A DNA stretch of 64,000 nt from a virus (lineage: Duplodnaviria; Caudoviricetes), in IMG/VR virus record IMGVR_UViG_3300022173_000041, positions 1-64,000 of that record; one strand, given 5' to 3'. The position numbers were made by a program, and so were the translations under genes. Below, in pieces: positions 1 through 64,000 of this stretch; position 1 is the stretch's first letter, and each line of letters starts with the position of its first letter. The notes below the pieces were generated by a model. It made no database searches. It saw nothing but the letters and a program-made list of their open reading frames with translations, and had not been told where the DNA came from.

Positions 1-1
1 C

Positions 2-1540
2 ACTCCAGTAGACCAAGAGAAGTCAGAGATATCTGGCATCAATCCTCAGGCTCAGCGCCCGGCAGATGCTGAGCATGAAATCTATGAATGCTATTGCGAG
101 CTGGATATCTCTGGTTTTGAACATAAGCACAAAGGGAAGATTAGTGGCCTCGCGGTTCCTTACGTTGTTACGATCCACAAAGAGAGCCGAAAGGTTTTAC
201 AGGTTCGACGTAACTGGGAAGAAAAAGACAAGCTCTGCATCGCCAAAGAATACTTCGTCAGCTTCCCATTCGTTAACGCTATGGGGTTCTACGGCATCGG
301 GCTTATCAATATTCTCGGAAATACTGCGGCAGCGCTGACTGCTGCTTGGCGAGAAAGCCTCGACGCTGGGATGTTCGCCAACTTCCCGGGCTTCATCTAT
401 CAGAAACAGTTTGGGCGCCAGCTCACTAACCAATTCCGCGTGTCTCCGGGTTCAGGCGTTGGTATCGACACTGGTGGTATGCCCATCGGTCAAGCCGTCA
501 TGCCGCTTCCTTACAAGGACATTGGCGCCGCTTTTGCTGGCTTCATTGTCCACATGGAAGAAGTTGGTCAGCGAGTTGGTGGTGCAGCCGATATCGGCGT
601 TGGCGAGGGCAAGCAGGACGCTCCTGTAGGCACTACGCTGGCTCTTATTGAGCAAGCCACCAAGGTCATGGACGCGGTTCACAAGCGCCTGCATTCGTCA
701 CAAGCGAAGGAATTCAAGCTTCTTAAGGAGCGCTTTAAGGAAGACCCTGACGCTTTCTGGCGCTTCAACAACCATCCGGCAATGCCTTGGAAGAAACAGC
801 AGTTTCTGAAGGCTCTCAATGACTGCAACCTTGTGCCGGTTGCTGACCCCAACAACCCCACCAGCATGCATCGTATTGCCAAGGGCGCCATCATTCAGGC
901 GCTGGCCGCTGCCAAGCCGCAGCTTTACGATCCAATCGCTGTAGACGTTCGCACACTGCGTATTGCTGGTATCGATCCTCAGGGCCTGTTCCGCCCGACC
1001 CCGGCACCGGGTCAACCCGATCCGGGTATCTTGGCTGCACAGGCCAAGAAGGAAGCCAACCAGATGCAGGCGCAGGCTGCGATGATGCAGATGCAGCTCA
1101 AGATGCAAATCCAGCAAGTCCAGTCTGAGGACAAGAAGGCTGATCGCGAAAGCCGCGAGCGCGTCGAGCAGATGAAGATCGTGCTAGAGCGCCTCAAGAT
1201 CATCGAAGAGCGTATCATCCATGGTGGAGAGGATGATGGTAGCGAGCATGAAGCCATGCAGAACGCTGCTGAGCTGATTGCCAGCCAATACCAGCATGCA
1301 AACCAGCTTCGCGCTGATCAGACCCAGCATGTGCAGTCGCTGGCGTCAGACCATATGCAAAGCGAGCGTGATCGTCAGGCAGAAGCCGCCAAGCATCAGC
1401 GAGAGCTGGAGCATGCGCGAGAGATCGCGACTATCCAAGAAGAGAACAAACGGCACATTGCGGGTCTCAACAATGAGGCCAAAGTGACGGTTGCAAAGAT
1501 GAAACCAAAACCCAAGCCAGCAGCCAAAAAAGGGAAGTGA
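2..1540 (+). CDS. Portal protein, P22-like (5'-truncated by window edge)
   Basis: Frame is open from position 2 (TPVDQEKSE...HEIYECYCELDI...KEYFVSFPFVNAMGFYGIGLINILG). The FYGxGL...LDAGMFANFPG motif, coiled-coil C-terminus and position at the head of the structural operon fit this portal family. Confidence 0.85.
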   Translation, partial: TPVDQEKSEISGINPQAQRPADAEHEIYECYCELDISGFEHKHKGKISGLAVPYVVTIHKESRKVLQVRRNWEEKDKLCIAKEYFVSFPFVNAMGFYGIGLINILGNTAAALTAAWRESLDAGMFANFPGFIYQKQFGRQLTNQFRVSPGSGVGIDTGGMPIGQAVMPLPYKDIGAAFAGFIVHMEEVGQRVGGAADIGVGEGKQDAPVGTTLALIEQATKVMDAVHKRLHSSQAKEFKLLKERFKEDPDAFWRFNNHPAMPWKKQQFLKALNDCNLVPVADPNNPTSMHRIAKGAIIQALAAAKPQLYDPIAVDVRTLRIAGIDPQGLFRPTPAPGQPDPGILAAQAKKEANQMQAQAAMMQMQLKMQIQQVQSEDKKADRESRERVEQMKIVLERLKIIEERIIHGGEDDGSEHEAMQNAAELIASQYQHANQLRADQTQHVQSLASDHMQSERDRQAEAAKHQRELEHAREIATIQEENKRHIAGLNNEAKVTVAKMKPKPKPAAKKGK

Positions 1541-1541
1541 A

Positions 1542-1784
1542 ATGCCTGAAGTTAAGGAAGTCGTCGGCACCAATCTTTTGCTCTATACGAAATTCGACCC
1601 GAAATATAAGATTGGTGATACAGTGCGGCTTAAGAGTGGAAGCCCTTTAATGACTGTAGTCGCCTGCAATGAGAACGAAGTTCAGGTAAAGTGGTTTATT
1701 AAAAACCAGTTACACGGCGATACTCACCCCCTTCAAGCAGTCAAGGAAGCAAAACGTGGCACATCCCTACAAAAGTCAGGCTGA
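1542..1784 (+). CDS. YodC/DUF2158-like small protein
   Basis: KYKIGDTVRLKSGSPLMTV...VKWF motif. Confidence 0.65.
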   Translation: MPEVKEVVGTNLLLYTKFDPKYKIGDTVRLKSGSPLMTVVACNENEVQVKWFIKNQLHGDTHPLQAVKEAKRGTSLQKSG

Positions 1785-2157
1785 CAGCACCAAAGGCAGC
1801 AAGAAGTCATCCATGACCAGCAAGGGTCTGGGCAAGAACACTGACTTCAATGGCGCCTACAAGAAGGTTCAAGGCTCTTCAGCCTCCATGCAGCACATGG
1901 AGCAATCAGCCGTCCCGGGCATGAAGCGCGGTGGTAGGGCTAAGGGCAAATCCAAACTTGCGAAAGAGATGGCGACCGCTGCTCTTCCCTCGGCAGAAAC
2001 CATGATGTCGCAAGCAGGGGCTGGCGCTCCCTCCCCGACGCCAGCCCCGCCACCCCCCGGCCTTCCGGGCATGATGCAGAAGCGTGGTGGCGCCGTTAAG
2101 AAAGCGTGCGGCGGCGCATTCAATGGGGTTAATCGGTTAAAACTCTCAAAGAAGTAA
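1756..2157 (+). CDS. Basic low-complexity protein with KRGG motifs (possible internal head protein)
   Basis: GTG start; K/G/A/P-rich; MKRGGRAK, QKRGGAVKK and ACGGAF motifs. Confidence 0.6.
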   Translation: MAHPYKSQADSTKGSKKSSMTSKGLGKNTDFNGAYKKVQGSSASMQHMEQSAVPGMKRGGRAKGKSKLAKEMATAALPSAETMMSQAGAGAPSPTPAPPPPGLPGMMQKRGGAVKKACGGAFNGVNRLKLSKK

Positions 2158-2160
2158 TAC

Positions 2161-2343
2161 GTGGACACTCTATTCGAGAGAGAGCTTGCCAAGCGCCTGT
2201 CTGCTCTTACTGAAGAAAAGACGGCAAGCTTTACACAAACTGTATTGACTCGCGACGATTACATGCGACAAATGGGATACTTTCAGTGTCTCAGAGATGT
2301 TGTTGCATTGTGCGATGAGATCAGAGGCGACATCAAGAAGTAG
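2161..2343 (+). CDS. Hypothetical protein (60 aa)
   Basis: Tightly packed between neighbours; ...DYMRQMGYFQCL pattern resembles small proteins found upstream of phage GroES genes. Confidence 0.6.
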   Translation: MDTLFERELAKRLSALTEEKTASFTQTVLTRDDYMRQMGYFQCLRDVVALCDEIRGDIKK

Positions 2344-2350
2344 GTATTCT

Positions 2351-2746
2351 ATGAAGACTGCGAACGTGGTTTCGATGCCTGATCCTATCAAGGCAGAGAT
2401 TATCAAGGACGTTGGGGACATTTCCCAAGTTGAGGTTATGTTCAATTACATTCTGGTTGGCATCTACAAGCGTCCAGAAAAGACCGCTGGCGGCATTATC
2501 CTGACCGACAAATCTCGCGATGAGGATATCTACCAAGGCAAGACTGGCTTGGTTCTTAAAGTAGGCCCCACGGCATTTCTCGGTGATGATGATGTCGATT
2601 TCAGGGGGCAGTCCGTCAAAGAGGGTGAATGGATCGTTCTTCGCCCGGGTGATGGCTGGCAGGTAAAGGTTGGTAATCGCGACTGCCGTATGGTGGCTGA
2701 TACCAGCATCAAGCTTAAAGTACCGAAACCGGACATGATCTACTAA
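2351..2746 (+). CDS. groES: GroES/Cpn10-like co-chaperonin
   Basis: Mobile-loop motif PEKTAGGIILTD followed by GLVLKVGP; start trimmed to the ATG at 2351. Confidence 0.8.
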   Translation: MKTANVVSMPDPIKAEIIKDVGDISQVEVMFNYILVGIYKRPEKTAGGIILTDKSRDEDIYQGKTGLVLKVGPTAFLGDDDVDFRGQSVKEGEWIVLRPGDGWQVKVGNRDCRMVADTSIKLKVPKPDMIY

Positions 2747-2756
2747 GGAGCTTTGT

Positions 2757-3818
2757 ATGCCGCGTCTTCGACCCGCACCGAACGAAGAAGATCAGCTCCC
2801 TCAGAATGTCGAGGTAGAGCTTGAGCCGCAAGACGAAGTAGTCATTGAGGCTGATAATGAGCTTGCTTCCGATACAGATGATCAGCGCCAAGCCAAGCGT
2901 GACGCTGCCCGCGCATATCGGCTCCAGAAGAAAGAAGAGGAAGACCAGCGCCTCAATGAGAATGCTGATCTTAAGAAACAGCTTGAGGATATGCGCGCTG
3001 CTGTAGAAGACAGCCGCAAACAAGCTCAGATCGCTCAGCAATCAGCTCAAGAAGAGCAGAACAGAGCGTCCCAGCGAGAACGTGAAAGTCATCAGTATCT
3101 CTCGCGCGCTGAAGAGGCTGAGTACAATTCCGTACTTACTGCCATGGCAGCCGCTGAGAATGAGGCTGATAGCAGCCAGCGCGATCTGGAAGCCGCCCAA
3201 ACCAATGGCGACTTCAAGTTAGCGGCGGAAGCCCAGCGCCGTCTTTCTCGCGCTGAAGCCAAGATGGTCCAGCTTGAAGAAGGCAAAACCATTCTTGAGC
3301 AGCGCAAGAACACTGCGATTGCTCGCGCTGAAGAAGCCAGACGAAATCCGCCTGCGCCGCGAAATGTTACGCCTGAACAACAGATTGACGCTGTAAATAC
3401 ATTGTTGCCAAGTCAGAAGGAATGGCTCAAAGCTCATCCTGACGCTTGGACTGATCAGCGGAAGAACCTGCGTCTTCAGGGCGCCCATGTGGAAGCGGAA
3501 GATAAAGGTCTTCAGCCGGGCACTAAAGGATACTTTACGTATCTTGAAGAGCGTCTTGGCTACAAGGAGGCTGTCTCTGATGTCGAAGAAGATGATGAAG
3601 AGCAACCGCGCCAGCGGCGCTCAGAGCGGAGAACACTAGTGTCTGCACCGGTATCGCGAGATAACCACGCTCCTAGTGGAAAGCCTTCACGGACCAAAAT
3701 CACTCTCAACCCGAAACAGCAGGAAGCGGCTGCCATCGCAGGCATCTCGCAGGCTGATTACGCTCGCAACATGCTCAAGCTTCAGGACCTGAAGGAAGAA
3801 GGATATTACAATGAGTGA
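2757..3818 (+). CDS. Putative scaffolding protein
   Basis: Acidic/charged long coiled coil with conserved helical C-terminus (LNPKQQEAAAIAGISQADYARNML), upstream of the capsid genes. Confidence 0.6.
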   Translation: MPRLRPAPNEEDQLPQNVEVELEPQDEVVIEADNELASDTDDQRQAKRDAARAYRLQKKEEEDQRLNENADLKKQLEDMRAAVEDSRKQAQIAQQSAQEEQNRASQRERESHQYLSRAEEAEYNSVLTAMAAAENEADSSQRDLEAAQTNGDFKLAAEAQRRLSRAEAKMVQLEEGKTILEQRKNTAIARAEEARRNPPAPRNVTPEQQIDAVNTLLPSQKEWLKAHPDAWTDQRKNLRLQGAHVEAEDKGLQPGTKGYFTYLEERLGYKEAVSDVEEDDEEQPRQRRSERRTLVSAPVSRDNHAPSGKPSRTKITLNPKQQEAAAIAGISQADYARNMLKLQDLKEEGYYNE

Positions 3819-4371
3819 ACCCGTAGCTCCCAAGCGCCGTGGCCGTCCCCCGGGTTCAGGCAAGAAGAACACTGAGGCAGAAGTAGTGGAGACCGTGAAG
3901 AAGGCGGCGCCGAAACCTGCCCGCGCCTCTCGTCTTCCGACTGACTTTGTGTACGAGATCGATGAAGATGAGGACCGACTTAAGGTCCCGCCGCATCTGA
4001 TCCCTGACGGAATGTCCTATCAATGGATCACTGACAGCATCTTTGGAATGCTTCAGCCCCAGCGCCGCGCTAGGTTTGAGCGCAAGGGCTGGATGCCTGT
4101 CCCGGCCAAGCGCCATGACGGCATTTGGATGCCCAAAGGCTATGACGGTGAAATCAATGTCGAGGGTTTGGTCCTTATGGAGCGCCCCATTGAGTACACT
4201 AAAATGGCGCAAGACCATGACAAGCGAAAAGCCAGAGAGCAGGTTTGGATCAAAGAACAGCAGCTCCGTGGTGGTGACGTTAACACTACCTTGGATGGGC
4301 GCCATCGAAGTGCTTTGGCCAGCAATAAGATCAACAAGAGCTACGAGCCGATACAAGTTCCTGATGAATAA
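3811..4371 (+). CDS. Conserved phage head-region hypothetical protein
   Basis: IPDGMSYQWI...RKGWMPVP...GLVLMERP pattern; overlaps the preceding stop. Confidence 0.7.
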   Translation: MSEPVAPKRRGRPPGSGKKNTEAEVVETVKKAAPKPARASRLPTDFVYEIDEDEDRLKVPPHLIPDGMSYQWITDSIFGMLQPQRRARFERKGWMPVPAKRHDGIWMPKGYDGEINVEGLVLMERPIEYTKMAQDHDKRKAREQVWIKEQQLRGGDVNTTLDGRHRSALASNKINKSYEPIQVPDE

Positions 4372-4679
4372 TGAGTAACGTATCAGGTGGCTTTCAAGTT
4401 GCGGGCGCCATTCTAGCAATCTGGGGAATGGGCTGGACTTTGTGGGATCACAACGCTGATGCCCCGGGATATTTAATTGGGGCCAGCCTTGTGTCATTGT
4501 TAATTGGCTTGACGCTTAATTGAATTTGTCTTAAGTGTGGCTAAGTTAAGACCTGAGATCAGGTTGGGCACGCGCCCGAAAGTTCACACCATCACGCGCC
4601 GTGATGGCTTCTGTCAGCAAGCAGAGCTTGTTGGCTTCAATGTTCCGGGATGGTCCCGGTGCAATGAGAGGAGCTATCA

Positions 4680-5297
4680 ATGGCTAACGTCACCGCCCCC
4701 TTTGGCTTCCGGCAGCTTCGTCGTCTTGACGGTGGCGCCCCGACCGCTGGTTTTGAAACCTGTGTCATCGCTTCTTCGGACCCCAACCCGTACTTCACGG
4801 GTGATCCGGTAGCGACTTCGACCACCGGTCCCTACATCACTGTCCCCTCAACTGGCTTTGGACAAATTCGCGGCATCTTCATGGGCTGCGAATACTACAA
4901 TGCTTCAGTCAACCAAATCCGTTGGTCAGCCTACTTCCCGGGTTCTGTCCAGACTTCTTCTGGTACCAACGATGTCAAAGCTTGGGTCTGCACCGATCCT
5001 GAAATGCTTTACATCGCCCAGTGTTCAACCAACGCGACTGTGCTTTCCAGCCAGATCGGCTTGAACATCGGCAACACCACGTCGGTTTCGTCTCTCGGCA
5101 ATACCCTGTCAGGCATCTCAGTGGTGTCTCTGGGTTCTACCAGCGTAGGCACCAGCTCGTCTGGGCCGTGGCGTATCTATGACTTCTATTCGAACTACGC
5201 ACCTCCGGGCACTAATGGCACGGACAACACCTCTGCTGGTAACATTCTCGTTGTTGCGCCGAATAACTTCGACCGCAAGAACTTGACCGGCATCTAA
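4680..5297 (+). CDS. Capsid-associated (cement/minor capsid-like) protein
   Basis: MANVTAPFGFR N-terminus typical of the gene preceding this MCP type; strong RBS GAGAGGAG. Confidence 0.6.
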   Translation: MANVTAPFGFRQLRRLDGGAPTAGFETCVIASSDPNPYFTGDPVATSTTGPYITVPSTGFGQIRGIFMGCEYYNASVNQIRWSAYFPGSVQTSSGTNDVKAWVCTDPEMLYIAQCSTNATVLSSQIGLNIGNTTSVSSLGNTLSGISVVSLGSTSVGTSSSGPWRIYDFYSNYAPPGTNGTDNTSAGNILVVAPNNFDRKNLTGI

Positions 5298-5308
5298 GGA
5301 GTAGCACA

Positions 5309-6223
5309 ATGCCCGTCGCACTTAGTCAAATCCGCGATCTTCTGCTTCCCGGCCTGTGGGGTATTTCTGGTAAGTATGACCAGATTGAACGCCAATGGCC
5401 GAAAATCTTCAAGCAGACCAATTCCCAGATGGCGGTGGAGCGACGTGCTTCCATGCGTTATCTCGGTCTTGCTCAGTTGAAGCAGGAAGGTGGACCCACC
5501 TCCTTCGACAACTCGGCGGGCGAGCGCTACGTCTACAACCAAGAGCATAACGAAATTGGTCTTGGTTACGCCATCACGCGCAAGGCAATCGATGACAACC
5601 TCTACAAGGCAGAATTTGGACCGTCCAACGATGGTCTGATGTTCTCCTTTGCCCAGACTGAGGAAATCTACGGCGCCAACGTTCTCAACAGCGGCACCAC
5701 TTATAACGCCTCAGTCGGTGGTGATGGTGTCGCGCTCTTCTCTTCCGCGCATCCCATCGATGGCACCACCATCGCCAATATCCCCAGCGTTGCTGTGGAC
5801 TTGAACGAGACTTCACTTCTGAATGCTGGCATTCAGGTGCGGTCTACTTGGAAAGACAACGCGGGCCTCAAAATCTACGCTCGCGGCAAGAAGCTGGTTA
5901 TCCCGGTTGGTCTTGAGCCGGTAGCGCTTCGTCTCTTTAGAAGCGAGCTTCGTCCCGGCACGGCGTCGAACGATACCAACGCCATTCTGGGCATGAATGA
6001 CTCCTTCAAGGAGGGGTTCATCGTCAACGACTACCTTACCAGCTCGTATGCTTGGTTCCTGACCACCAACATTGATGGTCTGATCTACATGAACCGCAAG
6101 CCTTACGAGATGGATATGTCGGTGGAGTTCACGACTGACAACCTGCTTGTGAAGGGCTACCAGCGTTATAGCTTCGGCTATTACGATTGGCGTGCCATCT
6201 GGGGCTCATTCCCGACCAGTTAA
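5309..6223 (+). CDS. Major capsid protein (Mu gpT-like, HK97 fold)
   Basis: MPVALSQIRDLLLPGL...GLGYAITRKAIDDNLY...LVKGYQRYSFGYYDWRAIWGS; 304 aa. Confidence 0.85.
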   Translation: MPVALSQIRDLLLPGLWGISGKYDQIERQWPKIFKQTNSQMAVERRASMRYLGLAQLKQEGGPTSFDNSAGERYVYNQEHNEIGLGYAITRKAIDDNLYKAEFGPSNDGLMFSFAQTEEIYGANVLNSGTTYNASVGGDGVALFSSAHPIDGTTIANIPSVAVDLNETSLLNAGIQVRSTWKDNAGLKIYARGKKLVIPVGLEPVALRLFRSELRPGTASNDTNAILGMNDSFKEGFIVNDYLTSSYAWFLTTNIDGLIYMNRKPYEMDMSVEFTTDNLLVKGYQRYSFGYYDWRAIWGSFPTS

Positions 6224-6249
6224 GCGGGAAAGGAAAAGGAGAACCAGAT

Positions 6250-7221
6250 ATGGCAATTACCCCATTTCCCGGCAACATCGTTGTCTTCGGGCAAGCGGCG
6301 CCGGGAGCTGCTGTAACAGGCGCTCAGACCTACTCTGACTACAACACCACTGTAGCGCCCTCCGTGTTCAACATGGGCACGATCCTGCTTGATCCGCGCA
6401 GCTTCTATACCTACGCGCCGGGCAATGCTTACAACTACGTGACCATGGGCTGGTTCGGTAACAGCCCCAGTCAGGTTATCGATCAGGTCCCCACGGTTGT
6501 TTCGTCTAACTCGGTAGCACAGGCTCAGTCATTCGTGGCTGGTACTGCTCTTACCCTGACGGCATCCAACACCAACAACGTCACTACCGGCGTGTCGATC
6601 ACCGCTCCTGAGAGCGGCGCCACTGTAACTGGTTTGCGTGCCATTGATGGCGCTCAGACCCCGGTTACTTTCGGTTCTGATGGCTCGATTGGTGTCTGGG
6701 ACCCGACTGAAGCTATCTCCCGCAACGTCACCATCACCACCACTGGTGTTGATACTGGTGGCTTCTGGACTGTTACCGGTCGCGATCTGTACGGCTTCAA
6801 GATGAGCGAAACCATCGCCGCTTCGTCTGTGGCTGCGACCGCTGCTGGCAAGAAAGCCTTCAAGTACATCACCGGGATTACCCCGACCACGACCGGCACT
6901 TTCGGTTCTACCATCGCAATGGTGGGTGTTGGTGACGTGTTCGGCCTTCCGCTGTACGTCAGCAACGGCGCCTATGCCCAGATCAACTGGGGCGGTGTCT
7001 CTTATAGCTCAACCAACGTCACTGCCGGGCAGTCTTTGTCCAGTGTGGCTACCAGCACCACTCCTGACGTTCGCGGCACATTCGCCTCCAGCGTTGCGAG
7101 CGATGGTACCCGCCGCTTGGTCATGATGGTCTTCCCGTCTGTTGCTGCTACGGCGGCATCCATTACTGGTGGCAACGCTGGTCAGGGTGTTGTAGGTATC
7201 AGTCAGTACAGCTCGGTCTAA
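6250..7221 (+). CDS. Virion structural protein, Ser/Thr/Gly-rich
   Basis: RBS AAGGAG before the ATG at 6250; beta-rich composition; directly after the MCP. Confidence 0.7.
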   Translation: MAITPFPGNIVVFGQAAPGAAVTGAQTYSDYNTTVAPSVFNMGTILLDPRSFYTYAPGNAYNYVTMGWFGNSPSQVIDQVPTVVSSNSVAQAQSFVAGTALTLTASNTNNVTTGVSITAPESGATVTGLRAIDGAQTPVTFGSDGSIGVWDPTEAISRNVTITTTGVDTGGFWTVTGRDLYGFKMSETIAASSVAATAAGKKAFKYITGITPTTTGTFGSTIAMVGVGDVFGLPLYVSNGAYAQINWGGVSYSSTNVTAGQSLSSVATSTTPDVRGTFASSVASDGTRRLVMMVFPSVAATAASITGGNAGQGVVGISQYSSV

Positions 7222-7232
7222 GGAGATAGATA

Positions 7233-7421
7233 ATGGCTAAGGGTAAGAAGAGTGGCGGCAAGGTCGCTGGTGGTATCGGCAAAGCGGTTGCTTATGACGG
7301 CGCTTCCAGCAAGACCATGAAGGCAGCCAAGAGCAAGAGCTACGCCAGCGGCGGCAAGGTCGGCGGCGGCGGTAAATCTCCGTTCTCTGCTGCTCATATC
7401 AAGACCAACGGTGACGCTTAA
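7233..7421 (+). CDS. Small basic K/G-rich protein
   Basis: RBS AGGAG; YASGGKV motif. Confidence 0.6.
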   Translation: MAKGKKSGGKVAGGIGKAVAYDGASSKTMKAAKSKSYASGGKVGGGGKSPFSAAHIKTNGDA

Positions 7422-7440
7422 TACCTAGCAGGCAGGGTCC

Positions 7441-7779
7441 ATGCCGATTACCACGCTATCGTCTGTCGGCGTTTCAGGGGCTCTCAATCTTGATTGGATG
7501 GGGTCCAAGCCCACTACCTGTGTAGTGACGCTTGGCTCCACCACCATGACTTCAGACTTTACCGTCCAGTACACACTGGATGATCTTCAGACTTCTACAT
7601 CTCCGGTCTGGTTTGGCGTCAGCTCAGCCATTGGTTCTTCTGTAACCCACTATTCGGCGTCCAATGCTGATGGTGTATCTCTTACTTTCCTCAACCCTAT
7701 TGCTGGTCTCAGACTGTCGAGTACCGCTATCAGCTCCAGTTCTTTGACCATGAAAGTGTTGCAGGGTCCGGGGGGCTAG
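7441..7779 (+). CDS. Small Ser/Thr-rich structural protein
   Basis: In-operon ORF; roughly one third Ser+Thr by hand count. Confidence 0.65.
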   Translation: MPITTLSSVGVSGALNLDWMGSKPTTCVVTLGSTTMTSDFTVQYTLDDLQTSTSPVWFGVSSAIGSSVTHYSASNADGVSLTFLNPIAGLRLSSTAISSSSLTMKVLQGPGG

Positions 7780-7785
7780 TTTCCC

Positions 7786-8160
7786 GTGATTAACTACAAC
7801 ACCGCAACAGTCAATCAGCGCCTAGATGTAGTGGTCAATAACATTGACGCTGGGTCTTCCAATGGCGTCCTTAGGCTGCTCGACGCCAGCGCTCAGACAG
7901 TAGCGACTATCGCTCTGGTGAAACCATGCGGGACAGTATCCAACAAGGTACTGACCTTCTCTGGCCTTCCACTGCCGTGCCCACTTACTTTGGTAAGCGC
8001 ACAAATTGTGGCTGCTGATATTGAAGACAGTACGGGTTTAGTGGTAGCTTCCGGCCTAACGGTAGGGCAATCAACTGCCTCAGATATCGTTATGGGAAAT
8101 ACGATTGTCAGCTCAGGTCAGATCATTACATTGACCTACGCGACTATCACGGGAGTTTAA
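7786..8160 (+). CDS. Hypothetical structural protein
   Basis: GTG start, in-operon, beta-rich. Confidence 0.6.
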   Translation: MINYNTATVNQRLDVVVNNIDAGSSNGVLRLLDASAQTVATIALVKPCGTVSNKVLTFSGLPLPCPLTLVSAQIVAADIEDSTGLVVASGLTVGQSTASDIVMGNTIVSSGQIITLTYATITGV

Positions 8161-8161
8161 C

Positions 8162-9010
8162 TTGGATAACGAAGCAAAGCTTACCCCGCGCAATACCGAT
8201 CTACTTCTCAAGAATGGGAAGGCGCCTCCGTTCAAGATGCTGCCTGAGATGCCTACTACCCCCCCCACCCCCCCTACACAAAAGGCCGAACCCAATCTGG
8301 GTACGCCGCTATCAGCAATTAAGCCGCTGAAGATCGCCATGATTGGCACCGCGCCATCTTCGCGCGATCTGGCGCCGTTTAATGATCCTTCTTGGACCAT
8401 TTGGGCATGTTCTCCGGGTAATATGAACGTTTTGCCGCGAGTTGATGCTTGGTTTGAAGTTCACAGCAACCTGCTTTGGCCTGAGTGTATTTCCTACGGT
8501 GCGCCGTATGTTGAGTGGCTCAAGAAGCAGACGTTCCCGATCTACATGCAGGACAAGAACCTTGTCCCGTCAGCCATCCCGCTTCCGATCAAGGAGCTGA
8601 CCGACGAGTTCGGCAAGTATTTCTTCACCTCCAGCTTCGCCTACATGATTGCTATGGCGATCAAAGCTGGCGCCTCTGAGATCGCCTTGTTCGGGATCGA
8701 TATGGCTTCGAAGGATGAGTACATTCTTCAGCGACCGGGTGGTCACTACTTCATGCAGGAAGCTGCCAAGCGCGGCATTCTTGTAAACATTCCCTTCGAA
8801 AGTGATCTTGCTCAGCCTCCTGCACTTTACGGGTATTCTGACAGCACGCCGTTTGGTCGCAAGATGCACATTCGCGAGCAAGAGATCAGAGGCCGCGTTA
8901 ACGGAATGAAAGCTGAGCGCGACAAACTAAACCACAGCATCACCTATCTTGAAGGTGCTTTGGAGGATATGGACTATATCAAGGGGATATGGGCTGGAAT
9001 TCAGACCTGA
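8162..9010 (+). CDS. Sialyltransferase-fold protein (CstII/GT42- or Maf/DUF115-like glycosyltransferase)
   Basis: KIAMIGTAPSS...WTIWAC and FTSSFAYMIAMAIKAGASEIALFGIDM parallel the CstII motifs KKVIIAGNGPS and TSGVYMCAVAIALGYKEIYLSGIDF (recalled, not aligned by software). Confidence 0.6.
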   Translation: MDNEAKLTPRNTDLLLKNGKAPPFKMLPEMPTTPPTPPTQKAEPNLGTPLSAIKPLKIAMIGTAPSSRDLAPFNDPSWTIWACSPGNMNVLPRVDAWFEVHSNLLWPECISYGAPYVEWLKKQTFPIYMQDKNLVPSAIPLPIKELTDEFGKYFFTSSFAYMIAMAIKAGASEIALFGIDMASKDEYILQRPGGHYFMQEAAKRGILVNIPFESDLAQPPALYGYSDSTPFGRKMHIREQEIRGRVNGMKAERDKLNHSITYLEGALEDMDYIKGIWAGIQT

Positions 9011-9048
9011 CTTGGGCTAATGTCCGGTCATGATTATGGAGATGGGTA

Positions 9049-9531
9049 ATGGCTAAATACGCAATCACTAACGGCAGCACTTCTGGTGCTGGTACCCAGC
9101 AATCCATGGGCACGGCTTACGCTGGATCGATGATCGGTCTGACCGGCGCCAACTCGGCTCCTAGGCGCATCAAGGTTTACGATGTGCTGATTGGCACCAA
9201 CGGCACCCCGGCTGATAACTTCGTTGAATGGGATATCAGCCGTATCACCACCAACTCCACCGCTACTTCCGCCACCCCCCAGCCGCTGGATTTGGCAGAC
9301 GCCACTTCTCTCACAACCACCACTGTCAACAGCTCCACCTTCGGCACCATCACGGCTAACTCCAACGTATTCTACGTTGGCGTCAACCAACGTGCTTCGT
9401 ATCGTTGGGTAGCTGCCCCGGGTGGCGAGCTGGTATCACCGGCCACTTCATCTGCTGGCTTCCAGCTTCGTGCAAGGTCAGGTGGTTATACCGGTACCGC
9501 AACTGGAACGCTGCACTTTGAGGAACAATAA
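9049..9531 (+). CDS. Ser/Thr-rich structural protein
   Basis: RBS GGAG; about a quarter Ser+Thr. Confidence 0.7.
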   Translation: MAKYAITNGSTSGAGTQQSMGTAYAGSMIGLTGANSAPRRIKVYDVLIGTNGTPADNFVEWDISRITTNSTATSATPQPLDLADATSLTTTTVNSSTFGTITANSNVFYVGVNQRASYRWVAAPGGELVSPATSSAGFQLRARSGGYTGTATGTLHFEEQ

Positions 9532-9534
9532 GTT

Positions 9535-9792
9535 GTGCGGAATGCTGGCGGCTATGCTTATACATTCGATGTAGGCGGCATTCGTCAGGAAGCCGACACT
9601 TTCACTTGCTTCCATTGCAATACGATTGTCGTCGTAAAGCCAAAGTGCGATCCTTGCGATCTTGGTGGACTATGCCGCATCTGCGATAAGATGATATGCC
9701 CAAAGTGCGTTGACTTGGGCTCCTGCACGCCATTTGAAAAGAAGCTTGAGCGCCAAGAGGCCATCTACCACAATAGAAGGTCATATGAGTAA
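9535..9792 (+). CDS. Cys-rich zinc-finger protein
   Basis: CFHC...CDPC...CRIC...CPKC. Confidence 0.65.
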
Positions 9793-10976
9793 TGGCCCTT
9801 CTATATAATCTCGTCAGGGTAAGAACGGCTACCACTGGTACCGGCACTGTAACGCTTGGCGCCGCAATCCCCGGATATCTAACGTTCGCTCTTGGTGGCG
9901 TCACTGACGGTCAGACCGTTGACTACGCCATCAACGATGGACCCAACAGTGAAATAGGCACAGGCGTTTATACGTCTGCTGGCACCACTCTTTCCCGATC
10001 AGTTACCAGCTCTACCAACGGCGGTTCGGCCATATCGCTGTCTGGATCGGCGCAGGTTTTCATTACACCTCGCGCTCAGACGCTTAACGACGCCTCAATC
10101 ATCACGACTGGCACAATGGCCACTGCCAGACTTGGTTCTGGCTCAGCCGTCTCCACGACTGCTCTGTTTGGTGATCAGACGTACAAGACGCTTGCTACTA
10201 TTGCTCAGTCGGGTAGCGCCAGCGATCTAAGCACAGGTACTGTCCCGACAGCCAGACTAGGCTCGGGCTCTCCCGGCTCAACGACTGCTTTATTCGGAGA
10301 CCAGACTTATAAGACTGTCACGCAAACTGGACGGCTCATCAGTCGCCAGACATTCTTCGCGACCAACTCAGCAATCACCCCGCCAGCAGGCGCAACGTCT
10401 GCCATTGTCCGAATGCAGGCGGCAGGCGGTGGCTCTGGTGGCACCTCGGCTGGTATCTGCGCTCCGGGCACTGGAGGCCCGGGTGGCGGCGGGGCGTACC
10501 TTGAAGCATACGTCGCGACACTATCTGGCAACTTTAACTACACGCTAGGCGCCGCTGGAGCTGCGGGTACGGCTGGTAATAATGCGGGTGGCGCTGGTAC
10601 AGCCAGTACGCTGGCAATGACTGGTATTACTACTCTCTCTGCTCCCGGTGGACTTGGTGGCGGTGGATGCTCCTCCACTGGTGGCCAAGCAAACATTGGC
10701 ACTCCCGGTGGTGTCACTGCTGCTCCGACAATAAACAATACAGCCTCAGATTGGGGTACGAAAGGAGGTGGCGGATTAGTCGGAGTTCTCGGGACTTCTG
10801 GTGTTTTTTCCGGCACCGGAGCTTCATTCCGCAGTGCAGGCATAACGCCGTTAGGAGCGTCAGCAACGGCGTCGTTATACGGCGGCGGCGGTCCATCAAA
10901 AGCGACTATCACAAACAGCACACAAGTCGGCATTATCGGAGCAGTAGGTATGCTCGAAATAGAATGGTACTCATGA
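9792..10976 (+). CDS. Tail fibre/spike-like protein with Gly-rich C-terminal domain
   Basis: Conserved N-terminal anchor ([18 protein letters not shown]...EIGTG), duplicated TARLGSG...[12 protein letters not shown] segment, Gly-rich C-terminus ending LEIEWYS. Confidence 0.75.
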
Positions 10977-11212
10977 TGGCAAACTTCCTGATGTTGACAA
11001 TAGATGATGAGCCGATGGGTGTGGCTCAATGGAACGGCGATACCGTTTGGCAATTCCCAGAGGGTTGCGCCAAGATCGTCCAATTCGATGGAGCGTTCTA
11101 TCCCGGTGGCATTTGGGACAATCGCACACTCACCATCCTAGACCCAGACCGTAAGCCTGATGAGCCAACAACGGCTCCAGCGGCAGGGGAGGTTATGCGT
11201 GTCATTGAGTAG
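10973..11212 (+). CDS. Small fibre-associated (assembly chaperone-like) protein
   Basis: ATGA overlap with the fibre stop codon; MANFLML...[13 protein letters not shown]. Confidence 0.55.
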
Positions 11213-11477
11213 CATTGTTATCCCAAACCCCCGTGGAGAACTCTTCACCTTTGAGAAGGCTGGAGATGTGCTTCCTATGCACACTCATGACGAGAACGCT
11301 CATATCACCATGATCATGCGCGGAAGGTTTCGTATTCATGGTCCCGGTATCGGTGACAAAGAGTACGGAGAGGGGGCTTTTATTGATTGGGCGCCGGGCG
11401 TAACTCATGAGTTTGTGGCGCTGACAGACAACGCAAGAATGGCTAACATATCTAAAATTCGGCAGGTGGAAGACTAA
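11205..11477 (+). CDS. Cupin-fold protein
   Basis: LPMHTHDENAHITMIMRGRFRI and WAPGVTHEFVAL cupin motifs; probable TTG start at 11205. Confidence 0.7.
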   Translation: MSSIVIPNPRGELFTFEKAGDVLPMHTHDENAHITMIMRGRFRIHGPGIGDKEYGEGAFIDWAPGVTHEFVALTDNARMANISKIRQVED

Positions 11478-11480
11478 ACA

Positions 11481-12473
11481 ATGCTCGGCTTCGACGCACT
11501 CGGCAGGGAAGCCATCGGCCAACTGCCGATTGAGATCGTCGTTGTCGATTTTATAGCGTCTCTATCTACACCAATAAGAAGGCGTAACTACACCGCTCAG
11601 CAGGAAGACTTCTTCGGCGCCACAGCGCAGACCGGAGAGAATATCTTCGAAGACAAGTGGCACTTTCCTTGGTCTGAGCCTGTAAGAATAAAGCCCCGCG
11701 CTCTGATGGCAGCTTCCGGATACTTCGGAAGCTTGGGCGCTGGCACCTTTGAGATAATTTACGAAGACAAGTGGCACTTCGCTTGGTCTGAGCCAATCGT
11801 AAAGACCAAGGCTGGTCTTGCTACCAGCCGACAGCAATTTATTGCTTGGCAGCCAAACACCTTCACCAAAATGGATTGGTTCAATCCATTGCATGATCCT
11901 GTCAGGGTCAAGCTGGGTCTTAGGGCTGGATTGCAGACGCCTCTATTCGAAGTCTACCAGCAGTCGGTCCTGCTGGAATGGTTTATGAGTTTCAGCGAGC
12001 CTGCCCGCAAGAAAAGGGGTGTGGCTTCTCAAGTACAGCCGTTCTTCAACTTCCAGCCTACGCCTATTATTAACGTCTCTTGGATAGAGAAATTCAGCGA
12101 GCCTGTACGCAAGAAGCCAAGGCTTCTGGATGCAAACCAGCAGTTCTTTCAGTTCTTCCCCAACCCGCTGGTTAACTTCAGTTGGTTCGACAACCTGTCT
12201 GACCCAGTTAGGGTAAAGCCGCGCCTTAGAGAGGGCAGTCAGGTCTTCCTGATCAGGGCTGAATTCATCCCGATCAACTATGACGTTCGACTGGACGCCA
12301 CGGAAACTAGGGATTTCCTGCTGGCCGTTCTGTACCAGTTTAATGTCCCCGCGACGGCCTATGTGGACATCATTTCCAAGGACCCAATGCACCTTGGAAA
12401 CGTCGGTGTCATTGAGAATACTGCACAATCAATTATAGTGCCCAGAGCAAGGGTAGCGATCATTACTGGGTGA
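11481..12473 (+). CDS. Repeat-containing virion-associated protein
   Basis: MLGFDALG N-terminus; six ~33-38 aa repeats with core W-x3-4-[SH][ED]P-[VIA]-[RV]-x-K. Confidence 0.7.
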   Translation: MLGFDALGREAIGQLPIEIVVVDFIASLSTPIRRRNYTAQQEDFFGATAQTGENIFEDKWHFPWSEPVRIKPRALMAASGYFGSLGAGTFEIIYEDKWHFAWSEPIVKTKAGLATSRQQFIAWQPNTFTKMDWFNPLHDPVRVKLGLRAGLQTPLFEVYQQSVLLEWFMSFSEPARKKRGVASQVQPFFNFQPTPIINVSWIEKFSEPVRKKPRLLDANQQFFQFFPNPLVNFSWFDNLSDPVRVKPRLREGSQVFLIRAEFIPINYDVRLDATETRDFLLAVLYQFNVPATAYVDIISKDPMHLGNVGVIENTAQSIIVPRARVAIITG

Positions 12474-12477
12474 CAGG

Positions 12478-12759
12478 ATGCCAACCAATATCGTCTCAGG
12501 AAACACAGCTCAATTCGTTGCTGAGTTTATTGACGCTAGTGGCGTTCTGACAGTCCCCTCTGGCGCCACCCTGAATATAGATTATCCGGTCGGGATCACG
12601 ACATCTTCGACCGCTATCTCCATGACCCTCCAGAATAGCTTCTTTACCGCTACGTGGTCTTCCAGCGTTTCTGACTTAGGGTTGGCGCCGTGGTATATAA
12701 CCTCAGTCGGCAGCACTGCTGCGGCGGCTAGTGGCGAATTGAGGATCATCACTCCATGA
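12478..12759 (+). CDS. Small structural protein (Ig/BppU-like)
   Basis: In-operon, beta-rich, 93 aa. Confidence 0.5.
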   Translation: MPTNIVSGNTAQFVAEFIDASGVLTVPSGATLNIDYPVGITTSSTAISMTLQNSFFTATWSSSVSDLGLAPWYITSVGSTAAAASGELRIITP

Positions 12760-13445
12760 CCCAAGTAACATCAGGCACGTACAATTTCGCACCCAGTTTG
12801 GGTGAGGTTGTTCTGAATGCCTTCGCCAGAATTGGCGTTCGCCGCACTGAGGTTCTGCAAACCCATCTCGCGGACGCGAGAATGGAAGCCAACCTTTTGC
12901 TTGCCAGAATGTCTGATCTGCAACCCAATTTGTGGACAGTTGATCTTCAGACGCTTCCGCTTCTTCAGGGGTCAGCCACCTATACTGTGCCTGCTGAGAC
13001 CGCCATGATCTTGGACGTGTTCATTAGGTATGGGAGCCCAGCCACTGATAGATCGATTTACCCCATAAGCCGTTCTGAGTACGCAACGTACCCAAACAAA
13101 GACCAGCAGGGCTTCCCCACGGTCTACTGGTTCGACAGGCTTATCTCCCCAACCATTACGCTGTGGGCCGTTCCTGACGGGAATGGACCCTATACGCTCA
13201 ACTATTACAGGGTCAGGCAGATACAGGATGCTGACTTCTCTAATGGTCAGAACGTAGAAATCCCGTACCTGTGGCTGGATGCCTTTACGGCTGGTTTGGC
13301 TGCCAGATTAGCCAAGATTTACGCTCCCCAGCTTGAGCAAATCCGCAAAATGGACGCTCAAGAGGCTTGGGATATTGCTGCAAAGCAGGATGTCGAGAAT
13401 GTAAACCTAGTCATCAGCCCCGGATTGTCGTCTTACTTCAGATGA
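12756..13445 (+). CDS. Head-tail adaptor-like protein
   Basis: TSGTYNF...NLWT...QGSATYT...SRSEYATYPNK...GFPTVYWFDR pattern of podovirus connector proteins. Confidence 0.65.
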   Translation: MTQVTSGTYNFAPSLGEVVLNAFARIGVRRTEVLQTHLADARMEANLLLARMSDLQPNLWTVDLQTLPLLQGSATYTVPAETAMILDVFIRYGSPATDRSIYPISRSEYATYPNKDQQGFPTVYWFDRLISPTITLWAVPDGNGPYTLNYYRVRQIQDADFSNGQNVEIPYLWLDAFTAGLAARLAKIYAPQLEQIRKMDAQEAWDIAAKQDVENVNLVISPGLSSYFR

Positions 13446-14158
13446 GCTATCGCCCGCACGGAAGAGCAAAAGTATCGTCCCGAAATCCTCGGGCATGGGG
13501 AGTTTGTGACTTTTGCGGAGCTATCTACAACAGGGATGAACTTCAGTGGCAGTACGAGTGGGCCGGTCCAAGGATCGTTAACCAGAACATGCTGGTATGC
13601 GAGAGCTGCTATGACACACCTCAAGAACAGCTCCGTTCAATCGTTCTTCCTACCGATCCTGTTCCGATAGATGATCCTAGGATAGAGCGATATGTCCTGA
13701 ATGATAACCCCGTTTCCCCGTTGGGCACCAACATTGGCAGCCTCTTACAGGGTGCTGGATTGCAAGCAGCGTTTGATAGCAATGCTAACAAACCATTCGG
13801 AATGTCAGCAGTTTTATTCACTTCCACGCTTCTTGATACCAATTACGTTGGCAAAAGCTGGGTAGGAATGGACCCAAACAACCCAACCCAAGGGGTCACA
13901 GCCAGACGGTTTGTGGCAACGGCGCCGAATAACGCCAGTTTCCTTGGTGCTGGCACTACTGTTTATGCTTTTCAGGGGTCTGATCTGCCGGTCGGTTGGA
14001 CCACGCTTTACACAGGAACAACTACTGGTGTCGTTGGTGAGATCATTGATGTCACACTTACGCCAACTGACGGATACCTATACCATCGGTTCGTTATCAC
14101 TGGGGATGGTATCACTTCAGCATCCGTCGCTCAGTTAATCATAGACAATACGGGTTAG
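13442..14158 (+). CDS. Conserved virion protein: N-terminal CxxC..CxxC module plus C-terminal beta-sandwich
   Basis: GVCDFCG...LVCESCYD; ATGA overlap with the upstream stop. Confidence 0.65.
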   Translation: MSYRPHGRAKVSSRNPRAWGVCDFCGAIYNRDELQWQYEWAGPRIVNQNMLVCESCYDTPQEQLRSIVLPTDPVPIDDPRIERYVLNDNPVSPLGTNIGSLLQGAGLQAAFDSNANKPFGMSAVLFTSTLLDTNYVGKSWVGMDPNNPTQGVTARRFVATAPNNASFLGAGTTVYAFQGSDLPVGWTTLYTGTTTGVVGEIIDVTLTPTDGYLYHRFVITGDGITSASVAQLIIDNTG

Positions 14159-14162
14159 GCTC

Positions 14163-14882
14163 ATGGCATCCACCCTAAACTACACCACCTACGTCAGTCA
14201 GCTCGCGAACTTGACCGTGATCTCGTCTAATGACGCCAGCTTTCAGACCATGCTGCCCGGCGCCATTGATTACGCTGAGCAGCGCATTTACCGCGAGGGA
14301 GACTTCCTTTCTACCTATGTTTACGACATAGGAAACTTCGGAACCAATGATGCCACTCTTACGTACCCGACAAATTTCGGGACCTATTTGGTTGTAGATC
14401 AGGTCTTCGTAAGCACCAGTATAAGCACGGCTGGATACGCCTCAAAGTACACTCCGCTGTCTGTGGTTTCCCAGCCATACATAGCAAACCTGTACCCGGG
14501 CGCTTTAACTGACGTTGGCTTTCCGAAATACTTCTGCCAAGCCACAAACACTTATGGTTTGGTCGGCCCCGTTCCTGATCAAGCCTATAGCTTTTACGTC
14601 TACGGAACTCAAAGGCCGCTGGCTTTGTCAGCAGCTAACTCCAGCACGTTCTTGACGCAGACGCTTCCTGATCTGCTCATAGCGGCGTCCATGGTCTTCA
14701 TATCTGGGTACATGCGTAACTTCGGCTCTCAGGCTGACGATGCTCCCATGGCCACTTCTTGGAGCAAGCAATATGACATTCTGTTTGCGTCTGCCGGAAT
14801 GGAAGAGCAGAGAAAGAAATTCGGCTCTCAGGGTTGGCAGTCTCAGGTACCTAATCCGATTGCTACGCCTACGAGGGTCTAA
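14163..14882 (+). CDS. Connector/adaptor-type tail protein
   Basis: NYTTYV...IDYAEQRIYRE...PVPDQAY...PDLLIAAS pattern. Confidence 0.65.
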   Translation: MASTLNYTTYVSQLANLTVISSNDASFQTMLPGAIDYAEQRIYREGDFLSTYVYDIGNFGTNDATLTYPTNFGTYLVVDQVFVSTSISTAGYASKYTPLSVVSQPYIANLYPGALTDVGFPKYFCQATNTYGLVGPVPDQAYSFYVYGTQRPLALSAANSSTFLTQTLPDLLIAASMVFISGYMRNFGSQADDAPMATSWSKQYDILFASAGMEEQRKKFGSQGWQSQVPNPIATPTRV

Positions 14883-14886
14883 ATAA

Positions 14887-16908
14887 ATGCCTATGACTTC
14901 TGTCACATTGCGTCCGGGTGTTAACACCATGATGACGCTATCGCAGAACGAGGCTGGCGTATCCGCGTCTAATCTTGTGCGCTATCAGCAAGGAATGATC
15001 CAGAAGAATGGCGGCTGGACGCTGTTCTATCCGGTTGCGATTGGCTCAACCATCAAGGAGATATTCGGCTGGGAAGGTCTTCTCAGCAACGAGTATCTTG
15101 GTATTGGGGCAACTCAGTCTCTCAGCGTGATCGTTTCTGGCGCCAATACAGACATCACCCCTCAAACCAGAACTACCAATCCTGCCATTAACTTCTCTAT
15201 CTCAAGCGGCAGCCAGATAGTCACGATTATCGACCCTAATTCCAGCGCTACAGTGTTCACCACGGTGTATCTCAACACCCCTGTGGCTATTGGAAATCTG
15301 CTTCTGAATGGAGCTTATCCGGTCAACTCAGTCATCGGATCGAGTTCATACACCATTCTTTCCAGCGTATCAGCCAGCACTACTATTGCCAGCAGCGGCG
15401 TAGTCCCTCTGTTTGCTGTGTCGTCTGGTAGCGCCAGCATCACTGTTACGCTTCCGAACAACAACTACGCAGCCACGACTGGTCTGTATCAGCAGTTTAT
15501 CGCTCCTACTAACGTTGGCGGCATAAACGTGCAGGGCGCCTATAGCATCCAGACAGTCATTGACTCCACCAGCTTCAAAATCAGCGGAAACGTGCAGTCA
15601 TCTGCGGCGGCTTCAGTGTATATGAACACTGGTCTTGCCCAGATCGTGTACTACTACACTCTTGGCCCTCCCGCGCTTCTTGGTTTCGGTGGTGGCGGCT
15701 TCGGTGATGGTGGTTTTGGTACTGGTACAGCGGCGCCATCAGGCTCTGGTACGCCTATCACAGCAACAGATTGGAGCCTCACTAATTGGGGTGAAGCGCT
15801 TCTGGCTTGTCCGTCAGGTGGACCTATTTATGTCTGGTCTGCAAACAGCGGCTACCAGAACGCTTCAGTGATACCTACGGCGCCGTTCTTTAATGGAGGC
15901 ATCTTTGTATCTCAGCCACAGCAGATTTTGGTGGCGTGGGGCTCTGTGCTTAGCACCGGTGTTCATGATCCGCTTGTTGTTAGGTGGTCTGATGCTCTGG
16001 ATTACACTGTCTGGACGGTAAGTTCGCAGACTTCTGCTGGCTCTTATCACATTCCAACCGGTTCACTTATCAAGGGTGGAATTCAGTCAGCTCAGCAGGG
16101 TATCATTTGGACTGATATTGACTGCTACGTCATGCAGTACATTGGCGATCCACTTATCTTTGGCTTCAATAGAGTTGGTTCTGGCTGCGGACTTGTAGGT
16201 CAGCACGCCTGCGGAATTCTGAATGGTAACGTTTACTGGATGGGTCCTAACAACTTCTTTGTTATGGCCGATAGTGGCGTTAAGCCAATTCCATGCTCAG
16301 TTTGGAACTTTGTCTTTCAGAACATTGATACCAGCAATCTAAGCAAAGTAAGATGTGCTGTTAACAGCATGTTCAATGAAGTGTCTTGGTTCTTCCCTGC
16401 CCTAAACGGCACTGGAGAGAACACGCTTTATGTAAAGATGAATACCATTGAGAACGAATGGGATTACGGCTCTCTTGGTCGATCTGCTTGGATCGATGTT
16501 ACCGCTCTGGGCAATCCTATTGGCACCGATCTTGGCGGCTTCATCTACCAGCACGAACTCGGTTATGACGCTGGTACGGTTGCCATGGATAGCTCATTCC
16601 AGACTGGTTACTGGTCTATCGCTGACGGCAACGAAATGGCCATTGTGGACTGGGTTCTTCCGGACATGCAGTTCACGACATACCCGGGCGGAACCAGCGC
16701 TGGGCTGTCCCTGACATTTTATTCTGCTGATTACCCCGGGGATACCCCTAGGTCATATGGTCCATTTAGCTTTACACAAAGCACGGAGTACATAAACACT
16801 CGCATCCGTGGTAGGCTCATGAGCATGAAGGTCGAGGGGATGGATTTAGCGTCCTTTTGGCGAATTGGGCGTATTCGCTACCGTTTTGCTCCAGATGGAA
16901 GACGATAA
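14887..16908 (+). CDS. Tail nozzle / packaged-DNA stabilisation protein
   Basis: 673 aa beta-propeller-like protein ending FWRIGRIRYRFAPDGRR. Confidence 0.75.
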   Translation: MPMTSVTLRPGVNTMMTLSQNEAGVSASNLVRYQQGMIQKNGGWTLFYPVAIGSTIKEIFGWEGLLSNEYLGIGATQSLSVIVSGANTDITPQTRTTNPAINFSISSGSQIVTIIDPNSSATVFTTVYLNTPVAIGNLLLNGAYPVNSVIGSSSYTILSSVSASTTIASSGVVPLFAVSSGSASITVTLPNNNYAATTGLYQQFIAPTNVGGINVQGAYSIQTVIDSTSFKISGNVQSSAAASVYMNTGLAQIVYYYTLGPPALLGFGGGGFGDGGFGTGTAAPSGSGTPITATDWSLTNWGEALLACPSGGPIYVWSANSGYQNASVIPTAPFFNGGIFVSQPQQILVAWGSVLSTGVHDPLVVRWSDALDYTVWTVSSQTSAGSYHIPTGSLIKGGIQSAQQGIIWTDIDCYVMQYIGDPLIFGFNRVGSGCGLVGQHACGILNGNVYWMGPNNFFVMADSGVKPIPCSVWNFVFQNIDTSNLSKVRCAVNSMFNEVSWFFPALNGTGENTLYVKMNTIENEWDYGSLGRSAWIDVTALGNPIGTDLGGFIYQHELGYDAGTVAMDSSFQTGYWSIADGNEMAIVDWVLPDMQFTTYPGGTSAGLSLTFYSADYPGDTPRSYGPFSFTQSTEYINTRIRGRLMSMKVEGMDLASFWRIGRIRYRFAPDGRR

Positions 16909-17126
16909 TGGCCGGTTTAACCGATATCCTGTCCGCTCTGCAAAACGGCGTGACGGCTATAAACTCATTAAACACCACTCTCGGGCTGGTATTCCCGGGG
17001 GCGACCACGGTCTCTACCACGGCGCCATCTTCGGCTGGCACAATAACCTTTAGCTCAAGTCAGGCTAAAGGCTACATGAGCGTCATCAGCTCATCTGGTG
17101 GCACCTTCAAGATACCGCTTTATTGA
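16908..17126 (+). CDS. Small structural protein
   Basis: TAATG overlap; MAGLTDILSALQNGV. Confidence 0.6.
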   Translation: MAGLTDILSALQNGVTAINSLNTTLGLVFPGATTVSTTAPSSAGTITFSSSQAKGYMSVISSSGGTFKIPLY

Positions 17127-17133
17127 GGAAGCC

Positions 17134-19272
17134 ATGATTGTAAACGGCAAAAAGGTCTCATCCCAGATCGGCGGGCTGTCCTCCAAGAAGCCTTGGAAGG
17201 GCTACAAGCGCGGTGGCAAGGTCAAGAAGGCTGACGGCGGTCCTGTGAAGTTCGACAAGTCAGAGCTTCCGCCTGAGGTCCTTATGAGCCTCATGCATCC
17301 CGACAAGAACTACAAGGACGCGGACAAGAAGGCGCTGGTTGACGTTAACGATCCGGTGCAGTTCCCGCGCGACCGGTCATGGAATTCTCTCCATGGCAGC
17401 CCTGATTATGGCGATACTTACGCAGATGGCGGTGAAATCCCTGACGTTGGCGAGCCTCTTATTGGTAGTGGCGGAACGTTCTCGGAAGGCTCTCCATGGG
17501 CCAATAAGGCTGCTGATATTGGCGGTAAACTGGGTGGTTCTGCCGCTATTAGCGCGGCCACGCTCCTTCCTCGCTATATCAAGGCCACGGTAGACGCTGC
17601 CAAGCAGCCTGCTGGCTCTGAAGAGGCTCATGAAGCCTATGGTGATGTCGGTGATGTCACTGGCGAAATGGGCATGAATATGATTGGTCCAAGGGGTGGG
17701 CCAAAAACTACCGCTGGTGTGTTTGTTGGTCCTTGGGGCGCTCATATGCTTCGTGACGCGGATCGTGGCGCAGTTAAGCCTCACCCTGTCATCGGTGAAG
17801 AGATTAAGCAGAGAGCTTCCAGCCTTCGTCCAGAATTCCAGAATATCTACAAGAGTGGCGCCCAAGACTTGCGTGATGCTCAAGCTCGCGGTGTTCTTGA
17901 GGCTAGGCAGGGATCACTAAATCCTCAGACAGATCGTGACGTGTTTAATAAGTCTGGCTGGAGTTATGGTCCTGCTGGCGATGTTACAAAGGAAATTCCT
18001 GATATTGGCGCCAAGCTTGTACCGTTAAAGGGAACCAATAAGTTCGTGCTTGATCACCCCGCAGGTGACTTTCACAAATTGTACGAAGTCCCACCGATTG
18101 AATTCGACCCTAAGATGAAAGTAGGTAACGGTGGATTTAATCCAGAAACAAACCAGATTACTATTGGCGGATACCCTTCGGAGAAAAACCTAAAAGCTTC
18201 TATCAGCGTAGTTCTTCACGAAATTCAGCATGCTATTCAGAAGAAAGAGGGCATGGCTCATGGCGCCAATCCGTATATGGCGCGAGAGCGACCTGAAGTT
18301 ACTCAAGAATTTTTCCCTGAAAAAGGCGCTCCTGAAGAACTTATCCATAGAGGAGGCGGTACTTCTCTAGCTGAACTTTTGGGAATTTCTGAAGGGCCAA
18401 AGAGAAATGCCCATATACCGTCTTGGCACGAAGAAATGGTATCCAAGCAGGCATCTCGCGGTGAAGACCCGTTTGATATGGACGCTGCCATTAGGCGAGC
18501 TGTATTTGAAACGTACAGAAAATCTGCTGGAGAAACGCAGTCAAGGAATGTTCAAGACAGACGCGCCAAGAGCTATCGATACGGTATGCACCCTGCCGAT
18601 ACTGAAGACGTAACTCGTGGCTTGCAGTGGGTTGACGACCGAAATAAGCCTCGTGCCCGAAAAGATATTCAGATCGAAGAGTTAAGGGCTGGCGCCATAG
18701 ATAAAGAGTCGCAGGAGATTTTGAATAATATATATGGCGCTCAAGGCAAGCACTACATCGCCAAGGCTGGTGGTGGTGAAATTAGCTCCCCGCCTTGGTT
18801 TGTGAAAAACGAGGGCCGGTCAACGTCTGGGATGCTTAAATCTTCCATCCCGGGGCGCACTGACAAGATACCGCTTCAGGTTGGCAGCGGAAGCTATGTG
18901 CTGCCTGCTGATATCCCCAGCGCCTTGGGTCAAGGCAATACCATGGCTGGAGGCTCTATTCTGGACAAGATGTTCAATAAGGGTCCCTACGGCATGAACC
19001 TGCCGCGATCCAAATCAGGCATGTCCACAAAGATGGGGCGCATGTCTTCTCTCACTAAGGTTCGCAAGTCTGGATACGCAGATGGTGGTGATGTCGAACC
19101 AACCGACATCATCGCTGCTGGTGGTGAGTATGTCTTGACGCCAGAGCAAGTCGCTCATGTCGGCGGCGGCAACATGGATGCTGGCCACAACATTCTTGAC
19201 GCCTTTGTTAAGCAAGTACGAAACGATCACATCAAGACACTTAGAAAATTACCCGGTCCAAAAAAGGATTAA
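17134..19272 (+). CDS. Putative internal virion polyvalent protein (LPD23-like plus zincin metallopeptidase)
   Basis: SGWSYGPAGDVTKEIPD segment; VLHEIQHAIQKKEG HExxH; YRKSAGETQSRNVQ; multiple ADGG motifs. Confidence 0.65.
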   Translation: MIVNGKKVSSQIGGLSSKKPWKGYKRGGKVKKADGGPVKFDKSELPPEVLMSLMHPDKNYKDADKKALVDVNDPVQFPRDRSWNSLHGSPDYGDTYADGGEIPDVGEPLIGSGGTFSEGSPWANKAADIGGKLGGSAAISAATLLPRYIKATVDAAKQPAGSEEAHEAYGDVGDVTGEMGMNMIGPRGGPKTTAGVFVGPWGAHMLRDADRGAVKPHPVIGEEIKQRASSLRPEFQNIYKSGAQDLRDAQARGVLEARQGSLNPQTDRDVFNKSGWSYGPAGDVTKEIPDIGAKLVPLKGTNKFVLDHPAGDFHKLYEVPPIEFDPKMKVGNGGFNPETNQITIGGYPSEKNLKASISVVLHEIQHAIQKKEGMAHGANPYMARERPEVTQEFFPEKGAPEELIHRGGGTSLAELLGISEGPKRNAHIPSWHEEMVSKQASRGEDPFDMDAAIRRAVFETYRKSAGETQSRNVQDRRAKSYRYGMHPADTEDVTRGLQWVDDRNKPRARKDIQIEELRAGAIDKESQEILNNIYGAQGKHYIAKAGGGEISSPPWFVKNEGRSTSGMLKSSIPGRTDKIPLQVGSGSYVLPADIPSALGQGNTMAGGSILDKMFNKGPYGMNLPRSKSGMSTKMGRMSSLTKVRKSGYADGGDVEPTDIIAAGGEYVLTPEQVAHVGGGNMDAGHNILDAFVKQVRNDHIKTLRKLPGPKKD

Positions 19273-19273
19273 A

Positions 19274-19822
19274 ATGACCGCTACTATATCAACAGTTCGA
19301 ACAGCTACTCCTGCTGACGAGGCTGAGATTTGGCGCCTATTCATGATGGCGCATAGGGAAAATGGAATATTCAGGCTTTCACCGCATAAAGTATCTTACT
19401 TCCTGCAAAGAGCCTTACACCCAGAAAGTATCCTGCCTACTGATCTTGGCCCCAGAGGCCAGATCGGAGTTATTGGCGTCCCCGGTAAAATCGAGGCCAT
19501 TGTATTCCTGATCCTTGGAGAATTCTGGTACTCGGACGAAATCCATCTGGAAGAGCTTCTGGTTTATGTAGACCCAGAATGTAGGAAGTCTGTCCACGCG
19601 AGAAGCTGCGTGGCGTGGATGAAGAAGAAATCTGACGATCTGGGTATTAAATTGGTGACTGGTATCATTTCCAAGCACCGTACCCAGAGCAAGATCAAGC
19701 TTTACGATTTGCTTCTTCCGCGAGCTGGAGCTTTCTATATTTATCCTCTGGATGATCCAGACATTAAACGCATGAACCACAGCATGGAAAAACAAGCGTG
19801 GCTTGATGCGAAGAGGGCATAA
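19274..19822 (+). CDS. GNAT-fold acetyltransferase-like protein
   Basis: VRTATPAD...ELLVYVDPECRKS; usual position before pilot proteins. Confidence 0.65.
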   Translation: MTATISTVRTATPADEAEIWRLFMMAHRENGIFRLSPHKVSYFLQRALHPESILPTDLGPRGQIGVIGVPGKIEAIVFLILGEFWYSDEIHLEELLVYVDPECRKSVHARSCVAWMKKKSDDLGIKLVTGIISKHRTQSKIKLYDLLLPRAGAFYIYPLDDPDIKRMNHSMEKQAWLDAKRA

Positions 19823-19862
19823 CTGTATAGAGATAGCGGGGAATTATTGAAGGACGCCTGAA

Positions 19863-22800
19863 GTGGGCTCTAAAGGCAGCCAAACCACAACCAACCAAAC
19901 GCAGACATATACTCCCAATGCTGCGATTGGTGGGGCGGGTAATCAGGCCATTAGCATGGCCCAAAGTGCTGCCAGTCAGCCTTTTAATCTGCCTCAGGCT
20001 CCTGTTGCTGGATTTCAGGGGGATCAAACCCAAGCTTTCCAGCAATATCGCGATCTTCAGGGCATGGCTCAGCCCTATTACAATCAGGCCAGCGGCTACA
20101 TCAACAATAGCGCCCAGCCAATTACTGGGGCCGATGTAAACCAGTATTACAATCCAATGGCGTCCAGTGTGCTTGCCAACCTGCACGAAAGTCAGGGTCA
20201 GCAAATGCATGACCTTACTGGCAGGATGACACAGGCCGCTGGTGGTGTTGGCGCTGATCGTATTGCTGTGGGTCAGGGCGAACTTGGGCGCCAGCAGAGC
20301 TTGGCAGAGGGCCAGACACTTTCTGGGTTGTACCAGAACGCTCTTAACGCAGCGCAGCAGAACAAACAGATGCAGGCCAATGCCGGGTACGGCTTGACCA
20401 ACCTTGGTACGACCGCGCAGGGCGCGGCTATCCAAGGCGCTGGAATTCTCAACCAGTCAGGCAACCAGCAGCAGGCTCAGCAGCAGAACGTCCTGAATTC
20501 GCCATACCAGAACCAGCTCGCCCAACTGGCCTATCCGTTCCAGACCGCTCAGTACCTCGCTGGGATCACTGGAGGGCTATCTGGCGCCATGGGTGGCACC
20601 ACGACAGGCACCGGTACAAGTCAAGGGCCAGCTCCCAGCATATGGAGCCAAATTCTTGGTGGCGGGACGGCCATTGCTGGCGGTCTGGGGGCCAGTGGTG
20701 CGTTTGGCAACAATGGCTGGCTTGGGAATGCCATGGGCACCAACGCAGCCTACGGCAACGGTAATGGCGAGTACGGCGGTAGCTCCTCCAATCCTCTTCC
20801 CGGTCTTGACGCTGGTGACTACGGCGCTGGGTACGCTGACGGCGGCGGCGTCATGGGTAGCACACCATCGTGGATGGATGCTGCCGACATGATCGTGCCT
20901 GACATGAAGGTGCAGTCTCAGGCCAGCCCCGGCGCTCATCTTGACCTAAACCCCAATAAGGGTGGCGGTGGTGGGGGTGGCGGCGGTAGCGAGCTGGGTG
21001 ACATCGCCAAGATTGCCAGCACTGTAGCGACCATCGCTCCTATGCTTTCTGACAGGCGCGCAAAGGAAAACATCAAGGAAGTCGGCAAGACCCACGATGG
21101 TCAGAAAATCTATCGCTACAATCTAAAGGGCTCTCCTCAGACCCAGATGGGGCTGATGGCGCAGGAAGTAGAGAAGGTTCATCCGGAGGCTGTTGGTAAG
21201 CGCGGTGGGTACAAAACCGTCGATTACGCAAAAGCTCTGTCCAGTGGTGGGATCGTCAACGGCCCCGGCGCCTATGCTTTTGGTGGCTCAACCTTCGATG
21301 AAAGGTTCAACGGCGGTGAAGACAATAGCGGGCCTTCTTTTGACGATAGGTTTAGTGGCTCCAATCCTCTCACTGGTATGTTTGCTGCTGATGGGGGCGA
21401 TGGCTCTTTCAATACTCCTCTTGGTGATCCTCCATCTGATTTTGCAAACCGGTTCGCTGGCGACGGCGGCGGCTCAATGGGTGATATGTCGCGCGGAACG
21501 GCTCTGGCGCACTATCTGAATGATCCTAACGCCAGCAAAGGCACTAACGACTTTGAGACCGCTGGATCGATCAACCCTGATGATCCGGTTCGTCTTGACC
21601 CGTCAGCTACTGATAAGTGGCGTCAGGACAATCCTCTTCCTGTTGTGGCAGCCTCTGATGTTAATCCTGCATCGCCATCTTCTCCAATGAAGAACCCTGC
21701 TGCTGCGGCTGCACCTCGCGCTGGCGCTCCAACGTCTTTGGCTGCGCCTCAGGTAAAACCAGACGACTACACCAGCTTGGATAAGGGTCTCCCGTATCCC
21801 GATCTTGATCCCAAGAACGATGTGTCGCGCAACTTTGCCAAATCGCCTTGGATGGCGCTGATCAGTGCTGGCGCCGGAATGATGTCTGGCACTTCTCCGT
21901 ATGCTGGCATCAACATCGGCAAGGGTCTTCAGTCTGGCGTAAAGACGCTTGAGGAACAGCGTAGCGCATTGGCCACGGAGGAAGGCGTCAATCAGCGTGC
22001 CAAGCAGTTGATGCAACAGGCTCAATTCCATCTTGATCAGTACACCAAGATGACGCCTTACCAGCAGGCTGAGATCGCTAACCGCAAAGAGATGACTGAG
22101 ATCGCCAAAGCCAACGCCAACCTTAAGGGGTGGGTGGCTGGCCCTGAGAATATGGTTAACGGCGAAAAGACTTTTATGAAGCCTTCTACCGGCGAGGTTC
22201 GCATCATTAAGTCTGATGGGTCGGTCATCAGCGGCAACATTGATGATCCCTCCAGCTTCACCAAAACTGGTAAGTCAGGCGCGGCTGTTCCTGTCTCAAA
22301 AGAAGAACAACCCCCGCCGCCTATGGGTCAGAAAGAGCTGTCTAGCGACCTTAAGCCGCCTGAGAACGCCATCAACCCTTCGATCTATCGCAAGGGCTCT
22401 CCTGCTTTGGCTCAAGCCACTCAGGAAATGAAGAACGTTACACAGCTTCACACCAAGGAAGCCAACAACCTTGGTAACGAGAAGTTGCTGGTCGATAACA
22501 GTAAGCAGGCTTACGGCGTGCTTATGAAGGATCAGGATCAGGACGGCTTCCTGACGAAACTGGCTACCATGCGCGGCAACAACGTCGATGAGCGCGTAAG
22601 ATATGCTAGGTCATTGAACGAAGCGGCTCGCGCTGCTGGCAAGCCTCCTGTGATTAATCCTGAGAAGATCGCGGCGATGGAAGTCATCTCCAAGGATCAG
22701 AAGACCCTTGGTATGTTGTTCGCCTCCAATCTGTCTTCCCGTGAGGCTTTCGCTGGTCAGCAAGTAGGTATTGAAAGCACTCCCGGCTTGACACAAAGCC

Positions 22801-23135
22801 CGTTGGGTATGCTGCGGTTGCTGGCCGGTTATGACGCGCAACTTCAGTACACCACTGACAAGCACGCCTTCTTCACCAACTACATCAAGAAGTACGGCGT
22901 TGCGACCGGCTGGGAACAAGCGTTCGACAAGCAGAACCCGCCTGATCGCTATGTCGTGCGCTCAATGATGGAGAACCTGCCCAACCGCAGAGCTGCTGAG
23001 AAGCTTCCTGAGGCCGTTAAAATCCTGCGCGAACACAGGAATAACCCTGACGTTGTTAAGGGCTTCAACAAGAACTACGGCAACACTGCAAGCTTCTGGT
23101 TGAACGGCAAATTGGACCTTCTGGGGGCGCAGTAA
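19863..23135 (+). CDS. DNA ejection/pilot protein with internal peptidase-S74-like domain
   Basis: MGSKGSQTTT N-terminus, Q/G/A-rich; SDRRAKENI...IYRYNLKG...MGLMAQEVEKVHPEAV...VDY. Confidence 0.7.
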   Translation: MGSKGSQTTTNQTQTYTPNAAIGGAGNQAISMAQSAASQPFNLPQAPVAGFQGDQTQAFQQYRDLQGMAQPYYNQASGYINNSAQPITGADVNQYYNPMASSVLANLHESQGQQMHDLTGRMTQAAGGVGADRIAVGQGELGRQQSLAEGQTLSGLYQNALNAAQQNKQMQANAGYGLTNLGTTAQGAAIQGAGILNQSGNQQQAQQQNVLNSPYQNQLAQLAYPFQTAQYLAGITGGLSGAMGGTTTGTGTSQGPAPSIWSQILGGGTAIAGGLGASGAFGNNGWLGNAMGTNAAYGNGNGEYGGSSSNPLPGLDAGDYGAGYADGGGVMGSTPSWMDAADMIVPDMKVQSQASPGAHLDLNPNKGGGGGGGGGSELGDIAKIASTVATIAPMLSDRRAKENIKEVGKTHDGQKIYRYNLKGSPQTQMGLMAQEVEKVHPEAVGKRGGYKTVDYAKALSSGGIVNGPGAYAFGGSTFDERFNGGEDNSGPSFDDRFSGSNPLTGMFAADGGDGSFNTPLGDPPSDFANRFAGDGGGSMGDMSRGTALAHYLNDPNASKGTNDFETAGSINPDDPVRLDPSATDKWRQDNPLPVVAASDVNPASPSSPMKNPAAAAAPRAGAPTSLAAPQVKPDDYTSLDKGLPYPDLDPKNDVSRNFAKSPWMALISAGAGMMSGTSPYAGINIGKGLQSGVKTLEEQRSALATEEGVNQRAKQLMQQAQFHLDQYTKMTPYQQAEIANRKEMTEIAKANANLKGWVAGPENMVNGEKTFMKPSTGEVRIIKSDGSVISGNIDDPSSFTKTGKSGAAVPVSKEEQPPPPMGQKELSSDLKPPENAINPSIYRKGSPALAQATQEMKNVTQLHTKEANNLGNEKLLVDNSKQAYGVLMKDQDQDGFLTKLATMRGNNVDERVRYARSLNEAARAAGKPPVINPEKIAAMEVISKDQKTLGMLFASNLSSREAFAGQQVGIESTPGLTQSPLGMLRLLAGYDAQLQYTTDKHAFFTNYIKKYGVATGWEQAFDKQNPPDRYVVRSMMENLPNRRAAEKLPEAVKILREHRNNPDVVKGFNKNYGNTASFWLNGKLDLLGAQ

Positions 23136-25159
23136 TGGCTGAGCCCACTGATTTCTTCAACGAACTATCAATGCCTCCAGCACAGGCTATTCCGCCTGAG
23201 GTTAAGCGCGTTCCTGTCACCAAGCAGGATAACCCGGCTGACTTCTTTCAGACCCTAGAACCTCCTCCTCCTGAAGGTCCTCAGTACGGTGGTCTTGAGA
23301 CTGCTGCTCGTCATGGTTTCCAAGGCGTCACCATGGGGTTTGGTGACGAGCTGAAGGGATTGGCCGCAGCCAGCGGCAAGGAGCATTCGCTACCTATTCC
23401 CACAGATATCGCTCATGGTCTGGCTAGACTTGGCTGGCAGAAGCTTACTGGTGGAACAGATGCCTCTGAGGCTTACACCAAGGCTCGCGACGAAGATCGC
23501 CAGACGCTTGAGCAATCTCACATTCAACATCCTATTATCGGCACTGGCGCTGATGTTCTTGGCTCTATGGCTGTTCCGGGCGGCTCCATGCTTAAGGGAG
23601 CGACGATGGGCGCCAGAGCGCTTCGTGGCGCCGGTCTTGGTATCCTTCAGGGTGGCGCGCGTGGTGCTGGTGACGCGCCTGAGATGGAAGACGTTCCGAA
23701 GAGTACAGCCACGGGGTCCATTATAGGTGGTGTTCTTGGCGGTCCAATGAATGCTGTGCTGGGTCCTCGCGTCATGAGCCCGGCACGCAAAGCCCTAATG
23801 GATGTGGCAGACAAATATGGTGTTCAACTTCCTCACTACATGGTCTCTGATAGCCCCATCGTGCAATTCTACGGCAAGGGTATGGATCAACTGCCATTCG
23901 TCGGCGGCGCCATCACCAGAGCGGGAGATAAAGCCAAGGCTGGGATCAAGGACATCAGAGATGAGTTCGTGGACAGCGCGACTGGTTTGTCGGGCACCGC
24001 TCCCACTGAAGCCAGAGAAATAGCCTCTACGGCAGCCACTAAAGCTCGCGATCAGTTTGTTGAGGACGCCAAGAAGGTATCGACGCAAAACTATGACGAC
24101 ATTACTAATCTTATGGCTAATCCAAGAGCGCGCATCTCTCCTTCCAATCTACAGAATGAGATTGCCGATCAAGCCGCGAAACTAACCACTTACGCTGGTG
24201 ATGCAGGACCTATCCTGCGTCAGGCCCATGAAGCCGCCCAAATGCAGGGTGGCATGACCTATGAAGGTATGAAGAACCTTCGCACCAGACTTTATAACAA
24301 GTGGAAGACCATGGAAGGGCGGTCTGACACAGATCGTGCTGACTACATCGGCATTATCGGCGCTGTATCCAAGGATATGGAAGACGTTATTAATAAGGCT
24401 GGTGGCCCTAGGGCTGTTGCCGCTTGGAAGAAAGCCAACGTCCAGCATGGCGCTGGCAAGGATATGGCTGAAGAGCTTGGAACAGCTATCGGCAAAGGGA
24501 CTGGAGATACGTCTGCCGCAGACGCGATCTTTAGAAATGTCGGCGCCACACGTCCTAATATCTCTGAGATCAACACTCTAAGAAATACAATGCGTCCTGC
24601 TGATTGGGACAAGGTGCAGGCTTCAGTTGTCGCCAGAATGGGTGCTGACGATGCTGGAAACTTCAGCATGCAGAAGTTCATTTCGGCCAACAACAAGATG
24701 GCTGATGCTGGCAGGGATGCACTTTTTGGGATGGCCGGAACACCACGTCGTGATGCTTACGATGCTATCCTGAAGTTGGGACAATCTGTGCAAAACGTGG
24801 AGCGCTTCAACAACGCCTCCAAGACTGCGCCTGTATTGCTTGGCGCTGGCGCTGCACTGCAAGCATATAACGACTTTCGCGAAGGTTCTTACCTTAGAAC
24901 CCCGATGGAGCTTGGCGCCGGTCTAACTCTGGCAGCCATTCTTGCTAGGCCAGCTACAGCGCGTTCCGCGACGAGGTTTGCGAACGCTATGGACAAATAC
25001 ATCAACAACCCAACCGCTTGGGCTGCTGGTAAAGTTCCGCAAGCCGTAGAGGTTGCCGCTCGCAACTTTGCAATTTCACTAGCGAATTCCTCAGGTTTGG
25101 ATAAAGATAAGTTAGTGAATTCATTCATTGCCCCAACCCCCATCTGGGAACAGAAGTAA
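23135..25159 (+). CDS. Internal virion/DNA transfer protein
   Basis: QGVTMGFGDEL...YTKARDEDR pattern; helical, 674 aa. Confidence 0.65.
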   Translation: MAEPTDFFNELSMPPAQAIPPEVKRVPVTKQDNPADFFQTLEPPPPEGPQYGGLETAARHGFQGVTMGFGDELKGLAAASGKEHSLPIPTDIAHGLARLGWQKLTGGTDASEAYTKARDEDRQTLEQSHIQHPIIGTGADVLGSMAVPGGSMLKGATMGARALRGAGLGILQGGARGAGDAPEMEDVPKSTATGSIIGGVLGGPMNAVLGPRVMSPARKALMDVADKYGVQLPHYMVSDSPIVQFYGKGMDQLPFVGGAITRAGDKAKAGIKDIRDEFVDSATGLSGTAPTEAREIASTAATKARDQFVEDAKKVSTQNYDDITNLMANPRARISPSNLQNEIADQAAKLTTYAGDAGPILRQAHEAAQMQGGMTYEGMKNLRTRLYNKWKTMEGRSDTDRADYIGIIGAVSKDMEDVINKAGGPRAVAAWKKANVQHGAGKDMAEELGTAIGKGTGDTSAADAIFRNVGATRPNISEINTLRNTMRPADWDKVQASVVARMGADDAGNFSMQKFISANNKMADAGRDALFGMAGTPRRDAYDAILKLGQSVQNVERFNNASKTAPVLLGAGAALQAYNDFREGSYLRTPMELGAGLTLAAILARPATARSATRFANAMDKYINNPTAWAAGKVPQAVEVAARNFAISLANSSGLDKDKLVNSFIAPTPIWEQK

Positions 25160-26106
25160 TGGTAGACCCAACCACCACGAACCTGATCATGGCCCAACCG
25201 ATACGCGCGAGCGATGTAGGTACGTGGGACGTTCCCGTCAATGGAAATACAGGCATTCTGGATCAAGCCTTTGGCGGCGTCACCACTCTGGCGCTGACCA
25301 ATTCGCCAGTTACCTTAACAACCTCTCAAGCTCAGAACTCGGTCATCAGGCTTACTGGGACGCTCACTGGTAACGTCGCTATTACCATGGCGTCTATCTA
25401 TAAGTTCTGGACGGTAGACAACCAACTGGTGAATAGCCCATCAAGCTATTGCGCTACAATTCTGTCTACTGGTGGCTCTGTGATCATTGGTTGCCCTCCG
25501 GGCAACACGGATATCTACTATGACGGAACCAGCGTCAAATATCGCAACCTAGACAAATTGGGTGAGTATTGGGATTACGTTGGAAGCACAGTCCCAAGTT
25601 GGGTAACTGCATGCACGAACAAACCGTATCTCAACTGCGACGGCACTGTAATCAGCTCCGCTACTTATCCGCAGCTTGTGAACCTGTTGGGCACGACTAC
25701 TCTTCCTGATAGTCGCGGCAGATATCGCGCTGCTCTTAACCAAACCACTGGTCGAATAACCTCGTCTGGTGGTGTTGACGGCAACACGGCTTACGCTGCT
25801 GGCGGAATACAAAATCAAAGTGTCACTATCGGAACAAGTAATCTTCCAGCAAGCATCCCGTACAAAGACCCGGGGCACACTCACGCACTAACTGGTGCCT
25901 CTAACAGTCTGAACGCCAGTATTTCAGGTGTTACTTGGCCGGGCGGCACTGGCGGCGGCACCCTTACTATTGGTATCTCGTCTGCCACTGTTGGCATTAC
26001 CATCAACCCAAGCACGTCAGCAGTGGGTACTGGTAACGCTGTGTTCCTTGCCTCACTGCCTCCGTCATACGTTGGTGGTATCACCATGGTCAGGACCGGT
26101 TTGTGA
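25159..26106 (+). CDS. Tail fibre protein with tail-collar-like domain
   Basis: YLNCDGTVISSATYPQLVNLLG...LPDSRGR; DPGHTH; ends GGITMVRTG. Confidence 0.75.
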   Translation: MVDPTTTNLIMAQPIRASDVGTWDVPVNGNTGILDQAFGGVTTLALTNSPVTLTTSQAQNSVIRLTGTLTGNVAITMASIYKFWTVDNQLVNSPSSYCATILSTGGSVIIGCPPGNTDIYYDGTSVKYRNLDKLGEYWDYVGSTVPSWVTACTNKPYLNCDGTVISSATYPQLVNLLGTTTLPDSRGRYRAALNQTTGRITSSGGVDGNTAYAAGGIQNQSVTIGTSNLPASIPYKDPGHTHALTGASNSLNASISGVTWPGGTGGGTLTIGISSATVGITINPSTSAVGTGNAVFLASLPPSYVGGITMVRTGL

Positions 26107-26531
26107 TGATGGAAATGGTTGTAGTAAAACCAACGCCATATCCGACCGGATTTATGTGGTGGTTTCGAAACGGTGATAGCTGGCATGCGCCTGACTACAA
26201 TCAGGCGAACGATGGTCCGCAGCCGTATCTTCCTAATATCAAGAACCAGTTTCTTCGGGACTTCTTGTGGTTTTGTAGAAATCCAATTGGCAACTTCATG
26301 GGATTTGTTATTGGATTTGAAGGTTCCGGTTACACAGTAAGGGGGCCGTCGCCGGTCCTTATGACAACTCTATATGACGCCTCTCCTCGCCAATATGGCT
26401 GGAAGTGGACTTTGATAAATGGCTGGGCGCCATTTGTATCCTACTCGGGGAAGTTTGTGCTTTGGTACCTTGGCTGGCGTCCTGCCAGTGGAGGTTTTGG
26501 CTTCAAACTCAACTTCCACACGGGTGGCTAA
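26103..26531 (+). CDS. Aromatic-rich hypothetical protein
   Basis: WFCRNPIGNF...GWRP motif; overlaps neighbours. Confidence 0.6.
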   Translation: MMMEMVVVKPTPYPTGFMWWFRNGDSWHAPDYNQANDGPQPYLPNIKNQFLRDFLWFCRNPIGNFMGFVIGFEGSGYTVRGPSPVLMTTLYDASPRQYGWKWTLINGWAPFVSYSGKFVLWYLGWRPASGGFGFKLNFHTGG

Positions 26532-27694
26532 TGGTTACTTGGCCTAAGGATAATCAATCCTCGCGCAACGCCTTCTATGGTGATCCCGGTAAGGGAGAGA
26601 TCGGCCCTCAGATGGTGCCGGTAGTTCCTCCGTTTGCCATGTACTATGAAGGCAAGCGCATCAAGAACATTCAGTTTCATCGCAAGGCAGCTTCTTCATT
26701 GCTGGCAGCCCTGAATGAGATTTGGGACTACTATGGTCGAGATCAGAAGAAGATCGATGCTGCTGGTCTGTCCAGATACAATGGCGCCTACAACCATCGC
26801 ATGGTTCGTGGATCATCTACCAAGTGGTCCAACCATGCATACGCTGCCGCGATAGATATCAACGCAGATGAGAATGGTCTGTTCGCACAAGGCAATATAC
26901 CTCAACCAGCAATCGACGCTTTCTTAAGACAGGGGTGGATGTGGGGCGGTTACTATTCAGGACGCAAAGACCCTATGCATTTCGAGGCTGTAGACAATGG
27001 AGGACGAAAGCCAAAGTCTCCTCCTCCTGCTTGGCCAGCCGCAATTACTCCTGTTGCTTTCATGGAAACGACATCGGCGCCGGAAGACGAGTTCGAAGAC
27101 GAAGAAGCTCCTCATCCGTCCTCGTCTCAGATCAATGATCAGGGCATCAACGTCCAGCCTAAGAACAGCACCTATGACGTTGACATTGAAATCCTACAGC
27201 ACAAGCTGATCAAACTTAACTACCACGAAGTTGGTGATCCTGACGGGTACTGGGGCGGCAAGACGCGCGGCGCCGTCACCGCTTTCATGAGTGACCGTGG
27301 GCTAACCACTGACGGTGCATTCACTACGGCGGTATCCTCTGAGCTTAACAAGGCGCTTGCTGAGAACTGGTCTCGTCCGATATCTCCGCAACGGGCGAAT
27401 GCTACCGCTAGAGATATCGCTCCGAAGGTGGATGTTGTAAGGCAGACGCTGCTGCAAAAGTTCTGGGCCAAGATCGCTGCTGGTTTCGCTGCAATTGGTT
27501 TTACCGGATCATCGATCAGTAGCTGGTTTCACGAAGCAAATGAGAAGTTGGCGCCGGTCAGGGATTTCCTTAAAGGGGTTCCTCCGGAAGTCTGGTTTAT
27601 CATTATTGGCGCTGTAGCTGGTCTTGCTTGGTATGCGTCTAGCCGCGCTACCAAGGCAGCCGTGCAGGATTACAACACAGGAAAGATCAACTAA
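26531..27694 (+). CDS. Endolysin: M15 peptidase plus peptidoglycan-binding domain plus C-terminal membrane segments
   Basis: WSNHAYAAAIDIN and DPMHFE (M15); LQHKLIKLNY...DGYWGGKTRGAV (PG-binding); two hydrophobic helices; start trimmed to 26531. Confidence 0.8.
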   Translation: MVTWPKDNQSSRNAFYGDPGKGEIGPQMVPVVPPFAMYYEGKRIKNIQFHRKAASSLLAALNEIWDYYGRDQKKIDAAGLSRYNGAYNHRMVRGSSTKWSNHAYAAAIDINADENGLFAQGNIPQPAIDAFLRQGWMWGGYYSGRKDPMHFEAVDNGGRKPKSPPPAWPAAITPVAFMETTSAPEDEFEDEEAPHPSSSQINDQGINVQPKNSTYDVDIEILQHKLIKLNYHEVGDPDGYWGGKTRGAVTAFMSDRGLTTDGAFTTAVSSELNKALAENWSRPISPQRANATARDIAPKVDVVRQTLLQKFWAKIAAGFAAIGFTGSSISSWFHEANEKLAPVRDFLKGVPPEVWFIIIGAVAGLAWYASSRATKAAVQDYNTGKIN

Positions 27695-27972
27695 TGCCAG
27701 TGATCCTGTTCATAGCCAACCTATTCGGCATTAGCGTCATTCGCCTAGCGATCTACGCTGCCATCGCTGTAGCTGTGGTGACTGGCGCATTGGTTATTCG
27801 GCAGCACTACGTCAATCTTGGCTGGGCTAAGCACAAAGCCGCTGTTGAAAAGCAAGACAACAAAGCCGTCGAGGCTGGCAAGGAAGTTGAGCGCAAGGTC
27901 AAAGCTTGCCTTGATAACAGCTACTGGGATGTGATTACGCAGAGCTGCAAACTGGATGAGGAAATTCAATGA
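27694..27972 (+). CDS. Inner-membrane spanin-like protein
   Basis: N-terminal TM helix plus coiled coil. Confidence 0.55.
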   Translation: MPVILFIANLFGISVIRLAIYAAIAVAVVTGALVIRQHYVNLGWAKHKAAVEKQDNKAVEAGKEVERKVKACLDNSYWDVITQSCKLDEEIQ

Positions 27973-28199
27973 AAAATCTTGGGTGTATTGTCCCGGTATC
28001 AATGATCTTTTTGATTGCTGTTTTGTTGTCAGGATGTGCTGGGCACGGTCCCGGCAGCGTTATGGGCGGCGAGTGCAAGGTTTTTAATGACCCCGGTTTC
28101 GCTGTTCAAGGCAAGCGTCACAAGGACAAAGCTTGGATAGGAGAGACCCAAGAGAAGGGTATTGATGTCTGCAAGTGGAAGAGGCCGACGCACATCTAG
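27969..28199 (+). CDS. Outer-membrane lipoprotein (o-spanin-like)
   Basis: Lipobox VLLSGC; ATGA overlap. Confidence 0.6.
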   Translation: MKNLGCIVPVSMIFLIAVLLSGCAGHGPGSVMGGECKVFNDPGFAVQGKRHKDKAWIGETQEKGIDVCKWKRPTHI

Positions 28200-28230
28200 T
28201 GTGGTCGGCTTTGAAGATTGGATTTCGGAC

Positions 28231-28497
28231 ATGCCCGGAGCATCAGGCGGCGGATCACCACCAGAGTACGGGTATCACCCTGTAAAGACGATGCCAGAGC
28301 GTCTCGCGGCGATGGAAGTCCGCGTGGACGTTATCCGTGAAGACGTGTCCGAAATGAAGGAAACTCTTGCGGAGATACATGAGATTATCCTGCAAGGAAA
28401 AGGCGCCAAGTGGGCGATCATTACCTTTGTAGGCGTCGTGGCCAGCATGGTAGGCGGTGCTATACAAAAGTTTTTCCCCGGTTTTCCGAAGTTATAA
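28231..28497 (+). CDS. Holin-like membrane protein
   Basis: Coiled coil then C-terminal TM helix (KWAIITFVGVVASMVGG); start uncertain. Confidence 0.45.
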   Translation: MPGASGGGSPPEYGYHPVKTMPERLAAMEVRVDVIREDVSEMKETLAEIHEIILQGKGAKWAIITFVGVVASMVGGAIQKFFPGFPKL

Positions 28498-28569
28498 AAA
28501 CTTCCATGTCAAGACTACAATCTCGGTTTAGTGGATGCTAACTGCCCTATATCAATTGGGGCAGATACA

Positions 28570-28968
28570 ATGAAACGCATCACACTAACTCTAGTTGCCG
28601 CACTTACTGTGTTTTTTATTTCTTCCAATGCGGAAGCCAAAAGGTACCACCAAAGCTACTCAAGCGGAACAGTTGTTTCGCATCCACCGGGATGTCCGCG
28701 TAGAGCCTTCTGTGGCTGCGGTGCCTCCGTAAAGGTGTTTGGAAGGCCCGTGAGGGACCTTTATCTGGCAGCCAACTGGATGAGGAAGTTTCCAAGAACT
28801 CACCCAGCGCCCGGTATGGTTGCTGCACGGCGCCATCATGTTTTCGTCCTCCAAAGCCATGTCGGCGGCTCCGTATGGATCGTCTATGACGCCAACTCTG
28901 GGGGCGGTCGCACAAGGGTCCACGCGCGAGATATCTCGCCCTATGTAGTTGTTAATCCTCATGCTTAA
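28570..28968 (+). CDS. Secreted CHAP-like protein (Rhizobiales type)
   Basis: Signal peptide; AFCGCGAS...AANW...PGMVAARRHHVFV...YDANSGG. Confidence 0.6.
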   Translation: MKRITLTLVAALTVFFISSNAEAKRYHQSYSSGTVVSHPPGCPRRAFCGCGASVKVFGRPVRDLYLAANWMRKFPRTHPAPGMVAARRHHVFVLQSHVGGSVWIVYDANSGGGRTRVHARDISPYVVVNPHA

Positions 28969-29293
28969 GATATTTGTAGCAATCCTTTTGCTGGGCATAA
29001 CGCCTGCTTCAGCAAGTTCCGGCCTCGCAAGTTTCTATGGAAATGAGAGCGGAAACAAGACTGCATCCGGTGAGCGTTTCAACCAGTACGCCATGACGGC
29101 AGCCCACAGGACGCTACCTTTTGGTACGCATCTTCTGGTCAGCTATCAGCACAAGACAGTTTGTGTAAAGGTCAATGACCGTGGCCCTTTCATAAAGGGA
29201 AGGGTTCTTGACCTATCTCTTGGCGCCGCAAGAAATTTAGGTCTCATACATAAGGGAGTTGGAATTGTTACTTATCATGTTGGCTGCGAGTAG
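28961..29293 (+). CDS. rlpA: RlpA-like (DPBB) lytic transglycosylase with signal peptide
   Basis: ASFYG...TASGERFNQYAMTAAHRTLPFGT...VNDRGPFIKGRVLDLS. Confidence 0.85.
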   Translation: MLKIFVAILLLGITPASASSGLASFYGNESGNKTASGERFNQYAMTAAHRTLPFGTHLLVSYQHKTVCVKVNDRGPFIKGRVLDLSLGAARNLGLIHKGVGIVTYHVGCE

Positions 29294-29474
29294 CCTGCTG
29301 GCTGCTGATATCGAAGAGCCCAAGATACCGTCGCGGTTTACATGCGCTGTGGTGCGGTCGCTCTATAAGCAATACGCCAAGCATTACTCTCAGGCAGACA
29401 TGGAAGCCTACCTGAGAAGTAAGGGTATCAATGAGGGAAGGATAGAGAGAGCAAAGCTCTGTCTGGTTACTTGA
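29259..29474 (+). CDS. Hypothetical secreted protein
   Basis: Hydrophobic N-terminus; two Cys. Confidence 0.45.
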   Translation: MELLLIMLAASSLLAADIEEPKIPSRFTCAVVRSLYKQYAKHYSQADMEAYLRSKGINEGRIERAKLCLVT

Positions 29475-29853
29475 GAAAAGCCTTGGCTACTTGCTCTGCG
29501 TAATCCAGCTTTCTATCAAGTTCTTTGACGTGGCGCTCATGGCCAATCAAAGCGTCATCCTTGGTGGAGTATCTTTCGCACTCCATCTCGGCGCCAATAG
29601 AAGCAACAGAGTTACCGCCATCGCCCGGCTTTTCCCAGCGCTGATCATCGAACACCATTGTTTCAAACAGAACCGGTGGACCACCACAGCCAAATCTTTG
29701 GTCTATGCCCAAAAATACAGTTGATACGAGATACCCGGCACGCTCGTACTTAGCTATGAACCTGTTTTTCTTCTCATAGAACTCAGCCCAAACAAGCGGA
29801 TCACTAACCTCAACCGGGATACCATCCTTATCCAGTATCCAGTACATGCTCAT
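29467..29853 (-). CDS. Conserved phage hypothetical protein
   Basis: VSTVFLGIDQRFG...PVLFETMVF...RYST motif. Confidence 0.7.
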   Translation of the reverse strand: MSMYWILDKDGIPVEVSDPLVWAEFYEKKNRFIAKYERAGYLVSTVFLGIDQRFGCGGPPVLFETMVFDDQRWEKPGDGGNSVASIGAEMECERYSTKDDALIGHERHVKELDRKLDYAEQVAKAFLK

Positions 29854-30914
29854 CCCCTTGTTCCAAATCCAATTGTTCTGAGTTGTATATTCTTGCCCTG
29901 ATTGAACAGCTCGGCAACGGTGTATTCGCGCTTCTCAATAGGGATCGGCAGCTTCGCTACCTTGGCAGCCGCTTGTGCCTCGGTCAGGTTCAATGGTCTG
30001 GTGTGCATGACGCCAAAGCACCTACCCGGTCGGATCAACGCATGATCCACGCGACCAAAGTCAGTGATATTGGTTGTGAACACCATCTTCTTGTTCGGTA
30101 GTTTAATCAGGCCGTCAGACACGTTCAAGAAGCGAGACATCAGCTTGTTCCCGTCCTTCTCTCGGTCAGACAAGATGGTGTCAGCGTCTTCGATGATCAT
30201 GATATCGCTATCGTCATCGAACAAGAAGTCCTGAAAGATGCTGTCCTTCTGCATCAGGCTCTCGTCATAGATCACATGCGCGGTCAGCTTATGGTCGCTG
30301 ATCAGATGCCGCAGCAACGTGGTCTTCCCAGTGCCGGGGGGGCCAGCAAGCATCAGCACAGCCTCGTCTGAGGCCATGAAGTCTGCCAGATACTTCCTTG
30401 GGTCCCCAAGGTCGGGGTAATACTCAGGATGGATATCTGTACGAAGCGGCGGCAGGTAGACATCCTTGCTGTCCAGCCCGTGCTTGCCAACGAACCACCA
30501 CTTCACAGAGCCAATCTTCTGGGCTTCGAAGTCCGCGCTGATCGCCTTCTTGAGGAACTCAGCAACGTCAGGCCGGGAGACAATATCGATCTTGATTTCC
30601 CAGACTTCCTTATGCTCCTCGGCATTTAGGAACATAATCACAGGGGCGCCAGTGATCTCACCACCGGTAAAGACCATCTCATATAGGTCAACGCGATGGC
30701 TAACGATGGATACGGCGCGCGGAGACCCAGCCAAGTGGGATTTAGTCCTAGAGATAATATCAGCGATGGACATGGTTTTAGCGATAACGACTTCAATCTT
30801 AGCGTTGAAGAGATCGCCCGGGGTTTCAGCAATGAACTGTGTAGTAAGCTGATGGTTAAGACTGGTATCGACCGCAGACATATGCTGCATGTCGAAGAAA
30901 TTCTTGCCTGACAT
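29850..30914 (-). CDS. AAA+ ATPase (classical clade, BCS1-like core)
   Basis: Walker A GPPGTGKT, Walker B IIEDAD, FLNVSDG, TTN, ALIRPGRC; start placed after the genome-typical RBS AAGAGGGAAA. Confidence 0.85.
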   Translation of the reverse strand: MSGKNFFDMQHMSAVDTSLNHQLTTQFIAETPGDLFNAKIEVVIAKTMSIADIISRTKSHLAGSPRAVSIVSHRVDLYEMVFTGGEITGAPVIMFLNAEEHKEVWEIKIDIVSRPDVAEFLKKAISADFEAQKIGSVKWWFVGKHGLDSKDVYLPPLRTDIHPEYYPDLGDPRKYLADFMASDEAVLMLAGPPGTGKTTLLRHLISDHKLTAHVIYDESLMQKDSIFQDFLFDDDSDIMIIEDADTILSDREKDGNKLMSRFLNVSDGLIKLPNKKMVFTTNITDFGRVDHALIRPGRCFGVMHTRPLNLTEAQAAAKVAKLPIPIEKREYTVAELFNQGKNIQLRTIGFGTRG

Positions 30915-31012
30915 TTTCCCTCTTACGTATTTTAGAGAATGCCAACGATCCCTGTAACGCCCCTTAGGACGTATCGTGGCTGGATCAATATTGTACTCTT
31001 CCCCAAGAAGCT

Positions 31013-31369
31013 CTATTGCCTCTTCTTGACTTCCCCGTTCATCATCTTCTTCCATCCTGAAGCCTTTGATCCCGGGAACGGTTTCTTTGCTTTAGCGATA
31101 CCGTATGTCTTTTTTAAGACCCGATCAGCTTTCTGCATTCGAGGGTTATCTTCGGTGAAGGTCTTCTTGTTGTGGCAAATCTTTATACAAAGCACCTTGC
31201 AGTTCTCAAGCGTGTTATCCCCGCCAAGACCGTCAGGTGTGTCGTGATCGTAATGGATGTTCCCAGCGGTAAGCTCTATCCCGCAACCTTCACAGTGCGG
31301 GATACCCTTCTCGTTGCAGCAGCGCTTGAAGGCTAAGAACTTAACCCTTTTGGGGAATTCTTTCCGCAT
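31013..31369 (-). CDS. HNH endonuclease
   Basis: CEGCG...YDHD...GGDNTLENCKVLCIKICHNKKT. Confidence 0.85.
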   Translation of the reverse strand: MRKEFPKRVKFLAFKRCCNEKGIPHCEGCGIELTAGNIHYDHDTPDGLGGDNTLENCKVLCIKICHNKKTFTEDNPRMQKADRVLKKTYGIAKAKKPFPGSKASGWKKMMNGEVKKRQ

Positions 31370-31532
31370 CGCGATACACCGGCACCGTTTCTAGAAAGAA
31401 CTCCTTAGAGCTTTGAGAAAAAACAAGAAGGTCCATATCCTCACTAGCTCTACCAATGTCGGTATACGCGCGGATCACCCCGCAAGATGAACCGTCGCCT
31501 TCTTTCCACCAAAGGACATGAACATCTTCCAT
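31341..31532 (-). CDS. Hypothetical protein
   Basis: In-operon ORF. Confidence 0.5.
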   Translation of the reverse strand: MEDVHVLWWKEGDGSSCGVIRAYTDIGRASEDMDLLVFSQSSKEFFLETVPVYRDAERIPQKG

Positions 31533-31533
31533 G

Positions 31534-31848
31534 TCACTTCTTCCAGAATTTGCTGCGCTTCGTGTACTTGCGCTTCTTCTTGGCGCCAGTCTTTGCTGGT
31601 TTCGCTACAGAGCTAAACGGCTTCGCAGCAATCTTCTTGACGGGCTCCTCAGTCTTCAGGCCAGTCTCAATGAACGAACAAATCCGGTCGGTTTCTTCCA
31701 AAAGCGGACTGCCAAGAACGTGCCCGCTTCTGATCAAGTCGGTGATTACCTGATGACGATAGGATCGCTGAGTGCCAGCAAGTTTGTTTTGAAGTTCATC
31801 GATCTGGCTAAACAGCTCATCGATGAGATTTTGATTTTGTCCGCTCAT
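31534..31848 (-). CDS. Hypothetical protein with basic tail
   Basis: In-operon ORF; KKKRKYTKRSKFW. Confidence 0.6.
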   Translation of the reverse strand: MSGQNQNLIDELFSQIDELQNKLAGTQRSYRHQVITDLIRSGHVLGSPLLEETDRICSFIETGLKTEEPVKKIAAKPFSSVAKPAKTGAKKKRKYTKRSKFWKK

Positions 31849-32174
31849 AACCTACTCTCCGCTCTGTGTGTTGCCTCTATGGATTGCTGCTCGGAATGTC
31901 TCATTCGAAGGTATTCCATTTCCACCTTGAACCTGTTGGCTTGGCGCCGGGCCTCAACCATACTGGTTACGTGGGTCTTCCATTGTGGCGAAGACTTAAC
32001 CAAAACTTCAGCGCGATTTACAGCAAGCCTCATGTTGTCGCTGAGAAGCGCACTGGTCATCTCAGCGAATACGGCGCTCTTGGTCTCTTCCAGTATCGAA
32101 GCAGCCGCGTCAGCGTCAACCCACTGGTTGGCGGCAACGCGGTACTGTTCGGATATGGGGCGGTTGTCTATCAA
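31845..32174 (-). CDS. Conserved helical phage protein
   Basis: RPISEQYRVAANQWVDADAAASILEETKSA. Confidence 0.65.
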   Translation of the reverse strand: MIDNRPISEQYRVAANQWVDADAAASILEETKSAVFAEMTSALLSDNMRLAVNRAEVLVKSSPQWKTHVTSMVEARRQANRFKVEMEYLRMRHSEQQSIEATHRAESRL

Positions 32175-32635
32175 CCCTTGTTCGCCAAATATTTGTCGAT
32201 CTGGTCGGCAACCATATCAGGTGTTATCGCGCTATGGTTTGCTTGACGGGTAGTCTTCTTCCACCAGAGATACCCATTGGTAATCTCAGTGGTTGGCTGC
32301 CATTTACCATGGCCCATAAAGATGTTTTGAGCTTCACTGTAAGGCATTGCAAAAGTTTGCGCCATAAATGAGGCTCCATTGTCTTGATTGGCTACCGGTA
32401 CTTCATCCCAGAGCTTTCTGGCAAGCCCCATCGCGCAGTGTTTGCAATCCCCGTAGTCCCAAACAAAGCCTTTCGGCCAAAACTCAGGGTGCCTCAGGGC
32501 ATAAGAAAGAGCCCGCAAGGATGGCTTGGAAGCCGCATCCAAAAAGTTCGTGTTGGAAGCCTCTTCTGGAGTGGTCTTTGCAGCAAGCTCATTGGCTTCC
32601 CGCAACATCTTATCGATAGTGTCCTGATTACTCAT
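32171..32635 (-). CDS. Hypothetical protein
   Basis: FVWDYGDCKHCAMGLA; overlapping stop/start. Confidence 0.65.
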   Translation of the reverse strand: MSNQDTIDKMLREANELAAKTTPEEASNTNFLDAASKPSLRALSYALRHPEFWPKGFVWDYGDCKHCAMGLARKLWDEVPVANQDNGASFMAQTFAMPYSEAQNIFMGHGKWQPTTEITNGYLWWKKTTRQANHSAITPDMVADQIDKYLANKG

Positions 32636-32650
32636 GGTGTTCCCTCTTGG

Positions 32651-32938
32651 TCAAAACGGAATGTCGTCGTCCATATCCGCGTTGGGCTTTGGTTGAGGTA
32701 CATTTGGGGTCGGACGCTTGAATTTGCTAGCCCCACCCCCACCACCACCGCCATCTATTTTCTCTTGGCCGCGCTTATCCTCTGAGATTTGTAGATATTG
32801 GTTTCCTGCGGCAGAAGTCTTCTCCCAGATCGAGATAGCGGTCTTGACGCCATCGATCTCAATCACGCCAGAATAGACAGGCCCATTCTGAGCTGTCTTT
32901 GCGAATAGCGCTCCGCTTACGCGATAGTTACCCGGCAT
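32651..32938 (-). CDS. Single-stranded DNA-binding protein-like
   Basis: OB-like short core plus acidic DMDDDIPF tail, next to ERF. Confidence 0.7.
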   Translation of the reverse strand: MPGNYRVSGALFAKTAQNGPVYSGVIEIDGVKTAISIWEKTSAAGNQYLQISEDKRGQEKIDGGGGGGGASKFKRPTPNVPQPKPNADMDDDIPF

Positions 32939-33776
32939 TTACATTCTCCAGTTTCGGCAACTCGTTGATGGCCTTTGTCATTGAGGCATTGAGATTGGAC
33001 GAAATCTTCGGCGCCGCCTTTTGCAACTCATCAAGAGCTAGCGCGTTCTTTCGAACCCACTCCCGCCCGATAGCATCGTTCTTGCTCGCCTTTACATAGG
33101 CGATGAGGATTTTACCGAAATCCACCCAGTCGCTACCGGTACCGTCTGCCGTCAGGTTCACAGGAACCTGATATGGAGCAATATCCTTAACCTGCGCCGA
33201 TGGCTGGACATTGGTGGTGATGACATCGGGCTTTGGAGATACTGGCTTGCGGTCAACTGCCTGTTCCACCGCATTCCCGTCAGCGACATTGGCGTCATCG
33301 TCTTCCTCGGCTGCGATACCCAAGAGGCTCGTCAGCGAGTACCGCCGCATGAAGGTCAGCGCAGACCCGAATTGCTGGTTGCTACCGCCTTCCACGATCA
33401 GCGGCACCTGACAGGCCAGCCACTGCCCTGAGGAGTGCATCAGGCGCGTATCCAGAATGTACGTCCCCTGATCGTCCTTCATGATCTGAGTGAACCAGAG
33501 GCCATTGCTGGTAAGCGGACCACGGATGATATCGATGATGTGATCCAGCGTAGCGTATTTGAAGGAATACGAAGTCTTGCTTTGGTCGCGCGGCGATACC
33601 TTGACGGTACGATTGCGCTCTGGCGCCTTGATCTCTGACTGGGCCATAGCGAGTGCGGAGACCAACTCAGCGATCTCTTCGCTTCGAGTTGTATCAGTCC
33701 AGCGGGGTGATACGGATTGATCCATTTTTGGCTCGCTTGATTTGTAAGAAGTGTCCGTAGATGCGTCTTGCGTCAT
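32928..33776 (-). CDS. erf: ERF-family ssDNA annealing protein
   Basis: KYATLDHII...GSALTFMRRYSLTSLLGIAAEEDDDAN; start may be at 33725. Confidence 0.85.
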   Translation of the reverse strand: MTQDASTDTSYKSSEPKMDQSVSPRWTDTTRSEEIAELVSALAMAQSEIKAPERNRTVKVSPRDQSKTSYSFKYATLDHIIDIIRGPLTSNGLWFTQIMKDDQGTYILDTRLMHSSGQWLACQVPLIVEGGSNQQFGSALTFMRRYSLTSLLGIAAEEDDDANVADGNAVEQAVDRKPVSPKPDVITTNVQPSAQVKDIAPYQVPVNLTADGTGSDWVDFGKILIAYVKASKNDAIGREWVRKNALALDELQKAAPKISSNLNASMTKAINELPKLENVNAG

Positions 33777-34494
33777 GTGGCATCATTTCCTTTAGGGCAG
33801 CCTGTGCTTCATCGAAGTCCTTGGCTCCCTTCTTGTTGGCAATCCATTGTGACGCCATTGCGGCGTAATGGTTGTTTCCTGAGAAGTTTACCTCAATCAT
33901 TTTGTCATGAGGTAGGTACACTGGCGCCGGTTCTATCACAACGGGCTCAGTCATATCCCAGACGTGGGTCATGAACCTGTTGGCTCTGGCCATCAGCTCG
34001 TCTGCGTAGTCTCTGTTGTAGTTGATGTATTCGATGTATGGTTCGGCGGCGCCAGCAATAATGGAGATGGCGCACTGCTTTGTTGCGGTGCATTCCATTT
34101 GCCAATGCATCTGCGGCATATAGCGCTGAATGATTGTATCAGTCTTCTCCCATCCACCAACGTGCTTAGTCTCCACAGGACACGCCAGCACATTATCGAA
34201 GCCATCAAGAGTAGCAGCGGCCCACCCATAATCAGGATGAACCACAACTGCCCCTCGGTTAACGAGTATGTTACCTGTCTTCTTCTCGTACCAGTCAAGG
34301 TTTAGTTGCTCCGTGGTTTCGCCAAGACGCACAGGCCAATTGTCTGAGAAGTCTGGCTCGACATAATCAGGACTACCAATCATCTCGCGCCAGAGATTGA
34401 GAATGCGATCCTTGTCGCCACTGACCAATGAGCCAATGGCGCTTGCGGTTAGCTTCCCTTCTCTGGCGGTCTTTTGTTCAGGAGTAAGAGCCAC
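33694..34494 (-). CDS. YqaJ/lambda-exonuclease-like recombinase nuclease
   Basis: REGKLTASAI...AATLDG...VETKH...YMPQMHWQM. Confidence 0.85.
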   Translation of the reverse strand: MALTPEQKTAREGKLTASAIGSLVSGDKDRILNLWREMIGSPDYVEPDFSDNWPVRLGETTEQLNLDWYEKKTGNILVNRGAVVVHPDYGWAAATLDGFDNVLACPVETKHVGGWEKTDTIIQRYMPQMHWQMECTATKQCAISIIAGAAEPYIEYINYNRDYADELMARANRFMTHVWDMTEPVVIEPAPVYLPHDKMIEVNFSGNNHYAAMASQWIANKKGAKDFDEAQAALKEMMPHDARRIYGHFLQIKRAKNGSIRITPLD

Positions 34495-34690
34495 GGAGTT
34501 TCTTCACCTTGTCCAAGATGTTGTTGGCGAACTGTTCGGCGCCTTCTGCATTCATCCCAACCCAAGCGACCTTCTCACCAAAGTGGATGATCACATTGCC
34601 CTGATCAATGCCTACAGCAATGACCAAAGCCCCCTCATCGTGTTCGCTGATCTTCCCCTCGGGGAAAGTCCCCGTCTTTCCAATCTTCAT
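34478..34690 (-). CDS. Conserved phage hypothetical protein
   Basis: FPEGKISEHDEGAL...FGEKVAWVGM. Confidence 0.65.
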   Translation of the reverse strand: MKIGKTGTFPEGKISEHDEGALVIAVGIDQGNVIIHFGEKVAWVGMNAEGAEQFANNILDKVKKLRGSYS

Positions 34691-35169
34691 GATCCCCTCT
34701 CCATTGCAAGCTTTGGTAGCTTAAAGTCTTTCTTTTCTCGGTCCCTCACTTTTATGTCCAAGGCATACCAGAACAGAATATCTGATATGTCGCCCATGAT
34801 CCTGAGGTAGCTAGTAACGTCCTTCAATACGGTAACGTGAACCATAAAAAAGAACACGGCCATCGTGACAAAAACGGCACGAAAGGTAGGTATCGCTGGC
34901 TGCGCGAGAACGAACTTGTTGAACACCTCAGGACCAATTGACTGAAGGTAGTATCTCATCCCGGCTATGATAATCAGCAGCAACATAACAAAAGCTGCTG
35001 GCCACATATTTCCTTGCTGGATCAGGAACGTGATACTCCAGAGACCATTCAGGAATATCAGTGTCCCAACGTAGACGCCAGTCCAGTCGAACGCCCAAAG
35101 ATACAGATCATTCAGGCGCGCGACTAGATAGTCATCCAGCTTTCTGTAAAGCTCGAAGGGGCTTTTCAT
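34687..35169 (-). CDS. Multi-pass membrane protein
   Basis: Several hydrophobic segments. Confidence 0.6.
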   Translation of the reverse strand: MKSPFELYRKLDDYLVARLNDLYLWAFDWTGVYVGTLIFLNGLWSITFLIQQGNMWPAAFVMLLLIIIAGMRYYLQSIGPEVFNKFVLAQPAIPTFRAVFVTMAVFFFMVHVTVLKDVTSYLRIMGDISDILFWYALDIKVRDREKKDFKLPKLAMERGS

Positions 35170-35172
35170 GCA

Positions 35173-36300
35173 TCACCCGGTCTTCTTCAGGGCAGCCCTT
35201 TGAGCCTTGCCACGCGCAATGTTGTGCTTGATGATCAGCTCTGACTTGGTGGGCATCTTCCTCGGTTCCAACCGATGAATTTTCTGACCCTTGTCCATGT
35301 GGTCAACTATCAGCCTATACAGCAAGTCTCTTGCGCTTCCACCAGACGCCGCAAGCTTCTGGATGTTCGGATCATTGATGGCGAACGTCTTGAGCTTCTG
35401 GCGCGATCTGGCGTCCACGACCAGCCGCTTACCATCCCAGAAGTTCTCATGGGAGACAAACAGGCGGGCGAGACTTTCGAGGAAGTTGCCGCGAAGATGC
35501 GTGGTCATATCCACGTACTTGACGCCCTTGATACCCCAGATTTCATCCATCACTTCGAAGAAGCGATAGGTGTTGTCGCGCATGGTCTGGATACCGATTT
35601 CTTCAGCCGTGCGCTGAAGGACGCCGGGCACACCAGCAACACCACCGCTATGGGCTGAACCCCGGTTGAGCATGATCGCTGCCTTGCAATAGACAAGCGC
35701 CGTCATCAGTTCGTTGCGGCTCATCTTCTGGTTCCAGCTCACGCGATTATACAGCGCGAAACTGGGATCGTTGTGGGTCAGTCCGTACAGGGTGAGCAGA
35801 CCGTTGCTTTCCTCGCGAGCGTTTCGCAGGATCACATTGGGAGACATGGCTGTGCGGTTAAGGTTCATGGCGGTAAACAACAGCTTCTCGCTTTCGCGAT
35901 CAGTGTTGAAGCGAACCTCGGCGCCAAGGCGGATTGACGCGGCACGTTCCGGGTTCTCTACCGCGAACTTCCGAAAGTGGCTGACGCGCTGAAGGCCGTC
36001 AATGATGTAAACATCATCTTCCAGATGGAAGGAACCGCCGCGCGTAGTGAAGTGCTGTCCACGCATACCAAGCATAATGTCTGGAATGCGCTCATTCTGT
36101 TCGATGGCGGCATAGAGTTTGGACTTTCGACCACGCCCGTGAATATCCAGAACTTCGCGCTGATAGTCGCCAACGCGCAATTCCAGAAGTGCAGGCAGAT
36201 CAAGCCAGCCGTGTGCAACGATTGATCCGTCCGCACTCTTTTCATCCAGAGTAGCGTTCTGAAGGCGAACGGAAATGATATCCCTATCAGGCTTAACCAT
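35173..36300 (-). CDS. ParB/Srx-superfamily (DGQHR/DndB-like) protein
   Basis: DYQRE...IPDIMLG...YIIDGLQR...EKLLFTAMN. Confidence 0.65.
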   Translation of the reverse strand: MVKPDRDIISVRLQNATLDEKSADGSIVAHGWLDLPALLELRVGDYQREVLDIHGRGRKSKLYAAIEQNERIPDIMLGMRGQHFTTRGGSFHLEDDVYIIDGLQRVSHFRKFAVENPERAASIRLGAEVRFNTDRESEKLLFTAMNLNRTAMSPNVILRNAREESNGLLTLYGLTHNDPSFALYNRVSWNQKMSRNELMTALVYCKAAIMLNRGSAHSGGVAGVPGVLQRTAEEIGIQTMRDNTYRFFEVMDEIWGIKGVKYVDMTTHLRGNFLESLARLFVSHENFWDGKRLVVDARSRQKLKTFAINDPNIQKLAASGGSARDLLYRLIVDHMDKGQKIHRLEPRKMPTKSELIIKHNIARGKAQRAALKKTG

Positions 36301-36428
36301 AGTATTTCCCTCTTGTTAGATTGTAGCGGTGGAGAAGGATGGGTACGACCCATCTATGGCGCCATCCTCGGTTATGGCACGGCTGTTATCCCAAGCGGCT
36401 CCCCCCGCTTCGGCTTCCCCGTAAATGA

Positions 36429-36863
36429 TTACTCCATAGTGAATTCGCGAACGCCTTCGATGATGTGGTACGGAGAACGCTTCTTGGCGGGACCCGGCTT
36501 AACTTTCTTCTTGGCAATTGACTTGCTCTGCGACTTTCCACTTGCCCGATGGGAAGGCTGCATTGGAGCAAGAACGTAAACGCCCGGGAGAAAATTCGCG
36601 CCGCGATCAAAGGCGACGACTTCAAGTCGCATAGATGGAGGAGTGTGATAACGAAACCACTTTGCGCCAACTTTCAGATAGGTGCGGCTCTTAAAAACAC
36701 GAACTGAAGTACACTTTGGTACTTGTCGCAAACAGGCTCGCGCAGCAGCACAACTGGAAGGGTCTTTAGTTTTTCCGCCAGAGATATCCTGACGGCTGAC
36801 TTCGATCACAAGGCGAGACTTAGCGTCATGAACCGGCATTCCGTCGATCTTCAAATTCCGCAT
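36429..36863 (-). CDS. Hypothetical protein
   Basis: RBS GAGGGAA; CAAARAC motif. Confidence 0.65.
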   Translation of the reverse strand: MRNLKIDGMPVHDAKSRLVIEVSRQDISGGKTKDPSSCAAARACLRQVPKCTSVRVFKSRTYLKVGAKWFRYHTPPSMRLEVVAFDRGANFLPGVYVLAPMQPSHRASGKSQSKSIAKKKVKPGPAKKRSPYHIIEGVREFTME

Positions 36864-36895
36864 TTTGAGTTCCCTCAATTGGGTTTCGATATCCT

Positions 36896-36937
36896 CAGAT
36901 ACATACTGGGTATCTGACTGTCAAGCACAATCTGTGT
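36896..36937. promoter_or_regulatory. Two operator-like sites, A[CT]ACA-N3-TG[TG]GT family
   Basis: CAGATACATACTGGGTATCTG (36896-36916) and GCACAATCTGTGT (36925-36937); TTGACA on the minus strand between them. Confidence 0.55.
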
Positions 36938-36961
36938 GTTTACTATTATGGGACACGATGT

Positions 36962-37174
36962 TTACTTTTCTGGGCCATGTCCAAGTAACATTGCGACGAC
37001 GCTTTCGGCCCATAGGTTCTCACCACCGCGAGACCTTAGCCAGAACATCAGGCTTGGCCGGTCAAGATCAGCAATGTCCACACTATCCCACTTACCATCG
37101 GAGTTGATGGCTCGGACATAAATCCCAGTCTCCATCGCCCCGACGCGATCACCCACCTTCAGATCATCACTCAT
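36962..37174 (-). CDS. Hypothetical protein
   Basis: RBS AAGGGGAAAA. Confidence 0.6.
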   Translation of the reverse strand: MSDDLKVGDRVGAMETGIYVRAINSDGKWDSVDIADLDRPSLMFWLRSRGGENLWAESVVAMLLGHGPEK

Positions 37175-37201
37175 GGTTTTTCCCCTTGTGGTCCTTGCCA
37201 A

Positions 37202-37218
37202 TATACATTATGGGTATA
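37202..37218. promoter_or_regulatory. Operator-like site in the divergent promoter
   Basis: TATACATTATGGGTATA between divergent genes. Confidence 0.55.
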
Positions 37219-37219
37219 G

Positions 37220-37441
37220 ATGCAATCTGCAAGGAGGCTGCTAGTGCTTTTACGTGAATGGATGGATCAGAAGAACGTAGACGTTCTTGCTCTAGCTGGC
37301 GCCCTAGGCGTTTCGCCGCATACGGTCAAAAAGTGGCTTAGATGTGGCCAAAAAGACGGAAGAACCCCAAGACCAGTGATGCAATCCAAGATAAGAGAAT
37401 ACACTGGAGGGGAAGTAATGCCAAATGATTGGGTAGCCTAG
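37220..37441 (+). CDS. Cro-like HTH regulator
   Basis: VLALAGALGVSPHTVKKWL...PRP...KIREYTGGEVMPNDW. Confidence 0.75.
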   Translation: MQSARRLLVLLREWMDQKNVDVLALAGALGVSPHTVKKWLRCGQKDGRTPRPVMQSKIREYTGGEVMPNDWVA

Positions 37442-37442
37442 A

Positions 37443-37985
37443 ATGTCAGACGTGGAAGTTGGCTTAGTTCCGAAGGTTAAGAGGATCGGTAACTACAAGA
37501 GAATTCAACCAGACAGTCCGTGGGATGAAGGAAGCATGGAGCTTCTTACTAGATGGTGGGAGCTTGGTAGGACCGCTAAGGAGATAACCGACAAGCTAGT
37601 AGAGTTGGGGTATTCTATTACCCGTAACGCCGTTATTGGTAAGGCGAATAGGATGAACATCAAGCAGCCGCCTCGGGACTTTTCCCCGAAGGACAAAAAG
37701 AACAAACCCCGGAAGCGGATCATTGTCCCCGCCACGGACCCGCGCGCCAAGATTTGGGGCAGGAAGAAGACTGTTCTCCCGACGTTCATTGAGACCAAGA
37801 AGCTTGATCCCAATAACCCGGGCATTCCGATCACGGAGCTGACTGACGGGAAGTGCAAGGCCATCGTTCGGGACGGCACGTTCAATTCGCTTGCTACATA
37901 TTGTGGTGAGCCGGTTGACCGACGCTCGTTCTGTGCTGGCCATGCTGAGATTTACTACCAGCCGCCAATGCTACGGCGCCGGTAA
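37443..37985 (+). CDS. gcrA: GcrA cell-cycle regulator homolog
   Basis: WDEGSMELLTRWWELG...ITRNAVIGKANRM; ITELTDGKCK...YCG...FCAGHAEIYYQP. Confidence 0.85.
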   Translation: MSDVEVGLVPKVKRIGNYKRIQPDSPWDEGSMELLTRWWELGRTAKEITDKLVELGYSITRNAVIGKANRMNIKQPPRDFSPKDKKNKPRKRIIVPATDPRAKIWGRKKTVLPTFIETKKLDPNNPGIPITELTDGKCKAIVRDGTFNSLATYCGEPVDRRSFCAGHAEIYYQPPMLRRR

Positions 37986-38152
37986 TGAAACTGATCAGAG
38001 TTGTTGCACCGCACTTCGTCGCTGGTTTTGAGAGTGACGGCACCATCAAACGCGCGGCTCCTATCATGAGCTATATGGTTGGATGGTCGGACGACAAAGC
38101 CCGCGAGTACATCCTTTCAAAAGGATGGAAAGCCAGTGTTATAGAGAATTAA
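37985..38152 (+). CDS. Small conserved phage protein (55 aa, not in ORF track)
   Basis: MKLIRVVAPHFVAGFESDGTIKRAAPIMSYMVGW...KGWK; TAATG overlap. Confidence 0.6.
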   Translation: MKLIRVVAPHFVAGFESDGTIKRAAPIMSYMVGWSDDKAREYILSKGWKASVIEN

Positions 38153-38308
38153 CGAGGCAGACGAACTGGCACGTCGTTCACGGTGAGACCTTAACCCTCC
38201 TAGGTGAGAGCTTAGGAGGAAGGGCCTACACCATGTCAGTGACAACTCGGGAGAGACCGGGAGAACCCGGCTGGAGGGCCTAACTCACTCCCCTCAAAGC
38301 CGGGAACT

Positions 38309-38396
38309 GGAAGGGTGGCAGAGCGGCTTATCGCAGCGGTCCTGAAAACCGAAGTGGGGCAACCCACCGGGGGTTCAAATCCCTCCCCTTCCGCCA
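38309..38396 (+). tRNA. tRNA-Ser(UGA), CCA encoded
   Basis: GGAAGGG/CCCTTCC acceptor stem, anticodon loop CCTGAAA, long variable arm GTGGGGCAACCCAC, T-loop GGTTCAAATCC, 3' GCCA. Confidence 0.9.
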
Positions 38397-38397
38397 A

Positions 38398-38604
38398 TTA
38401 CTTCCAGTGTGGAAACGCCGTGGCTGGCAAGAACCCAGTCAGTATCTGGATGAGCCATAAGCACACGATCACGATCAGGATCACCTTGACCACGGTCATG
38501 AAGGGCTCTGGGATGGGCAAGACACCCAAGATGGTAGTCACAGCCCAATAGAGAAGCCCGCAGACAAGTATCGCAATCAGTAGGGAAATTAGCGAACTGG
38601 CCAT
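38398..38604 (-). CDS. Two-TM small membrane protein
   Basis: LISLLIAILVCGLLYWAV...LPIPEPFMTVVKVILIVIVCLWLIQIL. Confidence 0.7.
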   Translation of the reverse strand: MASSLISLLIAILVCGLLYWAVTTILGVLPIPEPFMTVVKVILIVIVCLWLIQILTGFLPATAFPHWK

Positions 38605-38638
38605 TCCAAAACCCTCCATTGGATATATGTTAAGGGGC

Positions 38639-39043
38639 ATGGCACCAAGAAGTTCCATTACCCTAGACCTACCCTTACCACCAAGCGTGAACCGTTTGTG
38701 GAAAATCGGCAAGAACAGAGCGACCGGCAAAAGCCAGATGTATCGCTCTCCAGAGTACGTGGAGTGGGTTCTGGAGGCCGGGCTGGAGATTATGGCCCAG
38801 AAGCCAAAACTCACCACGAAGGCTCTCAGCGGCTCCTACAGCATGATTATCAAGATGGCGCCCAGAAGTAGCTTGGCAGACGCTGATAACTTCCTGAAGG
38901 CCATCTCTGATCTGTTGCAAAAGCACAACATCATCGAAAACGACAAGCTTTGCAGAAAGCTTCTTGTGGTTTGGGACGAGAAGCTACCGGTAGCGTGCCG
39001 GGTAACGGTGAGGTCTACATCTAGCAGCTTGACGATTGCATGA
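38639..39043 (+). CDS. rusA: RusA-like Holliday junction resolvase
   Basis: LPLPPSVNRLW...DADNFLKAISDLL...IENDK. Confidence 0.85.
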   Translation: MAPRSSITLDLPLPPSVNRLWKIGKNRATGKSQMYRSPEYVEWVLEAGLEIMAQKPKLTTKALSGSYSMIIKMAPRSSLADADNFLKAISDLLQKHNIIENDKLCRKLLVVWDEKLPVACRVTVRSTSSSLTIA

Positions 39044-39189
39044 CAGCCATGCAGAAATGAAGAGGCCCCAGCGCGAGAGGGAACACACGCTGGGGCCAGA
39101 AACACGTCGCTAACTCTTGGAAGGCAGCGCCATGCTTGATTTCCAATATACATACGGTCTTTTCGTTCCGCAAGCCATGCGTGAATTGC

Positions 39190-39957
39190 ATGCTTGATCC
39201 CTCATCCATTGATGCTCTCGTCGCCGCTGGTGTCACCACTGAGCAGCTCGCCGCTGTGATCAAAGCGGAGATGGCGGCTGACCATGAAAAGCTGCTGGAA
39301 CGGAGAGTGTATGAGAGAAATCGTAAGCGAATTCAACGATCACGTCCCCGGGACATCGCGGGACAACCGGGGACAACCCTCCCCCCTTGTCCCCCCCTTG
39401 ATAAAGAAAAGGTCCCCACACCCCTAAAAGAAATTAATCCCCCCCTTAATCCCCCCACCCCTATAAATTTAACTATCACCGAATTTTCGGAATTCTGGGA
39501 AGCCTACCCGCTCAAAACCGGCAAGAAAGCTGCTTGGAAAGCCTTCGACAAGGCTAGAAAGTTCGCAAAGACACCCCAGATGCTGGATGGTTTGCATCGG
39601 TACATCGCCAACAAACCGCCTGACCAAGCCTTCTGCCACGCCTCGACTTGGCTCAACGGGCATCGCTGGGAGGATGAAAATCCGCCACTGGTGCAGACCA
39701 CCAACCACATTTCTGCCAAGCCACTTACACCCCGACAGCAGATACTGCTCAACAACATGGAGATAACCCGTGCCCTCCAGAACGGAACCCTCAAGCCAAG
39801 CGCTTACCACCCTTCAGCAGAGCGCGACCTTGGAGGCCAAGAGGAAATCCTGCGCCCACTGGGCCTCCCAGCTCCAAAAGATGTTTCCCCAGACGGAAAG
39901 TCCGATTACCCCAGAATTCATGCTGGCAATGGCAGCGACCATGGAGAGCTATTCTGA
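39190..39957 (+). CDS. Replication initiator (lambda O-like)
   Basis: FSEFWEAYPLKTGKKAAWKAF...HASTWLNGHRWEDE; internal iterons. Confidence 0.75.
   Translation: MLDPSSIDALVAAGVTTEQLAAVIKAEMAADHEKLLERRVYERNRKRIQRSRPRDIAGQPGTTLPPCPPLDKEKVPTPLKEINPPLNPPTPINLTITEFSEFWEAYPLKTGKKAAWKAFDKARKFAKTPQMLDGLHRYIANKPPDQAFCHASTWLNGHRWEDENPPLVQTTNHISAKPLTPRQQILLNNMEITRALQNGTLKPSAYHPSAERDLGGQEEILRPLGLPAPKDVSPDGKSDYPRIHAGNGSDHGELF
39344..39480. repeat. Putative replication origin: GGGACA iterons plus A/T- and C-tract region
   Basis: GGGACA at 39350, 39360 and 39370; inverted GTCCCC at 39344, 39389 and 39412; followed by A/T runs. Confidence 0.6.
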
Positions 39958-40384
39958 GAAGGTCTTGGCAGAGGTTTGCGGCTACCACGGCATCGTAACC
40001 AAGCAGAAGTTCCTCCCGACAGTCTCTGAGCTGAAAGCCGCCTTGGACGAAGCAGCTAGACCGGAAGTCGAAGAGGCTGCCAGACTAAAGGTCCGGGTTG
40101 AGGCAGCTCAAATCAGAGCAGAGGTTAACCGGATTGCAACTGAGAGGGAAACCAGACCGACTTACGAAGAGCTGATTGCCACTTTGCCGCCGTCCCTGCG
40201 ATTGAATAAAAACAATCACGTAGTTCCTATGACGCGGGATGAATTCTTCACAAAATTCCCGCATGTGACATCAGAACAATTAGACGCTGTACCTGACGCA
40301 AAGGACTTTGACTGGAAGACATACCGATCAACATTGCCGACATTGCCAGCGCCAGAAGAAAAAAATCCATTCGAGGACTTGTAA
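39770..40384 (+). CDS. Replication accessory protein (helicase loader-like position)
   Basis: KFLPTVSELK motif; follows the initiator gene. Confidence 0.55.
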   Translation: MPSRTEPSSQALTTLQQSATLEAKRKSCAHWASQLQKMFPQTESPITPEFMLAMAATMESYSEKVLAEVCGYHGIVTKQKFLPTVSELKAALDEAARPEVEEAARLKVRVEAAQIRAEVNRIATERETRPTYEELIATLPPSLRLNKNNHVVPMTRDEFFTKFPHVTSEQLDAVPDAKDFDWKTYRSTLPTLPAPEEKNPFEDL

Positions 40385-40427
40385 CATTCCACCCCAGACA
40401 CAATCTGTGTCTGACTGGAAATGTTAC
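40381..40427. promoter_or_regulatory. Nested palindrome containing an operator-like site
   Basis: GTAACATTCC..CAGACACAATCTGTGTCTG..GGAAATGTTAC. Confidence 0.55.
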
Positions 40428-40439
40428 AAAAGAGGGAAA

Positions 40440-42260
40440 ATGACAACCGCAAAGAATACAATTGTCAGCATTGAGCTGGAAACTTCTCTTCACAATGAGA
40501 AGCTCTTCACCAAAGATGGTGTAAACAAGCTTCTCGTTGAGAAGGATATCCCGGGATCGTTCGAATACTTTCGTCATGGTGGCGTCGAGGGTATCGACAT
40601 CTCTCGCGGCGATGCTCACTTTCGGAATGCACTTTCGAGGGTAATGCAAGAATGTATTGGCCACGCCAAGAATTCTGCACTGGGTCATCGCTACCCTCTG
40701 GACCTTCTTGCCAGAAACAAGAACCGCTGGGTTTCTTCATTGGCTCAGTATGGTTATGGCTACATCGAAGGTGGCTATGATCATGATGGTGATCCGGTCG
40801 ATGAGAACAAGGCTCCTCAGATTGAAGTCATCCTGAAGCTTCTGGAAACTCGCCTAAAGGAAATCGAAAGCGCGGTCGCAAGACAGGTTGCCAACGGGCA
40901 AATCTCTTTTGACGATCTTCCGTTCTTCTATTCTCGCGGCAAGGAAGTGTATATCTCTGACGATGATGGAGAAGTCATCGCCGGTACGGTAGACGCTGCA
41001 AGCATCCAGAAGACTTGGTTCGGCTCTCAGTATCTGGCTGTTTCTCTGAATATCATCCATGGCGTCAATGGAGCGTTGGCGCCGGGCAAGTATCAGGCAA
41101 CACTGCCTGAATACAACGGAACCATCAGCCTCAATGAACTTGCTATCAAGCCTATGTCAGATGAGCTTCGCTTGAGGCTTATTGAGCGTGGCAAGTTGGC
41201 AAAGCGTTGTGCCATTGGCCCGACTTATCTGTCTTACTCTGGACATCTCTCTCGCTCTACGTGGTGGAGTAATGAGACATTCAGGGCAGACGGTCGCGTC
41301 ATGGTCGATGTCGGCTCATTCAAGCGAGTGGACAACGATCAGTTCTCCAAGGAACAGCGCGCGACTGGTATCGCTGGAATGCGAGACAGTGACGGGAATG
41401 TTGGAGCTTCTCTCAACTTCAATCCTTCCGATGCTGATCTGTGGAGGTGCTATCCGTATGTTTACGGGTTTAGCTTCCGCGCCAAGCGCTGGGGCCGGTT
41501 GGCTCTAAGTGGCTTGACAGATATCGCATGGCGATCCGACAGCTTCGACAAACTGGTTCTGCCTGAAGACGAGAAGGCCATGGTCAGGGCTCTGGTCGAG
41601 CATAACGATGGCTCGTTCGAAGACTTGATCGATGGTAAGGGTGGCGGCTGCATCTTCTTGCTGCACGGTCCTCCCGGTCAGGGCAAGACGCTTACTGCTG
41701 AGACAATTGCAGAGCTTCTCAAGAAGCCCCTGTATGCGATCTCGGTGGGTGAGCTTGGGGTTACGCCAGACCAACTGGAAGAGCGCCTGAGAGCGATCTT
41801 GGACGTGGCTACAGTCTGGGACGCTGTGATCCTGCTGGATGAGGCAGACATCTATCTGGAAGCCAGAGACGAGAAAGACATCACGCGAAATGCCATGGTT
41901 GGCGTATTCCTGCGGTTGCTTGAATACCATCACGGCGTTCTGTTCCTGACCACGAACCGGGTGAAGAACATCGATACGGCATTCTATTCCCGTATCTCGG
42001 TTGCGCTTCACTTCGCTCATGGTGACAACAGCAAGCGTGAGAAAATCTGGAACAACCTTCTGGATAGTGCTGGTATTCAGGGGATCAACGCGAAAGAGCT
42101 TTCGTTGATCGACATCAACGGGCGCCAGATCAAGAACGCTATCCGATTGAGCCAGACACTGGCTAAGTCTGAAAGCAAAAAGGTTGACATCAAGACCTTG
42201 GAAAAGGTAATAGAATTGATGACGGCTTTCGACAGAGAGCGGTCACAGGGCAGCGTATAA
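40440..42260 (+). CDS. Large AAA+ ATPase resembling the fungal-expanded GKGxG..LLHGPPG family
   Basis: GKGGGCIFLLHGPPGQGKTLTAE; LLDEADIYLE; FLRLLEY..GVLFLTTNR..ID.AFYSRI. Confidence 0.85.
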   Translation: MTTAKNTIVSIELETSLHNEKLFTKDGVNKLLVEKDIPGSFEYFRHGGVEGIDISRGDAHFRNALSRVMQECIGHAKNSALGHRYPLDLLARNKNRWVSSLAQYGYGYIEGGYDHDGDPVDENKAPQIEVILKLLETRLKEIESAVARQVANGQISFDDLPFFYSRGKEVYISDDDGEVIAGTVDAASIQKTWFGSQYLAVSLNIIHGVNGALAPGKYQATLPEYNGTISLNELAIKPMSDELRLRLIERGKLAKRCAIGPTYLSYSGHLSRSTWWSNETFRADGRVMVDVGSFKRVDNDQFSKEQRATGIAGMRDSDGNVGASLNFNPSDADLWRCYPYVYGFSFRAKRWGRLALSGLTDIAWRSDSFDKLVLPEDEKAMVRALVEHNDGSFEDLIDGKGGGCIFLLHGPPGQGKTLTAETIAELLKKPLYAISVGELGVTPDQLEERLRAILDVATVWDAVILLDEADIYLEARDEKDITRNAMVGVFLRLLEYHHGVLFLTTNRVKNIDTAFYSRISVALHFAHGDNSKREKIWNNLLDSAGIQGINAKELSLIDINGRQIKNAIRLSQTLAKSESKKVDIKTLEKVIELMTAFDRERSQGSV

Positions 42261-42287
42261 CTTCTCCGGGTACGCAACCCAAACTTC

Positions 42288-42325
42288 AGAGCCCGACGCT
42301 GTTATGGCGCCGGGCTCTTTCTTTA
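42288..42325. terminator. Probable intrinsic terminator between convergent units
   Basis: AGAGCCCG...CGGGCTCT hairpin followed by TTCTTT. Confidence 0.6.
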
Positions 42326-42586
42326 TGAGTTTATGATCTCTTCAGCTTTGCATATATCTTCTTCTGAGAATTCATCATCGCTCATCCTGTTACTTTCAAA
42401 CCAAGATGGCCTCTCGTAAATTTTATCCCAGCCGGTATTGTCGATATCCAGCCAATGATCTTTCGTTCCTGTGTGATATGCATATAGCTGCTTACAATCA
42501 GGGGATACATACAAGGAGTAGATGTTTCCGTCCATGCATGCTATTCTGTGAGCAATCCAACTCGGGTAGCTTTTTAGAATATTCAT
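42323..42586 (-). CDS. Small protein with C-terminal acidic tag (subtype 2)
   Basis: Ends FSEEDICKAEEIINS. Confidence 0.65.
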   Translation of the reverse strand: MNILKSYPSWIAHRIACMDGNIYSLYVSPDCKQLYAYHTGTKDHWLDIDNTGWDKIYERPSWFESNRMSDDEFSEEDICKAEEIINS

Positions 42587-42876
42587 TTGAACGGGTTCTC
42601 CTCTTCAGCGCTGATCATGCTCATGGCGGCTTCCACTTCCTCCAAAGAGAAATCGCCTCCCGGGTCACGCTTGATCGGCTGGCGATAGACCATGACACTT
42701 CCCATGACTTGCTTACGGATATCTGCCAAGCGAGAAACAATGGTCCTGACGCTCTCAACGTTCTTGGCATTAGGATATGCAGCAAGCTTATTGATAAGCT
42801 CTTCCTCGTAAGCCTTGATGATATTGCTGGCGCGGGTCCGTTCAAAAGAACGGATCATGTCTTTAGTCGTGCCCAT
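42583..42876 (-). CDS. Small protein with C-terminal acidic tag (subtype 2)
   Basis: Ends FSLEEVEAAMSMISAEEENPFK. Confidence 0.65.
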   Translation of the reverse strand: MGTTKDMIRSFERTRASNIIKAYEEELINKLAAYPNAKNVESVRTIVSRLADIRKQVMGSVMVYRQPIKRDPGGDFSLEEVEAAMSMISAEEENPFK

Positions 42877-43177
42877 AGATAATCTCCTCCGCGCTCATCA
42901 TGTCCTCATCAGAGAATTCAGGCTTGGGAAGCCTGCCAACCTTATCCAGATCGACCATTAGATGAGGGTCAAGCCATTCAGGGATGGACTTACTGTGGTC
43001 CCAGTATTTCTTTTTTTTTGCACTGGCTTCTCGCCAGATAAACGCAGCGACCCTCCCATACATGACGTGCTTCCCTTTAATTGGGATAGAGACGATTGTG
43101 TCCCTTTCTGGGAAATAGGCGCATTTGGCACCGTCCAGTTCATCATCAACGATGGTGTCGATCTCATCTCTAGTCAT
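42863..43177 (-). CDS. Small protein with C-terminal acidic tag (subtype 2)
   Basis: Ends FSDEDMMSAEEIIYGHD. Confidence 0.65.
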   Translation of the reverse strand: MTRDEIDTIVDDELDGAKCAYFPERDTIVSIPIKGKHVMYGRVAAFIWREASAKKKKYWDHSKSIPEWLDPHLMVDLDKVGRLPKPEFSDEDMMSAEEIIYGHD

Positions 43178-43209
43178 GGTTTCCCTCTTACGTTCTTTGT
43201 GTTAAATAA

Positions 43210-43222
43210 ACCCAGATTGTGT
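43210..43222. promoter_or_regulatory. Operator-like site
   Basis: Reverse complement ACACAATCTGGGT between divergent genes. Confidence 0.5.
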
Positions 43223-43239
43223 CACTCTCAAGGGGTCAA

Positions 43240-43746
43240 ATGGGCGTCCTTCGCAACATCAACGATGAGCGGTTTTGTCAGTTAGTGGTCTCGGGCATGG
43301 AACCGGGAGAGGCTTACAAGACGGTCGGGTATACTGCCAAGAACCCGGGTTATGCAGCCAGCCGCAAGATGGCCAAGCCCGTGGTTAGGAAGCGCATGGA
43401 GGAGCTTCTGGACGTTGGCGCCAGAAAGGCCATGCTAAGCCGCTCCATGATCCTACAGCGCATTTATGAGGACTGGGAGCTATCCCGAAAGCTGGGCCAG
43501 ATGGCCAGCGCCATCTCTGCTGGCAAGCTTATGGGCATGGAGCTGCATAAGATGTTCATTGAGCGCAAGGAGATTGGCGGGCCGGGAGACTTCGACGCCA
43601 AGAGCCCTGAAGAGCTTCTTGAGTATATCAAGAAGGAACTAGGGGAGTTGGGGATGGACGCGAAGGACGTAACCAAGACACTTGGTATAAATCTGGATGA
43701 TCATCAAGCGCTTACACTAATACCGCCAGAGAAATCCAAGGTCTAA
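43240..43746 (+). CDS. terS: Terminase small subunit-like protein
   Basis: LRNINDERFCQLVVSG...EAYKTVGY...ASRKM...VRKRMEEL; ERKEIGGPGDF. Confidence 0.7.
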   Translation: MGVLRNINDERFCQLVVSGMEPGEAYKTVGYTAKNPGYAASRKMAKPVVRKRMEELLDVGARKAMLSRSMILQRIYEDWELSRKLGQMASAISAGKLMGMELHKMFIERKEIGGPGDFDAKSPEELLEYIKKELGELGMDAKDVTKTLGINLDDHQALTLIPPEKSKV

Positions 43747-44063
43747 CTTTGTATAAATTCAATTGCTTTGGTTATTTCGTCTTCTTCGAAATCAATATTC
43801 CTGAGTTCTCTCAGTCTGGTTGGGTCAATATCACCACTTTCCCAACGTGGAATGAGTTCGCCAAACTCATTGATTGATGAGCTGGTGGAAAACCAAGTCT
43901 GTATCCTTCCTGTTGGATGATCATAATCCTTTGTCACGCAGAGTTTGCCGCGAAGAGTATTATGCCAAGTTTGTTTCTGGTTAATCCAGCTTTGCATATT
44001 CTCCTGACCGGTCAAATTCCAGACACGATCAGGATCAAGCAAGAGTTCATTTTTGTAACCCAT
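43743..44063 (-). CDS. Small protein with C-terminal acidic tag (subtype 2)
   Basis: Ends FEEDEITKAIEFIQS. Confidence 0.65.
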   Translation of the reverse strand: MGYKNELLLDPDRVWNLTGQENMQSWINQKQTWHNTLRGKLCVTKDYDHPTGRIQTWFSTSSSINEFGELIPRWESGDIDPTRLRELRNIDFEEDEITKAIEFIQS

Positions 44064-44457
44064 TTCTCTCCTCCTCTATTTCATCCATGATGATCTGAGC
44101 CAGCTCAATGTCGTCACCATCTAGCTCACCTTCCATGTCGATCATGGTATTGGAACTAAGGTACGGCGCTACATACAAATCCCATTCTTCTTGGGACGTA
44201 ATTCTATACTGCCAGAGAGGAAGCCCAGATATCATTCCGTGTGATATGTGGATATCCCTAACTGAGCCATCAACGAAATGTCTTACCATCTTTGCAAACC
44301 AACCCCTTTTGGTTTGGTAGAAAGATATTCCTACAAGTCCCTGATCATCACCATTGGCGCCCCAATGTTCCTCGCACCGACGAATTAAGTAGTCGGAAGG
44401 CTCAAGGTCCCATATGCGCTCACTATCTGTACCAAACTCCTCTATATTTAACATCAT
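44047..44457 (-). CDS. Small protein with C-terminal acidic tag (subtype 2)
   Basis: Ends LDGDDIELAQIIMDEIEEERNGLQK. Confidence 0.65.
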   Translation of the reverse strand: MMLNIEEFGTDSERIWDLEPSDYLIRRCEEHWGANGDDQGLVGISFYQTKRGWFAKMVRHFVDGSVRDIHISHGMISGLPLWQYRITSQEEWDLYVAPYLSSNTMIDMEGELDGDDIELAQIIMDEIEEERNGLQK

Positions 44458-44475
44458 AAGTTTCTCCCTCGTTGT

Positions 44476-44514
44476 CGCTTATCACTAGCGCTCGAAAGCG
44501 CTAGGACATAAGCG
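44476..44514 (-). repeat. Intergenic hairpin element, copy 1
   Basis: CGCTTAT-GTC-stem(TTCG loop)-TG-ATAAGCG on the minus strand. Confidence 0.65.
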
Positions 44515-44772
44515 TCAAGTCTTTAGCTTAGCCTCAATTCGATCCAGTTCTGCTCTGGCACCAGCAATGCTGTAGTGATTGCTGTACTGGCTGAAACCAC
44601 GCTGGATAATGCTGCATACGAACAGCACTCCAGCGATCCACTGCAACGCAGAGCTATCCAAAAGATAACCAATGTAGCAGGAGGCTATCAGACATCCGAA
44701 AGTGAAAAAGTCGCAGACTATACTTTCTGCGACTGTCTCATGCAGGATCATGATCTTAATTTTCTCACTCAT
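44515..44772 (-). CDS. Small membrane protein
   Basis: RBS GGAGGGAAAA; two hydrophobic segments. Confidence 0.6.
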   Translation of the reverse strand: MSEKIKIMILHETVAESIVCDFFTFGCLIASCYIGYLLDSSALQWIAGVLFVCSIIQRGFSQYSNHYSIAGARAELDRIEAKLKT

Positions 44773-44782
44773 TTTTCCCTCC

Positions 44783-44831
44783 TTGAGCAAAGGCGCTCAA
44801 TGCTAGGGCTCGTAAGCCCTAGTGTTTGAAC
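44783..44831 (-). repeat. Intergenic hairpin element, copy 2
   Basis: GTTCAA-ACA-stem-CA-TTGAGC..GCTCAA. Confidence 0.7.
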
Positions 44832-44914
44832 GTCTGCGACGAATGCGGGGCGGCAAGTTCGCAAGACCGTGAGGATTTATATGCTGTTCTCACCGCCCCT
44901 ACCTCGCGCGAGGA

Positions 44915-46192
44915 TTACTTGTAGGGAACAGTCCTGCCATATGGCGCCTTAGCGCCACTGCCAGCCCAGTCCACCCACACCACCGGAAAGTCAGGCTGTG
45001 GCCCAAAGCTTGAGGTATACATATCGGTCAGGAAGATACAGCCGATAACGTCTTCCATCTTGCCGATTTCTGTCATGGCGGAATTGAAATCGGTTCCACC
45101 ACCACCACCAGCATTCCAGCCAATGATGTCCTCTTCTGACTTCGCTTCCAGAGTGTTCTGGATTTGTGTATCGACCGAAATCAGAGTGACGTGCGATACC
45201 AAGTCCTGATTGAGAAGGCTTGCAGCCTCTTCGCACATTTCTTGGATCATCTTCTGGCTAACTGAGCCAGACACGTCCAGACACATCACAAGCTTGTATA
45301 CGTTATCGTTGCCATAACCGGGCATGTATTCGTCATTGCCCAGTCGGCGTCGATTAGGACGGGTCCACGTTCGCGTTGCCTTAGACTTGGCATCGCGAGA
45401 CATATCGCGGATAAGGTCCTTCCAGTCGATCTTCTCCTTGGGGAAAAGATCACCGATCAGACGCTGGAGATTGCCCGGCAATGTACCGGGAGGAGACTTC
45501 TCCAGAGCGCTTGCGACAGTTCGCTTCCACTGCCGGTCGGCAGCTTCGCGTTCTTCGGGCGTGGTTTCGAACATGGTGCCGGGAGCTTCCCCATCACCTT
45601 CTTCGTCGCCATTGCCCTCGCCTTCACCCTCACCATCCTGATCTTCTTCTTCGTCACCTTCACCATCCTGAGGCTGGCCTTTCCCCTTTCCTTTCTGGGG
45701 TTTGCCTTTGCCTTTCTCGGACTTTCCTTTGCCGCCGTCCTTGCCTTCCTTGTCTTCCTTTTTCTGCTGCTTTTCCTCCTGCTGTTGCAGGATTTCATAG
45801 ACAGCTTCGGCAGAAAGTTCGGCAAGCTTGTTATCGCGCAATGCATCACGTGGCATTGGGAAATAGTCTTCGACCACCTTGTTGACAGGGAAGTCGCAGG
45901 CTTCATTCCACATCTTATTGTCGCGATATCGGCGCCGGGCAGGATGCATCATAGCGCAATGCAGGACGGTATGCAGAAGCACACCTTCCATGTATTTATC
46001 GTTCGCGGCATCGTCCACATATGCGGGATTGAAGAAGATATCGACCCCATCGGACCATACCGTCTTGTGAGATTTACTCTCAACAAGATTTGCGCCAAAC
46101 AGAATGGATGCAAAGAACGGATTGCGCTTTGCTACACGTTCCCGTGCAGTAAGCATTCGTCGCATTGCAGTTGGTTTCGTTATTCCAAACAT
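44915..46192 (-). CDS. DUF2201-like peptidase-fold plus vWA protein
   Basis: PFFASILF...LLHTVLHCAMMH...WNEACDFPVN; acidic linker; MIDAS LDVSGSV; GGGGTDF. Confidence 0.8.
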   Translation of the reverse strand: MFGITKPTAMRRMLTARERVAKRNPFFASILFGANLVESKSHKTVWSDGVDIFFNPAYVDDAANDKYMEGVLLHTVLHCAMMHPARRRYRDNKMWNEACDFPVNKVVEDYFPMPRDALRDNKLAELSAEAVYEILQQQEEKQQKKEDKEGKDGGKGKSEKGKGKPQKGKGKGQPQDGEGDEEEDQDGEGEGEGNGDEEGDGEAPGTMFETTPEEREAADRQWKRTVASALEKSPPGTLPGNLQRLIGDLFPKEKIDWKDLIRDMSRDAKSKATRTWTRPNRRRLGNDEYMPGYGNDNVYKLVMCLDVSGSVSQKMIQEMCEEAASLLNQDLVSHVTLISVDTQIQNTLEAKSEEDIIGWNAGGGGGTDFNSAMTEIGKMEDVIGCIFLTDMYTSSFGPQPDFPVVWVDWAGSGAKAPYGRTVPYK

Positions 46193-46210
46193 GAATTCTC
46201 CCTCTTGTTG

Positions 46211-46272
46211 TGAAGCAGATGTATTGGCGCTTCGTGCTGGGGGCGTGGGAAATCCGCCCCCAGTGTCGAAAC
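46211..46272 (-). repeat. Intergenic hairpin element, copy 3
   Basis: GTTTCG-ACA-stem-CA-CGAAGC..GCTTCA. Confidence 0.7.
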
Positions 46273-46286
46273 GTCAAGAGGTACCG

Positions 46287-47333
46287 TCAGACACCCTTGG
46301 ACGCCTGCCCTTCGATCAGCAAAGCGGCGAGCGCTTCGTTGGTCTTCAGGGACTTGTCGCGACCCATGGCATCGGTAACGCACATGGAGGCAACATCCGG
46401 TGACATACGTCCCAGATACTTTGCGAACGCGGCGGCATTCTTGGCCGTCAGGTTGCGCGCGATGGTACCAGCCATCAGATACTGGAAGTGAGCGTCACCG
46501 GGCATTTTGGCCTTCATCGGGTCAGCCAAGATGTCTGCGATCTTCGGCAGACCAGCCGCAAGCCGGTCCAAGAAAGCCGCAAACTGCCTTGAGAAGCCCT
46601 CACCCAGAATAGCCAGCGCGGCATTCTCCAAGACACCCTTCAGTGCCTTCGGGTCCATACCAGACGCCTCGGTGTCGCGCAGAACCTTGTTGAAGTTCTC
46701 CAGCGAGCGGGGCGTAGGAAAGGACGGATGATTGACATCGACCTTGTGGATCAGTTCAGGACGCAACTGGAGAAACGCAATCAGGCGCTTGTCCCAGCCC
46801 CACAGCTTGGTCTTTTCAGTGAAGCCGATTTCATCGACCTCGACCGTAATGTGGGCCATGCGGTTTTCCAGAGGCTTCAACATCTTGTTGTCGCCGCCTC
46901 CATCCTCACGGGTGTTTGAGCCCAGAATGATCCGGTTTTTCTTCGGAAGCGGATACCCACCGCACGAACGGTCCAGAACCAACTGATAAGACATCTGCTG
47001 GAGCTGTACGTTCGCATGACCGAATTCGTCAAAGAACATGACGTGCATTTCGTCATCGTCCTTCGGAACGAACGCGGGCCGGGTCCAATGGGTAGACATT
47101 TCCTCGCGGTTGATCAGCGGCATACCGGTGCCGTCCACAATATCCTTTGTAGAAAGCCGGATGTCGTGCAACTGAGATTTGGCGCCAAAGTCCGTTCGGA
47201 TTTTGGTCATGATCTCAGAGTTGATCACCGCTGACTTGCCGACGCCGGTCGGTCCCTTGATCATGACCGGAATATCCGCATGGATCAGGGGATAGACAAC
47301 GTTAGCAAGTTGGGTAATTTTGCACTTCAACAT
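46287..47333 (-). CDS. MoxR-like AAA+ ATPase
   Basis: GPTGVGKS; FFDEF; LGSNTRED; PLENRM; PTPRS. Confidence 0.85.
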   Translation of the reverse strand: MLKCKITQLANVVYPLIHADIPVMIKGPTGVGKSAVINSEIMTKIRTDFGAKSQLHDIRLSTKDIVDGTGMPLINREEMSTHWTRPAFVPKDDDEMHVMFFDEFGHANVQLQQMSYQLVLDRSCGGYPLPKKNRIILGSNTREDGGGDNKMLKPLENRMAHITVEVDEIGFTEKTKLWGWDKRLIAFLQLRPELIHKVDVNHPSFPTPRSLENFNKVLRDTEASGMDPKALKGVLENAALAILGEGFSRQFAAFLDRLAAGLPKIADILADPMKAKMPGDAHFQYLMAGTIARNLTAKNAAAFAKYLGRMSPDVASMCVTDAMGRDKSLKTNEALAALLIEGQASKGV

Positions 47334-47403
47334 AAATAGGTCTCCCTCTTAGAGCAGGATTGCTCAATCATGGACAGAAGTTACTCTGCCCATGGGTCAA
47401 CAA

Positions 47404-47499
47404 TCAGTGGCCTTCATCTGGTAGTTTGGCTAGACGCGATATAGAAGCGATTAAACATACCGCTACCCATAAAGCGTATAGGATAAAGAATATTTCCAA
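47404..47499 (-). CDS. 31-aa membrane micropeptide (not in ORF track)
   Basis: RBS AAGAGAGGGAAA then TTG; MEIFFILYALWVAVCLIASISRLAKLPDEGH. Confidence 0.5.
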   Translation of the reverse strand: MEIFFILYALWVAVCLIASISRLAKLPDEGH

Positions 47500-47573
47500 T
47501 TTCCCTCTCTTACTCGCGCCTTTGTAGAAAGCACGATTATGGGGCGTTTTTTAGGCGCCCCATAGGCTTGCTC

Positions 47574-48497
47574 TCAGAAGTCGGCGTATTCGCCTGCATC
47601 TGCAACCATATCAGCCACTTGCAAGTCCAAGTGATCTAGCTCAATTGTCTTTGCAAGTATTTTCTTGCCCATTCTGATATAGTCCTTGCGGTCAATCTCA
47701 GAATTTCGCAATTGATCGGCGGTTATCCATGACAGTCTGGCAATTTGGTTAGCCATCTCATTGATCTCTTTATTGTTGGTCACGTTCATGGCAAAGAGTA
47801 TCGTGGATATCTCACTTAGATTGATGAGAAGACTGTCACGAATGATTTTGCCGTCTGCCTTGGTTTTGAAAGCTTCAAGGCGTTCGACAAAGTTTTCGAC
47901 CATGCCTCTGGCACGTTGGACCGCATCATGAGCGGCGCCTTTTAGGCGCGTTTCAATCTCCAGCCTCATTGTGTCAGTGGCTCTTTTGACCGCATCTTCT
48001 GCAATGTTTGCTACGAAGTTGGAAGTTTGCGGAATAGGCCAATAGGTCAACTTGTAGGAAAACATCTCGCGAGCCCTCTTGATTGAGGGATATTCCTGAC
48101 GATCAAACAAATCGCCAAGTTCTCGCTCACTGTCTGCGACAAGCCCGGGATAGACCTGTAGATATTCTTCCCATGCTGCACGCAATTCCGCTTCAGCATC
48201 GATCATTTTCGTGCGGAACATTTCTTCCAAGTCAGTTGGCAGCAATCGTGACTTATCGTCACCCCATGGCATGGTGTACTTATACAGTACCTCACGAACA
48301 CGCTGGGACGCGGCCACAACCGCTTTGACCTTTGGCTGTTTACGGTCAATCAAGAACTTGCTGGCTTTGGCGCGATTGGTATTAAGCTTGAACTTTCTTT
48401 CCACATATCCTGTGGCTGTCTTATCGCGCCTTTCACCTAGCAAGCCGCCGTTAACAATGGTTACAGATACAAGCATTGCGGATTTGGCTAGGTCCAT
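47574..48497 (-). CDS. DUF3150-like protein
   Basis: AMLVSVTI...KFLID...YKYTMPWGDDKSRLLP...LGDLFDRQEYPS; linked to MoxR/vWA. Confidence 0.7.
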   Translation of the reverse strand: MDLAKSAMLVSVTIVNGGLLGERRDKTATGYVERKFKLNTNRAKASKFLIDRKQPKVKAVVAASQRVREVLYKYTMPWGDDKSRLLPTDLEEMFRTKMIDAEAELRAAWEEYLQVYPGLVADSERELGDLFDRQEYPSIKRAREMFSYKLTYWPIPQTSNFVANIAEDAVKRATDTMRLEIETRLKGAAHDAVQRARGMVENFVERLEAFKTKADGKIIRDSLLINLSEISTILFAMNVTNNKEINEMANQIARLSWITADQLRNSEIDRKDYIRMGKKILAKTIELDHLDLQVADMVADAGEYADF

Positions 48498-48511
48498 TTG
48501 TATTCTCCCTC

Positions 48512-48561
48512 TTGAGCGTAGGCGCTCATCACTGAGGCTTGTAAGCCTCAGGACATGAACG
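48512..48561 (-). repeat. Intergenic hairpin element, copy 4
   Basis: CGTTCAT-GTC-stem-TG-ATGAGCG..CGCTCAA. Confidence 0.7.
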
Positions 48562-48726
48562 TCATATTTGAGCAGTCATTGCGCCTGCTACGGCGGCAAA
48601 GAATACTGTGCTGTAGTATTCTCGTTGATGGGTCCATCCAAATAGGTAGTCAAAACCTAACCAGACAACCATTACAAAGCCGCCCCAGAACAAGCTTCTG
48701 CCTAGTCTTTCAAAGAACGGCGCCAT
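48562..48726 (-). CDS. Small membrane protein
   Basis: TAATG overlap; two hydrophobic segments. Confidence 0.55.
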   Translation of the reverse strand: MAPFFERLGRSLFWGGFVMVVWLGFDYLFGWTHQREYYSTVFFAAVAGAMTAQI

Positions 48727-49127
48727 TAGTGCAACGTTCGCGCTGCTACTGGGGATTTCTTTTTCCCGCATTTGCAGATTGCGTCGTGGCACTGGAGCGC
48801 GATGTCTCCAGCGTCTTCCTCATCCAGATTGCCCAGTTGGGCAGCCATGGCCATGAATGCAGGTATTGCATCATGGGGAAGCTTGAGGCTTTCCAGCAAG
48901 CGCTTTGATTTGGCGATTGCGTAATTGCCTACCTTGGTAGGAGCGTCACCGATTTCCTTGGTTTCTGCAAAGAACGGCATGATAACAAGGAAGCGATAGA
49001 AACTCTCATCAGTGGCGCCCCAGATAGGGAACAACTCTGCGAGACAACGCTTTGAAAACGTCACGCCATTAAGGCGAAACGCATGCGCTGTTTCGTGAAT
49101 ATCAACCTTGATTGCACTTGTAGTCAT
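48726..49127 (-). CDS. Hypothetical protein
   Basis: RBS AAGAGGGAG. Confidence 0.6.
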   Translation of the reverse strand: MTTSAIKVDIHETAHAFRLNGVTFSKRCLAELFPIWGATDESFYRFLVIMPFFAETKEIGDAPTKVGNYAIAKSKRLLESLKLPHDAIPAFMAMAAQLGNLDEEDAGDIALQCHDAICKCGKKKSPVAARTLH

Positions 49128-49142
49128 GATATCTCCCTCTTA

Positions 49143-49190
49143 TTGAGCAAAATGCTCACCATTACAGCCCGTAGGCTGTAAGCCGTGAAC
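49143..49190 (-). repeat. Intergenic hairpin element, copy 5
   Basis: GTTCAC-GGC-stem-TG-GTGAGC..GCTCAA. Confidence 0.7.
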
Positions 49191-49191
49191 A

Positions 49192-49629
49192 CTAGCGAAA
49201 CTTTGAGCGGCCCTTGATGAGCTTCTCAATGGTTTCTTTGGCGTAGTATGGATCAAGTAACCCATAATAACCGTTGAGCAGTGTGGCCCGCTTCAGGTAG
49301 CGAGTAGAGAATTCAACTCCGAAATAGTCAGAGTGAATTCGCTTCTCTGGATTTGTTTCTGACCATGTTGGGTCAATGATAAATCCATTTTCATCAACGA
49401 CCCAAGCATGCTGCAAAGCCACGCCATGAACGCACGCATAGCCTTCAACGTATTTGAGCTTACTATTGTCGATAGCCATTAGCGTTGCATTCATGAAGCA
49501 TAACCCCGCTTCCATGCGCTTGCCCTCATACGTCTTTGGGCCAATTTCAAATGGCCTTCCGTGTTTGAGGACAAAACGATCTATAGGGGAATGCTGTGCA
49601 GTGAACGCAAGATATTCTTTCGTGTTCAT
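49192..49629 (-). CDS. Conserved phage protein (Cys/His transglutaminase-like pattern)
   Basis: GLCFMNA...YVEGYA...QHAWVVD...IDPTW...YFGV. Confidence 0.7.
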
Positions 49630-49795
49630 CTATGGATTGCTCCAATCTTGATGAGTTCATTCGCGCGCCGTCCATACATACCCTGTAGAGACCACGCTAG
49701 GCCGGTATCGACAAGCTTCTGGAAGAACGTTTCTTCACGTTCCTCGTGTCCATCTCGCCGTTTTCCCAAGCCATGATATCGTCAATGTCAGGCAT
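49626..49795 (-). pseudogene. Frameshifted small conserved phage protein
   Basis: 170 nt span; [16 protein letters not shown] then, one base out of frame, [40 protein letters not shown]. Confidence 0.7.
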
Positions 49796-49994
49796 CGGCC
49801 TTCTCCTCAGGAACGCCACTTGCTTCAAGGAAGCGAGCGCGATCAAAGTTGGAGTTGGTCAATTCCAGTGCATCAGCGAATGCGCGTGCAACAACTGGGG
49901 TTAAGCCTTCCATATCTTCATATGTAGAAAGCTTCGCTAGGACATCCGCGATTATTTCGAAATGCCCGCGCTGCATATTTACACTTCTTGCCAT
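49788..49994 (-). CDS. Conserved phage small protein
   Basis: HFEIIADVL...NSNFDRARFLEASG. Confidence 0.7.
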   Translation of the reverse strand: MARSVNMQRGHFEIIADVLAKLSTYEDMEGLTPVVARAFADALELTNSNFDRARFLEASGVPEEKADA

Positions 49995-50012
49995 AATGGT
50001 TTTCCCTCTCAT

Positions 50013-50067
50013 TGAAGCATAAGCGCTTCGTGCTGGCGCCGGGATTATTCGGCGCCAGTGTCGAAAT
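50013..50067 (-). repeat. Intergenic hairpin element, copy 6
   Basis: TTTCG-ACA-stem-CA-CGAAGC..GCTTCA. Confidence 0.7.
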
Positions 50068-50069
50068 GC

Positions 50070-50240
50070 TTACTTGTGATTTGGTTCCCAAAGCCAAATC
50101 AGGTTTGTTAGAGCATTCAAAATTCCAGCCTCAATCATAAGACTGGGATTATGAATGCTGATAATCGTGGTCGATGTTATTCCAATCGTAACGAGCAACT
50201 GGAATGCACGATGCTTGCGAACAACCATGAGAAAGCGCAT
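50070..50240 (-). CDS. Small membrane protein (56 aa, not in ORF track)
   Basis: MRFLMVVRKHRAFQLLVTIGI...LIWLWEPNHK. Confidence 0.5.
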   Translation of the reverse strand: MRFLMVVRKHRAFQLLVTIGITSTTIISIHNPSLMIEAGILNALTNLIWLWEPNHK

Positions 50241-50450
50241 TCATGCCTCCCCACCATCGCCTAGCACGACCATTGCAATACCCATGATGAGCAGAATTCC
50301 GCCCATACCAGAGTAAAAGCCGTGGCCCTCGTAAAACACCCCGCCGAAATAGGCGAGATGAGCATAGCTGTGGCCTTCATGAAGCCACTTATGGGCATGG
50401 TGCCGATAGGCCCTGATCCTTGCCCGGGCGCGATCAATGAGCATGCTCAT
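50241..50450 (-). CDS. His-rich small membrane protein
   Basis: HHAHKWLHEGHSYAHL plus a TM segment. Confidence 0.55.
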   Translation of the reverse strand: MSMLIDRARARIRAYRHHAHKWLHEGHSYAHLAYFGGVFYEGHGFYSGMGGILLIMGIAMVVLGDGGEA

Positions 50451-50536
50451 TTGATAGCCTCCAGAACAAACATCAGGACAATGAAAGCGAACCATGCGGG
50501 CGCAAGACGCCAGCTCAAGTCCATCAAATCATCCAT
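50447..50536 (-). CDS. 29-aa membrane micropeptide (not in ORF track)
   Basis: RBS AAGAGGGAAA; MDDLMDLSWRLAPAWFAFIVLMFVLEAIK; ATGA overlap. Confidence 0.5.
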   Translation of the reverse strand: MDDLMDLSWRLAPAWFAFIVLMFVLEAIK

Positions 50537-50696
50537 GACAAGTTTCCCTCTTGTGGAGCACTAGCGCTCCTTGATGCAATCCAGAATGTTACAAGTCCTC
50601 GCCTGCCATTTCGTTGGCCATACTGAGAAACTAGAAAAATCAGCATGTTGACTATGCACATTGCGTCTAGTTGACACTGGATTGCACTTAGGAAAG

Positions 50697-50918
50697 CTAT
50701 GCGGCGCGACCGTTCGCTAAAACGGTGCGGCGCGTGGTATCGCCTTCCAAAGCTTCGATTTCCGCTGCAAACTTTTCAGCCTGCAATTCAGCCTCTGATA
50801 CAGGCCGGTATCCATTGGGCGCACCATTGACAATGTTGCGTCGGGATACACGCGCGCCGTGTTCTGCCTGTTGAGCATTCACAACGTCACGATATGAAGC
50901 ATTGGTATTGACGGTCAT
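50697..50918 (-). CDS. Hypothetical protein
   Basis: RBS AGAGGGAAAA. Confidence 0.6.
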   Translation of the reverse strand: MTVNTNASYRDVVNAQQAEHGARVSRRNIVNGAPNGYRPVSEAELQAEKFAAEIEALEGDTTRRTVLANGRAA

Positions 50919-50934
50919 AACGGTTTTCCCTCTA

Positions 50935-50984
50935 TGAAGCTTAATTGCTTCATGCTGGGGCTTATTAGGCCCCAGTGTTGAAAC
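50935..50984 (-). repeat. Intergenic hairpin element, copy 7
   Basis: GTTTCA-ACA-stem-CA-TGAAGC..GCTTCA. Confidence 0.7.
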
Positions 50985-50986
50985 AA

Positions 50987-51256
50987 TCAGATTGCAGCGC
51001 TAGTCCCTGTGACTTCAGGGGCATTAGCTTTTGCAAGCTTTCTGACCTTTGCGCGTGCGGTGTTGAGCATGCTGAAAATCCGTCGTTTGGTCTCAGCATG
51101 TCCAACTGCATTTGCGTGCGGTAGCGCCAATTCGAGCGCTAGCTTTGACGCGCGCCAATCTTCATTGGCTGCCAGACGATCAGCCGTAGAAAGATGAATT
51201 TGCATCGTCATGCGGTGACTGTCTCGCATTGCGTCAGTGAGCAGTGGCTTGGACAT
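50987..51256 (-). CDS. Hypothetical helical protein
   Basis: RBS AGAGAGGGAAA. Confidence 0.6.
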   Translation of the reverse strand: MSKPLLTDAMRDSHRMTMQIHLSTADRLAANEDWRASKLALELALPHANAVGHAETKRRIFSMLNTARAKVRKLAKANAPEVTGTSAAI

Positions 51257-51273
51257 GATATTTCCCTCTCTAG

Positions 51274-51322
51274 TGAAGCGTAAATGCTTCGTGCAGCGCT
51301 ATTGCTAGCGCTGTGTCGAAAC
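51274..51322 (-). repeat. Intergenic hairpin element, copy 8
   Basis: GTTTCG-ACA-stem-CA-CGAAGC..GCTTCA. Confidence 0.7.
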
Positions 51323-51324
51323 AT

Positions 51325-51516
51325 TCAGGAATGAGTGTAACCGTCCAGCTCAATTCCAAGCCACATGCCTGCCCATTTAATCATGGCGTAGTCGCGCCCG
51401 ATTTGAACAGACTTGCGGAATTCGCGGTATGAAATGCGCTTATCGTTTTCGATGATAGGCGCACGGTCAAACACTCGTTTGAGCGCTTGTTGCTGGGGTT
51501 TGTTGAGGGTTGCCAT
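51325..51516 (-). CDS. Conserved phage small protein
   Basis: Ends WAGMWLGIELDGYTHS. Confidence 0.7.
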   Translation of the reverse strand: MATLNKPQQQALKRVFDRAPIIENDKRISYREFRKSVQIGRDYAMIKWAGMWLGIELDGYTHS

Positions 51517-51611
51517 TAGTGCAACGCCATAACCAGAGCAACGAGAGCGCCCAGATAGAGCGCCAGCGCAAACCAGTGCGTGCGTTCGGTGGGTATCTCT
51601 GAGATTTTCAT
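51516..51611 (-). CDS. 31-aa membrane micropeptide
   Basis: MKISEIPTERTHWFALALYLGALVALVMALH; RBS AGAGGGG. Confidence 0.5.
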   Translation of the reverse strand: MKISEIPTERTHWFALALYLGALVALVMALH

Positions 51612-51624
51612 GGTTTTCCCCTCT

Positions 51625-51677
51625 TGAAGCGTAAATGCTTCGTTCTGGCGCCCATAATTGAGCGCCAGCGTCGAAAC
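51625..51677 (-). repeat. Intergenic hairpin element, copy 9
   Basis: GTTTCG-ACG-stem-AA-CGAAGC..GCTTCA. Confidence 0.7.
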
Positions 51678-51678
51678 A

Positions 51679-51786
51679 TTAGCTTGGGAGATTGTTACCA
51701 ATGCGCGGATTAGTTGGCTGATTGAGCCAATAAAGCACGCGATTAGTCGCCTTAATGCGGCGTTTGGTTTGTTCCTTGCGCGTCAT
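51679..51786 (-). CDS. 35-aa basic peptide (not in ORF track)
   Basis: MTRKEQTKRRIKATNRVLYWLNQPTNPRIGNNLPS. Confidence 0.4.
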   Translation of the reverse strand: MTRKEQTKRRIKATNRVLYWLNQPTNPRIGNNLPS

Positions 51787-51790
51787 GGTA

Positions 51791-51976
51791 TCAAACCGCG
51801 TAGTCTGACGCGGTAAGCTGCCATGCATTCCGCAAGGCGTTGGGCTGACGGTATACCGTCACGCTACCGTGACGGTGCAACACTTCCTTAGCGCCGTATG
51901 TCCTGACGGGATTGTGAAACGTCCTGCCATGATCAGAAGCGCTAGAAAGGTTCGCTAAGCCGTTGTCCGTTGTCAT
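51791..51976 (-). CDS. Hypothetical protein
   Basis: RBS AAGAGGGAAA. Confidence 0.55.
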   Translation of the reverse strand: MTTDNGLANLSSASDHGRTFHNPVRTYGAKEVLHRHGSVTVYRQPNALRNAWQLTASDYAV

Positions 51977-52059
51977 GATAAGTTTCCCTCTTATCGGCAA
52001 AATTGCCTAATAGCTTGCCCTGCTAGCCCCTTGTGAGGGCTAATCAGAGCAAGCCAATT

Positions 52060-53460
52060 GGTAGTTTAGAAGAGGAAAAGGAAATGAGGGGCCGCTAAGC
52101 CCCTCCCATGTTATGCCAAGTGCAATGCTTGATAATCATCCTAGACTATCAACGAAGCGATGGTTTGCCCCGCCCGGCTTACAAGCTATTGTCTGGTTAG
52201 CGTCACGCCTTAAGCGCTAAGCCTGCCATATCGTCGCCTTGCGGCTGATAATCAGGAGAAGGTCGCGCCCGCCATGGTTACTTTCGGACCGCTACACTGG
52301 GACGCTATGCCCATATCGCGAAAGGCTTGATGCCTGTCCTATCCTAGCCACGGTCCAGAGTTGGCACGTTGCTTGCGAAATTATGGTAAGTCTCAAACGG
52401 TTATCTGTCCCATTTGTCCGGTCCTCCGGATATCAGTAGCCACTCGCTATGGCCCCGATTTGCCAGCGCCTTGTCAGGCTGGCGGCGTATTCTCAGAAGC
52501 GTCTATCTCAGTACCTCAGTTCGTTTCAGTCCTCAGAACATAAGGCTTGGTACCAATCCAGTTAGTGGGTCTAACGCATGGCTGATATGCATTCCCGCAT
52601 ACCTCCATTGCCAAGCCTCTATCCATGCCAAATGAAAAACCGCAACGTTCCCCAATGGATAGACGCGCTCCACAAGCCCCTAGGAAGCCCATAGAGAGGG
52701 ATAAACAAGACAGACTGACCTAGATCGCCCTAAAGAAATATCGCCCTCACAGCCTTACGCCCGCCATATGCACGATACCGGGCAGATGGACCATAATCCT
52801 AGCGATAGGAATACAAGGCAGAAAGGCTAGGAAAACCGCCTCTCGTCGCACGTTCCCCTGATACCCACATGCGAACCATTCGCATGTGGAACAGCCCCTA
52901 GAACGCGATACGACGCGCGCCCATGAGCGATCATGTCGGCGCTACCTAGCATCGCCCGAAATGCCCAACTCACCCATGGCCACGCCACGCAATGTTGCAC
53001 CGCAACACCTATGCACCTAGCGCATAGCTCTGCCTAGATTGTGCCACAGTTCCAATGCGTTAGACGCATAGCTCTGGTATGCATAAACCGCATGGCTACC
53101 TGCGAACCACTCGCAACAAGGACCATGCCAAGCCCCCCTCCCCCCATGCATAGCTGGTATGCGTATATGCATGGCTCATCCACATGCGAACCATTCGCAT
53201 CAAGCATCGTGCCACTAGCTATGCACTGCACGCACTGCACCTATGCGCTCCACGCATGGCTAGGTGCTAATGAGAATCATTCGCAAGAAGGGACCCGACC
53301 GGGTGGGGGGCCGCTATCGGAGAGGCCGGGCCGGGGCTGAGCCTTCTCTGCCCTCTCTCCTTTATGAGAAATTTTAGATCAACCCCCATTGTATTGTAAC
53401 GCCATGTAACACATCTTGTAACGCAACGTAACGCAAACTGTAACGCGGTGTAACAGGGGT
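52060..53460. other. Long non-coding divergent control / candidate genome-terminus region
   Basis: No credible CDS; gene strands diverge from here; repeated TGCGAACCATTCGCA hairpins; GC-rich tract at 53290-53345. Confidence 0.6.
53395..53454. repeat. Six helically phased TGTAAC repeats
   Basis: Copies at 53395, 53405, 53417, 53427 (CGTAAC), 53439 and 53449; spacing 10/12/10/12/10. Confidence 0.75.
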
Positions 53461-53469
53461 TTAGAGGTA

Positions 53470-53709
53470 ATGGATTACGAGAAGGAAGTGGAGCTTATAG
53501 CTCAGCTACGAAGGGATATGCCTCGTAATGGGGTGGTGATGTCGTTGTGTGATTTTGCGGAAAAATGTTTGGGGTCGAAACCCAAGATGTCTGAGGTTGA
53601 GCGGCGCCAGAAGAATGCTGAGCGGGTGAAGCGGTGGCGACGGAGTAAGGGTCTTGTCGGGGGAGAGGTTATTGAGATTTCTACAAATCCGTTTGAGGGG
53701 GACACGTAA
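53470..53709 (+). CDS. Hypothetical protein with basic helix
   Basis: RBS AGAGG; ERRQKNAERVKRWRR. Confidence 0.6.
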   Translation: MDYEKEVELIAQLRRDMPRNGVVMSLCDFAEKCLGSKPKMSEVERRQKNAERVKRWRRSKGLVGGEVIEISTNPFEGDT

Positions 53710-53975
53710 TGTCTTTGGCTTCACCGCCTGAGATTTGGGGTCAGGTTCATGGGCGGTTTCAGGAGATTTATGCTGCTGACAATGTTGCTGGGAACCGTAT
53801 TGCGGAATTGTTTAGGGCTGCTGTGCTGGCTGACAAGAAGAACGAGCGTTACCATCATGAGATTATGTTGGAGGCGATAGAGGCTGTGTGCCCGATCCGG
53901 GATGGGTTGGCTGATGCAGCTGACGAGTACGAGGAGTATTTGCGGGATGCAGAGGTAATGGAGGGGTTGGACTGA
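53709..53975 (+). CDS. Tagged paralog family member
   Basis: Ends DEYEEYLRDAEVMEGLD. Confidence 0.7.
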   Translation: MSLASPPEIWGQVHGRFQEIYAADNVAGNRIAELFRAAVLADKKNERYHHEIMLEAIEAVCPIRDGLADAADEYEEYLRDAEVMEGLD

Positions 53976-54241
53976 TGCCAGTGTTATCACCACCGGGGGA
54001 CTGGAGGAGGGCATACAACCGTTTTATGGAGCTGCCTGATGATGTCCGTGAAGAGGTCTCGGCTTGTTATCGCGAGTTAACGGATACTCCAGCGAACCTT
54101 CAGAGGATGAACCATGAGCTGATGCTGGAGGCTCTGAGCCTTGTTATTATTCCGCCCGAAAATATCAGTGGGCTGGATGCTGCGGCGATTGAGTACGATG
54201 CAGCGATGCTGGAGCTTGAGGTAATGGAGGGGTTGGGCTGA
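53975..54241 (+). CDS. Tagged paralog family member
   Basis: Ends IEYDAAMLELEVMEGLG. Confidence 0.7.
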   Translation: MPVLSPPGDWRRAYNRFMELPDDVREEVSACYRELTDTPANLQRMNHELMLEALSLVIIPPENISGLDAAAIEYDAAMLELEVMEGLG

Positions 54242-54525
54242 TGATTAGTGACGATCTAGCCGATATCCGGAAGCGGATACTCAACAGCAACGAATATATA
54301 AAAATTGTTAGGAAGTTGGTTGAGGACGCGGATAAAGCGAACAGCCTTCATGGGGGAATTACCGCGTCTGAGGTTAACGACATTATGGAAAAGGCGCTGA
54401 CCGGGTTTATGGCAGCCGCTTTTAACAGATCGTCTGCGGAGGAGAGGGCTGTGGAATACGACGAGGCGATGCGAGCGCAGGATATTATAGAGGGATTAGG
54501 CAATGCCGAGAACATCAAGTCCTAG
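54241..54525 (+). CDS. Tagged small protein
   Basis: Ends VEYDEAMRAQDIIEGLGNAENIKS. Confidence 0.7.
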   Translation: MISDDLADIRKRILNSNEYIKIVRKLVEDADKANSLHGGITASEVNDIMEKALTGFMAAAFNRSSAEERAVEYDEAMRAQDIIEGLGNAENIKS

Positions 54526-54769
54526 TGACTGGGAGCCGCCGTTTCAGGCAGCGATGGCTATCCGGAGGGATGATTTCAATACGTGGGTTAAGATCAGGGA
54601 CGCCTACGCAGCTAAGTGCCGGTTGGATGTAAACAACGAAAAATACCATCACGAGCTGATGTGGGAGACATTGAACGAATATTCGGCTGGGGTTCCGACC
54701 GGGTTTGAAGTAGCCGCGCTGGAATATGACGAAGCCATGCGCGCTGAGAAGATCATGGATGGGTTGTGA
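54503..54769 (+). CDS. Tagged paralog family member
   Basis: Ends LEYDEAMRAEKIMDGL. Confidence 0.7.
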   Translation: MPRTSSPSDWEPPFQAAMAIRRDDFNTWVKIRDAYAAKCRLDVNNEKYHHELMWETLNEYSAGVPTGFEVAALEYDEAMRAEKIMDGL

Positions 54770-54984
54770 TGACGGAGACATGGAACTGCGATGGATGCGG
54801 TACCCATCGCAAGAGATTGGGGAGCGGGGATTATTGCCGGGATTGCGTGAAGAGGTTCAGCGCTGCCAGACGATACAATCGGCGCCAAGAGCAGTTTGAG
54901 ACTGAGCTTCTTACAAAGCAGATTGATACGAGGGATTACGAGGACGCGATGCGAGCCGAAGAAATCATGGAGGGGCTGAAATGA
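54766..54984 (+). CDS. Zinc-ribbon protein with C-terminal tag
   Basis: CDGC...CRDC; ends RDYEDAMRAEEIMEGLK. Confidence 0.7.
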   Translation: MMTETWNCDGCGTHRKRLGSGDYCRDCVKRFSAARRYNRRQEQFETELLTKQIDTRDYEDAMRAEEIMEGLK

Positions 54985-55103
54985 AATTAGATGTGGTTGG
55001 CGTCTTGATGGTCTTAACCGCGCTACTCGCCAGCGCCTACATAATTACCTTGGCAGATAGATCGTATTCAGAACGACGCATGGAGATAAGTAAATGCCGT
55101 TAG
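54981..55103 (+). CDS. 40-aa membrane micropeptide (not in ORF track)
   Basis: ATGA overlap; MKLDVVGVLMVLTALLASAYIITLADRS... Confidence 0.5.
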   Translation: MKLDVVGVLMVLTALLASAYIITLADRSYSERRMEISKCR

Positions 55104-55159
55104 TGGCGTCGGCGGGAACAAAGCCAAATAATAAACACAATTAAGGGGGAGTGTGCGTG

Positions 55160-55444
55160 ATGAATGGAATGTCTGATCGCTGGTTTACCCTGTGCAAACA
55201 GTACAAGAACTATTCGGTCGAAATCAGGAACCGAATAGACGATATCTATGAACCGGAACGCGAGGAAATTCACAAACTCTATGAGACCGGCGGAAGAAGC
55301 GCGAGGTTCGATCTGTACTCAAATGCTTTGGAGAAAGCCATCTGGTCAGTAACCGGTACTGGACCTGAAGCCGTATTCGGTACTTCTCATGAAGAATACG
55401 AAGAAGCAATGCGAGCTGAAGAACTCATGGAGGGCTTGAAGTGA
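55160..55444 (+). CDS. Tagged paralog family member
   Basis: Ends EEYEEAMRAEELMEGLK. Confidence 0.7.
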   Translation: MNGMSDRWFTLCKQYKNYSVEIRNRIDDIYEPEREEIHKLYETGGRSARFDLYSNALEKAIWSVTGTGPEAVFGTSHEEYEEAMRAEELMEGLK

Positions 55445-55704
55445 CAGTGAGAGAGCCAAGCGAGAAGTGGGGGCGGGCAGTGACCCGGTACAGCGCCCTA
55501 CCTACAATTCTCCAGCACAAAATTGCAGATGCATACAAGCCATACCATGACGGCAATGATGATCATTTCTATGACAAGTGCGCCGACAATCTGGAAGCCG
55601 CAATCAATGCTCACTTTGGCGAGCTGATAGTATCTTTAACGCAAGAAGCCGACGCATACGATGAAGCTATGCGAGCTGACACCATCATGGAAGAACTAGG
55701 GTGA
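55441..55704 (+). CDS. Tagged paralog family member
   Basis: Ends DAYDEAMRADTIMEELG. Confidence 0.7.
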   Translation: MTVREPSEKWGRAVTRYSALPTILQHKIADAYKPYHDGNDDHFYDKCADNLEAAINAHFGELIVSLTQEADAYDEAMRADTIMEELG

Positions 55705-55708
55705 TACC

Positions 55709-55945
55709 GTGGCTAACGAGGGACTGAGTAGGTGGTATCTGGACGGATACCGCGCCCGCATGAAGAGAACCCCAAGAGAGAACAATCCAAGACATAGATA
55801 CCGTGGAAAACCTAACTCAGTGAAGGCTGTTCGTTGGGATCAGGGCTGGCAAGCCGCTGACGATCATCTCCAGCCAGTTATTAAGTGGGATCAAGAACAG
55901 GATATTATCGATGCCCTCCAAGAAGAAGCGACTTCCTATACTTGA
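55709..55945 (+). CDS. Rmf/CrpP-fold-like protein with degenerate tag
   Basis: WYLDGYRARM...NP...WDQGWQAA; EQDIIDAL. Confidence 0.55.
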   Translation: MANEGLSRWYLDGYRARMKRTPRENNPRHRYRGKPNSVKAVRWDQGWQAADDHLQPVIKWDQEQDIIDALQEEATSYT

Positions 55946-56264
55946 ACCAATTCCGGCGCCGGATGGAAAGACCAAAGCTTTCTTGAAGGGATGGGATGCC
56001 AGAATGGCTAACAAGCCACGTTCTGTCGCGCCTGAATCAACTATTTACAAAAGGGTCAGGGTGGGTGGAATGTTAACTTGGGAATTTAATAATGATACTA
56101 GGGTGAGGTCATCCCGCGTCAGGAAACAATGGATCACTGGATACACCTCTGCATCCCGCGAGATAGGCAAGCAGCACAGAGCAATCGCTCATGCCGCTGA
56201 AACCAAGCGCATGAATGAAGAGAACGATATCTTTGCCGAGCTTGGAGAGGAATTCGCTGCCTGA
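55911..56264 (+). CDS. Rmf/CrpP-fold-like protein with degenerate tag
   Basis: AFLKGWDARM...QWITGYTSA; ENDIFAEL. Confidence 0.5.
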   Translation: MPSKKKRLPILEPIPAPDGKTKAFLKGWDARMANKPRSVAPESTIYKRVRVGGMLTWEFNNDTRVRSSRVRKQWITGYTSASREIGKQHRAIAHAAETKRMNEENDIFAELGEEFAA

Positions 56265-56275
56265 TCCTTGAATAG

Positions 56276-56288
56276 ACACAAATTGTGT
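56276..56288. promoter_or_regulatory. Operator-like site
   Basis: ACACAAATTGTGT upstream of the gene at 56325. Confidence 0.5.
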
Positions 56289-56324
56289 TTACGTAACTTA
56301 ATACGCCAATCAAGAGGGAACACC

Positions 56325-56594
56325 ATGTCGAAAGAAGAAGAGAAGAAGATCATCACGCTCAAGCTGGATCAGGCTGAGCTGGCTGTTCGTATTGTCGAGG
56401 CCATGACGGATACCGCGCGACCGGAGGGACGTACCCCGGAAGAGTGTCTTGAAGACATCTCCGAGGAAGGAAGACAGTCTGCCCTGAATGCTGCCTTCGC
56501 GGCTGCCACTTACTTTGTGGAAGTCATGAAGGGGGAAATCCCCAACGTCACCAGCGAGAAGATCAAAAAGAGCGACGGTCGTTGGTCTAACTGA
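56325..56594 (+). CDS. Hypothetical protein
   Basis: RBS AAGAGGGAA. Confidence 0.65.
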   Translation: MSKEEEKKIITLKLDQAELAVRIVEAMTDTARPEGRTPEECLEDISEEGRQSALNAAFAAATYFVEVMKGEIPNVTSEKIKKSDGRWSN

Positions 56595-56866
56595 TGGGCT
56601 CCAAGGGATCATCTTCCGCTGTGTCCACTAGCAATGCTCAAAGCCTATTCCAGACAGTGGAAGGCTGGCGCGAATACTGCCGTCGTGTGGAGCTGCTACA
56701 CAACATGCCAACTGATGGCCAGAGGCAGGCCATCATCAATGAAATACACCAGCAGGAAAACGGCCATCTTTCTGGCCTTATTAACGCGCAAGAATACCAA
56801 GACATCATGAAAGCCAACGAGCTTTATGAAAAGCTCATTAACGAGGGAAACGAAAATGACGAGTAA
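56594..56866 (+). CDS. Tagged small protein
   Basis: QEYQDIMKANELYEKL near the C-terminus. Confidence 0.65.
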   Translation: MGSKGSSSAVSTSNAQSLFQTVEGWREYCRRVELLHNMPTDGQRQAIINEIHQQENGHLSGLINAQEYQDIMKANELYEKLINEGNENDE

Positions 56867-57164
56867 GGAAGAATTCGAAGCGATGGCGAAGCTTGGTGGC
56901 CTTTGTGATCCCAAGGTCCCGCAGAGCGCGCGGGACGCCACCTTCGCGATGATGAAGATCATCCAAGACAGCCAGAACCCGGCAGATGTCTCTTTGGCCG
57001 TCTGTATGGGTCTGTCTTATGCCTTGGCGGTATCCAAGGACGAAACCAAGACCATGGAGGTAATCGTAGCGACTGCCCTCCAGATGAAAGAGGAACTTCT
57101 GAAACTGAAGCCCACCATCGACAAGCTCTTCTCTGAGATGGTCAAGAAGGGAGAAGTCCAGTGA
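56856..57164 (+). CDS. Hypothetical helical protein
   Basis: RBS GAGGGAAA. Confidence 0.6.
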   Translation: MTSKEEFEAMAKLGGLCDPKVPQSARDATFAMMKIIQDSQNPADVSLAVCMGLSYALAVSKDETKTMEVIVATALQMKEELLKLKPTIDKLFSEMVKKGEVQ

Positions 57165-57637
57165 AAAGCGCAAAGCAAATGCTGGATCACATGGCTGGTT
57201 TCGCCAAGCACATCTTCGATAGCACTTCAGATCATGAAGTGATCCCGATGTGGGTGGTCGAAAGCGAAACCGAAGTGGTGCCGATACTGGCGCCATTCTC
57301 CGGTGATGACGAGAAGAACGCTTCAATTGCATTCGTCCGCGAGAAGGCCAAAAGCATGAATGCCAATGTCGTTGGCTTCATGTGCGAGGCTTGGGTGGTC
57401 GAGAAGATCGGCGCCGATATCGATGAGGCTGAGAAGATCATCCCAAGTGAACACGATGACCGACGTGAGATTATCCAAATCCACGCGGAAGATCGTGACG
57501 GCAACGTGGCGATTGGTTCCTATTACATTCTTCGCCCCGAGCATGGAACGCCAAAGCTTTCTCCCTTCAGGTTATACGATGATGACATGAAGATTGGTGG
57601 CCGCTTCACGTCAATTCTGGAAAAGGTAAAGCATTAA
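57161..57637 (+). CDS. Conserved hypothetical protein
   Basis: GFMCEAWVVE...IPSEHDDRREII..HAE. Confidence 0.7.
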   Translation: MKSAKQMLDHMAGFAKHIFDSTSDHEVIPMWVVESETEVVPILAPFSGDDEKNASIAFVREKAKSMNANVVGFMCEAWVVEKIGADIDEAEKIIPSEHDDRREIIQIHAEDRDGNVAIGSYYILRPEHGTPKLSPFRLYDDDMKIGGRFTSILEKVKH

Positions 57638-57638
57638 C

Positions 57639-57926
57639 ATGGCCGACAAAGTGGACGTGAAAGAAAGCGTTTTGCATATTCTGGAAGACCTGAAGGGAGG
57701 GCCGGGGGCTTCCGGTCTCATCAATGATGTCTCCAGTCTATTTGATAATCTTCCAATGGATTACGTTCAAGATACGTTGAGTGTGCTGCTCGCATTTGCC
57801 ATCGACAACGCGGAGGACAAGCAAGCCGCCTACGCGAGGGTCAAGGAAGTCATTGAGACACTGGCTCACTTTGGCGAGCCTTCTTTCAGGGAAACGTTGA
57901 GGAAAATCAAGGAAAGGCCGCACTAA
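57639..57926 (+). CDS. Hypothetical protein
   Basis: In-operon ORF. Confidence 0.6.
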   Translation: MADKVDVKESVLHILEDLKGGPGASGLINDVSSLFDNLPMDYVQDTLSVLLAFAIDNAEDKQAAYARVKEVIETLAHFGEPSFRETLRKIKERPH

Positions 57927-58207
57927 TGAAAGCTGGACCACAACAGGACCTGAAGGCGTTCTCCTGCCCTGTGTGCGAGAAGGTGCTGGACGCTTGCTCC
58001 GTTATCAACGAAGATGGCAGTAAGGCGTTGCCAGCCAAGGGTGACGTGTCGGTGTGCGCCTACTGCGGCAACCTGATGATCTTTGATGGCAAAAGCCTCG
58101 AACCGAGAGAGCTGACCCAGAAAGAACACGCCACCGTCATGGCCGATCCTTACTTTCACAAGAGCATGGAAGTGATCGATGTTTTCAAAAAAAGGTTTCG
58201 GCATTGA
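57926..58207 (+). CDS. Zinc-ribbon protein
   Basis: CPVC...DVSVCAYCG. Confidence 0.65.
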   Translation: MKAGPQQDLKAFSCPVCEKVLDACSVINEDGSKALPAKGDVSVCAYCGNLMIFDGKSLEPRELTQKEHATVMADPYFHKSMEVIDVFKKRFRH

Positions 58208-58223
58208 TTATAAAATTCAATCA

Positions 58224-58436
58224 ATGGAAGATAAGCAAAGAATTCAGCGCATCCTGATCGAAATCGAGCAAGATCGCGCAAGGAATAAAAAAGAAACCGC
58301 CGCCAAGATGGAGATTGAGCTTAAGCTTTCTCTTCTGGAAAAAGAGTATCGCGAGGCTCTAAAGGCTCAAGAGATCATGGACGGACTTGATGAAGAAGAA
58401 ACCACGCCGCCTAGCCCCTCCGAAACTCCCAAGTAA
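58224..58436 (+). CDS. Coiled-coil protein with tag
   Basis: KEYREALKAQEIMDGL. Confidence 0.65.
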   Translation: MEDKQRIQRILIEIEQDRARNKKETAAKMEIELKLSLLEKEYREALKAQEIMDGLDEEETTPPSPSETPK

Positions 58437-58638
58437 AGAATACCGAGCGATCTGGAGGGTGGTGGATGGCGCCATCAGAAATGCGCTTGACATGCATCCT
58501 GACTACCTTACGAAGAAAGGGTCGGACCGATCCGCCGCGCGTATGTCTATCGCGAAGCGTGTTGTCGGTGCGGTACTGGGCTTCCAAGCCGAAAGGCTTA
58601 AGAAGGGTCGCTCTGGGGGAGCCTCCAGCGACCAATAG
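58387..58638 (+). CDS. Conserved alphaproteobacterial-phage-type hypothetical protein
   Basis: IWRVVDGAIRNALDMHPDYLT...AKRVVG. Confidence 0.65.
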   Translation: MMKKKPRRLAPPKLPSKEYRAIWRVVDGAIRNALDMHPDYLTKKGSDRSAARMSIAKRVVGAVLGFQAERLKKGRSGGASSDQ

Positions 58639-58846
58639 GAGTGTTGGGTTAGTTACGGCCCCACCTCCAGTCGTCGTGGTCTATACACCCATGACGGGCA
58701 GTCGTGTTTTGCTATGGACGCATGACTGCCAAGCCATCGCTACGCTAAATGGCGATGACGATTGCCATCTGCGACGATGGCGATAAAGAGAGCGGAGGGG
58801 GCGTTGTAAGGCGCCCCCTCTACCTTGAGAGAAAGGATCAGAGGGA

Positions 58847-59296
58847 ATGCCCGAGAGTTACCTCCAGCAGCTTCAAAAAGAGCGCAAAGCCAGACTTAAA
58901 CGCTTCTCAGATGCCTCAGTCGAAAAGCCACCACCGCCCAAGCAGGTTGTTACAAATCCTACAATCGAAGAAGAGAACCCCACCGAAAGCATCGAACAGG
59001 TTCTGACCCGGCTAGAGGGGAACTTCAAAACTATCTTCAAGGAGGTTTGTAGATATTACAATATCTCCATGCTGGACGTGATGTCTTCGCGCCGCACACT
59101 AAAGATAGCCATGGCCCGCCATGTTGTTGCCTACATCGCCAGTCAACATACCAACCTGTCCCTGTCTCAAATCGCACTTAGATTGGGTCGGGACCGCAGC
59201 ACCGTAAGCCACGCGATATCGCGGGTGAAGGAGCTGATGCATACTGATAGGTTGCCAGCAGACATCGCCACCATCAAGCAAAGGCTTGGGATATGA
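58847..59296 (+). CDS. DnaA C-terminal (domain IV-like) HTH protein
   Basis: VCRYYNIS..DVMSSRR...ARHVVAYI...SLSQIA..LGRDRSTVSHAI. Confidence 0.8.
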   Translation: MPESYLQQLQKERKARLKRFSDASVEKPPPPKQVVTNPTIEEENPTESIEQVLTRLEGNFKTIFKEVCRYYNISMLDVMSSRRTLKIAMARHVVAYIASQHTNLSLSQIALRLGRDRSTVSHAISRVKELMHTDRLPADIATIKQRLGI

Positions 59297-59604
59297 GCGC
59301 CTTTCAAATCGTCGTATGGGGATTTTTTGCTCTAGGAATTCTTGGCGTATGCATTGCCTTTACTAAACTGGCGATAGACTATCGGCGCCATCTCAGGGAA
59401 GAGCAAGAACATGAACGCATTATGTCTGAGATGCGAGACCGTGTTTTCGAGCAGCATGAAGCCAAGAGAATAAAGAAAGAAGAGAGCGACCGGCTGATAG
59501 CCAAACGTCAGTTGGATAGAATGAACTACCGAGAATACACAGACGCCATAAAAGCAGAAGAGATTATGGCAGCTTTAGAGAGGGAACAAAATGTCAAAGG
59601 ATAA
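59293..59604 (+). CDS. Membrane-anchored coiled coil with tag
   Basis: N-terminal TM helix; REYTDAIKAEEIMAAL. Confidence 0.7.
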   Translation: MSAFQIVVWGFFALGILGVCIAFTKLAIDYRRHLREEQEHERIMSEMRDRVFEQHEAKRIKKEESDRLIAKRQLDRMNYREYTDAIKAEEIMAALEREQNVKG

Positions 59605-59953
59605 CTGGAAAGCCGGGATCGAAAACATCGAACAGATGGAGCGCGATGGTCTGGCCCAACTAACAGACGACGAGAGCGTTCTGGATCAATGCTCACATCA
59701 TGTTTGCCTGCGCGTTTCGCCAGAAGCTCTGGCTCGTATCCCAGATGCGTGGGTAGACCAGACAGCATTCGGAGAATGCTCAGAGTGCGGAGAGAAGATA
59801 TTCTTCCGCAACAACGCTCCAAAGAACGCGGTCAGAATATGTTATGACTGCGCTGGCGACTTATTGTCGGCAGATGAGAACCCGATACTGATATCACGCA
59901 AAAGCGCTGTTGATGAGATCAAAGGCTTTATCAAGAAGAAGGAGCAACACTAA
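59591..59953 (+). CDS. Zinc-ribbon protein
   Basis: CSECG...ICYDC. Confidence 0.65.
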   Translation: MSKDNWKAGIENIEQMERDGLAQLTDDESVLDQCSHHVCLRVSPEALARIPDAWVDQTAFGECSECGEKIFFRNNAPKNAVRICYDCAGDLLSADENPILISRKSAVDEIKGFIKKKEQH

Positions 59954-60480
59954 TGCAGACGTTCGATCTTTTGGGACAATTGTTCCTGTACTTCACTGCT
60001 GGCGTCTTCTGGGGATGGAAGACTTATGACTTCGCCACGGACTTTCTGGAGAAGCGCCGCGTCAAGAACAACATGACTGCTTTCATCAATAGGATGAGGA
60101 CTGACGCCGCGCCTACTCTTGATAGGCTGATCAAGGAAGCCAGAGAGCAAGTCAAAAAGCCGAAAGGTGAGCCTGTGGTCCAGACTTTCAAATGGCGCCA
60201 TGGAGGGAAGATCAACGAAGTCAAGATCGTGATCGACCCTGACCTTGATAGCTCCATCCCGGGCACCAGCGATGAGTTTGAGGAGCTGATAAAGAACGGG
60301 GACGCTGGTAAGCTGGAGGACCTTCTAAACAACATTGCCCAGCCTTCCGAGAAGAAGAAGATGGCAGAGGTTGATCAGTTTACCTTCTCGCCTCATTCTG
60401 TGGCCCAGATGAAGCTAGTTGGGATGTCCCCTGACGAGCTGGTGGTCAAGATGCTGAAAGCTGCCGGGAGAATGGATTGA
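59953..60480 (+). CDS. Membrane-anchored hypothetical protein
   Basis: N-terminal TM; ends MSPDELVVKMLKAAGRMD. Confidence 0.65.
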   Translation: MQTFDLLGQLFLYFTAGVFWGWKTYDFATDFLEKRRVKNNMTAFINRMRTDAAPTLDRLIKEAREQVKKPKGEPVVQTFKWRHGGKINEVKIVIDPDLDSSIPGTSDEFEELIKNGDAGKLEDLLNNIAQPSEKKKMAEVDQFTFSPHSVAQMKLVGMSPDELVVKMLKAAGRMD

Positions 60481-60656
60481 GAGACCCACAAGGACGCCCG
60501 ATTAGGCGACCAGAGCTGAAGCGATATAGCCGCGCCAAATTCGTGGAGAGCGGCTATATCATTCCTCGCCTGCAAGACAAGAAGGTAGATACCCATGCTG
60601 TTGGCTTCACGGCTGAACTTCTCGCCCAGTCATATGAAGAGGGCGAGGGGGATTAA
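60477..60656 (+). CDS. Possible 59-aa protein (not in ORF track)
   Basis: TTG start overlapping the upstream TGA; fills the gap. Confidence 0.35.
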   Translation: MRDPQGRPIRRPELKRYSRAKFVESGYIIPRLQDKKVDTHAVGFTAELLAQSYEEGEGD

Positions 60657-60768
60657 GGGGCTCTACAGGGCCAAGGCTCTGGAGCCCCTCACTTCCGGTA
60701 ATGGTATTGACCAAACACCCAGCCCGGGTACAGTAGCCTCCAGTAGTCCATATGGAGGCTTAGTGACC

Positions 60769-61113
60769 ATGAGCAACAACGCCTATACCGGGTACACCGC
60801 AACTCTTCAAAACCTTCAGGCTGTTTATCCCTACAATGGGTCCGTCGCCACCGCTGGGTATCAGCAGGCATATGTGACTGGAACTACCGCCGCTGGAACC
60901 GTAGGAGGGCCGTTCCCTGCCACATGGAGCGGCTGGGTTACGGCGCCTAATACCAACGCGGTACTGGGCCAAGCCGGAAGTTTCCCCGGGGCATACATTC
61001 TGCCAGCAGAGCCTATCTACACCATGAACCCGCCCTCCCGCGAGGACTTCACGGAAGACGAGATTAACCGGGCGCTGGAAATCATTGACGAGCTGGAAGT
61101 CCGGTATGCCTAA
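60769..61113 (+). CDS. Low-complexity (T/G/A/Y) protein with tag subtype 2
   Basis: RBS GGAGG; ends DFTEDEINRALEIIDELEVRYA. Confidence 0.65.
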   Translation: MSNNAYTGYTATLQNLQAVYPYNGSVATAGYQQAYVTGTTAAGTVGGPFPATWSGWVTAPNTNAVLGQAGSFPGAYILPAEPIYTMNPPSREDFTEDEINRALEIIDELEVRYA

Positions 61114-61516
61114 AGGCGTCCCCGGTCCTGTCTACACCAACGAGCATCAGGCGCTTCACCAGCGCCTGCGTTGGCTCCGACAGAACATGCAGCCCTACAT
61201 GACCCAAGAACAGCTCGCCACAGCCTCTGGGGTGAGCCTCTCATTCATTAAATCGTATGAGGTTGGCGGTGTCGCCCATATGAGTACCGACACCATCAGG
61301 AAGCTCGCCCACGGCCTTGGCTGCAAGATGACTATTCGCCTGATGCGAGTAAGTGATCGAGAGATAATCGACTGCCTGACGGAAGGTCCACCTTTGCCCG
61401 CCGTCCCAAAACGTCCGGATAAAATTTCGGTGGAAGCCCGAACGCGGGCCTTATCACGCGAACGTTCTCCTTGGTCAGAAGCTCGCCAGCAGCGATTGGC
61501 GCGACGACGTAAATAG
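61106..61516 (+). CDS. XRE-family HTH regulator
   Basis: LRWLRQ...MTQEQLATASGVSLSFIKSYEVG...TIRKLAHGLG. Confidence 0.8.
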   Translation: MPKGVPGPVYTNEHQALHQRLRWLRQNMQPYMTQEQLATASGVSLSFIKSYEVGGVAHMSTDTIRKLAHGLGCKMTIRLMRVSDREIIDCLTEGPPLPAVPKRPDKISVEARTRALSRERSPWSEARQQRLARRRK

Positions 61517-62384
61517 AACGCCGGAACTTCAAATTAGGCTCTTGGACTTTGGAGAAAGATGGTTGGGTAGCTTGCCAAGCTGCTTTGCAGGAAGCTGCTA
61601 GTTCAGCAAATTCCAAGGGCTCAAGGCTAAAAGCACTATCAGGACCCCCATCAGACCGACGTAGCGTAAGATGCTTTTCAATGATAGTGGCTCCAAACGC
61701 CACGGCAGCAACGCTAACCCCCACACCAAGAGTATGATCGCTAAGGCCGACCACATGCCTACCTCCCATCAGTTCGCTGAGTGGACCCAAGGCCGGTAAG
61801 TTGGACTGGTCTGCTGGCGCCGGATAGGCGCTGACGCAATGCAACAGAGCGATATCCTCGTTGCCTGCGCGCCCCCTAACAGTCCTTACCGCCGTGCAAA
61901 TCTCCGTCGTGTTTGCCATCCCGGTGGATATGATGACGGGACGCTTCGTTTCGGCAATTCGTGCGAGTAGAGGAACATCAGTAATTTCAAAGCTCGCCAC
62001 CTTGTAAGCGTTAGGAGAAAGATGCTCCAAGAGGCTGACCGAGCTTTCATCGAATACGGATGCGAATATTTCCAGCCCGCGAACAGTACGAGCATAATCA
62101 AATACTCGCTCCATCCACTCAAAAGGAGTATGCGCTTCCGCATAGAGATCATAAAGCGTTCGCCCAGCCCACGGTCCTTCCTTGATGAGAAAGTCATCGC
62201 TATCGCTCTTCATGGTCATGGTATCAGGCGTGTAGCACTGAAGTTTTACAGCGTCGGCGCCAGCGAACTTGGCTTCGTCAATCAGCCTGAAGACATTGTT
62301 GATGTCGCCAAGATGATTACCGCTCAGCTCCGCTATCAGGTACGGCGGCTGACTTATCGAGATTTCGCGGTTTCCAATCTTCAT
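61332..62384 (-). CDS. pseI: Pseudaminic acid synthase (NeuB family)
   Basis: IAELSGNH.G; KLQCYTPDTMT; LLHCVSAYPAP; GLSDHT; IEKH; GGPDSAFSLEP; SAF domain RRSIYVV...IRP.FGLPPK. Confidence 0.9.
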   Translation of the reverse strand: MKIGNREISISQPPYLIAELSGNHLGDINNVFRLIDEAKFAGADAVKLQCYTPDTMTMKSDSDDFLIKEGPWAGRTLYDLYAEAHTPFEWMERVFDYARTVRGLEIFASVFDESSVSLLEHLSPNAYKVASFEITDVPLLARIAETKRPVIISTGMANTTEICTAVRTVRGRAGNEDIALLHCVSAYPAPADQSNLPALGPLSELMGGRHVVGLSDHTLGVGVSVAAVAFGATIIEKHLTLRRSDGGPDSAFSLEPLEFAELAASCKAAWQATQPSFSKVQEPNLKFRRSIYVVAPIAAGELLTKENVRVIRPAFGLPPKFYPDVLGRRAKVDLPSGSRLSLDHLLASGE

Positions 62385-62562
62385 CTGCCATAGCCCTCAT
62401 CAGTCTGGACACTTCAAGGTCCATTATTAAAATCTTGCCCAGCGCCTCTTTGGTGGCCTTGGGATTAGCCTTCATGGCTATCTTCAGGATATCCATCCAG
62501 TTCTGGTTATTGTGAGCGCGAACGCGACCTATCTGGTCAAGAATTTGATCGTCTGTTGTCAT
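62317..62562 (-). CDS. Small helical protein of the type found in nonulosonate clusters
   Basis: DQILDQIGRVRAHNNQNWMDILKIAMK; ATGA overlap with the aminotransferase stop. Confidence 0.55.
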   Translation of the reverse strand: MTTDDQILDQIGRVRAHNNQNWMDILKIAMKANPKATKEALGKILIMDLEVSRLMRAMADEDWKPRNLDKSAAVPDSGAER

Positions 62563-63677
62563 CTGAAGATTTTCCTTAATCTTGCTATGTGTTCTGGCTT
62601 GATGTCGTATGAGCAAACCTCAATCATAATAAGTCTATTCAGCGACTTGTATGCTTCACCCTCAATTAGCTCATACATTCTGTCTTGAGTTAACCAAGTA
62701 TTTGAAAGTGGCTTATCCAGAAGATTGCCATCGTATCCAACCTCAACAGGTATGGTGAGGTTCTGATTTCTGAACATCTGGACCATTGATGTCGCTGAGT
62801 AGTCTATATTAACAATAAGAGGAAGAGCGTAGTAGGAATGCTCGCAGTCAGTCCTGACTTCCATCTTTTTGAAATAGGTTCCCTCAACAGCTTCTATAAT
62901 ACCGCGAGCCACTTCCTGCCTGCCAGCAACAATCTTCGGAAGCTTCTTGAGCTGCTCGCGAGCGATGGCTGCGGTAATCTCGGTCATTCTTAGATTAAGC
63001 CCCGGCGCTGCCTGCCCACGGCACTCACCATGGTTAATGGCGCCTGCCAGCTTTACATAAAGCCCTTCATCATTGTCGTTAACAACGCAGACGCCACCTT
63101 CACCGGTCTGGATGTGCTTGTGGACATTAAGGGAGAACACCCCGATATGACCGATGGTCCCGGTGTATTTACCGTTCTCCTTAGCCATGATGGCTTGAGC
63201 GTTGTCTTCGATCAGGTAGATGCCGCGACTATCGCAGATGCTGCGTAGCTGATGCAGCTTGGCTGGATGCCCGAACATATTGGTAGCAATGACCGCCTTG
63301 GTGCTTTCTGTGATCTGATTAGCCACGTCAGAAGGAGATAGACAGAAAGTATCAGGCTCAATGTCTGCCAGAATGATGGTGGCGCCAAGAACGGCAGGAG
63401 CGCATGCAGTGGCCGACATGGTGAAGTAAGGGACAATCACTTCGTCCCCGGGACCAACGCCAATAGCCATACAGGCAGCCAGAAGACCTGAGGTAGCCGA
63501 GTTGCATGGTATGGCGTTGTCTACCTTGAAAAACTTCTCCCACTCAGTCTGCAAACCGCGAACCTCAGGGCCAGCACCCATCTTGCTTGCTACATATCCA
63601 GATAGGTTGCCGCTGCGGATAACCCGCAAAACAGCCGCCTCTTCTTCTTTCCCGATAGTGTTGAATTTACCGATCAT
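62559..63677 (-). CDS. DegT/DnrJ/EryC1/StrS sugar aminotransferase (PseC-like role)
   Basis: NSATSGL; GPGDEVIVP..TMSATA; IEDNAQA; FSLNVHKHIQTGEGG (PLP lysine); start trimmed to 63677. Confidence 0.9.
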   Translation of the reverse strand: MIGKFNTIGKEEEAAVLRVIRSGNLSGYVASKMGAGPEVRGLQTEWEKFFKVDNAIPCNSATSGLLAACMAIGVGPGDEVIVPYFTMSATACAPAVLGATIILADIEPDTFCLSPSDVANQITESTKAVIATNMFGHPAKLHQLRSICDSRGIYLIEDNAQAIMAKENGKYTGTIGHIGVFSLNVHKHIQTGEGGVCVVNDNDEGLYVKLAGAINHGECRGQAAPGLNLRMTEITAAIAREQLKKLPKIVAGRQEVARGIIEAVEGTYFKKMEVRTDCEHSYYALPLIVNIDYSATSMVQMFRNQNLTIPVEVGYDGNLLDKPLSNTWLTQDRMYELIEGEAYKSLNRLIMIEVCSYDIKPEHIARLRKIFR

Positions 63678-64000
63678 AGGTAGCTCTTCAGTTCTTCGAC
63701 CGTCAGGAATTTGCTGTTGTTGATGCTGGTATACTCTTGTGGATTTGTTATGTTGGACACGCCATCGCTGTTGATTATATACCGGTCCCATGCTTCCAGC
63801 GCTCCTCTAGCTTCTTCCTCCGTCATGAGGATTTCGTGAAGTTTCTCGCCCGGCCTGATGCCAACGATGGTCTGCGGCAGTGTCGGCGCCATAGCTCTGG
63901 CTAGATCGACTACGCGCATGGATGGAAGCTTCGGGATGAAAATCTCCCTTCCCTTCATCATTCCTAGCGAGGAAAGAACAAGATTTACAGCTTCGTCCAT
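63674..64000 (-). CDS. pseB: UDP-GlcNAc 4,6-dehydratase (PseB/FlaA1-like), C-terminal part only
   Basis: MKGREIFIPKLPSMRVVDLARAMAP...VGIRPGEKLHEILM...YTSINNSKFLTVEEL. Confidence 0.85.
   Translation of the reverse strand: MDEAVNLVLSSLGMMKGREIFIPKLPSMRVVDLARAMAPTLPQTIVGIRPGEKLHEILMTEEEARGALEAWDRYIINSDGVSNITNPQEYTSINNSKFLTVEELKSYL

Follow-up and report, generated by a model that had tools for sequence, protein, structure and literature searches.

Does the phage in IMG/VR record IMGVR_UViG_3300022173_000041 encode its own route to a pseudaminic acid (Pse)-type sugar and, if so, onto what would this sugar be transferred? The question arises at the end of the window, that is, the whole 64,000-nucleotide stretch of the record that was analysed (positions 1 to 64,000). 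Pseudaminic acid and other nonulosonic acids are known from bacterial surfaces, where they influence motility, the adsorption of phages and recognition by the immune system. Phages are known to recognize these sugars, to degrade them or, as prophages, to re-tailor them.

The original prediction described a Pse-type biosynthesis operon here. PseI, a small ORF, a DegT aminotransferase and PseB are indeed all located on the minus strand as proposed. The last gene of the operon (61332-62384) encodes a 350-residue pseudaminic acid synthase, PseI, composed of NeuB and SAF domains (Pfam NeuB, E 7e-76). It passes the cut-off of model TIGR03586 (409.6 bits, cut-off 340.25) and scores below that of the NeuB_NnaB model (253 bits, cut-off 399.65). 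PseB, the inverting UDP-GlcNAc 4,6-dehydratase (305 aa, 63674-64591, minus strand), reaches into the window with its 3’ third, the last 108 codons (63674-64000). The complete protein also scores above the cut-off of its model, TIGR03589 (417.4 bits, cut-off 407.75). With both proteins above NCBIfam equivalog cut-offs, as the sole operon genes to pass, their assignment to the pathway holds. Since the record also closes on itself, so does that of a Pse-type operon in a phage. E-values of 1e-65 to 1e-125 exclude chance matches.

The gene adjoining PseB encodes a 372-residue DegT/DnrJ/EryC1 aminotransferase (62559-63677, minus strand; PF01041, E 2e-65). Its earlier designation as PseC cannot be kept. 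The protein is no PseC orthologue, with 153.9 bits against TIGR03588 for a cut-off of 423.5, and it is closer to a second DegT enzyme of some bacterial Pse loci (40-48% identity) than to their PseC (25-31%). Its nearest solved relative is 7b0m (139 bits), with H. pylori PseC at 66 bits. PseC activity may still be present, because the enzyme occupies the PseC position. The small ORF (81 aa, 62317-62562, minus strand) has no Pfam or NCBIfam match and is absent from 80 bacterial PseI loci. In three related viral contigs it is found at the same position, with identities of 66-69% (L021 and L005) and 43% (L008). The ATGA start/stop overlaps said to join the genes exist between PseB and DegT (63674-63677) and between DegT and the small ORF (62559-62562). 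The tail of the small ORF overlaps PseI by 68 nt without ATGA, but this junction is ATGA in L005 and L021. A third ATGA overlap, outside the window, joins the ATG of PseB at 64591 to the stop of the preceding gene.

As predicted, the operon continues beyond the window; it runs to about 69.9 kb. The gene overlapping PseB (64588-66651) encodes a 687-residue fusion of a CTP_transf_3 domain and a class-III aminotransferase (Pfam E 3.8e-29 and 3.6e-44). Then come a GFO/IDH/MocA oxidoreductase (66787-67704), two SAM methyltransferases (67686-68324 and 68324-69133), a GNAT protein of the Acetyltransf_3 type (69130-69693), a 72-aa ORF (69690-69908) and a tRNA-Thr (69994-70069), all on the minus strand like the fusion gene. 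Among PseH, PseF and PseG, noted as missing from the window, the first two have candidate counterparts in the GNAT protein and the CTP_transf_3 domain, although both fail the equivalog models. The PseH model TIGR03585 has no match in the genome. The fusion scores 31.6 bits against the PseF model TIGR03584 (cut-off 205.7), and its CTP_transf_3 domain 102.5 bits. PseG is absent: TIGR03590 has no match in the genome at E ≤ 1 and none in 17 long relatives at E ≤ 0.01. A metallophosphatase at 70049-70759 was considered as a PseG substitute and rejected, as it is not conserved there in the relatives checked.

Pse clusters with the same CTP/aminotransferase fusion occur in bacteria, for example in a Hyphomicrobiaceae MAG (L211), Pseudomonas abyssi (L183), Marinobacter persicus (L201) and Pseudovibrio (L176). 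In L183 and L201 the homologous fusion lies between GNAT and PseG, which is the PseF position. The phage operon shares with these clusters PseB, PseI, GNAT and the two-domain fusion (33-53% identity over residues ~16-687). It also shares with L211 a 212-aa methyltransferase. Unlike the phage, the bacterial clusters have a canonical PseC adjoining PseB, and PseG is found above cut-off in four of the five bacterial genomes with the fusion (in L183 between the fusion and PseI). Neither PseC nor PseG is present in the phage operon, which in addition has a second methyltransferase and a GFO oxidoreductase.

The operon belongs to the phage genome. The record (73.7 kb) is classed by IMG/VR as having direct terminal repeats, with a CheckV completeness of 100%, and an exact end overlap of 127 nt gives a closed genome of 73,550 bp. 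A divergent TerL gene (70817-72427, plus strand; TIGR01630, E 3e-15) adjoins the operon, and after it comes the portal gene, extending across the closure point to window position 1540. TerL and circularity, the two phage hallmarks to be sought past 64 kb, are thus both found. At the other boundary, an HTH-type gene (61085-61516, plus strand) is convergent with PseI and overlaps its 3’ end by ~180 nt. L005 and L021 carry this gene in the corresponding position at full length (57-59% identity), and there is therefore no att-type junction at 61.3-61.5 kb. Related viral contigs likewise have the operon placed between TerL and this conserved HTH gene. The composition of the operon is that of the genome, with a GC content of 0.503 for 0.518 +/- 0.011 in genome windows and a tetranucleotide distance ranking 43rd of 74. 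Among 50,697 phage records, megablast with the 13.7-kb genome end found nothing, and tblastn with PseI found three weak NeuB-type matches below 31% identity. The identity of PseI is 57-74% to a clade carried by 61-75-kb contigs, and no bacterial homologue found exceeds 55%. In the tree, PseI groups with viral sequences alone (support 93), apart from a clade of 70 rows, 68 of them bacterial, and this phylogeny supports the operon as part of the phage genome.

The reading that the operon is host DNA flanking a prophage, a caveat of the original prediction, or stems from a chimeric assembly is refuted, and its probability is negligible. The genome does contain ERF and YqaJ recombination genes, which are common in temperate phages. 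However, the contig is closed, the operon does not depart in composition, no integrase was found in the genome (tyrosine and serine recombinase families PF00589 and PF00239 have no match there), and neither were lysogeny genes. In addition, phage genes are kept on both sides of the operon in independent assemblies from other samples, and the distance of PseI from its bacterial homologues also speaks against host DNA.

Relatives were collected from IMG/VR by an alignment-based scan, used instead of a single-protein scan that gave two remote loci only. Nearly all sequenced relatives of the phage carry a Pse-type operon. The core operon is syntenic in most of ~19 related contigs. Synteny from TerL to the HTH gene recurs in L005, L021 and L008, and the core operon is found in most of 14 further mapped relatives. 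Seven to nine genes, tailoring enzymes included, are coupled in this operon, and the fusion is present in all 17 long relatives searched. One complete relative (G015) retains the rest of the operon and the candidate transferase described below but has no NeuB-family gene, so PseI may be dispensable or supplied by the host. The phages of this lineage probably infect alphaproteobacteria.

These genes suggest the following pathway. On the evidence of its sequence, PseB makes a UDP-4-keto-6-deoxy sugar. Amination at C4 could be carried out by the ATGA-coupled DegT enzyme, in the role of PseC, and acylation by the GNAT protein, in that of PseH. PseI, likewise on the evidence of its sequence, condenses a 2,4-diamino-2,4,6-trideoxy-L-altrose derivative with PEP into a Pse-type nonulosonate. 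The N-terminal CTP_transf_3 domain of the fusion, as a PseF counterpart, would then form the CMP-sugar. The class-III aminotransferase of the fusion, acting with the GFO oxidoreductase, may convert one hydroxyl into an amine, and one or two methyltransferases may methylate the product. The end product would be a tailored Pse derivative, not plain Pse5Ac7Ac. Because PseG is not encoded, the hydrolysis of the UDP-sugar must rely either on a host that makes Pse or on an enzyme not recognised as such. As far as its genes can be recognised, the pathway is therefore not self-sufficient, PseG being absent from the genome and the 17 relatives. The failure of the DegT, GNAT and cytidylyltransferase proteins against the PseC, PseH and PseF models also counts against a full pathway.

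A candidate for the transfer step is encoded far from the operon, at 8162-9010 on the plus strand. This 282-residue protein has no Pfam family at E ≤ 0.1 and no PHROG match; the MptE-like model PF01973 gave 12.3 bits and failed its cut-off of 34.6. Its AlphaFold2 model (mean pLDDT 79.9) shows a catalytic core with a disordered N-terminus and one long C-terminal helix. All 16 Foldseek matches at E ≤ 0.001 are GT42 sialyltransferases (E 4e-6 to 3e-4). With VIA-align, the model superimposes on Maf (5mu5) with Z 11.4 over 153 residues (rmsd 2.7) and on CstII with Z ~10 and 21-23% identity. Thiamin pyrophosphokinase (TPK) and HPPK, which have the same superfold, fit nearly as well (Z 10.6 and 9.7). 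The part shared with Maf and CstII/Cst-I (1ro7, 2p2v) is a Rossmann-like nucleotide-sugar-binding core of 146-157 residues (rmsd 2.7-3.4). Maf/GT42 enzymes and the phage protein also have in common a T-S-x-x-x-M...G-x-D motif and an association with the CMP-nonulosonate pathway. A search of the PDB with the family profile returned a sialyltransferase on top, through this motif, at a non-significant E-value of 0.36. Invariant residues in the family include K57, H101, D180, E186, Q190-R191 and E213-S214-D215. Unlike Maf/GT42 proteins, the phage protein has only 282 residues, without the flanking domains of the 632-residue Maf chain, fails the Pfam model, comes from an essentially viral family and is encoded in a phage late operon. 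The CstII/Maf-like character proposed earlier for this gene is supported by its fold and by its gene linkage, and we consider the protein a candidate CMP-nonulosonate transferase.

The family looks phage-specific. Its nearest ESM-Atlas clusters are 95-100% viral, and no transferase of this type was found near 80 bacterial PseI genes. Within 10 kb, the bacterial fusion clusters have neither such a transferase nor an 81-aa ORF. Of 15 transferase-carrying relatives with a completeness of 90% or more, 14 also have a NeuB-family gene, a co-occurrence within one clade that reflects shared ancestry and is not independent evidence. Outside the lineage, a homologue is found 2-10 kb from PseI in ~22 viral contigs. 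Seven of these contigs were mapped, and in each the homologue is immediately followed by an ORF the size of TerL; L028, the one examined with Pfam, encodes a T7-like portal. These homologues were also considered as small terminases, given their position adjoining TerL, and this was ruled out by the fold.

In the present genome, the candidate transferase gene lies in a head/late block on the plus strand (4680-10976). The block encodes the major head protein (5309-6223, plus strand; phrog_371, E 4e-12) and six Ser/Thr-rich proteins that are candidate acceptors (4680-5297, 6187-7221, 7441-7779, 7786-8160, 9049-9531 and 9792-10976, all plus strand). Their Ser+Thr content is 22-33%, versus ~11% in most proteins of the genome. 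Ser/Thr richness is frequent in phage surface proteins. The 160-, 124- and 205-residue neighbours of the transferase are kept in 59-65 of 80 relatives’ loci. Most of the neighbours, like the transferase itself, have no Pfam or PHROG match. The 344-residue Ser/Thr-rich neighbour gave a poor model (mean pLDDT 52) with no fold match at E ≤ 0.001, and codon use did not link the phage tRNA-Ser and tRNA-Thr to the Ser/Thr-rich proteins.

Because the genome combines the operon with a phage-only transferase among head genes, the phage probably coats its own particle or the host surface with this sugar, the two targets named in the original prediction. Judged from the gene neighbourhood, the most likely target would be the Ser/Thr-rich virion proteins around the candidate transferase, through O-glycosylation. 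The Maf/CstII-fold protein would use the CMP-sugar to modify these proteins during assembly, giving the particle a sialic-acid-like coat. We see about an even chance that the phage encodes most of a CMP-Pse-type pathway and its own transferase for this purpose. A less probable alternative keeps the sugar and the transferase and places the acceptor on the host, where flagellin, LPS/LOS, capsule or pili would be pseudaminylated or re-tailored during infection. Such a modification could mask receptors, exclude competing phages or keep progeny off debris. The acceptor is flagellin for Maf enzymes and lipooligosaccharide for CstII, so the fold matches themselves can be cited for a host acceptor. 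The missing PseG, which implies a host already making Pse, the position of the transferase gene before TerL rather than among head genes in the second lineage, and the re-tailoring of host capsule Pse by the prophage proteins EpaA/EpaB (PMC12053666) point the same way. However, the phage protein is a catalytic core without the Maf flanking domains, its gene lies inside the structural block in this lineage, and with no integrase or lysogeny gene found, a lytic cycle would leave little time for surface turnover.

It is improbable that the operon merely boosts or diverts the host Pse supply as an auxiliary metabolic function, the 282-residue protein being an unrelated member of the MptE/TPK fold. 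The nearly level scores of TPK and HPPK with glycosyltransferases and the need for host PseG fit this reading, and pseI is among the auxiliary genes listed for viruses of the Pacific Ocean Virome (Hurwitz 2015, as summarised in PMC6359870). Against it, the GT42 enzymes come first in the Foldseek ranking, seven to nine coupled genes with tailoring enzymes are maintained across ~19 genomes, and relatives of the transferase accompany NeuB-family genes in two phage lineages and are not seen beside bacterial PseI. More improbable still is a sugar destined for a small molecule or for a phage component other than protein, for instance hypermodified DNA bases. Known phage glycosyltransferases do hypermodify DNA with diverse glycans (Pyle 2024, cited in PMC12619734). 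In the present genome, a thymidylate-synthase-type hydroxymethylase was not found, nor were DNA polymerase or nucleotide-modification genes among the ORFs scanned. We know of no DNA glycosyltransferase of the Maf/GT42 fold.

Three known systems can be compared with the proposed glycosylation of virion proteins by this phage. In Acinetobacter baumannii prophages, EpaA is a fusion of CTP_transf_3 and a tailoring domain acting on Pse (PMC12053666), a precedent for the fusion found here. Like the present operon, EpaA/EpaB represent phage-borne Pse tailoring with a CTP_transf_3 fusion and a separate oxidoreductase partner. They differ in being two genes of integrated prophages, without synthase, dehydratase or transferase, and their substrate is Pse that the host makes, destined for its capsule; moreover, EpaA carries an aldo-keto reductase for tailoring where the present fusion has an aminotransferase (PMC12053666). 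Mycobacteriophages are an established case of virions glycosylated by enzymes of the phage (Freeman 2023, PMC10527164, cited in PMC12619734). There too the glycosyltransferase is encoded with structural genes, and the acceptors are capsid and tail proteins. Mycobacteriophages draw on nucleotide sugars of the host and on ordinary glycosyltransferases, with no nonulosonate or biosynthetic operon, whereas in the present case the glycan on the virion is a prediction. Finally, Hurwitz, Brum & Sullivan (2015, as summarised in PMC6359870) reported viral pseI as a single protein cluster and read it as augmenting host motility. The likeness is a pseudaminic acid synthase gene in viral sequence; according to that summary, no operon, transferase, phage lineage or virion role was put forward. 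A non-exhaustive literature search found no paper on a phage-borne Pse pathway with a transferase.

With a probability that we place somewhat short of even, widespread phages of 71-77 kb and at least one T7-like lineage coat their virions with an aminated, methylated Pse by means of a phage-specific family of minimal Maf/CstII-fold transferases. If so, a sialic-acid-like glycan would be seen on bacteriophage particles for the first time. Over long evolutionary time, a lytic-looking phage lineage has retained nearly the whole pathway together with a transferase of its own. Should the particle carry the sugar, virion glycosylation would extend beyond mycobacteriophages, to phages of Gram-negative bacteria and to sialic-acid-like sugars, with a bearing on how stable and adhesive the particle is, on its recognition by the immune system and on effects as a decoy or mimic. 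Glyco-engineering would gain a compact 282-residue CMP-nonulosonate transferase family and a set of Pse-tailoring enzymes, and over 800 phage proteins now called ‘hypothetical’ would receive an annotation. Tailoring genes differ among the relatives and include methyltransferases, a formyltransferase and extra ORFs, a variation that would diversify the coat.

The complete IMG/VR record is 73,677 nt long. Because its final 127 nt are an exact repeat of the first 127, the genome is closed at 73,550 bp; IMG/VR assigns it to the direct-terminal-repeat class, and its CheckV completeness is 100%. Circularity and terL were both looked for beyond 64 kb and both were found. The large terminase gene (TerL, 70817-72427) is divergent from the sugar operon and is followed by the portal gene, which extends across the junction of the closed genome into the window. 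The operon therefore lies within the phage genome, as a neighbour of the packaging genes. Neither a tyrosine nor a serine recombinase was found in the genome, and the GC content and tetranucleotide make-up of the operon are typical of the genome. These observations refute the caveat of the original prediction that the operon might be host DNA flanking a prophage.

The operon is carried by the minus strand and is headed by a tRNA-Thr(TGT) (69994-70069, i.e. 9994-10069 of L001, the fetched segment 60001-73677). Upstream of PseB, it encodes a 72-aa ORF, a GNAT, two SAM methyltransferases, a GFO/IDH/MocA oxidoreductase and a 687-aa polypeptide in which a CTP_transf_3 cytidylyltransferase is fused to a class-III aminotransferase. 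The aminotransferase part of this fusion is similar to glutamate-1-semialdehyde aminomutase and to aminoglycoside C-6' aminotransferases. PseB starts at an ATG at 64591, in ATGA overlap with the stop of the fusion, and its final 108 codons are inside the window. It is followed by a DegT/DnrJ/EryC1 aminotransferase (372 aa, 62559-63677), a small ORF that matches no family (81 aa, 62317-62562) and PseI (350 aa, 61332-62384), which has NeuB and SAF domains. The ATGA coupling predicted for the operon is observed at the PseB/DegT and DegT/small ORF junctions but not between the small ORF and pseI, where the small ORF extends 68 nt into pseI instead. Two related viral loci, L005 and L021, have ATGA at this junction, and an alignment with them indicates that this phage lacks about 35 nt here (62317-62400). 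Its small ORF has lost the ATGA stop, but the ends of both proteins remain similar to their counterparts in L005 and L021.

Between the operon and TerL, a calcineurin-like metallophosphatase is also encoded on the minus strand (70049-70759; L001:10049-10759); none was found at this place in L005 or L021. At the other end, an HTH gene on the plus strand (61085-61516) converges with pseI, and the 3' ends of the two genes overlap over about 180 nt (61332-61516). L005 and L021 show this overlap too, and both conserve the entire HTH protein. Either the two genes truly overlap in antiparallel orientation or pseI keeps an antisense frame open.

Curated equivalog cut-offs are passed only by PseB (417.4 bits versus 407.75) and PseI (409.6 bits versus 340.25), and the N-acetylneuraminate synthase model scores PseI under its own cut-off. 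The DegT enzyme reaches 154 bits on the PseC model, versus a cut-off of 423.5. Its PDB relatives include a 'sugar aminotransferase' (7b0m, 139 bits); H. pylori PseC is distant (66 bits) and is outscored by perosamine synthetases, Kdo8N transaminase and WbpE. A search for pseG, pseH and pseF beyond 64 kb was answered in part. The PseG model has no match in this genome nor in 17 long relatives, the PseH model has none in the genome and the PseF model gives 31.6 bits only, but a GNAT and a CTP_transf_3 domain are present. The phage therefore has two diagnostic Pse enzymes, no hydrolase and extra tailoring enzymes. From the sequences, it is plausible that three Pse steps are filled by non-orthologous stand-ins. 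The product is best inferred to be a modified Pse. A precedent for fused Pse tailoring is the prophage protein EpaA, in which a reductase is joined to a CTP_transf_3 domain and which, together with EpaB, epimerises Pse at C8 (PMC12053666); the tailoring domain of the phage fusion is an aminotransferase instead.

For comparison with the operon, 80 PseI loci from bacteria were used; the top PseI matches among them are 50-55% identical and come mostly from Alphaproteobacteria. The full-length fusion is also found in bacterial Pse clusters, with the checked gene order PseB-PseC-GNAT-fusion-PseG-PseI in L183 and agreement up to the fusion in L201. Since it occurs in such clusters, the fusion is an established but uncharacterised variant of the CMP-activation step. 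Some bacteria have two DegT enzymes (e.g. loci L193, L173, L175, L189 and L209); the phage DegT is 40-48% identical to the second one versus 25-31% to the PseC adjoining PseB. Bacterial clusters such as L183 carry PseC and PseG, whereas the phage operon lacks PseG and its DegT is not orthologous to PseC.

NeuB-family genes were found at 72 viral loci in IMG/VR. The closest PseI homologues (57-74% identity) are on contigs of 61-75 kb, with bacteria next at about 55%. Synteny of the operon, abutting TerL, is gene-for-gene in L005, L021, L008, L006 and L013, and each of the 14 further relatives that were searched has the fusion. In most of these, the maps show a core GNAT-methyltransferase-GFO-fusion-PseB-DegT-PseI adjoining a divergent TerL; only three of the maps label a second methyltransferase, additional unknown ORFs are present and gene order changes now and then. 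In the phylogeny of PseI, an approximate FastTree of 134 sequences with local supports only, this lineage belongs to a group made up entirely of viral sequences (support 93), which falls outside a clade of 70 rows, 68 of them bacterial. One complete relative of 75,040 nt (G015) has no NeuB-family gene, the other operon genes being kept. Its operon retains GNAT, methyltransferase, GFO, fusion, PseB and DegT without a nonulosonate synthase, and, between PseB and DegT, has acquired genes for a formyltransferase and an HNH endonuclease.

The candidate CMP-nonulosonate transferase is encoded at 8162-9010 (282 aa). It has no match in Pfam or PHROG, and the MptE-like model gives just a 12-bit scrap. 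None of its 867 homologues is annotated; homologues occur on 307 IMG/VR contigs, and ESM Atlas neighbours are 95-100% viral. An AF2 model was built from 27 sequences (mean pLDDT 79.9). Foldseek gave 16 matches at E <= 0.001, every one of them to a GT42 sialyltransferase (CstII, Cst-I or the Pasteurella enzyme). VIA-align superposed 153 residues on the Maf flagellin glycosyltransferase 5mu5 (Z 11.4, rmsd 2.7) and gave Z of about 10 with CstII (21-23% identity), as well as 10.6 with thiamin pyrophosphokinase and 9.7 with HPPK, which share the superfold. A NeuB-family gene is present in 15/17 long records carrying a homologue, and, among the carrying records, in 14 of the 15 with a completeness of 90% or more. 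Outside the lineage, a homologue is located 2-10 kb from PseI on about 22 viral contigs, whereas none was found within 10 kb of PseI in the 80 bacterial loci. This linkage supports a putative glycosyltransferase and, with the GT42 and Maf matches, bears out the original 'CstII/Maf-like' reading. All seven outside contigs mapped have a TerL-sized ORF directly downstream; in L028, the one Pfam-checked, it is a Terminase_6N terminase followed by a T7-like portal (PF12236). This second phage context (L023, L026, L028, L032, L035, L037 and L039) has pse genes 2-3 kb from the Maf/CstII-fold gene.

In this lineage, the transferase gene is inside the late block, with the major head protein (phrog_371) upstream. 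Four proteins with 22-33% Ser+Thr are encoded upstream and two more (26%) downstream, versus about 11% for most of the proteins that the genome encodes. Of these neighbours, three are kept in 59-65 of 80 relatives' loci. The transferase would O-glycosylate virion proteins, which is the most economical reading and is favoured because lysogeny genes are absent. A serious rival is transfer of the sugar to host flagellin, LPS or capsule, in part because the missing PseG implies a host that itself makes Pse. Glycosylation of DNA is unlikely because no hydroxymethylase is present.

The phage has exactly two tRNAs, the tRNA-Thr(TGT) and a tRNA-Ser(TGA) at 38309-38396; their specificities match the two residues that the structural proteins contain in excess. 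The Ser/Thr-rich structural proteins nevertheless show no enrichment of ACA and TCA codons.

Among isolated phages, those of Paracoccus, Roseobacter, Rhizobium and Erythrobacter have the closest terminases, and the closest bacterial counterparts of PseI and the fusion are found in Alphaproteobacteria, pointing to a likely alphaproteobacterial host. A 2015 study listed pseI among viral auxiliary genes (Hurwitz et al., as cited in PMC6359870), virion glycosylation is mentioned as already known in mycobacteriophages (cited in PMC12619734) and re-tailoring of Pse by prophage enzymes is known (PMC12053666). A non-exhaustive literature search turned up no account of a phage in which a Pse pathway is coupled to a phage-specific Maf/CstII-fold transferase.

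Other genes were seen in the window. The recombination module is composed of an ERF single-strand annealing protein and a YqaJ exonuclease (32928-34494), with no integrase anywhere in the genome. A 425-aa DUF2201 metallopeptidase/VWA-like protein adjoins a 348-aa AAA-type ATPase (44915-47333), forming a MoxR/VWA-like pair; two further AAA proteins are at 29850-31055 and 40308-42260. Finally, an 85-aa cysteine-rich, zinc-ribbon-like ORF with several C-x-x-C pairs (9535-9792) is flanked by a 160-aa Ser/Thr-rich protein and a glycine-rich tail-fibre-like protein (9792-10976).
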